32,000 nt of DNA, taken from NCBI GenBank assembly GCA_942492995.1, contig OW818653.1, positions 1,080,001 through 1,112,000 of the forward strand. Direction: 5' to 3'. Under the pieces are notes generated by a model, which was not told the DNA's origin, did no database searches, and worked only from the letters and a program-made list of their open reading frames with translations. This DNA comes from an uncultured Erysipelotrichaceae bacterium (GTDB taxonomy: Bacteria > Bacillota_I > Bacilli_A > Erysipelotrichales > Erysipelotrichaceae). Numbering within the stretch: the stretch's first letter is position 1; each line of letters begins with the position of its first letter. Both the position numbers and the translations under genes were made by a program. Shown piece by piece: positions 1 to 32,000 of this stretch.

Positions 1-29
1 CATTAAGTTCAATGTGTGTTTTTATTTAG

Positions 30-35
30 TATAAT
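30..35 (+). promoter_or_regulatory. Candidate -10 element (TATAAT) for the Alg14-like/GT4/Alg13-like operon, possibly giving a leaderless transcript
   Basis: TATAAT at 30-35 with only 6 nt before the ATG at 42, and no Shine-Dalgarno in between. The -35 region (7-12, GTTCAA) is poor and the window is truncated upstream. Confidence 0.35.
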
Positions 36-41
36 AGAAAC

Positions 42-512
42 ATGAAACGTGTAGTATTTATAGCCTCTACTGGCGGACATCTTAATGAACTCTTACAATT
101 AAGAGAACTTTTTCAATTTTATGATTATCAAATTATTACTGAAGGTGGACCAAGTACAGCTCATTTAAAAGCGAAGTATCCAAATCATGTCCATTATCTT
201 TTATTTGGATCGAAGGAACATTTATTTACGTATATCTTCAAGTTTATTATGAATACTTTCATTTCACTTATTTATGTACTTCGATTTAGACCACATTTTA
301 TCGTATCAACCGGTACACATACTGCAGTACCATTTTGTTATATCGGGAAATTGTTTGGATCTAAGATTATTTATATCGAAACATTTGCGAATGTTTATCA
401 TGGTAATTTAGCTGGTAAGTTAATCTATCCGATTGTGGATGAATATCTAATCCAATGGGAAGATTTGAAAACAGTTTATCCTAAAGCTAAGTATGTAGGA
501 AAAATTTTCTAA
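42..512 (+). CDS. Alg14-like oligosaccharide biosynthesis protein (Cps14F/PssD-type accessory subunit of a split GT28-like glycosyltransferase)
   Basis: 156-aa ORF with the N-terminal VFIASTGGHLNELLQL glycine loop and a central hydrophobic segment (FKFIMNTFISLIYVL) typical of bacterial Alg14-like proteins. Its stop overlaps the next start (TAATG, 510-514). Confidence 0.7.
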   Translation: MKRVVFIASTGGHLNELLQLRELFQFYDYQIITEGGPSTAHLKAKYPNHVHYLLFGSKEHLFTYIFKFIMNTFISLIYVLRFRPHFIVSTGTHTAVPFCYIGKLFGSKIIYIETFANVYHGNLAGKLIYPIVDEYLIQWEDLKTVYPKAKYVGKIF

Positions 513-1675
513 TGAAAAAGAAACTATTATTTGTGAATGATGAAATGGTTATGGGTGGCGTTGCACGAATATTATGTAACGTTTTAAATCGTTTTGATTT
601 GAATGAATATGATATTGATGTATTGATATTACATCCACATGGTGAGTTATTAAATGATCTTCCAGCAGGGATTAATCGCTTAGAATCGAGTCCATTATTT
701 AATGCGGTTGATGTTAATCTAAGAACTGCAATTTCGCAAAAGAAATGGAACGATGTGTTTAATAAAGTTATCTTCTTGTTTTATATGAAAACAGGTTTAA
801 TAAATTCGTTAATACGAAACGTACGTAAACGAATTATACATAAGACGTATGATATTGAAATTGCCGCAAAAGAAGGATTCTGTACGATATTTGTGGCGAA
901 TGGTGATTCTAAACGCAAAGTAAATTGGATACATATTGATTATAGTGCAGTAAATTATTCTGTTCATCATATGGCTATTATGAAATCCGCTTTAAGTAAA
1001 ATCGATATCAATATTGCGGTATCTAAGCGTTCAAAAGACGCATTTACTCAATTATTTGGAGTAAGTAATATTGTATCGATAAGAAATCTAATGGATATTT
1101 CTGGGCTTAAAGAGAAATCACTTGAACCATGTGAAATAAAATATGATGAAGATTGTTTTAACCTTGTTAGTGTTGGTCGGTTCCATGTTCAAAAGGCAAT
1201 GGATCGTTTAGTTTATGCGATGGTTGAATTAAAGGAAGCGAATATTAAATCACACCTTTATTTAGTTGGGGATGGTGAATTAAAAGAAAAATGTGAAGCA
1301 TTAGCATTTTCTTTGAATGTTAATGACTTAATTACATTTACGGGTAGTAAACGTAATCCTATGCCATATATAAAACAAGCTGATTTATTTGTATTACCAT
1401 CTTTGTATGAAGGTTATCCAACAACAATTATTGAATCATTTTTTGCGGGTACACCTGTTCTATCGTGTGATGTCTCTGGTGTTCATGAACAAATAACAGA
1501 GAATGTGAATGGTTGGATTGTGGATAATAAATTAGAGTCAATTACTGAAAAACTTGTAGAAATTGGTAGAAACCAAGCACAATTAGTTGAAATGAGAAAA
1601 TCATTAGTGAATTATACATATGATAATGAAATTATCTTCAATGAATTCTTAAGTACAATCGAGGGAGAAAAATGA
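512..1675 (+). CDS. GT-B fold glycosyltransferase, family 4 (group 1)
   Basis: 387-aa ORF. The C-terminal half carries the GT4 signature region LFVLPSLYEGYPTTIIESFFAGTPVLSCDVSG (E-x7-E motif). It is translationally coupled on both sides (TAATG at 510-514, ATGA at 1672-1675). Confidence 0.85.
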   Translation: MKKKLLFVNDEMVMGGVARILCNVLNRFDLNEYDIDVLILHPHGELLNDLPAGINRLESSPLFNAVDVNLRTAISQKKWNDVFNKVIFLFYMKTGLINSLIRNVRKRIIHKTYDIEIAAKEGFCTIFVANGDSKRKVNWIHIDYSAVNYSVHHMAIMKSALSKIDINIAVSKRSKDAFTQLFGVSNIVSIRNLMDISGLKEKSLEPCEIKYDEDCFNLVSVGRFHVQKAMDRLVYAMVELKEANIKSHLYLVGDGELKEKCEALAFSLNVNDLITFTGSKRNPMPYIKQADLFVLPSLYEGYPTTIIESFFAGTPVLSCDVSGVHEQITENVNGWIVDNKLESITEKLVEIGRNQAQLVEMRKSLVNYTYDNEIIFNEFLSTIEGEK

Positions 1676-2151
1676 TACTTGTAACACTTGGTACACAAGA
1701 TAAATCTTTTGTACGATTACTATCCGCATTAGAAGATCAAATTAATAAAGGTGAGATTATTGAAGAAATTATAGTGCAATCAGGGTTTACCCAATTTGAT
1801 AGTAAACATATGACGCTTATCCCCTACTTTTCACAAGATGAACTTGATGCATATCGTAAGAACGCATCATTAATTATTACCCATGGTGGTGTTGGAAGTA
1901 TTTTAGATGGATTAAAATATGAAAAGAAAATTATTGGTTGTGCACGTTTGAAACAGTATAAAGAACACATCAATGATCATCAAGTTGAGATTTGCGAGCA
2001 ATTTAGTCGTGAAGGATATATTTTATATACTTCGAATTTTAATGATATCTCAAAGTTGATACAAGACGCTAAACAGTTTATTCCGAAAAAATATACCTTT
2101 GATAACTCAAAACTTATTATGCATATTAAAAGTGTTATCGACTTGTCATAA
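1672..2151 (+). CDS. Alg13-like / Glyco_tran_28 C-terminal domain protein (Cps14G/PssE-type catalytic subunit)
   Basis: 159-aa ORF with MILVTLGTQ...F.RL at the N-terminus, the IITHGGVGSI nucleotide-sugar loop and EHINDHQVEI, all characteristic of PssE/Cps14G/EpsF-like proteins. GAGGGAG RBS at 1661-1667. Confidence 0.75.
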   Translation: MILVTLGTQDKSFVRLLSALEDQINKGEIIEEIIVQSGFTQFDSKHMTLIPYFSQDELDAYRKNASLIITHGGVGSILDGLKYEKKIIGCARLKQYKEHINDHQVEICEQFSREGYILYTSNFNDISKLIQDAKQFIPKKYTFDNSKLIMHIKSVIDLS

Positions 2152-2189
2152 AAATAGTGTTTTTTTGTGCAATTTGTGTATTATTACAC

Positions 2190-2217
2190 TCATTGTGTGT
2201 AGATTTTAATGTATAAT
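2190..2217 (+). promoter_or_regulatory. Candidate promoter of the XRE regulator gene (TG-adjacent TATAAT) with an upstream TCATTGTGTGT box
   Basis: TATAAT at 2212-2217 is preceded directly by TG (2210-2211). There is no good -35. The box TCATTGTGTGT at 2190-2200 lies 11 nt upstream of the -10. Confidence 0.45.
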
Positions 2218-2253
2218 GTCATTACAATTGAATTATGTATTGAGGGGAAGATC

Positions 2254-2514
2254 ATGAGAGAAAACGGTTTTGGGGAAGTCGTTTCTCTTGGTTTACCAAA
2301 GGACGAAGAATTCGAAAGTTTTCGTAGAACCTTTGGCGCAAGAGTGAAGCACTTCAGAAGAAGTTGTGGATTGTCGCAAGAAGAATTAGCAGAAAGAAGT
2401 CGACTTCATCGTAATTACATTTCAGATGTAGAACGAGGAAGAAGGAATTTATCGTTGGATGCGTTGTTGAAACTCGCCAATGGTTTGGGAATTAACATTC
2501 GGGATATGTTCTGA
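2254..2514 (+). CDS. XRE-family helix-turn-helix transcriptional regulator (86 aa)
   Basis: HTH_3-type core FGARVKHFRRSCGLSQEELAERSRLHRNYISDVERGRRNLSLDALLKLANGL. I chose the ATG at 2254 because GAGGGG (2242-2247) sits 6 nt upstream. The ORF-track start at 2209 lies inside the putative -10 region. Confidence 0.8.
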   Translation: MRENGFGEVVSLGLPKDEEFESFRRTFGARVKHFRRSCGLSQEELAERSRLHRNYISDVERGRRNLSLDALLKLANGLGINIRDMF

Positions 2515-2523
2515 ACAGTCAAC

Positions 2524-2544
2524 AAGCGCGTAATGCGCTTTTTG
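2524..2544 (+). terminator. Rho-independent terminator after the XRE gene
   Basis: AAGCGC (2524-2529) / GTAAT loop / GCGCTT (2535-2540), followed by TTTG. Confidence 0.6.
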
Positions 2545-2571
2545 ATTCGCTTAAAGCTTTCATGGTATAAT
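2542..2571 (+). promoter_or_regulatory. Sigma-70-type promoter for the 2-TM peptide / DUF2156 / GNAT unit
   Basis: TTGATT (2542-2547), 18-nt spacer, TATAAT (2566-2571), with an extended -10 TG at 2563-2564. AAGGAAA RBS at 2576-2582 precedes the ATG at 2587. Confidence 0.55.
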
Positions 2572-2586
2572 GACTAAGGAAAATTT

Positions 2587-2820
2587 ATGAACATATTACG
2601 TGCACTTATTGTATCGATGATTGGTATATTTATATTAATGACCTTATGGCCATTATTTGTTTTTTTAGTTATCGTTTTTGGGATTTACTGGTTCGCAATA
2701 AGTATGCGAATTAGACGAATGAATCAAACGGTAAGAGAAGAATTCAATCAAACAAACACTCAAACTGATACTAAACCAAAAGATGTAATCGATGCTCAAT
2801 ATACAGAAAGAAGCGAATAA
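2587..2820 (+). CDS. Small hypothetical membrane protein (two predicted TM helices, polar C-terminal tail)
   Basis: 77-aa ORF with its own RBS. It has two hydrophobic segments (ALIVSMIGIFILMTLW and LFVFLVIVFGIYWFAI) followed by a basic patch RIRRMNQ. I recognise no family. Confidence 0.5.
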   Translation: MNILRALIVSMIGIFILMTLWPLFVFLVIVFGIYWFAISMRIRRMNQTVREEFNQTNTQTDTKPKDVIDAQYTERSE

Positions 2821-3733
2821 TACTATGGTGTGTATAGATGATGCAGATTTTATAGCAGTTACTGAAGAAGATATTCCATTAATAAGTAAATATCTAGATA
2901 TCGCTCAAATTGAAGAAAGTAATCATAATTTAGTGAACATGTTTCTTTGGCGTGAACAGTATCCATTATGGCAATATCATAATGATCATTACATGTTACT
3001 TCTAGGAATTCATAAGGGTAAGTTATTTAGTTATATGCCTTTATGTGAAGAAGAGTTTTTTGAAGAAGCTTTATTAAAAGCTCATTCAATATTTAATAAA
3101 TTTAATGTTCCTTTTGAATTGTCTTGTTTTACTAAATCTGGATTAGAAAAAGTTCAGAAGTTATTCCCTTCTTGTAAAGTCACGATTGAAGTAGAAGCTG
3201 CGGATTATGTGTATGAAGGTGAAAAGATGAGAACATTATCTGGCAAGAAACTTCAAAAGCGAAGAAATAATTACAATCATTTTGTGACTGAATATACAGG
3301 ACGATTCGTATATGAAGATTTAACACAAGACCATATTCCTGAACTTAATGCTTATCTTAATACTTGGAGAACGGATTCTACTGAAGAATACTTAATCTAT
3401 GAAGCTAAGGGTGTTCATGATGTGTTAAACCTATATGGTGTATTACCGTATTCTGGTGGAGTTATACGTATTGATGGAGAAGTTAAGGCATTTCTAATTG
3501 CTTCTTTGGCAACGCGAGATATGGTACAAATCAATATTGAGAAAGCGGATCATACCATTCGTGGGTTGTATCAAGCGATTGAGAAGTTATTCTTAGAGAA
3601 GAATTATCCTACGATTGAGTGGGTGAATCGAGAAGATGATATGGGGATTGAATCGCTTATTCTTGCGAAGAAAGCACTTCATCCAAGCCATATGATTGAT
3701 AAATACAGGATAAAAGCAAATGGCAAGACTTAG
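2792..3733 (+). CDS. DUF2156 / LPG_synthase_C-like protein (stand-alone homologue of the MprF aminoacyl-phosphatidylglycerol synthase catalytic domain)
   Basis: About 300-aa soluble protein. The N-terminal NHNLVNMFLWREQYPLWQY motif, the mid-protein KKLQKRRNNYNHF and the tandem GNAT-like layout are typical of DUF2156. The start is ambiguous: ATG 2792 overlaps the preceding ORF by 29 nt, while ATG 2825 lies 4 nt after its stop. Confidence 0.65.
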   Translation: MLNIQKEANNTMVCIDDADFIAVTEEDIPLISKYLDIAQIEESNHNLVNMFLWREQYPLWQYHNDHYMLLLGIHKGKLFSYMPLCEEEFFEEALLKAHSIFNKFNVPFELSCFTKSGLEKVQKLFPSCKVTIEVEAADYVYEGEKMRTLSGKKLQKRRNNYNHFVTEYTGRFVYEDLTQDHIPELNAYLNTWRTDSTEEYLIYEAKGVHDVLNLYGVLPYSGGVIRIDGEVKAFLIASLATRDMVQINIEKADHTIRGLYQAIEKLFLEKNYPTIEWVNREDDMGIESLILAKKALHPSHMIDKYRIKANGKT

Positions 3734-4640
3734 ACGAGCAAAAGATGAAGATAAGGCTTTAGTTTACCGTTGGTGGAAAGGTATTTTTGCGGAGGATGAT
3801 GGGGGTCATACTGATTATTATTTTGATCAACTTTATCAGACTAAACAATCATACTTATTAGTAGATGAAAATGATGAACTTATTAGTAGTTGTCAGGTTC
3901 ATACGCGTACACTTGATTTTAATGGTAAACCACTACAGATTAGTTTTATTGTGGGTGTTTTTACGTTACCTAAATTTCGTAATCAAGGGTATATGAAAGA
4001 ATTAATTACTAAGGTATTGGATATTTTAGAACATAGAGATTTATTAACGTATATTCAAGGGTATAATCCTGATCTTTATGTACAATATGGTTTTGAGAAA
4101 ATATACATTCGTAATCACTATTGGCTTGATACCTTAAGCTTACCTACATTAAGTCCAATGGGTGTTACATATTCATGTTCAGCTCTTGAACTAAGAGATT
4201 TGTATCGTCAATTCACGAAACATTTTACGGGTTATGTCGTTCGTAGTACTGAAGATTTCAATCAGTTATTACTTGAATTAAATGCCCTTGGTGGCAAATT
4301 AATTGCGTACCAGGATAATGGTAAACTATTAGCTTATGCGCTTGTATACGCTTATTCTGACCATATAGAGATAGAAGAAATGGTATATCTTAATTCCAAG
4401 GCGATGATGTCGATATTAGCTTCATTAAAGAGTGTTAATCTACCGATTCGTTTGTCTGTTTCTGAGAAAGAAGATCTTAGTCGTATCTTCCCTTACGCAA
4501 CTCTTGAGAAAACTGAATATACAAATGTACGTCTTAATGATGCACGATTAATGAATGAGTTATTTAAATTAAATATTAAAACAGCAGAAGCATTCTTTAT
4601 TGCGGCAGAAAAACCAATCTGGTTTAGAGAAAACCAATAA
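3720..4640 (+). CDS. Eis-like GNAT family N-acetyltransferase (short form)
   Basis: 306 aa. The acetyl-CoA loop VFTLPKFRNQGYMKELI (R/Q-x-x-G-x-G/A type) is followed by a second GNAT-like region and a short C-terminal domain, as in Eis/Acetyltransf_9-17 proteins. The ATG overlaps the DUF2156 stop by 14 nt. Confidence 0.6.
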   Translation: MARLRRAKDEDKALVYRWWKGIFAEDDGGHTDYYFDQLYQTKQSYLLVDENDELISSCQVHTRTLDFNGKPLQISFIVGVFTLPKFRNQGYMKELITKVLDILEHRDLLTYIQGYNPDLYVQYGFEKIYIRNHYWLDTLSLPTLSPMGVTYSCSALELRDLYRQFTKHFTGYVVRSTEDFNQLLLELNALGGKLIAYQDNGKLLAYALVYAYSDHIEIEEMVYLNSKAMMSILASLKSVNLPIRLSVSEKEDLSRIFPYATLEKTEYTNVRLNDARLMNELFKLNIKTAEAFFIAAEKPIWFRENQ

Positions 4641-4661
4641 AAATAGACATATGTGAAATTT

Positions 4662-4679
4662 TTGTGAGATGTTTCACAA
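4662..4679 (+). promoter_or_regulatory. Rex-type (CRP/FNR-like) palindromic operator candidate abutting the gap -35
   Basis: TTGTGAG-ATGT-TTCACAA matches the Firmicute Rex consensus TTGTGAA-N4-TTCACAA with one mismatch. It also reads as TGTGA-N6-TCACA. An extra half-site ATGTGAA lies at 4651-4657. Confidence 0.45.
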
Positions 4680-4708
4680 TTGACTTTTAATGTGTATAAC
4701 TCTATAAT
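4680..4708 (+). promoter_or_regulatory. Strong sigma-70-type promoter of gap
   Basis: TTGACT (4680-4685), 17-nt spacer, TATAAT (4703-4708). AGGAGG RBS at 4723-4728. Confidence 0.7.
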
Positions 4709-4737
4709 TATGTGTGTCAATTAGGAGGAAATTATTG

Positions 4738-5751
4738 ATGACAGCAAGAATTGCGATTAATGGATTTGGTCGTATCGGCCGTTTGGCATTCCGCATTATG
4801 TGGGGTAACCCAGCGTTTGAAATCGTTGCACTCAACGACTTAACCGATGCTAAGACCTTGGCTCATTTATTAAAGTATGATTCATCTCAAGGACGTTTCG
4901 ATGGTCATACTGTTAGCTTTGAAGGTGAAGATTTAATTGTTGATGGTAAGACTGTAAAAGTATTAAAAGAAAAAGATCCTGCATTACTACCTTGGGCTGA
5001 TCTAAAAGTTGATGTTGTTATTGAATCAACTGGATTCTTCACTAAGAAAGATACAGCTTCTGCTCATATTAAAGCAGGTGCTCGTAAAGTTATTATCTCT
5101 GCTCCAGCAGGTGATGATGTAGAAACCGTAGTATTTAATGTTAACCACAGTATTTTAGATGGTTCAGAAACAGTTATCTCTGGTGCTTCATGTACTACTA
5201 ACTGTTTAGCTCCAATGGCTAAATGCTTAAATGACAATTTCGAAATTTTAAATGGTTCTATGACTACGATTCATGCGTACACTAATGATCAAAACACGTT
5301 AGATGCACCACACCGTAACGGTGACTTGCGTCGTGCTCGTGCAGCTGCAGCTAACATTATTCCTAACTCAACAGGTGCTGCTAAAGCAATCGGTCTAGTT
5401 GTTCCTGAATTAAAGGGCAAATTAGACGGTGCTGCTCAACGTGTTCCTGTTATTACTGGTTCAATCACTGAATTAGTAGCAGTAGTTAAGAAAGAATGTA
5501 CTGTTGCGGAAATCAATGCAGCGATGAAAGCAGCTTCTAACGAATCATTCGGTTACACTGAAGATCAAATCGTTAGTTCAGATGTTATCGGTATTGCGTT
5601 TGGTTCATTATTCGATGCTACACAAACTAAAGTTCAAAATATCGGTGGTATTTGCTTAGTTAAAGTTGCAGCATGGTATGACAATGAAGCTTCATACACT
5701 AACCAATTAGTACGTACAGCTAAATACTTAGCTGAACAATCAAAGTTCTAA
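4738..5751 (+). CDS. gap: Type I glyceraldehyde-3-phosphate dehydrogenase
   Basis: [12 protein letters not shown]-binding motif, active-site SCTTNCLAP, and WYDNE near the C-terminus. The ATG at 4738 is 9 nt after AGGAGG. The ORF-track start at 4714 is a GTG inside the promoter/leader. Confidence 0.95.
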
Positions 5752-5760
5752 TCTAGATTA

Positions 5761-5788
5761 AGAGACATTCGCAAGAGTGTCTTTTTTT
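5761..5788 (+). terminator. Rho-independent terminator of gap
   Basis: Stem 5761-5770 pairs with 5775-5784 (including two G-U pairs) around a GCAA tetraloop (5771-5774). The T run continues to 5788. Confidence 0.8.
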
Positions 5789-5834
5789 ATACACGTTTAT
5801 TGAGATTCTTTAGTTCATTTGTTATTGTTAGATT

Positions 5835-6071
5835 ATGTTAAAAGAAATTAATTTAGACCAATCCTTATTTACCCTTCTCGATCATTATCCTGATTTGATT
5901 GAAGTACTCTATGATTTTGGATTTACTCAAATCAAACTTCCTGGAATGATACAATCTGCTGGACGTTTTATGACTCTTAGAAAAGGGTGTGAAATGAAGA
6001 AGTTAGATATTGACTTGTTAGTAAAAATATTTATTAAACTTGGATATACAATAAAAGAAGGTTCAAATTGA
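5835..6071 (+). CDS. DUF1858 domain-containing small protein
   Basis: 78 aa. LLDHYPDLIEVLYDFGF...MIQSAGRFMTLRKGCEMKKLDIDLLV matches the DUF1858 pattern (YP-x-L, internal G, TL-x-x-A/C, helical tail). No convincing RBS was seen. Confidence 0.55.
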   Translation: MLKEINLDQSLFTLLDHYPDLIEVLYDFGFTQIKLPGMIQSAGRFMTLRKGCEMKKLDIDLLVKIFIKLGYTIKEGSN

Positions 6072-6082
6072 ACCTTCTTTTT
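6053..6082. terminator. Bidirectional terminator shared by the convergent DUF1858 and protease genes
   Basis: A perfect 12-13 bp stem (6053/6054-6065 pairing with 6069-6080/6081) with a 3-nt loop, A-run on the left and T-run on the right. It overlaps the TGA at 6069-6071 and abuts the minus-strand stop at 6081-6083. Confidence 0.75.
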
Positions 6083-9000
6083 AATATATTTTATTTACAA
6101 TCGATACATAAATTCTTTCTTTATAGCCATCTATAGTTTTAACTTCCATTGTTACATACCCAGCAGCTATACCAAAAATAGTTCCTTCATTATCAATAGT
6201 AGCAAGTTCGGGACTAAATGAAGTACAAGTTATAGTCGTAATAGTCGCATTTAATGGCATATATGAGTAATTTACTGTTATATATTTTCCGACTTCAACA
6301 GTATAATATCCAGTATTCTCAAAAATAAATCCATCAATCGGAATATACATATAAGTTTTTAAATTTGAGAACGCACTATATATTTTTGTAGTACCACTCA
6401 TACGATATGCTCGAACTTTATAGTTATAATCAGTTCGTTTAATAATTCCAGTTAGATTAGTAGTTGATGTTGTAACAGTCTTAAGTAAAACATAATTAGT
6501 ACTATATCCAGTTGAATAGTATACTTCATAACCACTTGCCCCTTCAACCTCGTCCCAACTTAGTGTTACTGATGTTGGATTTGTAGTTGATGTTGTAATA
6601 ACACTTGGTGAGTGTAAACTTGTTTTTCCAGAAATTGTACTAGATTCAATACCAATAGTTCCATTTAATGCTACAGGAACAATTTTGAAGTAATATGTTG
6701 AGTTAAAATTTAAATTCGACAATGTACTAAAGCTCGTTTCTGTCACAGATCCAATCTTTGTCGTAACTGTAGTAGACGTCGTCCCTTGGTACACATCATA
6801 ATGATCTGCGCCATCTACTGTGTCCCAACTTAAACTTAATAAATTATAGTCGATACCTGAAACTTTCAAATTTTTAACTGATTGTAACATTAGAATTGCA
6901 TTTACGGTTGTAGAGTTTGCACTTCTGAGTTCACCATTCTTAGCCACTAGACTAAAGGAATAGCTTTCACCTAGATTTAAGCCACTGACATCCACACTAA
7001 TCGCATTCGCATCACTAATCGTACTGTGTTCTAATCCATTCATGTATAACACGTATTGCGTTGCGCCTAAGACTTTTGTCCAGCTTACCGTAATCGTTTC
7101 GATATTCTTACTCACGGCTTTAATCACCGGTGCCACAGGTGGCGTTGTAATTGAACTTATGGAGGAATAATTGCCAAATACTTTAACGGTACCTGCCATA
7201 CGATACGCACGTACTTTATAGTTGTACGTTGTATTTGCGACTAAACCGGTATGATTCGTCGTTAAGGTCGTAACGCTCTTCAAGAAGGTATACGTTGTCG
7301 TACCTGCTTTCGCATAATACACTTCGTATCCAGCTGCCCCTTCAACACTTGCCCAACTTAAATCGGCAGTTGTCGCATTTGGACTGGTAACCAATAGACT
7401 ACTTGGTTCTTTAAGTGTTGTTTTACCTGTAATAACTAATGAAGTAACGCCAGAAATACTATTTGAAGTAACTGGAACCACTTTATAGTAATAACTTGTA
7501 TTGAAATTCAAGGCAGTTAAGGTTGTGAAACTTGTCTCAGTGACACTTCCGATTTTTGTCGTAACCGCTGTCGAGGTCGTGCCTTGGTACACATCGTAAT
7601 GATCTGCACCTGCGACACTATCCCAACTTAAGGTAAAGCGATTGAAGTTTGTGTCACTAATCTTAAAGTTTCCTACCACGGCTGGAACTGGGATGGATGA
7701 AACTGTTGCCGAGTTCGCACTTCTGAGTTCACCATTCTTAGCCACTAGACTAAAGGAATAGCTTTCTCCAAGATTTAAACCACTCACATCCACACTAATC
7801 GCATTCGCATCACTTATTGTACTGTGTTCTAATCCATTCATGTATAACACGTATTCCGTTGCGCCTAAGACTTTCGTCCAGCTCACCGTAATCGTCTCGA
7901 TATTCTTACTCACGGCTTTAATCACTGGTGCCACAGGTGGCGTCGTAATTGAACTGATGGAGGAATAATTTCCGAATATTTTAATTGTGCCAGCCATACG
8001 ATACGCACGTACTTTATAGTTATACGTCGTATTAGCGACTAAACCCGTATGATTCGCAGTTAGAGTCGTCACACTCTTCAAGAACGTATACGTTGTCGTA
8101 CCTGCTTTCGCATAATACACTTCGTATCCAGCTGCGCCTTCAACACTTGCCCAACTTAAATCGGCAGTTGTCGCATTTGGACTGGTAACCAATAGACTAC
8201 TTGGTTCTTTAAGTGTTGTTTTACCTGTAATAACTAATGAAGTAACGCCAGAAATACTATTTGAAGTAACTGGTACTACTTTATAGTAATAACTCGTATT
8301 GAAATTCAAGGCAGTTAACGTGGTGAAACTTGTCTCAGTGACTGAACCGATTTTTGTCGTTACCGCTGTCGAAGTCGTGCCTTGATACACATCGTAATGA
8401 TCTGCGCCATCGACTGCGTCCCAACTTAAGGTAAAGCGATTAAAGTTTGTATCACTGATCTTAAAGTTTCCTACCACGGCTGGAACTGGGATGGATGAAA
8501 CTGTTGCCGAGTTCGCACTTCTGAGTTCACCATTCTTAGCCACTAGACTAAAGGAATAGCTTTCACCTAGATTTAAGCCACTGACATCCACACTAATCGC
8601 ATTCGCATCACTAATCGTACTGTGTTCTAATCCATTCATGTATAACACGTATTGCGTTGCGCCTAAGACTTTTGTCCAGCTTACCGTAATCGTTTCGATA
8701 TTCTTACTCACGGCTTTAATCACCGGTGCCACAGGTGGCGTTGTAATTGAACTTATGGAGGAATAATTGCCAAATACTTTAACGGTACCTGCCATACGAT
8801 ACGCACGTACTTTATAGTTGTACGTTGTATTTGCGACTAAACCGGTATGATTCGTCGTTAAGGTCGTAACGCTCTTCAAGAAGGTATACGTTGTCGTACC
8901 TGCTTTCGCATAATACACTTCGTATCCAGCTGCCCCTTCAACACTTGCCCAACTTAAATCGGCAGTTGTCGCATTTGGACTGGTAACCAATAGACTACTT

Positions 9001-12000
9001 GGTTCTTTAAGTGTTGTTTTACCTGTAATAACTAATGAAGTAACGCCAGAAATACTATTTGAAGTAACTGGAACCACTTTATAGTAATAACTTGTATTGA
9101 AATTCAAGGCAGTTAAGGTTGTGAAACTTGTCTCAGTGACACTTCCGATTTTTGTCGTAACCGCTGTCGAGGTCGTGCCTTGGTACACATCGTAATGATC
9201 TGCACCTGCGACACTATCCCAACTTAAGGTAAAGCGATTGAAGTTTGTGTCACTAATCTTAAAGTTTCCTACCACGGCTGGAACTGGGATGGATGAAACT
9301 GTTGCCGAGTTCGCACTTCTGAGTTCACCATTCTTAGCCACTAGACTAAAGGAATAGCTTTCTCCAAGATTTAAACCACTCACATCCACACTAATCGCAT
9401 TCGCATCACTTATTGTACTGTGTTCTAATCCATTCATGTATAACACGTATTCCGTTGCGCCTAAGACTTTCGTCCAGCTCACCGTAATCGTCTCGATATT
9501 CTTACTCACGGCTTTAATCACTGGTGCCACAGGTGGCGTCGTAATTGAACTGATGGAGGAATAATTTCCGAATATTTTAATTGTGCCAGCCATACGATAC
9601 GCACGTACTTTATAGTTATACGTCGTATTAGCGACTAAACCCGTATGATTCGCAGTTAGAGTCGTCACACTCTTCAAGAACGTATACGTTGTCGTACCTG
9701 CTTTCGCATAATACACTTCGTATCCAGCTGCGCCTTCAACACTTGCCCAACTTAAATCGGCAGTTGTCGCATTTGGACTGGTAACCAATAGACTACTTGG
9801 TTCTTTAAGTGTTGTTTTACCTGTAATAACTAATGAAGTAACGCCAGAAATACTATTTGAAGTAACTGGTACTACTTTATAGTAATAACTCGTATTGAAA
9901 TTCAAGGCAGTTAACGTGGTGAAACTTGTCTCAGTGACTGAACCGATTTTTGTCGTTACCGCTGTCGAAGTCGTGCCTTGATACACATCGTAATGATCTG
10001 CGCCATCGACTGCGTCCCAACTTAAGGTAAAGCGATTAAAGTTTGTATCACTGATCTTAAAGTTTCCTACCACGGCTGGAACTGGGATGGATGAAACTGT
10101 TGCCGAGTTCGCACTTCTGAGTTCACCATTCTTAGCCACTAGACTAAAGGAATAGCTTTCACCTAGATTTAAGCCACTGACATCCACACTAATCGCATTC
10201 GCATCACTAATCGTACTGTGTTCTAATCCATTCATGTATAACACGTATTGCGTTGCGCCTAAGACTTTTGTCCAGCTTACCGTAATCGTTTCGATATTCT
10301 TACTCACGGCTTTAATCACCGGTGCCACAGGTGGCGTTGTAATTGAACTTATGGAGGAATAATTGCCAAATACTTTAATTGTGCCAGCCATACGATACGC
10401 ACGTACTTTATAGTTGTACGTTGTATTTGCGACTAAACCGGTATGATTCGTCGTTAAGGTCGTAACGCTCTTCAAGAAGGTATACGTTGTCGTCCCTGCT
10501 TTTGCATAATACACTTCATAGCCCGCTGCGCCTTCAACACTTGCCCAACTTAAATCGGCAGTCGTTGCATTTGGACTGGTAACGTTTAACCCAGTTAAAT
10601 CCTTTAAAACAGTTTTAGTATTGATAACAAGTGGAGTTGCACCAAGTGTTTCATCATTTGCGACTGGTTGAACTTTAAAGTAGTAAGTTGTATTAAACGT
10701 TAAATTTGATAAAGTGCTAAAACTTGTCTCTGTAACACTACCTATTTTCGTTGTTATTGTTGTTGCAGAAGTTCCTTGATAAATATCATATCTTGTTGCA
10801 CCAAAAACTGGATTCCACTCAAAACTTAATCCATTATACCGAACATCAGTAAAGTGAAGATTCTCGGTTGAAGTAATAGGAGTAACATTTAAGCTTGCAG
10901 GAACCAAAGATAAATTATTCGATGAGTCAAACGCTTGAATTTGAAGTGAATAGCTTTCTCCTGTAATTAGTCCAGATATTTGATAAGTAAGAACTTTCCC
11001 TAAATTGACTTCAGTCCATACTGAATCAGTAGTTTTTTTATAACTTATCTTATAACCTGATAAATCTGGTGCAGTTGAAGCAGCCCAACTTAAATTAATT
11101 TGTGTTCCTGTGACACTTGTTACTTTGAAATTCGAAGGTGATAGTGGCGCTAAATTATCAATTGGCTTAGCAGTTTGGACTACTGAATATGGTGACCATG
11201 AAGTATTATGATCTTTTGCTTTAATTCTGAAATCATAATTTGTTCCATTTGAAAGATTAGATAAAGTATATGAAGTTGTACTTGGAGTTAATGTACTACT
11301 AATAATAGTCCAAGTTGTTGCTGTAGAAGCTTTATATTCTAATTGATACGCAATAACATCGTATTCACTTGATTTCGACCAATTAATAGTTATTTGTTTA
11401 TCGCTTATATTATTTATAGCAAAATCACTTGGAGTAGTCGGTGGTGCTAAATATCTTAATACTCTTTCAGCATCAACAACACCATATCCATAATATATGT
11501 CATAACCAGTCGCTCCAAAATCTCGACTAGAATATTTTAAAATACTTTCAAATTTTGCAGGGGTTAGTCCAGGAAAGTATGCTTTTGCTAATGCTGCAAC
11601 CCCAGCTACATATGGAGATGAGAAAGATGTTCCACTAACCATCTCATAGTAGCAATAACCACAACTTATGTAATCAGCTGTAGAAATAATATCTTCACCT
11701 GGAGCAACTACATCTATTTTGTCATTATGTTGTGAGAAATATGAAACAGAATTTAATTCATTGATTGAACCTACTCCAATTACACCAGTATTCGAAGCTG
11801 GATACATATAAGTAGCAGTTCCATCATTACCAGCGGCAGCAACAATAATTACACCTTTAGAAACAGCATATGTAATTGCATTACTAAGAACTGGATCATT
11901 TGTCGGCCCACCAAGACTAATATTAATTACATCTATACCTAAATCTGTAGCAACATAAATAGCAGAAGCTATATCAGATGAATATGCTTCACCATCAGAA

Positions 12001-12818
12001 TAAGTGACACGATATGGAACTATTGCAACATTCCAGTTTACAGCTGAAATACCATTTCCATTATTAGTACTCGCACCAATAATTCCACTAACTAAGGTTC
12101 CATGACCAGTAGAATCCCAATCAACTGCCTCATCAAAAATCACATCCCATCCCAATCTAATATCAGCATTGTATAAATCCGGATTATCTCTATCAATTCC
12201 TGAGTCAATAACCGCAACTAAAATATCATAAGAACCTTTTTCAAATTCCCAAGCTGAAGATAAATTCATTGCAGAAAGTGCCCATTGATCATAGAAATAA
12301 TAATCATTTGGAACTGCACTTGACTCGAATTTCGAATCTGTCACAACATTTTTGATAAAGCTTTCATATTTAGAAATGAAACCTTCATAATCATCTAGCT
12401 TTACAGAAAATTGACGTAATTCACTTTTACCAATTATTTTATATTTATAGTCAGATAAAATTTCATATACTTTTACCAAATCAACATTATCATTAAATGT
12501 TACATTAAAGCGATTGCCTTTTGCAGTTTGATATTCTTTTTCTAATGCAATATTATCTTTTTTAAGTTTTTCTAAAGATAGAGTAGTCTTCTTATTTAAA
12601 GTACTATCTTTTTCTTTCGAAAGACTTGCAACAGAATCTCTGTACTGGTCTTGACTCGCAAAAGGATTCACTAATGAATCAGTTGCTTGAACATCAAGTT
12701 TAAACTCAATACTCTGAAAAAGACCAATTGATAAGGCTATTGTAACAATTGTTATTTTTCTTAAACTTAACATAATGAAATTCTTAATCCAACCGGATTG
12801 TCTACTCAGTTTTTGCAT
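6081..12818 (-). CDS. Giant surface-associated subtilisin-like serine peptidase (S8) with an FN3-repeat stalk and C-terminal Big_2-like domain (2245 aa)
   Basis: Uninterrupted 6.7-kb ORF. RBS AGGGGA (12825-12830) lies 6 nt before the ATG at 12818. It has the S8 catalytic triad motifs, followed by about 19 FN3-like modules. No LPXTG or C-terminal TM was seen. Confidence 0.9.
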   Translation of the reverse strand: MQKLSRQSGWIKNFIMLSLRKITIVTIALSIGLFQSIEFKLDVQATDSLVNPFASQDQYRDSVASLSKEKDSTLNKKTTLSLEKLKKDNIALEKEYQTAKGNRFNVTFNDNVDLVKVYEILSDYKYKIIGKSELRQFSVKLDDYEGFISKYESFIKNVVTDSKFESSAVPNDYYFYDQWALSAMNLSSAWEFEKGSYDILVAVIDSGIDRDNPDLYNADIRLGWDVIFDEAVDWDSTGHGTLVSGIIGASTNNGNGISAVNWNVAIVPYRVTYSDGEAYSSDIASAIYVATDLGIDVINISLGGPTNDPVLSNAITYAVSKGVIIVAAAGNDGTATYMYPASNTGVIGVGSINELNSVSYFSQHNDKIDVVAPGEDIISTADYISCGYCYYEMVSGTSFSSPYVAGVAALAKAYFPGLTPAKFESILKYSSRDFGATGYDIYYGYGVVDAERVLRYLAPPTTPSDFAINNISDKQITINWSKSSEYDVIAYQLEYKASTATTWTIISSTLTPSTTSYTLSNLSNGTNYDFRIKAKDHNTSWSPYSVVQTAKPIDNLAPLSPSNFKVTSVTGTQINLSWAASTAPDLSGYKISYKKTTDSVWTEVNLGKVLTYQISGLITGESYSLQIQAFDSSNNLSLVPASLNVTPITSTENLHFTDVRYNGLSFEWNPVFGATRYDIYQGTSATTITTKIGSVTETSFSTLSNLTFNTTYYFKVQPVANDETLGATPLVINTKTVLKDLTGLNVTSPNATTADLSWASVEGAAGYEVYYAKAGTTTYTFLKSVTTLTTNHTGLVANTTYNYKVRAYRMAGTIKVFGNYSSISSITTPPVAPVIKAVSKNIETITVSWTKVLGATQYVLYMNGLEHSTISDANAISVDVSGLNLGESYSFSLVAKNGELRSANSATVSSIPVPAVVGNFKISDTNFNRFTLSWDAVDGADHYDVYQGTTSTAVTTKIGSVTETSFTTLTALNFNTSYYYKVVPVTSNSISGVTSLVITGKTTLKEPSSLLVTSPNATTADLSWASVEGAAGYEVYYAKAGTTTYTFLKSVTTLTANHTGLVANTTYNYKVRAYRMAGTIKIFGNYSSISSITTPPVAPVIKAVSKNIETITVSWTKVLGATEYVLYMNGLEHSTISDANAISVDVSGLNLGESYSFSLVAKNGELRSANSATVSSIPVPAVVGNFKISDTNFNRFTLSWDSVAGADHYDVYQGTTSTAVTTKIGSVTETSFTTLTALNFNTSYYYKVVPVTSNSISGVTSLVITGKTTLKEPSSLLVTSPNATTADLSWASVEGAAGYEVYYAKAGTTTYTFLKSVTTLTTNHTGLVANTTYNYKVRAYRMAGTVKVFGNYSSISSITTPPVAPVIKAVSKNIETITVSWTKVLGATQYVLYMNGLEHSTISDANAISVDVSGLNLGESYSFSLVAKNGELRSANSATVSSIPVPAVVGNFKISDTNFNRFTLSWDAVDGADHYDVYQGTTSTAVTTKIGSVTETSFTTLTALNFNTSYYYKVVPVTSNSISGVTSLVITGKTTLKEPSSLLVTSPNATTADLSWASVEGAAGYEVYYAKAGTTTYTFLKSVTTLTANHTGLVANTTYNYKVRAYRMAGTIKIFGNYSSISSITTPPVAPVIKAVSKNIETITVSWTKVLGATEYVLYMNGLEHSTISDANAISVDVSGLNLGESYSFSLVAKNGELRSANSATVSSIPVPAVVGNFKISDTNFNRFTLSWDSVAGADHYDVYQGTTSTAVTTKIGSVTETSFTTLTALNFNTSYYYKVVPVTSNSISGVTSLVITGKTTLKEPSSLLVTSPNATTADLSWASVEGAAGYEVYYAKAGTTTYTFLKSVTTLTTNHTGLVANTTYNYKVRAYRMAGTVKVFGNYSSISSITTPPVAPVIKAVSKNIETITVSWTKVLGATQYVLYMNGLEHSTISDANAISVDVSGLNLGESYSFSLVAKNGELRSANSTTVNAILMLQSVKNLKVSGIDYNLLSLSWDTVDGADHYDVYQGTTSTTVTTKIGSVTETSFSTLSNLNFNSTYYFKIVPVALNGTIGIESSTISGKTSLHSPSVITTSTTNPTSVTLSWDEVEGASGYEVYYSTGYSTNYVLLKTVTTSTTNLTGIIKRTDYNYKVRAYRMSGTTKIYSAFSNLKTYMYIPIDGFIFENTGYYTVEVGKYITVNYSYMPLNATITTITCTSFSPELATIDNEGTIFGIAAGYVTMEVKTIDGYKERIYVSIVNKIY
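6084..6338 (-). other. C-terminal Big_2-like (bacterial Ig-like group 2) domain (last 85 aa)
   Basis: VEVGKYITVNYSYMPLNATITTITCTSFSPELATIDNEGTIFGIAAGYVTMEVKT resembles the Big_2 pattern (V-x-x-G ... S-S-N-x-x-V-A-T-V ... G-x-V-T-A-x-x-x-G). Confidence 0.5.
6339..11435 (-). other. Array of about 19 fibronectin type III-like domains (residues about 462-2160)
   Basis: Modules of about 89 aa each have the L-S-W ... G-A-x-x-Y-x-V/I-Y ... Y-x-F/Y-K/R-V pattern. The layout is 3 unique modules, 5 x 3 modules in the repeated triplet unit (the last one diverged), and 1 terminal module. Confidence 0.8.
6915..10583. repeat. In-frame tandem repeat array: 798-bp unit (266 codons, 3 FN3 domains) x about 4.6, organised as a 1596-bp A+B higher-order repeat
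   Basis: The landmark ACTTCTGAGT occurs at 6921, 7719, 8517, 9315 and 10113, an exact 798-bp period. By eye, 6921-8516 and 8517-10112 are identical. A and B subunits differ at roughly 50-60 of 798 nt. Confidence 0.9.
11454..12311 (-). other. Peptidase S8 catalytic domain (residues about 170-455)
   Basis: Asp205 in VAVIDSGID (codon 12204-12206), His239 in STGHGTLVSG (12102-12104), Asn-region INISLGG, and Ser398 in SGTSFSSPYVAG (11625-11627). It is preceded by an I9-like propeptide region (residues about 100-165). Confidence 0.85.
12708..12818 (-). other. N-terminal signal peptide / signal-anchor segment of the protease (residues 1-37)
   Basis: A basic N-terminus (K3, R6, K12, R20, K21) is followed by the hydrophobic ITIVTIALSIGLF. 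Whether it is cleaved or stays as an anchor cannot be decided by eye. Confidence 0.55.
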
Positions 12819-12993
12819 AAATATTTCCCCTATTTATTATTAACGACTAACATTAAAAAATTGCTCACTATAAGCAATCTTCAAAATAAAAAATTATTGA
12901 TTTGGACATCTAATAAAAGTAAAGAATTTGAATTTCCCCAAAACGTAAGATGACCTAACCCCACAAGTTTTCCCCCTGTATAATGTCTCAATA

Positions 12994-13020
12994 ATTATAC
13001 TATATTAAATTGTTTGTGAA
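12994..13020 (-). promoter_or_regulatory. Candidate promoter of the protease gene
   Basis: On the minus strand, TTCACA (13020-13015), 15-nt spacer, TATAAT (12999-12994). The spacer is short, so this is tentative. It would give a leader of about 170 nt. Confidence 0.3.
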
Positions 13021-13033
13021 TATATTGTTTTCT

Positions 13034-13058
13034 GTAAAATAACCTTTAAATATAAGGT
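13034..13058 (-). terminator. Weak candidate terminator after the GT2 gene at 13081-14061
   Basis: Minus-strand hairpin ACCTT / 7-nt loop / AAGGT (13058-13042), followed by TATTTTAC. The stem is only 5-7 bp. Confidence 0.3.
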
Positions 13059-13080
13059 ATTTAAGTGGAAATGTTATCGA

Positions 13081-14061
13081 TTAACTAAGTTTTTCTTGCT
13101 TAAATCGATAATAAATTGTGAACACTATAGAGAACAATTTATATGTTGATTTATTAATAAGTTTAAAATATAAGTTTTTTAATCCACCTTGATTTAAATA
13201 AGAGTTTTGTTTCCATGAAGGAAAGTTATCAGCTAATATGGTATAGCTCAACTCTAAGGTTTTATTACGATCATTCTTGTCTTTAATTTGACACGTTCTT
13301 AAGAAAGAATTACCGAGGAAGAAACGAATGAATAGATATTCCAACTCTAATTTATAGTCATTAAAGAGATGTTTATCCTTATAGAAATTCAAAATATCAT
13401 TAAAAACATAAATCATGTCTTTAACGCGATCATTATGATTATGGGTAATAGACCCAACTGTTTGTCTATAATGGACAAAAGGTATATTAACATAAGACCA
13501 TTTCTTAATAAATGGAGCTAATCGATATAAGAATGATGCGTCTTCATAACGATAACCATCAGGGAAATGAAGATCTAATTGTTTTATAAAATCAGTACGA
13601 TAGAGCTTGTTCCAAAGTGTCGCAAACATTTTAATTAGAATTTCTTTATTATCTAAATAAGGTCCATCATTAGTTCGTGTTTCATAGTCTGGATATGTCC
13701 AATAAAAGTCAGAAAAAACACAATCAGAATTATTATCCTTTGCGCTTAAATAAAGTTTCCCAAACATATCTGATTCGACAATATCGTCACTATCCACAAA
13801 TCCAAAATACTCACTATTAACTTGTTGAAAACCGAAATTACGCGTATGTGCAATTCCACCATTTGGTTTAGTAAAAGATCTAATTAATGTTGGATAATTA
13901 GTTTTATACGCATCAATTATTTCCTGAGAATTATCTGAAGAACCATCATTTACTAGGATTAACTCGAAAGAATCTAATGTTTGATTAACTAAAGAATCAA
14001 GAGTTAACTTAAGATGTTTTTCAGCATTATAAATAGGAACAATCACATTAACTTTTATCAT
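13081..14061 (-). CDS. Family 2 glycosyltransferase (GT-A fold)
   Basis: VIVPIYNAEKHLKLTLDSLVNQTLDSFELILVNDGSSDNS followed by a DSDD (DxD) motif. Its start overlaps the upstream stop (TAATG at 14059-14063). Confidence 0.85.
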   Translation of the reverse strand: MIKVNVIVPIYNAEKHLKLTLDSLVNQTLDSFELILVNDGSSDNSQEIIDAYKTNYPTLIRSFTKPNGGIAHTRNFGFQQVNSEYFGFVDSDDIVESDMFGKLYLSAKDNNSDCVFSDFYWTYPDYETRTNDGPYLDNKEILIKMFATLWNKLYRTDFIKQLDLHFPDGYRYEDASFLYRLAPFIKKWSYVNIPFVHYRQTVGSITHNHNDRVKDMIYVFNDILNFYKDKHLFNDYKLELEYLFIRFFLGNSFLRTCQIKDKNDRNKTLELSYTILADNFPSWKQNSYLNQGGLKNLYFKLINKSTYKLFSIVFTIYYRFKQEKLS

Positions 14062-15917
14062 TATTCACCTAAGCTACCTTTCTTATACTCCAATGAATTA
14101 AAATAATCCGTTTCTACTATCTTAAAGCCTAATTGTAATTTCGCATACAATGCGTCAGCTTCTACTCTAAATTCTTCTTCGGTCTTTGTCCAATTATGAG
14201 TAATTGTTCCTCGTAATGTATCAAACGTAAAGTCATTCGATTTAATTACACCAAATTCATTGAAATTAAATCCTGTATAACTTGGATCAAATACACTTTG
14301 ACCTAAGGCTAGTTGATATGGATATTCTATATTAAATAAGTCATAAATTGTAGGCGCAATGTCTAATGGAGAGGATACTTTATCAATATTACCCATTATT
14401 TCATCATTATGCCAAATTATAAATGGGGTATTAAAACAAATGTTAAATTCAATGCCATTCGCTTCACACATTGTACGATAATCTTCTTTATTTTCAAAAA
14501 GTCCTTTAGGAAAATGATCACCATAGATTATGATTACTAAATCTTTTAATAGATCATTATTTTCATAGTCTTTGAGTAAATCACTTAATCCTTTATCCAA
14601 ATCCATGTTCTTCGCAAAGTATATCTTTTCTGCTTCAGGCATATCAGGATATCGCTTATTCACAACATCGTAATATTTCAACATCGTTTCATTAAGTGTA
14701 TCCATAGAGTAAGGTTGATGACCATTATAGGTAATCCAAAATGAGAAATAATTTTCATATTCATACATGATCCATTTTATGTGATCAATGACATAGGAAT
14801 CTTCCACATTATCATATGCATTTAATCCTAATGCATCATAAAATGTATATCCAAGATTTGGTAACATGACGCTTCGATTGTAATAAACACCATAATTATT
14901 ATGGCTAGCCATTGAGAAATATCCTTGATCCGTAAATGATTTCGCAAGGGTTAATGGATATGCATTCTCCGCAAACGCATTAAATGTAATTTTACCGTTA
15001 TTGGATGGAAGTAAACTTGTATTTACCATAAACTCTGTATCAGATGTAGAACCCGCTAATAGAGGTGAATTATACCCTCTTACAAACAATCCACTATGTT
15101 TAAGGCGATAGAGAGTTGGTGTTAGTTCAGGATCGATAGCTAAGTTATTTAAAGACTCTGCTTCAATAAGGAGAACGTTTAACCCTTCAAAGATTCCTGA
15201 ATAATCACTTTTTACTGTAGCTGGTTTCTGATTAAGTAAAGCGGATATCTGTTGTTCAATTGTTAATTCAGCTTGTACTTCGATTGGTTCAATCGTCATA
15301 TCAAATTCACGTAATAATAATCCGTTCAACCCAAACTGTGCCACAAATACGTTCGTGTTTGGGATATTAGCATAAATAACACTTGAGTCGACAAGATTGA
15401 TTGGATTACTTTGAGATGCGTCTAGCTCTTTATGAAATGTAGAATACTGTGTATATCCTAGAGTAATTAATAAAAGTATTATGAGTAATTGTTGAAATGG
15501 GGATGTTATCACAAGATTTTTCTTATAGAGTTTTATCGCAAGATATAGTGCAATAAATGGAACAGTAAAATAAATCACATCCGTTAATCGCGTAAATTCT
15601 AATGCACTACCTGCGAATTTAAACATATTAGATTGTACGGAAAGTGCTGTAGTAATCATTCCATATTGATTGAAAGATCTAAAGAATACGGTCTGAACGC
15701 CAAAGTATATTGATGTGAGTGCAATTAAAATGAACATAACACCAATTCGTGTTTTCTTTGTAAATAAGAGTAAAAATGCATTTAAAAAGGATAAAACAAT
15801 TAAAAGAACTTTAAAAGCTAAGCCCGTTACAATAATGTATTGAAAAGACAGAATCAAATACGATAATGTGAAAATTAAATTAATAAGAACAAATTGGAAT
15901 TTCTTAAGAGAAAACAT
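14061..15917 (-). CDS. LTA synthase (LtaS) family sulfatase-fold polytopic membrane protein
   Basis: 618 aa with about 5 N-terminal TM helices and an extracytoplasmic sulfatase-like domain. That domain has AGSTSDTEFMVNTSLLP (compare the catalytic Thr motif G-x-T-A/S-D-x-EF of LtaS) and IIIYGDHFP. AAGGAAG RBS at 15924-15930. Confidence 0.8.
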   Translation of the reverse strand: MFSLKKFQFVLINLIFTLSYLILSFQYIIVTGLAFKVLLIVLSFLNAFLLLFTKKTRIGVMFILIALTSIYFGVQTVFFRSFNQYGMITTALSVQSNMFKFAGSALEFTRLTDVIYFTVPFIALYLAIKLYKKNLVITSPFQQLLIILLLITLGYTQYSTFHKELDASQSNPINLVDSSVIYANIPNTNVFVAQFGLNGLLLREFDMTIEPIEVQAELTIEQQISALLNQKPATVKSDYSGIFEGLNVLLIEAESLNNLAIDPELTPTLYRLKHSGLFVRGYNSPLLAGSTSDTEFMVNTSLLPSNNGKITFNAFAENAYPLTLAKSFTDQGYFSMASHNNYGVYYNRSVMLPNLGYTFYDALGLNAYDNVEDSYVIDHIKWIMYEYENYFSFWITYNGHQPYSMDTLNETMLKYYDVVNKRYPDMPEAEKIYFAKNMDLDKGLSDLLKDYENNDLLKDLVIIIYGDHFPKGLFENKEDYRTMCEANGIEFNICFNTPFIIWHNDEIMGNIDKVSSPLDIAPTIYDLFNIEYPYQLALGQSVFDPSYTGFNFNEFGVIKSNDFTFDTLRGTITHNWTKTEEEFRVEADALYAKLQLGFKIVETDYFNSLEYKKGSLGE

Positions 15918-15973
15918 AGCTAACTTCCTTAATTAGTGAGTGCGATTAGATACTAATCACAGTCAATATTTTT

Positions 15974-15982
15974 ATTCTATCA
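15974..15982 (-). promoter_or_regulatory. Candidate extended -10 promoter for the LtaS-family/GT2 operon
   Basis: Minus strand reads TGATAGAAT (TG-n-TAGAAT). The -35 is weak. Confidence 0.35.
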
Positions 15983-16032
15983 TGATTAAAGTGTGATATT
16001 CCAATAAACTAATGGTTATAAAGATGTGCCGA

Positions 16033-17574
16033 TTATTTATTATTGGTCTTATCAAGTTCGAATGTAAAATTTATTATCGATAATTTATCGATGGTATAAC
16101 TCGCAACCATTATGAAATATGGTACAAACGCAAATAAATAACGTGCTCTAGCTTCAAATATCATATTGAATAGAATTATTCCAATACAAATTATATACAG
16201 CAGATATACTTCATCTTCTTTATTTTTTATAAGTATTTGCATACCCATTAGGATAATAATGCTTAACCAAACAAATTGTTTTAATAGTAGGAAATAGTCA
16301 AAATATGCGCCATCATGATAATAATAATTACGTAATGTTTCTGCGATACTTGAGCTACGATCAAACAACTTCTGATAAAAATCACCTTCCATTCCCCACG
16401 CAAAACTACCATCGTTGAAATTGATAACTGCTTTATTGACTAAAAAATTAAGCCAACCATTTTCATTAAGATAATTCACACGAGATTGGATGATTTCCCA
16501 GTTCTTTGTTTCTCGATCAACAATTGTAAATTGACCATAAGAGATTTCCGCATCTTCAGAAGTATATGTTCCATAACTGTCTAAATTAAGTCCTACCATT
16601 AAGTAATGAGGAACTGTAAATGCTAATTCAGGATTTTGTTTGAATTGCCCCAACTCAACAAGTGTTTTCTGAAGTGCGTTTGTACTTATGAATGTAATTA
16701 TCCCAACCACAATAATAATTACAAATCGAGTCAACTCCTGTTTTATGTTTGATTTACGTTTAATCACAAGTTCATATAAGACAATCGCTATTAACATAAT
16801 TAGAGATTGAGGTTTAATTAGACTTCCAATAAACGAACTAATAAAGATTATTGTCCAAGATAGAATATCCCAATAATTACCCTTTAATTTAAGATACACA
16901 TACAAGGCAATGCTCGGAAATATCATCATTAATGTATCTGAATATGGAATGGTAATCCAAGGTGATATTGAACATAGTAATGTGAATAATCCAAAACCCA
17001 TTAATACAACAATTTTATTTTTAATTAGTTTATTTAAATTTAATGCAAGCAATAAACCCGATAGATTTACAGATAACACACTAAATATAACAGTCCCAAA
17101 ATAATAGTTTGCTATACCTAATTGATGAAAAAACTTCATGATATATCCCAATAAAATCGTAATACTCGTTTGATTCACGTGATACGAAAAGTAGTAATTA
17201 AAATACTTCGCAATCTTATCAGGGTGTTCAATGAAATAGAATGCGGCATTTCTAACAGCACTTGCATCCCATCCTGTATAGAAATAGATTTGATATGCAA
17301 TGAAAATTTGGATGAGAAATATTATTAACGAAGTGATGAGTATTATTATCGTAGTCTGTTTTTCATTAATATTTAATTTAATCGTTTTAGTAAAGCTATA
17401 TAAAAGGAAGATGAATATAATTAAAATCACAAAAATAATCCAATTGCTAATTGGCATTCTATTTAATTGAGTTATTGATCCATTAGAATATTGAATTAAC
17501 ACATAACTTATTAATGAAATGATTAATCCGAATAGTAAATTAAGTGATATAAGCGCAAATTTCTTCAATATCAT
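16033..17574 (-). CDS. Polytopic integral membrane protein, probable GT-C-fold (ArnT/PMT-like) glycosyltransferase
   Basis: 513 aa with at least 10 hydrophobic segments by eye, a polar loop YTGWDASAVRNAAFYF after the early TMs, and a larger polar loop at residues about 310-400. RBS AGGGGGA at 17579-17585. The family assignment is tentative. Confidence 0.45.
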   Translation of the reverse strand: MILKKFALISLNLLFGLIISLISYVLIQYSNGSITQLNRMPISNWIIFVILIIFIFLLYSFTKTIKLNINEKQTTIIILITSLIIFLIQIFIAYQIYFYTGWDASAVRNAAFYFIEHPDKIAKYFNYYFSYHVNQTSITILLGYIMKFFHQLGIANYYFGTVIFSVLSVNLSGLLLALNLNKLIKNKIVVLMGFGLFTLLCSISPWITIPYSDTLMMIFPSIALYVYLKLKGNYWDILSWTIIFISSFIGSLIKPQSLIMLIAIVLYELVIKRKSNIKQELTRFVIIIVVGIITFISTNALQKTLVELGQFKQNPELAFTVPHYLMVGLNLDSYGTYTSEDAEISYGQFTIVDRETKNWEIIQSRVNYLNENGWLNFLVNKAVINFNDGSFAWGMEGDFYQKLFDRSSSIAETLRNYYYHDGAYFDYFLLLKQFVWLSIIILMGMQILIKNKEDEVYLLYIICIGIILFNMIFEARARYLFAFVPYFIMVASYTIDKLSIINFTFELDKTNNK

Positions 17575-17725
17575 AAATCCCCCTGAGTAACGAACATCAA
17601 TAAATAGAATTCATCTTTGTATTTATTCATCAATTTATTATACACGAAAGTCATTTCATAAAAGTCAGTATTATGTTCATTATATCTTGATCATTTCGGC
17701 GAATATTTATGAAAATATGATTCTA

Positions 17726-17734
17726 TGATATAGT
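17726..17734 (+). promoter_or_regulatory. Candidate extended -10 promoter for the 17757-19274 gene
   Basis: TGATATAGT (TG-n-TATAGT) at 17726-17734. GAGG RBS at 17748-17751. Confidence 0.35.
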
Positions 17735-17756
17735 AAACTATGACATTGAGGTTATT

Positions 17757-19274
17757 ATGAAACCATATTTTAAGAAATCTTCGAACTTTTTAAGAAATCA
17801 TATTTATGTTGTAAGTGTATTATTTGTTTTTGTGTTCTTCTATTTTATCTCTACCAAAGTACCTCTTGCAGGTGATGACTGGGGTTATGCATTAAATGGA
17901 ATGAAAAATAATCCATTTGTTTTAGCCTTTGAATTCTATTTTACGTGGTCAGGTCGATTCTTTAGTGAACTTTATGGTTTTCTTGTTACACCGCATAAAT
18001 GGATATGGAATAGTTTGAATGCTGGGTTATTCGCTCTAATTATCTATTCTATTCTAAAAATTGCTGGTTTAAAGAAAAGTGTTACAGCATCTTTATTAAT
18101 TATATTCTTAATGTTTAGTGTTAAAGATGAATTGAGAATGGAAACTTATACATGGCTTATGGGTACGACATATCTTATACCTTTAGCACTATCTCTATTC
18201 TATTTTTCAATTGTTTTAAAAAATATCGAGAAATATTCTCGTATTGAAAAATGGATGATACCAGTACTTGGAATTATATTGTTTATATCTAGCTTTATGA
18301 TGGAGAATGCGACAGTCGTATTGGTTTTTGCGAACTTCGTATTATTGGTTTATATCTTTGTACGTGATCGTACGATTCCAATAACTTATTTATCGTTCTT
18401 CTTAATTAGTTTATTAGGTTTGATATTAATTAGAATCTCACCTGGTGCTAGTTCAAGATTATTGCGTGATCATAGTGCTTGGATTAATCTTTCTATCTTT
18501 GAACAATTAAAATTTAATTATACGAATTTTATCCGATTCACCTTCATTGAACATCGTTATCTAGTATTAGTATTCTCTGGATTATCGTTACTAAAATTAT
18601 TAGAGAACTTGATTAAAGAAAGAAAAAATATAGTATTTACACTAATCCATTCGTTATTCTTTATCATTGCGGCCTTTACGAGTTTAACACTTACAATTAA
18701 TAGTCGTTTTCCAAATGAAATATTCAACTTATTCATTGATGTTAATTCTTACTTTAATCTGATTTTTTGGCCATTATTTATTCTTGTAGTGTTCCATTTT
18801 ATCTATATTTCATTTAAAAAAGAAGATCAGCTAAAACTTTTCTTCTTTGTGTTACTTGCAGGTATTAGTAATGGCGTAATGATGTTATCTCCAATATTTG
18901 GATATCGCTCATCGTTGTATACTGTTTATTATCTCATTGTGACATGTGCAATTATTTATTCGAGTTTAGATCAAAAGATTTTCTCTAAGCTACTAATACT
19001 TCCTCTACTTGTGTTATGTTTTAGTACCAGTAAACAATTATTATATAAATACAATTTAGTACAATCTGTCCATAACATTCGCTTATCTCAAATTCAATAT
19101 TACCTCGATAATCCTGATGTTAAGGATATTTGGTTAATACGCTATCCAATTTTTACCATTCATGGTGGTGATATTGAAGCAGATGATACATATCATTTGG
19201 AAGTATTTAAAGAGTTTTATGGATTGGCAGATGATACGACTCTTAATTTCTATTTTCCTGAAGAAGGATATTAG
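17757..19274 (+). CDS. Polytopic integral membrane protein, possible GT-C-type glycosyltransferase or polymerase (DUF6056-like)
   Basis: 505 aa and strongly hydrophobic throughout. The acidic motif VPLAGDDWGYA lies right after the first TM, where GT-C enzymes carry conserved Asp residues in their first outside loop. The C-terminal part of about 70 aa is soluble. Confidence 0.4.
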   Translation: MKPYFKKSSNFLRNHIYVVSVLFVFVFFYFISTKVPLAGDDWGYALNGMKNNPFVLAFEFYFTWSGRFFSELYGFLVTPHKWIWNSLNAGLFALIIYSILKIAGLKKSVTASLLIIFLMFSVKDELRMETYTWLMGTTYLIPLALSLFYFSIVLKNIEKYSRIEKWMIPVLGIILFISSFMMENATVVLVFANFVLLVYIFVRDRTIPITYLSFFLISLLGLILIRISPGASSRLLRDHSAWINLSIFEQLKFNYTNFIRFTFIEHRYLVLVFSGLSLLKLLENLIKERKNIVFTLIHSLFFIIAAFTSLTLTINSRFPNEIFNLFIDVNSYFNLIFWPLFILVVFHFIYISFKKEDQLKLFFFVLLAGISNGVMMLSPIFGYRSSLYTVYYLIVTCAIIYSSLDQKIFSKLLILPLLVLCFSTSKQLLYKYNLVQSVHNIRLSQIQYYLDNPDVKDIWLIRYPIFTIHGGDIEADDTYHLEVFKEFYGLADDTTLNFYFPEEGY

Positions 19275-20665
19275 AATTTAAAGTAGATAAATGGATTATA
19301 ACTACTATCAATTAAGAAGATAATACATAGAACAAATAAAGCAAGGACAATAATACTCTTTAACAAGTTGTATAGTGTGCTTGTTTTTAATTTAGTTTCT
19401 ATCCAAGGAATGAGTGGAGTACTAAAGAGAATCCCTAATAAATAATATGGCCAATAGTTTCCAAAATTTAAGTTAATTAGTGAATCCGCATCATATGGTG
19501 TAATAAATATCATGCGATTTATGAATGCGAATATCTGATCAACACTCGATGAATTAAAGATTACCCAACTTATCATGATTAAGAATACTGTAATTAGATG
19601 ATTTAATCCCTTTAAAAATGAGAGTACTTTTCCTAAGAAGAGTTTTTCAAGAATTAATAAAATACCGAAATAAACACCCCATAAAACGAAATTCCATGCG
19701 GCTCCATGCCATAAACCAGTCGCAAACCATACTATTGCGATATTTCTAATCCAGAGTAAGAAGTTAACTCTATTCCCGCCTAATGGGATATAGATATAAT
19801 CTCTAAACCATGTGCTTAATGAAATATGCCAACGTTTCCAAAAGTCAGTTATGCTTGTGGCAATATAAGGATAATTAAAGTTTTCAAGGAAATGGAATCC
19901 AAAGATACGGGCTATTCCTATAGCCATATCTGAATAACCTGAGAAATCAAAATAGATTTGTAATGTGAATGAGATTACTGCTATATACACCTGTGTTGAA
20001 TTCAATGAACTCAAATCCGTAATCTTGAATACATCTGCCGCAATAACTGCGACTTGATTCGCGATTAATACTTTCTTAGATAAACCAATGATGAAACGTT
20101 GAAGACCATCCACAACATCATCCATTGAAACTTTACGACTTTGGTATTCCTCATGGATTGTTTCATAACGTACAATTGGACCTGAAATAAGGGTTGGAAA
20201 TAAAACCATATAGTTCGCAATGATTAAGAACGATTTTTGAACTGGGATTTTCTTTCGATACACATCAACAACATACGATATAACTCTAAATGTATAAAAA
20301 CTAATACCGATCGGTAAGAAAACTTCACTATACGCAAAATCAGTCCCAAAGATAAAGTTCGTATTCTCTAGAAAGAAGTTCGAATACTTAAAGTAAGAAA
20401 GTAATCCAAGATTCAATATTACAATTAGCCATAAGATTAGTTTACGTGAATTCCCTTCTTTTTTATCCATAACGATGGATAAAGAGTAGTTCACAATAAT
20501 CACAACAAGCATTAATCCTAATGTAGATACTTCACCCCAAGAATAGAAAGCGATAGAAGCGATTAATAATATCGTATTTCGATAATGAATATTCGTTGAT
20601 AAGAAATATAAAATGATTGTCAGTGGAAAAAACAACAATAGAAATGTCATACTACTGAATAACAT
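19271..20665 (-). CDS. MBOAT family O-acyltransferase (AlgI/DltB-like)
   Basis: 464 aa and multi-TM. It carries the signature FWKRWHISLSTWFRDYIYIPLGGNR with the conserved His. Its start overlaps the upstream stop (TAATG at 20663-20667). Confidence 0.85.
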   Translation of the reverse strand: MLFSSMTFLLLFFPLTIILYFLSTNIHYRNTILLIASIAFYSWGEVSTLGLMLVVIIVNYSLSIVMDKKEGNSRKLILWLIVILNLGLLSYFKYSNFFLENTNFIFGTDFAYSEVFLPIGISFYTFRVISYVVDVYRKKIPVQKSFLIIANYMVLFPTLISGPIVRYETIHEEYQSRKVSMDDVVDGLQRFIIGLSKKVLIANQVAVIAADVFKITDLSSLNSTQVYIAVISFTLQIYFDFSGYSDMAIGIARIFGFHFLENFNYPYIATSITDFWKRWHISLSTWFRDYIYIPLGGNRVNFLLWIRNIAIVWFATGLWHGAAWNFVLWGVYFGILLILEKLFLGKVLSFLKGLNHLITVFLIMISWVIFNSSSVDQIFAFINRMIFITPYDADSLINLNFGNYWPYYLLGILFSTPLIPWIETKLKTSTLYNLLKSIIVLALFVLCIIFLIDSSYNPFIYFKF

Positions 20666-21903
20666 TACTCATCCCCCTTAATAACATTATTAAATTTATA
20701 ACGTGGTCCATATTCATCCGCATAGAAATAGTTTTCAATTGTAATCATAAACATAATATCATCTACTTCTTTCTCTTCAATAAACCCATAGAAATCAAAT
20801 GTTTTATAATACTTTAGATAATAGTTTACTGGATTAATCGCATAAACTGTCCCATAGTGTTGAGCTAATAACGGCAATACTGGACCCATATAAGAGTCAC
20901 CTACTACAAACAATACTTTATCATTAACGCCGCTTCGATAGGTATTCATATAGCCTTTAAATGGATATGCAAGATTGTATAAGTAAGTCCATGATTCAAA
21001 TGTTTCAGCTTGATCATAGAACTCTTCATACATTTCAAGGTTTGTGATATCACCATTATCTAGTTCAACTGTATAATTCGCTAAATCATATTGGAATAAA
21101 CAGAATTCGCTAGGGTCTAAAATACCACCTGTACGAGTCGAGAAGCTTCCATAGAATTTATAGTTGCAATCTAAATACGATGGTTCTAATGGTTGTGATT
21201 CTGGTTGTAACATACTGAGCATATCGCGATAACCAATGTAACTTCCAAGATGATTCCAATGATGATCAGATGAATAGAAATGTTGTTCATAATACTCTAA
21301 ATCTTCTATTGTTAAAGATTTATAAGGGACTTTCGCATATTCTTTCATCATTTCATCTAGTTCTACACCATATGTCTCAAGTTCATTTACTTCATCAAAT
21401 AAGCTTGTTTCATGCGCTTGGATTGGATGATAAACAAATACATTTTTATCAGGGAAGAACTCTTGTAGAGCTGCATATTGATCAAGACGTTCTTTAACAC
21501 GTGTTTCTATTCTTTCTTCATATACCATGGGTTTTGTGACAATGTAATTCGATGTCCCAATTCTAAATAAATTTGGATCATTAAGTGGTGTTAATTCAGT
21601 TTCCATACTTGAAATCTGGAAAATCAGACTAGTAAGATAATAATTTACTTTACGTTTGCCATTTACGATCTCATAACGCATAAAGAATTGATCTTCTAGA
21701 ATATGTGCTAACTTTACTTGGAATGTATCATCGAGTGTTTCATTATCATATAAATGTTCAATCGTGTATAAATTACGGTTTTCAATAAAGGAAACGGCTT
21801 GTTGTTCCTTGTAGACGAAAATATACAACACAGAACTAAGTATCATACCAAAAAAAAGAATCAAAAATAGTGCATTTGTTCCTTTACGAAATAATTCCTT
21901 CAT
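20665..21903 (-). CDS. DHHW family protein (AlgJ/AlgX-like extracytoplasmic partner of MBOAT acyltransferases)
   Basis: 412 aa with a single N-terminal TM (ALFLILFFGMILSSVLYIFV) and the eponymous motif in SSDHHWNHLGSY. It is translationally coupled to the MBOAT gene. Confidence 0.7.
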   Translation of the reverse strand: MKELFRKGTNALFLILFFGMILSSVLYIFVYKEQQAVSFIENRNLYTIEHLYDNETLDDTFQVKLAHILEDQFFMRYEIVNGKRKVNYYLTSLIFQISSMETELTPLNDPNLFRIGTSNYIVTKPMVYEERIETRVKERLDQYAALQEFFPDKNVFVYHPIQAHETSLFDEVNELETYGVELDEMMKEYAKVPYKSLTIEDLEYYEQHFYSSDHHWNHLGSYIGYRDMLSMLQPESQPLEPSYLDCNYKFYGSFSTRTGGILDPSEFCLFQYDLANYTVELDNGDITNLEMYEEFYDQAETFESWTYLYNLAYPFKGYMNTYRSGVNDKVLFVVGDSYMGPVLPLLAQHYGTVYAINPVNYYLKYYKTFDFYGFIEEKEVDDIMFMITIENYFYADEYGPRYKFNNVIKGDE

Positions 21904-21943
21904 ATTATTGAATCAGCCTTTCTTAAACAATAAATCCGTATTC

Positions 21944-21973
21944 AGTATAACAAATATATTCACATCTATACAA
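21944..21973 (-). promoter_or_regulatory. Candidate promoter for the DHHW/MBOAT pair
   Basis: On the minus strand, TTGTAT (21973-21968), 18-nt spacer, TATACT (21949-21944), preceded by TGT (extended -10-like). Confidence 0.35.
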
Positions 21974-22040
21974 TGTACCTAAAATAATAAAAATTTGAAT
22001 ATTTCACTATACGTATATTAAAACATTAATTAAATTATGA

Positions 22041-23030
22041 TTAATGTTTTGCGAAATGTTCTTTTAATTTCAAATAAAAAGATAAAGGTTGAATAAGACT
22101 AACATTCATATGCTTTATGTATATTTGGTATTTCTTTGGTAAATTAATCAAATATGGATTTTCTCTCCATTTAGGAAACTTAGTATTTAAAATAGTTAAT
22201 GATTTACTTAAATTAGGTGCTTGATGTTTAGATAATAAAAATCTAAATCCACCGTTTAACATTAGTTGTTCAATCATTAAGAACTCAAGTTCATAATAGT
22301 ACAATTCAAAAAGATTATTTCTTTCAAAATATTCTGTGCATAATTCCATTATCTTAAAAATATCTTGTGTCTTTGGATTATCTACAGAACCCATGATTGA
22401 AGTAGTTCTTTGACGATAATGAACTAAGCTTTCGTTCACAACACTTATTTTCTTCGCAATTGTAAAGAATGGGACTGATACTGGTATATCTTCATACCAT
22501 AATCCGATTGGATACTTTAATCCTGATTCGATAAATAAGGTTCTTCGATACAATTTATTCCACGCAAATAAGGGCGAAAGAAATAATGACTTAGTCATAC
22601 TTACACCATCAACTGCGACAAATCCTTGTTTATAAAGTTTATCATTTGAATTATCGTAAAAATATTCCAGATCACAAACGACTAAATCAGAGTCATTTTC
22701 GTAAGCACTTTGATATAGTTTTTCATACATTGTATGATCTACGACATCATCACTATCGATAAATCCAATGTACTCACCTTTTGCGTAAGGAATGCCATAA
22801 TTACGTGCATCTCCCAATCCACCATTTTCTTTGATTAAGCTCACGAATTTATTAGGGTATTTCTCAACATATTGATCGATAATGATTTGACTGTTATCTT
22901 TTGTCCCATCGTTTACGACAATGATTTCAATCTCATTGAGAGTTTGACGCGCTAAAGAACCTAAACATTCATCTAGGTATTTTTCAACGTTATAAACTGG
23001 GACAATAACACTCACTTTAATTGGATACAT
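22041..23030 (-). CDS. Family 2 glycosyltransferase
   Basis: VSVIVPVYNVEKYLDECLGSLARQTLNEIEIIVVNDGTKDNS followed by DSDD. The start is 1 nt after the upstream stop. Confidence 0.85.
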   Translation of the reverse strand: MYPIKVSVIVPVYNVEKYLDECLGSLARQTLNEIEIIVVNDGTKDNSQIIIDQYVEKYPNKFVSLIKENGGLGDARNYGIPYAKGEYIGFIDSDDVVDHTMYEKLYQSAYENDSDLVVCDLEYFYDNSNDKLYKQGFVAVDGVSMTKSLFLSPLFAWNKLYRRTLFIESGLKYPIGLWYEDIPVSVPFFTIAKKISVVNESLVHYRQRTTSIMGSVDNPKTQDIFKIMELCTEYFERNNLFELYYYELEFLMIEQLMLNGGFRFLLSKHQAPNLSKSLTILNTKFPKWRENPYLINLPKKYQIYIKHMNVSLIQPLSFYLKLKEHFAKH

Positions 23031-23031
23031 T

Positions 23032-24102
23032 CTATATTCCGCCTATTAGATTCAATATTTTAGTTTTCAATCCATTTCCATACAATAATCGATTCAATTT
23101 ACGATAGACTAGTTTATCAAATACAGCTCTATCTTTAGAGTTAATTAATGCTAAATCATTAATACGTTCTTTACCACTAACATCAGACATCTTTGTGTAA
23201 TATTCTTCAATTACTGAATAATGAGGTAATAAAGGTTCAAAAATTGTGTATGTAGATTTAAGTTTTTCGAGTAATACTTTCTTATCCGCATGAACTTTTT
23301 CAATCATATTAAATACGAACTTGAATGTTTCAAACATACGATAATAAAATACCGATGGTACATTATCCAATTGTTTAGATTGTTCAAGAATTTCTGTTTG
23401 AACTTTTATCCAGTAATCGATTACTTGTGGTTTAACGTCAGTCGAAGTATTTCCTTCACGATTAATCAAATAATACGCTAATGGTTCATTTGAATAAACC
23501 ACTTTATTGGCTTGATTTAAACACACAAAGAATAAAAGATTATCGGTAAAACTAACTTTTAATGGAAATTTCACTTTTTTCGCAAACTCTGTTTTATAGA
23601 GTTTTGAATGTGGGGATGGATCCACGAAATATAAGTCTTTAAAATTATCGTCTGATCTCTTATAACATTGTTTATCAATCAGTTTAACAATGGATTTATT
23701 ATACGTTTGGTCATAGACTACTTCACTATTATCTGAATAGATTAAGTTTTTCGATCCAACTACCATATCCGCTTCATTTGATTCCATTAAATAAAGTAAA
23801 TGTTCAATCGTATTTTCGACTAAATAATCATCTGGATCACAAATAAGTGCATAAGGTGTATCGATCATCGCAAAAGCCATGTTTAAAACTGAACCGTAGC
23901 CACCGTTTTCCTTTTTAATGGACTTAATGAAATCATACTTTTCAGCGTATTCATTCGCTATTTCAAATTCGTTCGCTGGTGAACCATCGTTGATAATATA
24001 CGCAATAAAATCCTTTGATGTTTGATTGACTAAACTATCCAAACATTTCCGGATGTATTGTTCCACATTGTATGTAGGTACGATAATACTTACTTTTGCC
24101 AT
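23032..24102 (-). CDS. Family 2 glycosyltransferase
   Basis: VSIIVPTYNVEQYIRKCLDSLVNQTSKDFIAYIINDGSP followed by DPDD. GAGGGA RBS at 24108-24113. Confidence 0.8.
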   Translation of the reverse strand: MAKVSIIVPTYNVEQYIRKCLDSLVNQTSKDFIAYIINDGSPANEFEIANEYAEKYDFIKSIKKENGGYGSVLNMAFAMIDTPYALICDPDDYLVENTIEHLLYLMESNEADMVVGSKNLIYSDNSEVVYDQTYNKSIVKLIDKQCYKRSDDNFKDLYFVDPSPHSKLYKTEFAKKVKFPLKVSFTDNLLFFVCLNQANKVVYSNEPLAYYLINREGNTSTDVKPQVIDYWIKVQTEILEQSKQLDNVPSVFYYRMFETFKFVFNMIEKVHADKKVLLEKLKSTYTIFEPLLPHYSVIEEYYTKMSDVSGKERINDLALINSKDRAVFDKLVYRKLNRLLYGNGLKTKILNLIGGI

Positions 24103-24110
24103 AGTTCCCT

Positions 24111-25559
24111 CTAGTTCTTTTTGAGTTTAACAAGTCGTAAAACTTGATCTAACATTTTAATATGAAAAGGTTCTTTCATTAACGTTAATAATGCCATATA
24201 AACAATAAATCCTGCAGTAACTTGAAGTAGATTCGTCAAGATACGTGGTCCAAAGCTTAATCCAATTCCATAAACAACTGCACACATTAGAATTGCGGAA
24301 ATAAAGTAAATAATAATACTCTTCAATCCAACATTTAATTGAATCGATTTACGAATATAGAAATATTGAACCGCGGTTACACATAATTCCGCAAACATAA
24401 CACTTAAACCTGCGCCGATTGCGCCAAATCGTGGGATTAATAATAAATTGAATAAGAAGTTCGCAATTGCGCCAATAATAACGCTCTTACTGTATTGGCT
24501 AAGTCTGTTTGTTGGGACTAAATATTGTGTACCAAATACATTGGAAAGTGCGATAAATAGAATAATTGGACTCATCATAGCGATTAAGAAACCAACAATT
24601 TTGAATTCTGGTGCCATAAACCAATCAATAAAGAATGGCCCAACGCCAATCATCCCAAACATCATTGGAATCGCTAGATACAATGCGAGTTTAAAGGTCA
24701 CATTTAAATAGTCATTGATTTTATTATCATCACCTTTTGCGTGTTCATTTGCGATTCGAGGTAACATAACCATTCCAATTGAAGTGATAAAGTATAAGAA
24801 CATTTTATCGAAACGAATTGCTTGTTGATAAAAGGCTAATTGTGTTTTATCCGCAAGTAATCCTGTCATTGTTTGATCTAAAACGCTATAAATACTAATC
24901 GCAATTTGCGGGACAAATAAGACTAAATTAGGTTTCATATGAATTTTATACGATTCAATTATATTAACTGGTTTAAAATTGATGTACTCTTTGAGTTGGA
25001 AAAATAACACTAATTGAGCAAGTACTGCTGTCACAACATTGATCCAGACAAAGATATCCAAATCATCGATTGATTTAACGAACATGAAGATTAGCGCTAC
25101 ATTAATCAATCTAAATATAATACTTCTTAAGGATGATTTCTTAAAGTCTTCAACCCCAAGGAAGAACCATGTTATATCAAATACTGTTGCGAACAATGAT
25201 ACACCTTGGATGAGATAAATATTCTTATATTCTAATGGAGCGAATACGACAAATAAGAAATAAAGTATGATCACAAGTAACATATTGCATACTTGCATGC
25301 TAAGAATACCCATAAATGTTTTAGATAAATGAGCTTTATCATCTCTTACACGAGCAATTTCTTTATTCCCATACATTGATATACCCATATATCCGAATAT
25401 GACAAACCATTGTACGATTGAACTAGAAAAAGCATTTATTCCAAGACCTTCTGCGCCAATCGTTCGAGTGGTATAAGGTACTACAATAAATGGGATTAAG
25501 ATTGTGAATACTTGATAGAGTATATAAAAAATGTAGTTTTTAAAGAGATTTCGTTTCAT
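24111..25559 (-). CDS. Wzx-type oligosaccharide/polysaccharide flippase (Polysacc_synt, MOP superfamily)
   Basis: 482 aa with about 12-14 TM segments. The N-terminus LYQVFTILIPFIVVPYTTRTIGAEGLGINAF is typical of RfbX/Wzx/TuaB-like flippases. Confidence 0.8.
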   Translation of the reverse strand: MKRNLFKNYIFYILYQVFTILIPFIVVPYTTRTIGAEGLGINAFSSSIVQWFVIFGYMGISMYGNKEIARVRDDKAHLSKTFMGILSMQVCNMLLVIILYFLFVVFAPLEYKNIYLIQGVSLFATVFDITWFFLGVEDFKKSSLRSIIFRLINVALIFMFVKSIDDLDIFVWINVVTAVLAQLVLFFQLKEYINFKPVNIIESYKIHMKPNLVLFVPQIAISIYSVLDQTMTGLLADKTQLAFYQQAIRFDKMFLYFITSIGMVMLPRIANEHAKGDDNKINDYLNVTFKLALYLAIPMMFGMIGVGPFFIDWFMAPEFKIVGFLIAMMSPIILFIALSNVFGTQYLVPTNRLSQYSKSVIIGAIANFLFNLLLIPRFGAIGAGLSVMFAELCVTAVQYFYIRKSIQLNVGLKSIIIYFISAILMCAVVYGIGLSFGPRILTNLLQVTAGFIVYMALLTLMKEPFHIKMLDQVLRLVKLKKN

Positions 25560-25594
25560 AAGGTCCTTAGAATTATATCATACTGACTAATCGA

Positions 25595-26758
25595 CTACTT
25601 AATCTTATCGAACAGTTGAAGACTACGATAAATAATCGCATCCATATTATAGTATTGGTACTCAGCTAATCGACCTAAAAGATGGAAATTATTGATACCT
25701 TCACAAGCTTGTACATAACGTTGATATTGAGTTTGATTCGATTCAGTAAATATTGGATAATATGGAATATTTCCTTTATCCGCATTACGATCATACAAGA
25801 GTGAGTATTCTACTGCGATTGTCGTATTCTCAGGCAGCTTCTCCATCATGTGTTTATATTCTGTAATGCGTGTATAACCATGTTCATCTGCTGGTGTAGG
25901 ATAATTGACTGTCCCTACTGGTTGATAGATATCGTTATGTGATTGTAGATCAAACTCAAGTGAACGATATGGCAATGCCCCAAAACGATAATCTAATAGT
26001 TCATCAATCGCTCCTGTATAAATTAATTTCCCAGTAAATGGTTCACCCATAAATTTAATGGATTTATTTTCTACATCAATATCGAGTAATGTACGTGCTT
26101 CTGTATTTAATCTTACTTCGATATTTGGATGATTTAACATCTTCTTAAATATTTCAATATAGCCATTCTTAGGCATTTGTTGGTATTTATCTTGGAAATA
26201 TCGATCGTCATATGATACATGTACAGGTACACGATTGGTAACCATAGGATCAATCTCTTCAACGGTTAAGCCCCATTGTTTCATCGTGTAATCTTTAAAT
26301 ACTTTTTCAAACACAAAGTTTGCCAAGTTCTGAAGAACTGGGTTTTCATGTTTCATAAGTTCAAGAATTGTGACTTTCTTTTCCATTCCATATGTATCAA
26401 TTAATACCTTTTTCATATTTGTTGCGGTTTGTTCATCAAAACACATTTCAATTGATTTAAGATTAAACGGAATTGGAACTAGTTGACCATTCACATAACC
26501 TAGTACGCGATGTTCATATGGATACCATTCTGTAAATTGTGATAAGTAATTAACTACTTCTAGACGATTTGTATGGAATATATGAGGACCATACTTATGT
26601 ACATTCACCCCATTTTCATCCTTGTAATCAAACATGTTTCCAGCAATTTCTTTACGTTTATCGATGACTAAAACTGATTTACCGAGAGATGCGAAACGTT
26701 CTGCTGTAACAGATCCAGCATAACCACATCCAACTACAATCACATCGTATTTATTCAT
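25595..26758 (-). CDS. glf: UDP-galactopyranose mutase
   Basis: FAD-binding motif YDVIVVGCGYAGS, plus GPHIFHTN and GRLAEYQYYNMD. I chose the ATG at 26758 because AAGGAG lies 6 nt upstream. The ORF-track start at 26779 adds 7 residues. Confidence 0.9.
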   Translation of the reverse strand: MNKYDVIVVGCGYAGSVTAERFASLGKSVLVIDKRKEIAGNMFDYKDENGVNVHKYGPHIFHTNRLEVVNYLSQFTEWYPYEHRVLGYVNGQLVPIPFNLKSIEMCFDEQTATNMKKVLIDTYGMEKKVTILELMKHENPVLQNLANFVFEKVFKDYTMKQWGLTVEEIDPMVTNRVPVHVSYDDRYFQDKYQQMPKNGYIEIFKKMLNHPNIEVRLNTEARTLLDIDVENKSIKFMGEPFTGKLIYTGAIDELLDYRFGALPYRSLEFDLQSHNDIYQPVGTVNYPTPADEHGYTRITEYKHMMEKLPENTTIAVEYSLLYDRNADKGNIPYYPIFTESNQTQYQRYVQACEGINNFHLLGRLAEYQYYNMDAIIYRSLQLFDKIK

Positions 26759-27692
26759 GTTTAGCTCCTTTTGGTTCAATTAATTCTTCTATAATAAATG
26801 ATGGACGTTGACGAGACGCATCAAATGCTCTCCATAAATATTCACCTATGATACCAAGGGTTAATAAAATAAGCCCATAGAAAAATAGACTCGTTATCAT
26901 AAGTGTAGTCCAACCTTCAACTTCAATCCCAATAAAGAATTTAGCGTATAAAATATATAATAACCAAATGATTGTCCCAAAGAACGTAAGAATACCCATC
27001 GTTGAAATAAATCGTATTGGGAAATAGCTAAAGGCTAAGATACTATCGACAAATAATTTAATCTTTTTCGATAATGTCCAACGACTCTTCCCTTTTTCAC
27101 GTTTAAGTCGGGTGTAGTAAATCATGTCAGTTTTAAATCCTGCCCATAAGATCTGTCCCATGATCGTAGAATTTTTCTCATCCATCATTTCTAATACTTT
27201 GATCACTTTTCGATCAATGAGGAAACAATCAAAACCACCATCTGGCATTGTTTTAATCGCAATTCTACGCATTAGTTTGTAATATAAATTTGAGAAGAAG
27301 ATCTGTAACCAAGGTTCTTGACGATCTTTTCGAATTGCTAATACAACATTGTTTCCATCTTTCCATTTCTGAAACATCTCAAGAATCATTGAAGAAGGTT
27401 CTTGTAAATCTGCGGTTTTCATTACAGCACAATCACCAGTTGAATGAATCAATCCAGCAAGAATTGCCGCATGTGATCCAAAATTACGTGAAAGTTTGAC
27501 TACCATTACATTAGAATCCTTTGATTGGATATCTTTTAGAATTGTAAATGATTGATCGAGTGATCCATCATCCACAAAAACTAACTCATATTGGTCGATT
27601 TTACCTAGAACTTTTTCTTTTAAATCATCGTATAAATCATATAAATTCATTTCATTAAAATAAACTGGAATAATAATTGATAATTTAGCCAT
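26751..27692 (-). CDS. GtrB/CsbB/ArnC-like polyprenyl-phosphate glycosyltransferase (GT2 with two C-terminal TM helices)
   Basis: LSIIIPVYFNE...VFVDDGSLDQS GT2 core, two C-terminal TMs, and the family-typical LGIIGEYLWRAFDASRQRPSFIIEE. I chose the ATG at 27692 (MAKLSIII). It shares 8-nt overlaps with both neighbours. Confidence 0.8.
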   Translation of the reverse strand: MAKLSIIIPVYFNEMNLYDLYDDLKEKVLGKIDQYELVFVDDGSLDQSFTILKDIQSKDSNVMVVKLSRNFGSHAAILAGLIHSTGDCAVMKTADLQEPSSMILEMFQKWKDGNNVVLAIRKDRQEPWLQIFFSNLYYKLMRRIAIKTMPDGGFDCFLIDRKVIKVLEMMDEKNSTIMGQILWAGFKTDMIYYTRLKREKGKSRWTLSKKIKLFVDSILAFSYFPIRFISTMGILTFFGTIIWLLYILYAKFFIGIEVEGWTTLMITSLFFYGLILLTLGIIGEYLWRAFDASRQRPSFIIEELIEPKGAKHE

Positions 27693-28086
27693 GGTTCTTA
27701 CAGTACTCCTTAAATTCTGTATAATCTCGTATATATTCAGAATTGTCATAAGGTTGATCAGATATGACTAATAAAACAGTACCTGGTTTAAAATGAACCA
27801 TCTCTTTCCATGTTCCTTTTGGACAATATAATGCCTTAGTTGGTAAGTCTAAATGATATTCATGTAATGTAGAACCATTATCTACTACAATATCGCATCC
27901 ACCACTTACACAAATAAAAATAAAGGAACTGTTGCGATTCGCATGTTTTCCTCTAACTGCTTCAGTATCCGTATCATAGATATAGAAAAGACGTTCCATT
28001 TTAAATGGAATGTTCTTCATATTTTCTACAGAAATGAGTTTTCCTCGATTATCCCCAAACTCAGTTAGATTGATCCAATGACTCAT
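27685..28086 (-). CDS. FdtA/QdtA/WxcM-C-like cupin sugar 3,4-ketoisomerase (dTDP-4-keto-6-deoxyhexose 3,4-isomerase)
   Basis: 133 aa. EFGDNRGKLISVE near the N-terminus, RGKHANR (compare RGxHAH) and a cupin beta-barrel length fit the FdtA family. AAAGGAG RBS at 28091-28097. Confidence 0.75.
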   Translation of the reverse strand: MSHWINLTEFGDNRGKLISVENMKNIPFKMERLFYIYDTDTEAVRGKHANRNSSFIFICVSGGCDIVVDNGSTLHEYHLDLPTKALYCPKGTWKEMVHFKPGTVLLVISDQPYDNSEYIRDYTEFKEYCKNHG

Positions 28087-28579
28087 AAGACTCCTTTAAT
28101 ATACTATACCAGTTTAAACTATAAAATTCATTTTCTATCTTTATATCATCAATAAAGGTACCTTCTAATTTAAACCCAAACTTTTGATAAAAACGATTCG
28201 CTCTCACATTGTGTGTAAGTACATTTAGATAAACTTTATGTAAATGTATTTCGTTAAACGCAATCTCTAACAATGCTTTACTCGCATCATACGCAATGTT
28301 TGTTCCTTGTGCAATTTTACGTAATACAATCGCAAATTCTGCTTTCATGTTAAGTGTATCGATATTTTTTAAACTGATGGTTCCAAGATATTCATCTGAA
28401 TCATTCACAATCGCATAGTGTCTTGCGTATGTAAAATCTTGTGCTAACTCTACGAACTTCTGTACAGATTCATAGGTTGAATTAGAAAAATCAGCTCTAA
28501 ATTGACGTGTTATCTCTGTATCTTTCATCCATTCCAACATGAATGGAATATCGATTTTACTTAATTTCCGAAGTTTCAT
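28061..28579 (-). CDS. GNAT family N-acetyltransferase (RimJ/RimL-like), probable sugar N-acyltransferase
   Basis: 172 aa from the ATG at 28579, which sits 1 nt after the aminotransferase stop. GNAT core YLGTISLKNID...FAIVLRKIAQGTNIAYDASKALLEIAF...NVRANRFYQKFGF. The ORF-track start at 28609 would overlap the upstream gene by 29 nt. Confidence 0.7.
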   Translation of the reverse strand: MKLRKLSKIDIPFMLEWMKDTEITRQFRADFSNSTYESVQKFVELAQDFTYARHYAIVNDSDEYLGTISLKNIDTLNMKAEFAIVLRKIAQGTNIAYDASKALLEIAFNEIHLHKVYLNVLTHNVRANRFYQKFGFKLEGTFIDDIKIENEFYSLNWYSILKESYESLDQSN

Positions 28580-28580
28580 T

Positions 28581-29678
28581 TTAAACCTTAAATTGGTTGA
28601 GTTTATCAATCAGATAGCTTAGTTCATCATTCGTCATTCCATTGTATAACGGTAACGTTAAAACTTGGTTTGCGAGTTCTTCACAGATTGGAAAATCACC
28701 CTTCTTATACCCTAATTCACTATAAGCTTCTTGAAGATGTGGAGGAATTGGATAATGAATTAAACTTTGAATCTCATTTGCACTTAAATAGGTCATTAAC
28801 TCATCACGATAATTTGTCTTTACGACAAATAGATGCCATACATGTGTACAATTCTTATCAACTCTTGGTAACTCAATAAATGGGTTATTCACTTCATTTA
28901 TTAATCGTTGTGCAAGATTTTCACGCTCTTCAGTTAGTTCATTCATAAAGGTTAATTTAACGCGCAGTAAACCTGCTTGAAGTTCATCTAAACGGGAATT
29001 AGTCCCAACGATTTCATTGAAATAACGTTTCTGAGAGCCATAATTACGATATGTTCTTACTTTTTCTGCTAATTGTTCATCATTTGTCACAATTGCACCA
29101 CCATCCCCAAAACAACCTAAATTCTTTGATGGATAGAAACTAAAACATCCAACATGTCCAATTGATCCAGTCATTCTGTGATTATATTGTGCACCATGGG
29201 ATTGAGCACAATCTTCCACAAGATATAAATTATATTTCTCACAGATTTGAACAATTTTTTCCATATTCGTAGCTTGACCATATAAATGTGTAACTAAAAT
29301 AGCTTTTGTCTTAGGAGTAATATATGATTCTAAATTCGCATCATCCATATTATGAAATTCATTCGGTTCGACAAATACAGGTGTTGCGCCATTCATCGTA
29401 ATGCCCATTACTGTCGCAATATAGGTGTTTGATTGAACTAATACTTCATCACCCTCTTTAATTCCTAAGAGTTTAATTGAGATCCATAGTGCATCTAAAC
29501 CATTCGCTAAACCAACACAATAGTTTGAACCAATGTAATTTGCGAATTCTTGTTCAAATGCCTTAACTTCATTCCCTAAGATATAATACCCACTACGTAA
29601 AACGTCCAACGCTTTTTGTTCATATGCATCTTGATGCATAAAAAACTGACGATCTAATGCGTTTGCGCTTATTTTCAT
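28581..29678 (-). CDS. DegT/DnrJ/EryC1/StrS family PLP-dependent sugar aminotransferase (FdtB/QdtB-like)
   Basis: 365 aa. FEQEFANYIGSNYCVGLANGLDAL, and FSFYPSKNLGCFGDGGAIVTND with the PLP lysine. The ATG overlaps the YfhO stop (ATGA at 29675-29678). Confidence 0.85.
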   Translation of the reverse strand: MKISANALDRQFFMHQDAYEQKALDVLRSGYYILGNEVKAFEQEFANYIGSNYCVGLANGLDALWISIKLLGIKEGDEVLVQSNTYIATVMGITMNGATPVFVEPNEFHNMDDANLESYITPKTKAILVTHLYGQATNMEKIVQICEKYNLYLVEDCAQSHGAQYNHRMTGSIGHVGCFSFYPSKNLGCFGDGGAIVTNDEQLAEKVRTYRNYGSQKRYFNEIVGTNSRLDELQAGLLRVKLTFMNELTEERENLAQRLINEVNNPFIELPRVDKNCTHVWHLFVVKTNYRDELMTYLSANEIQSLIHYPIPPHLQEAYSELGYKKGDFPICEELANQVLTLPLYNGMTNDELSYLIDKLNQFKV

Positions 29679-31990
29679 ATTTGAACACCTCTTTTTTTAG
29701 AACGACGTAAATCATAAACGATTATACCAATTGATAGAATTACACCAATAATCGAAAGTATTAAACCAGCTTTAAACCCTTCAGGTATGAAATTCATTAC
29801 AATTTCATTATAACCACTGTCGACTTGTATACCGATAAATCCACCATTAACCTGATACGTTTTCACAACATTTCCATTAACTTTAACTTCCCAACCTGCA
29901 TCATATGGAATCTTAAGAATCATAAACCCTTTTTCAATGGTTGTAATATCACCATAAAAGTAATTATTATGATAATCAATATGTTGTAATTTACCTGATG
30001 AATTTCCAATCAATGTTTTAATTTCTTCGACATTCTCAGGTTTCGCAATAACAGATTTAGTTAAAAATGGTAAACGATCGACTTCTGTTAATTTCATTAA
30101 ATAATCGAAATTCACGACATTCGTATACAACTCACCAACTGATGTATAATCCAGATTTTCATAAACTAGGAGTGACCCCTGATAATTCTCTTGGATTAAT
30201 TTAAAGTTATTATGAGGTAGTTCATCTGCGCTCACCACTATTGCGTATTTGGTACTTAAGAAATTAATGATTTCCGCATCTTTGATGTTAAATATCCAAT
30301 CACTTTCAAAATCCTTTACACTTGGAGCTAACTTCTTCATATCATTGAATGAAGGCGCATACGTTGAATCATATGTCATCAAACCTTTTAACTGATAATG
30401 TAAATTATGATTATGACTGTATGACCAATATAAACTATCATGCGGTACATAAACACGATAGAATTCACTGTAATTATCTGGATCTAAACTTTCGAAATAA
30501 CGATTTAAATCATTTGGGTTTTCTTGTAGAACATGCGTTGCCTTATTAACAAACTCCCACGTTGAATTCTCATTTAAGCGTATAAATCCAATTAACCAGA
30601 TATTATGCGCTGCCAATTGAATTATAGTTAAAACTAATATACTAACCATTAACCATTTCTTGTTTAGTTTGATTAAGATATATAACGTTATGAATACAAC
30701 AAGCGATACCATTGATAGATAGAATAATCCAATATTATCTGTAAATTGATTTAAATTACCAGTTACTAACATCGATAATGGAACATTAAAGACTAAGATA
30801 ATCGATATTACGATTAAGCTTAGTTTTAGATTACGCATATTAATTAAGTGTGTATTCGTTAAGTATCGTGAAGCGTTGATTAGATTCACAATAATAAATA
30901 GATACGTCCATCTAAAACTTGGACTACTAAATCCAAGTATCATCATATTTCCACTTGGAATAATAAGTAATAGAATCATAAAGCTATATAATCCAATCAT
31001 CGCATTACGATAATACTTATCTTTATCTGTAATAAATTGTGGTAATAGAATTGATGTAATCGATCCAGCCCATAAACATAATTCACGGGTTACATGCGAT
31101 CCCGTCTCAAACACATTATAATCTTGATATATAATATTTTGACTTGGGACAAATAGCGCTTGTAGTTGATGGAAGTAAATTTCAGGTTTATCAAACACTA
31201 AGGCAAAATAGAATGTACCTACACGATCATTTTGTATGATATTTAATAAGGATGGTAGAATAAGTACCATTGTGGTTAATACCGCAATTAGATATACTCC
31301 AATTAATAGTAGTGTATCCTTAATAAAATCTTTGTATCCTTCACGTACACTATAATATCGAGCGATAAAATAGAATGGTGTAAAGAATGATAACGAGAAG
31401 AACATATAGTAATTAGTTAACAATAATAATGATGTACTAATAATGAATAGCGTAAGTTTCTTCTCTTTGAGATACATCTCAACAGCTAAGAAGAATAATG
31501 GCGTAAAGCTATACGCAGACACAAACATTGGTTGACCTAAGAAGAATATAACCCAACTACTAAAGCCAAAACATAGCGCCAATGTAATAGAGACGATATT
31601 TGATGATTTTAAGTACTTTAATAAGGCAAACATACTTAACGATGAAATAACTAATTTAATTATGGTTTGAAGTTTAAATATTTCATAGAAATGAACATTA
31701 AATAATAATGAGACGTAATAATAAACATCTCCTAACATATAAAAACTCTTACTCGCCCAGAAATTATTTCCTAAAAACAAATTCCATGAATAAAATGGGA
31801 ACTCTCTGTTCTTTATAAATTGTCCGATTAATGATCTAAATTCTGTATAGTATGGGAAATATGTAGGTTTTAAATCTCCACCATATTCAAAGGGTAATCC
31901 TTTGATTAAATAAGGCGATATTATAAATAAAACTAATACTAACGCAGTTAAAGTAAGCCCTATGATGGGTAATAATCGTTTCTTGTTCAT
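29675..31990 (-). CDS. YfhO family polytopic membrane glycosyltransferase (GT-C-like)
   Basis: 771 aa. The N-terminus PFEYGGDLKPTYFPYYTEF...FPFYSWNLFLGNNFWASKSFYMLGD is followed by many TMs. A C-terminal beta-rich domain (IPYDAGWEVKVNGNVVKTYQVNGGFIGIQVDSGYNEIVMNFIPEGFKAG) is followed by a final TM, the typical YfhO layout. Confidence 0.8.
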   Translation of the reverse strand: MNKKRLLPIIGLTLTALVLVLFIISPYLIKGLPFEYGGDLKPTYFPYYTEFRSLIGQFIKNREFPFYSWNLFLGNNFWASKSFYMLGDVYYYVSLLFNVHFYEIFKLQTIIKLVISSLSMFALLKYLKSSNIVSITLALCFGFSSWVIFFLGQPMFVSAYSFTPLFFLAVEMYLKEKKLTLFIISTSLLLLTNYYMFFSLSFFTPFYFIARYYSVREGYKDFIKDTLLLIGVYLIAVLTTMVLILPSLLNIIQNDRVGTFYFALVFDKPEIYFHQLQALFVPSQNIIYQDYNVFETGSHVTRELCLWAGSITSILLPQFITDKDKYYRNAMIGLYSFMILLLIIPSGNMMILGFSSPSFRWTYLFIIVNLINASRYLTNTHLINMRNLKLSLIVISIILVFNVPLSMLVTGNLNQFTDNIGLFYLSMVSLVVFITLYILIKLNKKWLMVSILVLTIIQLAAHNIWLIGFIRLNENSTWEFVNKATHVLQENPNDLNRYFESLDPDNYSEFYRVYVPHDSLYWSYSHNHNLHYQLKGLMTYDSTYAPSFNDMKKLAPSVKDFESDWIFNIKDAEIINFLSTKYAIVVSADELPHNNFKLIQENYQGSLLVYENLDYTSVGELYTNVVNFDYLMKLTEVDRLPFLTKSVIAKPENVEEIKTLIGNSSGKLQHIDYHNNYFYGDITTIEKGFMILKIPYDAGWEVKVNGNVVKTYQVNGGFIGIQVDSGYNEIVMNFIPEGFKAGLILSIIGVILSIGIIVYDLRRSKKRGVQI

Positions 31991-32000
31991 ATCGATATGA

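Follow-up and report, generated by a model that had tools for sequence, protein, structure and literature searches.

Among cell-envelope subtilases, the streptococcal C5a peptidases ScpA/ScpB and lactococcal PrtP carry FN3 domains. Repetition of several different domains as one block is found in the FN3/Ig super-repeats of the titin A-band, a eukaryotic muscle protein in which the super-repeats are old, diverged and not identical in DNA. In bacterial surface proteins, close identity between tandemly repeated domains at the DNA level accompanies variation in repeat number (PMC8201768), and the Periscope Proteins that illustrate this include SasG, Rib/alpha C, Sgo_0707, Esp and CdrA (Whelan et al. 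2021, PMC8201768).

The 32,000-nucleotide stretch analysed here (the window), from an uncultured Erysipelotrichaceae bacterium, contains a protease gene whose product is a Periscope-like repeat protein, a further case of a known type. In common with Periscope Proteins, it has a functional domain at the N-terminus and, behind it, a long row of folded Ig-like domains in tandem; the unit copies are 93-100% identical in DNA, so that recombination within the gene would be expected to add or remove units in frame. Unlike Periscope Proteins, it has a protease rather than an adhesin as its functional domain, shows neither a C-terminal wall anchor nor any other recognisable attachment module, and is built from a super-repeat of three domains; moreover, Periscope Proteins vary in repeat number by strain, whereas this protease is known from one assembly. 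The three-domain block, duplicated as a whole in the manner of titin, holds identical domains apart, so that they are never adjacent. As in ScpA/ScpB and PrtP, the S8 catalytic domain of a protease from a Gram-positive host is followed by FN3-type domains; however, the catalytic domain here is nearest to thermitase and AK.1, there are 19 FN3 domains in place of three, and the LPXTG motif is absent. A literature search combining Erysipelotrichaceae, subtilisin and FN3 returned nothing.

The gene product comprises, in order, a signal peptide, an S8 protease domain, approximately 19 FN3 domains and, at the C-terminus, a weak Ig-like domain (Table 1). The signal peptide is probably cleaved after DVQA, judging from the translation rather than from a prediction tool. 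That this is a protease gene, as the original prediction proposed, is borne out by Pfam (PF00082 Peptidase_S8, E 1e-50, 173 bits against a cut-off of 21.8, aa 198-446), by the presence of the Asp-His-Ser triad (D205 in VIDSG, H239 in GHGT and S398 in GTSFSSP) and by the nearest solved structures, which include AK.1 protease (1dbi, E 1.6e-44) and thermitase (1thm) within a range of E 1e-36 to 1e-44. Membership of more specialised families was rejected: the type VII secretion mycosin model TIGR03921 gave 212.7 bits, below the NCBIfam equivalog cut-off of 278.75, and every score for dentilisin PrtP and PatA/PatG also fell below cut-off. The FN3 family (PF00041) matches 17 stretches of the whole protein (322 bits, E 3.9e-98). 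The N-terminus of the protease is conserved in homologues P0002-P0005, of which P0003-P0005 carry PF02368. All ORFs around the gene are intact and an identical protein (NCBI record P0001) comes from a 2,008,347-bp contig, which together argue for a good assembly.

Table 1. Features of the protease gene and its repeat array (positions within the window; unit columns are counted along the 798-bp unit)
Feature	Position	Strand	Basis and remarks
Whole protease gene	6081..12818	minus	ORF and translation; 2,245 aa
Signal peptide, aa 1-45	12684..12818	minus	Translation; hydrophobic core ITIVTIALSIGLF
Subtilase (S8) catalytic domain, aa 198-446	11481..12227	minus	Pfam and structure matches
Three FN3 domains upstream of array, aa 460-745	10584..11441	minus	23% aa identity to units; GC3 0.147
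U1, A-type with older 5' edge, first in gene order	9786..10583	minus	Full 798-bp unit
B-type patch in U1	10379..10386	minus	4 sites, unit columns 198-205; V-to-I change giving TIKVFG
268-bp stretch in U1 (unit columns 206-473), putative crossover interval	10111..10378	minus	Identical in U1, U3 and U5
U2, B-type	8988..9785	minus	Unit comparison
U3, A-type, putative recombinant unit	8190..8987	minus	Columns 1-473 as U5, columns 206-798 as U1, 0 differences each
268-bp stretch in U3	8515..8782	minus	Duplication junction probably somewhere within
U4, B-type	7392..8189	minus	100% identical to U2, 0 differences
U5, last in gene order	6594..7391	minus	Initial 473 nt as A; other 325 nt with 126 differences, 61% identity
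268-bp stretch in U5	6919..7186	minus	Same columns as in U1 and U3
Perfectly periodic stretch, period 1596	6919..10378	minus	3,460 bp = 2 x 1596 + 268 bp, no mismatch
Last FN3 domain and C-terminal Big_2-like domain	6084..6593	minus	Big-like E 7.7e-5, Big_2 E 0.0016, both short of the Pfam cut-off
Two-way terminator-like hairpin, 13-bp stem	6053..6081		Overlaps first base of stop codon (6081-6083)

The array was found by offset comparison, Tandem Repeats Finder being blind to it (longest period 500). The 10-mer ACTTCTGAGT occurs at 6921, 7719, 8517, 9315 and 10113 only, exactly the five positions originally listed (0.04 chance matches expected). At an offset of 1596, 6919-8782 and 8515-10378 are identical over 1,864 bp with 0 mismatches, and the whole of 6919-10378 is therefore perfectly periodic; this extends slightly the mismatch-free comparison of 6921-8516 with 8517-10112 on which a very recent duplication of an AB dimer had been proposed, and supports that proposal. 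The two unit variants, predicted to lie some 50-60 nucleotides and about six amino acids apart, differ at 54/798 nt (93.2% identity) and 6/266 aa (T/A, V/I, V/I, Q/E, A/S and D/A), the same substitutions that had been listed. Each 798-bp unit encodes three dissimilar FN3 domains, adjacent domains being ~25% identical, and on the predicted count of three per 266 codons Pfam, the AlphaFold model and Foldseek agree. The AlphaFold model of a single unit shows three domains, entirely of beta structure (pLDDT 86.7), and its best Foldseek matches are fibronectin (FN10-12, TM 0.6) and titin FN3 tandems (8bnq, 8q6t). Its linkers are short and it matches extended fibronectin fragments, with a pTM of 0.67 and an unreliable inter-domain geometry.

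The reading of the array that had been put forward from the letters was sound as to protease, FN3 domains and duplication, and misread the strand and the order of the units. The gene lies on the minus strand, and what was described as a partial third A copy is therefore the first unit in gene order, the complete U1; the A-type copy that is truncated is instead U5. The B-type patch noted in U1 was found again, with four sites. Between U1 and U3 there are 12 differences, all within unit columns 18-205; those beyond the patch comprise one further B-type site and seven differences private to U1. The same number of sites, 12, differs between U1 and U5 within columns 1-205. The A/B differences are themselves clustered (longest identical run 45 codons, permutation p 0.002; bin variance p 0.001), a mosaic pattern that fits the gene conversion originally suggested. 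The codon-based comparison of A with B gave a dN of 0.017, a dS of 0.28 and a ratio of 0.06, bearing out the predicted older divergence under purifying selection.

We consider it likely that the array is real, that it lies in a gene for a secreted subtilisin-type protease, that one recombination event produced the 1,596-bp duplication and that the units undergo concerted evolution. The array is an ordinary kind of repeat expansion. Its immediate ancestor would have had three units, namely U1 (A-type), U2 (B-type) and U5 (an A-type head with an old, diverged tail), in which U1 and U5 had in common an identical stretch of 268 bp located 1,596 bp apart. A single event inside this stretch, either unequal homologous recombination or a template switch during replication, would have duplicated 1,596 bp, yielding U3 as a hybrid A unit and U4 as an additional B unit and taking the array from three units to five. 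The identity of U3 with U5 in columns 1-473 and with U1 in columns 206-798, together with the identity of U2 and U4, is the pattern expected of one crossover in columns 206-473, which would account for the array down to the last base. Such a duplication would have lengthened the protein in frame by six FN3 domains (532 aa), and would since have accumulated no mutations. As originally anticipated, no recombinant shifts the reading frame, 798 being 3 x 266. Over the longer term, patchy gene conversion would keep the units evolving in concert, with purifying selection acting on the protein sequence. With parental units, crossover interval and hybrid product all legible in the sequence, the locus offers a clean example of repeat expansion.

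A duplication need not be invoked if the ancestor already possessed five units and U3-U5 were overwritten from U1-U3 by a conversion tract of ~1.86 kb with a two-unit offset. Multi-unit arrays are indeed old, as P0002, the closest relative, has four in-register units and a diverged fifth, and patchy conversion is evident inside the array; nevertheless, we regard a constant copy number as unlikely, as donor and acceptor would have 268 bp in common, over which U1 and U3 must have been identical beforehand. This extra coincidence is avoided by a single crossover, which fits the same data with no added assumption. The variant B, alternatively, could be the equivalent unit of another strain or species, imported by recombination and then set in tandem. 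A divergence of 7%, mostly at synonymous sites and with a dN/dS of 0.06, is what orthologues of related species typically show, and the base composition of the units is foreign to the remainder of the gene. However, GC3 is 0.368 in A and in B, an identical low-GC3 patch is common to both, no donor was found above 71% aa identity, and purifying selection on paralogous units yields the same pattern; an imported origin is thus hardly credible.

The apparent copy number of five rests on a single assembly of the organism, and no second one was found in the collections searched. Assembly or polishing might therefore have produced a wrong copy number, or consensus polishing might have wiped out true differences between the copies. 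That such arrays are prone to assembly trouble, as had been foreseen, is seen in relatives, whose assemblies break exactly at the array (L006, L046 and short-read contigs). Yet the contig here is 2.0 Mb long, short-read assemblers collapse such repeats instead of expanding them, the array is in frame with a hybrid junction structured like a biological crossover, and the 7% A/B difference survived polishing, all of which make an artefact very improbable. A mix-up of haplotypes behind the A/B alternation is likewise unlikely, as all relatives are multi-unit and the array edges differ.

In the closest, syntenic relative (L001) there are four units, in register yet diverged. Unit identity is 82-100% within this gene, 67-73% within P0002 and 61-66% between the two; units are thus more alike within one protein than between proteins, indicating that the family evolves in concert. 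The units of relatives are either diverged or in arrays unresolved by assembly: the L006 contig begins inside the array, L046 contains two genes (paralogues), each with 100-N gaps inside its array, and short-read contigs retain only ~280-bp identical stretches. More distant relatives, which are other species in incomplete assemblies, have 1.3 to 5 units. A profile search with the unit alignment recovered three proteins only, one of them useful (L046). Neither the N-terminal 700 aa, used as a query against genome and metagenome contigs, nor a 32-nt exact pattern from the unit, against metagenome contigs, identified sibling strains or close relatives. With four units in the closest relative and five here, net copy number is not obviously altered in the long term.

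The units also differ from other parts of the gene in composition, GC3 being 0.36 versus 0.145 and G+C at fourfold sites 44% versus 12%. The same-residue comparison with L001 gave 80 versus 39. In L001, whose units are diverged, GC3 is back at the genomic level, and where an array is undergoing active duplication or homogenisation the GC3 of its units is two- to threefold that of the gene and genome in which it lies. The rise is repeated in related genes with near-identical or assembly-unresolved arrays (L002-L005, L006 and L046, the last read in unit sequence downstream of both gaps). Amino-acid composition was rejected as its cause on the evidence of the fourfold sites and the same-residue comparison, and translational selection was rejected, the excess being mostly in G-ending fourfold codons. 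Nor is the rise general to near-identical FN3 arrays, as L035, L021, L011 and L020 show no shift.

GC-biased gene conversion is known also from eukaryotic multigene families, and its existence in bacteria is debated. The effect reported for bacteria is a small one, seen when whole genes are compared with each other (Lassalle et al. 2015, PMC4450053). The present case resembles it in that GC3 is raised specifically in recombining sequence, but differs in that the shift, from 0.145 to 0.36, occurs within one gene; moreover, GC3 is lowest (0.07) in the segment that all units share unchanged, contrary to what a simple model of GC-biased conversion would lead one to expect. We suggest only tentatively, and with some doubt, that intragenic recombination between repeats drives GC enrichment in a low-GC Bacillota bacterium, through GC-biased conversion or repair on a scale of a few hundred bases. 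If recombination does cause the anomaly, the array would be a small natural system for testing biased gene conversion in bacteria.

The original prediction also described the array as the stalk of a surface protein, a description that the protein does not bear out. Its sequence lacks both an LPXTG-like motif and a hydrophobic segment at the C-terminus, and Pfam and NCBIfam identified no wall-binding domain, only the sub-threshold Big_2-like domain. A gene cluster that makes a cell-wall polymer lies next to the gene. With no anchor detected, an adjustable-reach reading of the array is unsupported, and length variation of a surface stalk would presuppose attachment by another, not yet recognised mode, which is conceivable. 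The 1.86-kb perfect direct repeat would be expected to permit ready gain or loss of 266 or 532 aa, making the array a predicted hot spot, and each such change would alter how far the protease lies from the Ig-like domain at the C-terminus. Seeing such variation would require repeat-aware assembly. If the array truly varies, this Erysipelotrichaceae lineage could retune a secreted or surface protease on the 70-nm scale.

The protease gene very probably carries a genuine 1,596-bp duplication of very recent origin. Self-comparison of the window at a 1,596-bp offset bears out the perfect repeat claimed in the original prediction, with 6919-8782 matching 8515-10378 without any break in identity; the perfect periodicity extends over 6919-10378 (3,460 bp, or 2 x 1596 + 268). 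At a 798-bp offset, identity of the window with itself is 93%. The 10-mer ACTTCTGAGT is found at the five positions first reported for it (6921, 7719, 8517, 9315 and 10113) and nowhere else in the window, against a chance expectation of ~0.04. Tandem Repeats Finder makes no call on the array, solely because its longest period is 500. The two 798-bp unit variants, A and B, differ by 54 nucleotides and 6 amino acids, at the same residues that had been listed from the sequence.

Coordinates and GC3 of the protease gene and its five units, U1 to U5, numbered in gene order (cds position = 12818 - window position + 1; units in register 2236)
Feature	Position	Remarks
Sole long ORF at the array	window 6081-12818, minus strand	2,245 aa
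Signal peptide	N-terminus	conserved among homologues
Peptidase_S8 domain	aa 198-446	E 1e-50; D205, H239, S398 in usual motifs
U1	cds 2236-3033	A, older 5' edge
U2	cds 3034-3831	B
U3	cds 3832-4629	A
U4	cds 4630-5427	B
U5	cds 5428-6225	A head, diverged tail
Big_2-like domain	C-terminal	weak, under Pfam's cut-off here; clear in homologues
84-bp low-GC3 patches	window 6594-6677, 7392-7475, 8190-8273, 8988-9071, 9786-9869	
U1 to head of U5		GC3 0.37-0.41
Diverged U5 tail		GC3 0.23
Rest of protease gene		GC3 0.13-0.17
Neighbouring genes		GC3 0.20-0.30

The mechanism of the duplication can be stated more precisely than in the original prediction. No difference separates U2 from U4. U1 and U3 differ at 12 sites, all within unit columns 18-205, and are identical over columns 206-798, while U3 and U5 are identical over columns 1-473, past which U5 shows 126 differences in 325 bases; all three A units are identical across columns 206-473. 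Seven of the 12 U1-specific differences are found in U1 alone and five are B-type, the latter including a four-site patch at window 10379-10386, which is the B-type patch first noticed by eye. Because U3 equals U5 up to column 473 and U1 from column 206, it is exactly a U5 head joined to a U1 tail, with the switch point within columns 206-473. One unequal crossover, or one template switch, would be expected to leave just such a hybrid. From an ancestor with three units (U1-U2-U5), a single event of either kind between U5 and U1 in these columns would have duplicated 1,596 bp, adding six FN3 domains (532 aa) without breaking the frame. Had the array already numbered five units, a long conversion tract could also yield this identity pattern, but only if the 268-bp overlap did not differ between U1 and U3 beforehand; this is less likely than the single exchange. 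No substitution has been gained since the duplication (0 in 1,864 compared bases between copies spaced 1,596 bp apart).

The A/B divergence itself (dN 0.017, dS 0.28, ratio 0.06 by NG86; 0.07-0.08 by other methods) reflects purifying selection on the unit protein sequence. The 49 codons that differ are clustered, with a longest identical run of 45 codons (permutation p 0.002; bin variance p 0.001), a pattern in keeping with patchy conversion between the two variants. All three bases differ at unit codons 191 (GCA, Ala, in A; AGT, Ser, in B) and 215 (TCA and AGT, both Ser); the latter switch of serine codon family can only proceed through a codon for another residue or by changing several bases at once. 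Unit identity is 82-100% within this protein and 67-73% within its closest relative, P0002 (61% identity, syntenic, four in-register units), as against 61-66% between the two. As units are more alike within one protein than between proteins, concerted evolution or repeated re-expansion has operated across the family. The P0002 locus, L001, has no stretch of unit sequence above 85% nucleotide identity. Near-identical arrays do occur in other relatives, without full assembly there: the short-read contigs of loci L002-L005 carry stretches of 276-288 bp, 95-100% identical, one unit apart; the L006 contig starts within the array; and the syntenic locus L046 (GCA_040373375.1, JBDXXF010000001.1, 7342-17545) has two tandem protease-FN3 paralogues, each with a 100-N scaffold gap within its unit array.

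The nearest solved structures to the Peptidase_S8 domain are AK.1 protease and thermitase. About 19 FN3 domains are present in the protein, of which Pfam gives 17 stretches. Modelled alone, a unit forms three domains made entirely of beta structure (pLDDT 86.7), and its structural matches are three-domain pieces of fibronectin, titin and contactins. These three domains share only ~25% identity (from frame-shifted matches), so identical domains are never adjacent. In common with titin super-repeats, the array is thus built of blocks of dissimilar domains that keep identical ones apart, whereas adjacency of identical domains has been discussed for Periscope Proteins (PMC8201768). After the FN3 domains, the C-terminal module varies among family members: it is Big_2-like here (window 6084-6350); the homologues P0003/P0004 combine Big_2 with an unknown domain of 190 aa; P0002 has an unknown domain of 120 aa; and L006 gives a faint PASTA-like match. 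The tip or anchor module appears to have been shuffled.

A terminator-like hairpin overlaps the protease stop codon by its first base. Adjoining genes serve cell-envelope glycopolymer synthesis (glycosyltransferases, an LtaS-like sulfatase and, in the syntenic relative, an MBOAT), and a functional link, e.g. attachment of the protease to the polymer, is possible. A GT2 glycosyltransferase and LtaS-like sulfatase adjoin the protease gene every time (window 13081-15917, L001, L002 and L046). Proteins named Erysipelotrichaceae or Erysipelotrichales share 84-87% identity with the adjoining GAPDH, one protease-family member comes from Erysipelotrichaceae bacterium UBA6182, and an identical protein is in an NCBI record, on a 2,008,347-bp contig. 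Elsewhere, at window 20647-20689, where two minus-strand ORFs meet, a 22-bp sequence occurs twice in tandem (80% match), probably without significance.

With a 1.86-kb perfect direct repeat and 93%-identical neighbouring units sharing perfect runs as long as 137 bp, the array is predicted to be capable of frequent in-frame changes in length, by 532 or 266 aa either way. An FN3 domain measures ~3.5 nm, and such changes would place the protease ~10-20 nm nearer to or further from the C-terminal Ig-like domain. Periscope Proteins are thought to work by changing spacing through repeat gain or loss (PMC8201768). A search of the protease protein for a cell-attachment feature found none, with no LPXTG-like motif, C-terminal hydrophobic segment or known wall-binding module. 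Cell attachment and between-strain variation are two of the features that define Periscope Proteins. As the first was looked for and not found, and the second is a prediction here, this protease may work like a Periscope Protein but is not filed as one. A variable surface stalk is a reasonable but tentative reading.

The array is also compositionally anomalous. GC3 is ~0.36 in the repeat units (window 6594-10583) and 0.145 in the rest of 6081-12818 (Fisher's test, p 9e-22 for one A+B pair versus the rest of the gene; p 4e-31 for all unit-like codons). Fourfold sites are 44% G+C in the repeats, as against 12% elsewhere in the gene and 22% in the neighbouring genes. At residues common to the protease and L001, GC-ending codons number 80 and 39, respectively, against 40 and 52 in an N-terminal control. 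A local GC3 rise is also seen in L002, L003, L004/5 and L006, and in unit sequence downstream of both L046 gaps (weak or absent upstream); within the family, these are genes whose arrays are near-identical or incompletely assembled. The rise is absent from L001, whose units have diverged, and from unrelated near-identical FN3 arrays of other taxa. Units of different lineages share only 64-70% identity yet are all still GC-rich, which a single foreign origin does not easily explain; this suggests a persistent local force on the units, e.g. GC-biased conversion (PMC4450053). Counting against its simplest form, the last 28 codons (84 bp) of every unit have a GC3 of 0.07 (0.00-0.09 in U5) and do not vary at all among U1-U4, A and B types alike; the corresponding part in relatives has a GC3 of 0.15-0.5, and a search for a donor sequence found none. 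If recombination does drive this compositional anomaly, it is of greater interest than the duplication itself.

Follow-up and report, generated by a model that had tools for sequence, protein, structure and literature searches.

Linked genes for a predicted amino-deoxysugar transmembrane glycosylation pathway in an Erysipelotrichaceae bacterium

The window analysed here, 32,000 nucleotides of DNA from an uncultured Erysipelotrichaceae bacterium, carries a minus-strand run of five genes encoding a YfhO-family protein, a DegT aminotransferase, a GNAT acyltransferase, an FdtA-type isomerase and a GtrB/ArnC-type glycosyltransferase (hereafter the GtrB-type GT2), which continues into glf and wzx (Table 1). 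We consider it probable that this operon specifies a multi-component transmembrane glycosylation pathway that brings its own sugar supply. RmlA and RmlB, presumably encoded outside the window, would furnish dTDP-4-keto-6-deoxyglucose, which the FdtA/WlaRA-type cupin would isomerise to the 3-keto sugar; the QdtB-like aminotransferase would aminate C-3, and the GNAT would N-acetylate the amino group to give dTDP-Fuc3NAc or dTDP-Qui3NAc. At the cytoplasmic membrane face the GtrB-type GT2 would load this sugar onto undecaprenyl phosphate (C55-P), and after flipping of the lipid-linked sugar to the outer face the YfhO GT-C would pass it to a cell-envelope acceptor, most likely a Galf-containing wall polysaccharide made by the remaining cluster genes. 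Decisive support for the coupling comes from relatives, in which DegT-GNAT-FdtA-GT2 recurs as a single cassette in many unrelated neighbourhoods.

Table 1. Features of the operon and its surroundings
Feature	Position	Strand	Evidence
YfhO-family GT-C glycosyltransferase, 771 aa, operon gene 1	29675..31990	-	Pfam, AlphaFold2, Foldseek
DegT/QdtB-type PLP-dependent sugar aminotransferase, 365 aa	28581..29678	-	Pfam, PDB matches
GNAT N-acyltransferase, 172 aa from ATG 28579	28061..28579	-	Pfam, context
FdtA/WlaRA-type cupin, 133 aa	27685..28086	-	Pfam, PDB matches, active-site signature
GtrB/ArnC-type polyprenyl-phosphate glycosyltransferase, 313 aa	26751..27692	-	Pfam, NCBIfam, alignment
UDP-galactopyranose mutase Glf, overlaps GT2 stop	25595..26758	-	TIGR00031 6.5e-127, above cut-off
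Wzx-type (Polysacc_synt) flippase	24111..25559	-	PF01943 2e-27
Two cytoplasmic GT2 glycosyltransferases	23032-24102 and 22041-23030	-	PF00535 3e-28 and 4e-36
DUF6056/GT_STM0557_N membrane protein, 505 aa	17757..19274	+	PF19528 8e-27

Operon organization

Reading the minus strand reproduced every junction of the five-gene module and glf given in the original prediction. ATGA at 29675-29678 contains the YfhO stop and the DegT start; the DegT stop TAA ends at 28581 and is separated by a single base (28580) from the GNAT ATG at 28579-28577. GNAT and FdtA overlap by 26 nt, with the GNAT stop TGA at 28063-28061 and the FdtA ATG at 28086. ATGGCTAA at 27685-27692 holds the FdtA stop and the start of the GtrB-type GT2; AAGGAG precedes both this start and that of FdtA. 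ATGAATAA at 26751-26758 holds the stop of this GT2 together with the glf start. Longer alternative starts in the list of open reading frames (TTG 28609 for GNAT, ATG 27749 for the GtrB-type GT2) were disfavoured by alignment with orthologues, which backed the shorter starts chosen earlier. Stop/start overlaps are commonplace in bacterial operons; it is the reappearance of this gene set at other loci that goes beyond chance, not the overlapping junctions.

Past the module, a string of genes with small gaps extends to 19271 and comprises glf, wzx, two GT2 genes, a DHHW-like gene and an MBOAT gene. In close relatives the gene upstream of YfhO, a 208-aa open reading frame followed by an LCP ligase gene, is divergent, which places YfhO at the head of the operon. 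A tblastn search detected no rmlA, rmlB or gtrA in the window, the same result as stated originally and a point against the proposed pathway. With GtrA missing, Wzx is left as the sole candidate flippase there.

Predicted sugar synthesis, lipid loading and transfer

The five family assignments of the original prediction (YfhO, DegT_DnrJ_EryC1, Acetyltransf_3, FdtA and Glycos_transf_2) held in profile searches, and the sugar-making, lipid-loading and outside-transfer steps built on them agreed with the structural comparisons that follow. DegT (Pfam DegT_DnrJ_EryC1 5e-105) has the C-3 aminotransferase QdtB as its closest solved relative (3frk, 2e-120, 405 bits), followed by 7b0d, 7n63, WlaRG (5u1z) and DesV (2oga); its scores were under every NCBIfam equivalog cut-off, those of C-4 aminotransferases included. 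A candidate PLP-binding lysine can be read from the sequence in the motif SFYPSKNLG, and the enzyme is predicted to act at C-3 of a dTDP-3-keto-6-deoxyhexose.

The cupin (Pfam FdtA 1.4e-43) matched FdtA (2pa7, 1.9e-30), WlaRB (5tpu, 1.3e-30), WlaRA (5tpv, 3e-28) and QdtA (5e-18), and is a predicted dTDP-4-keto-6-deoxyglucose 3,4-ketoisomerase. Its active-site signature is R14, H48, N50 and K94, equivalent to R15, H49, H51 and H95 of FdtA; where FdtA has three histidines, the cupin thus combines His-x-Asn with a lysine. WlaRA, deposited as a 'TDP-fucose-3,4-ketoisomerase', has H-A-N plus K in common with it, a likeness that leans towards the galacto form Fuc3NAc as the product. Of the 17 FdtA copies located next to GT2 genes of the window's clade, every one has H48, N50 and K94 and all except two have R14; the FdtA of L040, which lies beside a more distant GT2, has the canonical H-H-R.

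The GNAT (Acetyltransf_3 4e-18; NCBIfam PseH 2.5e-17, under cut-off) has SpeG and AAC(6') as its nearest solved structures, with PseH a weak match. This differs from FdtC and QdtC, which are N-acyltransferases of the left-handed beta-helix type, and the predicted role in N-acetylation of the dTDP-3-amino sugar is drawn from context. The gene lies between DegT and FdtA in all ten intact cassettes described below, and the existence of GNAT-FdtA fusion proteins (17 representative protein clusters, of which 15 carry the H-N-K isomerase signature) indicates that it belongs to the pathway.

The GtrB-type GT2 (Glycos_transf_2 1e-22) consists of a GT-A domain and two C-terminal transmembrane helices, both of which fall inside full-length alignments with GtrB (residues 3-304 with 5ekp, 2e-55) and ArnC (residues 2-312 with 9hwj, 1.5e-39). 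It retains the equivalents of GtrB D96, Q98, D157, R122, R125, R197 and W207. The equivalent of D94 is Thr93, and the window's GT2 clade is, unexpectedly, without the first Asp of DxDxQ, the proposed family-wide catalytic base (2025 ArnC and GtrB structure papers). This loss is a point against the proposed pathway and might reflect a changed mechanism or, with lower probability, a changed activity. The predicted product is C55-P-(3-acetamido-3,6-dideoxyhexose), with genetic linkage pointing to the donor.

YfhO (Pfam YfhO 2e-63) gave an AlphaFold2 model (pLDDT 91.5, pTM 0.90) with about 13 transmembrane helices, an outside beta-rich domain (510-735) and a last transmembrane helix. The model is of the GT-C type, and its best Foldseek match in the PDB was ArnT (5f15, E 1.8e-5, target TM-score 0.50), with AftD, STT3, AglB, AftA and PglB among the further best matches. 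Two aspartates of the first outside loop, D39 and D88, are conserved without exception in 48 homologues. The modelled fold is consistent with a predicted extracytoplasmic transferase that uses a lipid-linked sugar. Two other membrane proteins count against its pairing with the GtrB-type GT2: the DUF6056 protein is a GtrC-like candidate GT-C and therefore an alternative user of the lipid-linked sugar, and a 513-aa protein (16033-17574) is a further possible GT-C or polymerase. Genes of the GT_STM0557_N (DUF6056) family adjoin YfhO genes in four loci (L098, L099, L100 and L102).

The same pathway might instead serve Ser/Thr residues of secreted or membrane proteins, as do the streptococcal YfhO-family enzymes PgtC2 and PgfM1, rather than a polysaccharide or teichoic acid; we regard this acceptor as very unlikely. 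Enzymes of that family modify Ser/Thr-rich protein regions (PMC12041528), the best NCBIfam match of the GtrB-type GT2 was PgfS (1e-60, ahead of ArnC at 2e-44, both under cut-off), the YfhO C-terminus matched PgfM1 and PgfM2, and the window encodes a 2245-aa Ser/Thr-rich surface protease with an fn3 array. However, the Pgf matches were far under the equivalog cut-offs (206 versus 500 bits and 59 versus 1500), and the protease, which is not conserved beside the cassette in relatives, is built from folded fn3 domains and not from disordered Ser/Thr tracts. The operon moreover sits among polysaccharide genes (glf, wzx, GT2 genes, an LtaS-like gene, MBOAT) and is flanked by the LCP ligase gene in relatives.

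Recurrence of the cassette

The DegT-GNAT-FdtA-GT2 cassette is common in metagenomes. It was intact in ten distinct loci (the window, L002, L003, L004, L010, L012, L014, L016, L101 and L102), in varying surroundings and orientations. YfhO was the partner gene in the window, L001-L004, L010, L012, L014, L101 and L102, and a GtrII-type GT-C (PF14264) in L016. GtrA directly followed the GT2 in L014, L019, L025 and L040, with L019 and L025 reduced to a minimal FdtA-GT2-GtrA context, and ABC-transporter-dependent polymer genes lay beside the cassette in L014 and L016. L004 and L010 carry rmlA (TIGR01207, 471 bits) directly after the GT2, in the position of glf, and rmlB (TIGR01181, 490 bits) about 3 kb away; the downstream GT2 pair of the window is syntenic in L003 and L010. 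This recurrence with YfhO, a GtrII-type GT-C, GtrA and, in two relatives, rmlA/rmlB supports, but does not prove, the original claim that a dTDP-aminodeoxysugar branch is coupled to the GT2/GT-C pair. YfhO orthologues of 45-95% identity adjoin the cassette (L001-L004, L010, L101 and L102); homologues at 50% identity or less often do not, which counts against coupling.

In a metagenome scan anchored on the GT2 alone, 15 of the 27 loci from the window's GT2 clade had FdtA no more than 3 kb away, versus 0 of 48 loci of canonical relatives (Fisher p = 7.6e-9, in a test that ignores shared ancestry among loci). In about 12 of the 27 (for example L020, L023, L024 and L027) FdtA was not within reach, so the donor cannot be told from clade membership alone. 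These members could fit a scheme in which the modules are uncoupled: an ordinary cytoplasmic repeat-unit glycosyltransferase, for which the extra GT2 genes of the cluster are candidates, would take the dTDP-amino sugar, and the GtrB-type GT2 and YfhO would separately add Glc, Gal or GlcNAc from a UDP donor like CsbB/YfhO or GtlA/GtlB, as in all characterised Gram-positive systems (PMC8035078 Table 1). We judge this quite unlikely, as FdtA directly precedes the GT2 and overlaps or abuts it both in the window and in 12 distinct related loci, the cassette shifts between contexts as a unit down to its minimal form, isomerase variant and GT2 clade vary together, and FdtA is missing near the canonical relatives in all 48 loci.

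Comparison with known systems

For assembly on C55-P involving Glf, a Wzx flippase and a GT-C transferase, the lactococcal polysaccharide pellicle (WpsA/B, Glf, WpsG and WpsJ; PMC10821137) is an experimentally supported precedent. By analogy, the C55-P-linked sugar could prime an oligosaccharide that the two downstream GT2 enzymes would build, drawing on Galf from Glf; Wzx would flip it, and a GT-C such as YfhO would polymerise it or transfer it to a wall polymer. The contiguous gene string from YfhO through GT2-glf-wzx-GT2-GT2 suits this arrangement, as do the presence of Wzx without GtrA in the window and a scan of window open reading frames of at least 90 aa that revealed no WecA/TagO/WbaP-type phosphoglycosyl transferase. 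We nevertheless hold a priming role to be unlikely. In relatives the same cassette keeps company with GtrA, a GtrII-type GT-C and ABC-transporter-dependent polymer genes, arrangements that usually go with the addition of single sugars as side chains; WpsA, a GacI-type enzyme, has no transmembrane helices and needs a GacJ-like partner (PMC10821137), whereas the GtrB-type GT2 has two helices of its own; and initiating transferases and small flippases, GtcA and CflA among them, are often encoded away from their clusters (review tables, PMC8035078).

For the favoured reading, transfer of a single amino-deoxysugar, the Gram-negative analogue is region 3 of the Xanthomonas wxc cluster (wxcK-L-M-N-O), which provides a Fuc3NAc branch (PMC4878081, PMC12573098); mutants in wxcK and wxcN lose this side branch and keep the rhamnan main chain (PMC4878081). 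The pathway had originally been called an unusual variant. This stands in that Glc, Gal and GlcNAc are the only sugars of the characterised Gram-positive systems, and is tempered by the Xanthomonas analogue and the abundance of the cassette in metagenomes. The operon most likely represents a known type of pathway acting on a rare amino-deoxy sugar not yet described for such a pathway in Gram-positive bacteria.

Operon organization and the sugar-modifying enzymes

The original prediction described five minus-strand genes, encoding YfhO, a DegT-family aminotransferase, a GNAT acetyltransferase, an FdtA-type isomerase and a GT2 glycosyltransferase, joined to one another and to glf by overlaps or a single spacer base. 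Reading the reverse strand bore out both the genes and their junctions (see table). Beyond glf the gene string runs on with small gaps to position 19271 and takes in wzx, a pair of GT2 genes, a DHHW-like gene and an MBOAT gene. In the close relatives L001 and L002 (related loci) YfhO is preceded by a divergent 208-aa ORF and by a PASTA-domain LCP ligase; because the upstream gene is divergent in these relatives, we regard YfhO as the first gene of the operon. A promoter and terminator scan found no convincing internal terminator; promoter-like sites were fewer than in shuffled sequence and terminator-like sites about as many.

Junctions and features of the window and of two related loci
Feature	Position	Strand	Observation
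YfhO stop/DegT start	29675-29678	minus	ATGA; reverse-strand reading
DegT stop/GNAT ATG (28579)	28580	minus	1 spacer base; reverse-strand reading
GNAT/FdtA overlap	28061-28086	minus	26 nt; AAGGAG ribosome-binding site present
FdtA/GT2 junction	27685-27692	minus	ATGGCTAA; AAGGAG here too
GT2/glf junction	26751-26758	minus	ATGAATAA; reverse-strand reading
FdtA-type isomerase	27685-28086	minus	His-x-Asn plus Lys pattern, also recorded in protein clusters P0311, P0318, P0324, P0370 and others
wzx	24111-25559		Wzx-type flippase candidate
MBOAT acyltransferase and 412-aa protein	19271-21903	minus	1-base overlap; weak DHHW match in the 412-aa protein
DUF6056/GT_STM0557_N membrane protein	17757-19274	plus	GtrC-like GT-C; opposite strand inside the cluster
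Polytopic membrane protein, 513 aa	16033-17574	minus	No Pfam match; adjoins the LtaS/GacH-like gene
LtaS/GacH-like sulfatase-domain membrane protein, 618 aa	14061-15917	minus	
Secreted S8 subtilase, 2245 aa	6081-12818	minus	Long fn3 array
LPG_synthase_C (DUF2156) protein and Acetyltransf_9 GNAT	2792-4640	plus	L012 counterpart at 17104-18920
Alg13-like (Glyco_tran_28_C)	1672-2151	plus	Split-glycosyltransferase half; junction overlap at 1672-1675
Alg14-like	42-512	plus	Split-glycosyltransferase half; junction overlap at 512
L012, second GtrB-type GT2	3662-4594	minus	Motif S-A-D-L-Q-D-P-P; additional to the cassette GT2
L012, YfhO gene	4646-6946	plus	Divergent from the second GT2
L021, cassette-type DegT and GT2	8856-13104		DegT abuts GT2, no FdtA detected; LicD-domain protein next

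The three sugar-modifying enzymes were each assigned as predicted. The closest solved relative of the aminotransferase is QdtB (3frk, 2e-120, residues 22-364), the C-3 aminotransferase of the dTDP-Qui3NAc pathway, which places the window enzyme in the FdtB/QdtB type. Judged by this similarity and by the adjacent isomerase, it would act at C-3. The 3,4-ketoisomerase is an FdtA-family cupin (Pfam FdtA, 1.4e-43) that in a PDB comparison was about equally near to FdtA, WlaRB and WlaRA, with QdtA more distant. Its H48 aligns with the catalytic His49 of FdtA, and its full signature is R14, H48, N50 and K94, against R15, H49, H51 and H95 in FdtA.

This H-x-N plus Lys pattern was present in 17/17 isomerase copies linked to the four-gene cassette DegT-GNAT-FdtA-GT2; the FdtA of locus L040, which lies beside a more distant GT2, has the canonical H-x-H plus Arg. 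Among the 186 FdtA domains of the 150 best representative clusters, approximately 56 carried H-x-N, and about 45 of those also had the Lys. The solved WlaRA (5tpv, deposited as TDP-fucose-3,4-ketoisomerase) reads H-A-N plus Lys, the same pattern as the window. The notion that His51-to-Asn marks a dead isomerase was rejected, since the variant occurs in every cassette copy, in many clusters and in solved WlaRA.

The acetyltransferase is a GNAT (Acetyltransf_3, 4e-18; nearest structures SpeG, AAC(6') and PseH) and not a left-handed beta-helix enzyme of the FdtC/QdtC type. GNAT-FdtA fusion proteins form 17 representative clusters, 15 of which have the H48-N50-K94 (H-N-K) isomerase signature. Because such fusions exist we tie the GNAT to the sugar pathway although it has no FdtC/QdtC homology, and the fusion clusters support the view that it would functionally replace FdtC/QdtC. 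Loci L022 and L030 have DegT-FdtA-GT2 and lack the intervening GNAT, a hint that the sugar made there carries another N-acyl group or none.

The isomerase signature shared with WlaRA leans towards a galacto product, Fuc3NAc, and the QdtB-like aminotransferase leans towards a gluco product. As the two lines point in opposite ways, the product is written as Fuc3NAc or Qui3NAc.

The predicted polyprenyl-phosphate transferase and YfhO

The assignment of the GT2 as a GtrB/ArnC-like transferase held over its whole length: it aligned end to end with GtrB (5ekp, 2e-55, residues 3-304 of 313) and with ArnC (1.5e-39, residues 2-312). Both alignments cover the two C-terminal transmembrane helices, and the protein has the GT-A domain, juxtamembrane helices and C-terminal transmembrane helices of this type. 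The DxDxQ motif is incomplete. The window GT2 reads T93-A-D95-L-Q97, with Thr93 aligned to GtrB D94 and ArnC D100 and with the second Asp (D95, GtrB D96) and Q97 (GtrB Q98) retained, and the equivalents of GtrB D157, R122, R125, R197 and W207 are all in place. In the clade of the window enzyme (the GT2 clade) the canonical D-x-D-L-Q-(D/H)-P-P has become K-(T/A/Q/S)-A-D-L-Q-E. At the site of the first Asp, 118 of its 120 closest homologues carry T, A, S or Q, the motif not being found in the other two; the Asp is also absent in 27/75 scanned loci.

The metal ligands of DxDxQ are its second Asp and the Gln, whereas the first Asp has been suggested to act as catalytic base. In 2025 an ArnC structure paper proposed this role for all Pren-P GTs, and the GtrB cryo-TREM paper described the first Asp as 'universally conserved' and as the most likely base, with D157 and D99 as further candidates (PMC12690121, PMC12698845). 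Judged by its alignments, the GT2 clade contradicts that universal conservation. If the clade enzyme is active, its base would be D155, the equivalent of D157, or Glu98, which aligns with GtrB D99. Activity in an enzyme of this Asp-less clade would thus put the catalytic-base proposal to the test, on a question that the structure papers left open.

YfhO was confirmed by its Pfam match (YfhO, 2e-63), and no solved structure similar to it in sequence was found. An AlphaFold2 model built with 48 homologues as input reached a pLDDT of 91.5 and a pTM of 0.90, and its top Foldseek matches in the PDB were ArnT (the best, E 1.8e-5), AftD, STT3, AglB, AftA and PglB, lipid-linked-sugar GT-C enzymes throughout. 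Family, model and structural matches together assign it a GT-C fold with the catalytic loop outside the membrane. Two aspartates of the first outside loop, D39 and D88, never vary among the homologues and are putative catalytic residues.

The DUF6056 protein on the opposite strand is a possible second user of the lipid-linked sugar; its GT_STM0557_N family also adjoins YfhO genes in L098, L099, L100 and L102. Locus L012 has two GtrB-type GT2s; therefore one locus can hold two lipid-loading enzymes, and the pairing with YfhO is ambiguous there.

Linkage of the cassette and the proposed pathway

The original prediction coupled the sugar branch to the GT2 and the GT-C enzyme, and linkage in relatives supports this interpretation. 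The cassette was intact in 10 distinct loci, with GT2 identities of 61-100%. It directly follows YfhO in the window, L002, L003, L004 and L010; in L101 it lies between two YfhO genes in the orientation opposite to theirs, and in L102 it is convergent with a YfhO/GT_STM0557_N/YfhO block. In L012 it sits at the extreme end of the cluster, adjoining luxS. In L014 and L016 it is appended to ABC-transporter-dependent polymer genes, together with YfhO and GtrA in the former and with a GtrII-type GT-C in the latter. A search of the window agreed with the prediction that rmlA, rmlB and gtrA are absent from it. In L004 and L010 rmlA (TIGR01207, 471 bits) begins at the position held by glf in the window, and rmlB (TIGR01181, 490 bits) follows approximately 3 kb further on.

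The window belongs to an Erysipelotrichaceae bacterium, and the best genome match to its YfhO was 94% identical; YfhO orthology alone was rejected as a tracker of the cassette, as it fails below ~50% identity. A metagenome scan anchored on the GT2 only returned 80 loci at 29-58% identity. FdtA lay directly upstream of the GT2 in L019, L022, L025, L029 and L030, in the order FdtA-GT2-GtrA in L019 and L025, and GtrA was directly 3' of the orthologous GT2 in these two loci and in L014. FdtA was found within 3 kb of the GT2 in 15/27 loci of the window clade versus 0/48 loci of canonical relatives, which have DxDxQ (Fisher p = 7.6e-9, a value that ignores the shared ancestry of the loci). Approximately 12 members of the clade have no FdtA in reach, some of them adjoining PMT_2, DUF2142 or DUF6077 membrane proteins, so the clade is enriched for the FdtA link and not defined by it. 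That the dTDP-sugar instead serves a cytoplasmic glycosyltransferase, with the GT2/YfhO pair adding a common UDP-sugar, is hard to reconcile with a cassette that behaves as a unit.

In the pathway that we favour, RmlA and RmlB would supply dTDP-4-keto-6-deoxyglucose, from which the cassette enzymes would make dTDP-3-acetamido-3,6-dideoxyhexose. The GT2 would put this sugar onto C55-P, the lipid-linked sugar would be flipped across the membrane, for which a GtrA- or Wzx-type flippase is expected, and YfhO would move it to an envelope acceptor. We consider this pathway as a whole reasonably probable. The acceptor is likely to be the Galf-containing wall polysaccharide encoded around the operon, where glf, wzx, GT2 genes, an LtaS/GacH-like protein and an MBOAT protein are found, with the LCP ligase upstream in relatives. 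More tentatively, DegT-GNAT-FdtA(H-N-K)-GT2 could be a widespread, self-contained Firmicutes donor cassette for lipid-linked Fuc3NAc/Qui3NAc, its GT-C partner varying (YfhO, GtrII-type and others) and its GT2 working without the first DxDxQ Asp. On this reading it would be the first known case in Gram-positives of transmembrane glycosylation supplied with a rare dTDP-amino-deoxy sugar.

A scheme like that of the lactococcal polysaccharide PSP remains a rival, in which the C55-P-sugar acts as primer for an oligosaccharide, to be flipped by Wzx and then transferred by a GT-C enzyme (PMC10821137). The contiguous GT2-glf-wzx-GT2-GT2 string of the window would suit it, as would the absence of both a phosphoglycosyl transferase and GtrA from the window; in other loci, however, the neighbours of the cassette (GtrA, GtrII, ABC transporter) speak for single-sugar addition, as does the architecture of the window GT2, which is that of GtrB and not of GacI. 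It is also possible that the YfhO pathway acts on proteins, since YfhO-family enzymes carry out protein O-glycosylation in streptococci (PMC12041528). Against this, the operon neighbourhood is polysaccharide-oriented, scores for PgfS (206 against a cut-off of 500) and PgfM2 (59 against 1500, C-terminal match only) stayed far below the Pgf equivalog thresholds, and no PgfE-type epimerase was found in the operon.

The LtaS/GacH-like protein may transfer glycerol phosphate, and its 513-aa neighbour, whose L012 equivalent is an O-antigen_lig-like protein, may act as a polymerase or ligase. The MBOAT/DHHW-like pair probably serves to O-acylate the polymer; it is kept in L003, and in L102 and L101 the MBOAT gene has a neighbour without a Pfam match. 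DUF2156 proteins are typically tRNA-dependent aminoacyl transferases, and the DUF2156/GNAT pair, syntenic in L012 with an XRE regulator, a Glyco_tran_28_C protein, a GT4 and GAPDH, suggests aminoacyl modification of an envelope component. The Alg14- and Alg13-like halves flank a GT4 gene. The fn3 array of the subtilase comprises five copies of a 798-nt unit at 92-99% identity, alternate copies being 97-99% identical to the reference copy; these repeats exceed the period limit of Tandem Repeats Finder and were detected by a separate repeat search. The protease gene has a GC content of 0.39-0.42, against ~0.30 in its flanks.

Extracytoplasmic sugars on the wall polymers of Gram-positive bacteria control how phages adsorb, how the immune system recognises the cell and how well antibiotics are tolerated. 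If the proposed pathway is true, 3-acetamido-3,6-dideoxyhexose would widen the known chemistry of Gram-positive extracytoplasmic decoration. One would then expect a new surface antigen in Erysipelotrichaceae and in related Firmicutes of the gut and the environment, and the four genes would offer a portable module for glycoengineering lipid-linked rare sugars.

Comparison with known systems

In the three-component systems CsbB/GtcA/YfhO and GtlA/GtcA/GtlB of Bacillus, Staphylococcus and Listeria, C55-P receives its sugar from a GT-A enzyme that has transmembrane helices; a small flippase carries the product across the membrane, and outside the cell a YfhO or PMT_2 GT-C enzyme passes the sugar on to LTA or WTA (PMC8035078). 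The window likewise encodes a member of Pfam YfhO and a GtrB-type GT2. Those systems take UDP-GlcNAc or UDP-Gal out of central metabolism and possess no sugar-synthesis genes of their own, whereas the window places three sugar-modifying genes between the GT-C and the GT2 and contains no GtrA/GtcA.

The Arn-like logic of the original prediction stands as an analogy and not as membership of the pathway. Common to both schemes are a DegT-family aminotransferase, N-acylation of the amino sugar ahead of its loading onto the lipid, an ArnC-type GT2 and, lastly, a GT-C transferase. Arn has its own UDP-pentose route through the ArnA decarboxylase/formyltransferase, the ArnD deformylase, the ArnE/F flippase and lipid A as acceptor; ArnA, ArnD, ArnE and ArnF domains were not found in the window, and the equivalog scores were below the cut-offs (ArnC 152 versus 529, ArnB 183 versus 631).

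Compared with FdtA/B/C of Aneurinibacillus, QdtA/B/C of Thermoanaerobacterium and WlaRA/RB/RG of Campylobacter jejuni 81116, the operon shares the cupin 3,4-ketoisomerase and the QdtB-like C-3 aminotransferase. FdtC and QdtC have a left-handed beta-helix fold, whereas N-acylation in the operon falls to a GNAT. The dTDP-sugar of the known pathways generally goes to cytoplasmic glycosyltransferases that build O-antigen, LOS or S-layer glycan; in the operon the dTDP-sugar genes are linked to a polyprenyl-phosphate GT.

With the lactococcal PSP cluster (WpsA/WpsB, Glf, WpsG, WpsH/I and WpsJ) the window shares a GT2-made C55-P-sugar, here a prediction, and Glf, a Wzx-type flippase and a GT-C in one cluster (PMC10821137). 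WpsA of PSP and GacI of the GAC side-chain system (GacI/J/K/L) differ in having no transmembrane helices, in needing a small partner and in using GlcNAc from UDP-GlcNAc.

A Gram-negative parallel comes from wxc region 3 of Xanthomonas campestris and X. hortorum, where wxcK-wxcL-wxcM-wxcN-wxcO lie beside rmlA and rmlB and encode an aminotransferase (wxcK), a glycosyltransferase (wxcL), an acetyltransferase/isomerase (wxcM) and a small membrane protein (wxcN) (PMC12573098). Mutants in wxcK and wxcN lose the Fuc3NAc (3-acetamido-3,6-dideoxygalactose) branch and still make the rhamnan main chain (PMC4878081). Because the main chain is kept, the branch is taken to be added separately. Both blocks combine an aminotransferase, a GT2, isomerase and acetyltransferase functions and membrane proteins, and in our proposal both add the same class of sugar after polymerisation. 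The wxc system differs in being Gram-negative, in its LPS O-antigen acceptor, in the fusion of acetyltransferase and isomerase in WxcM, whose acetyltransferase half is presumably not a GNAT, and in its non-YfhO outside transferase. Vorhölter et al. 2001 are said to have described WxcL as GtrB-like and WxcN as GtrA-like. The Gram-positive systems tabulated in a 2021 review add Glc, Gal or GlcNAc only (PMC8035078), and the original description of the operon as an unusual variant thus holds among Gram-positives but not overall, given the Xanthomonas precedent.
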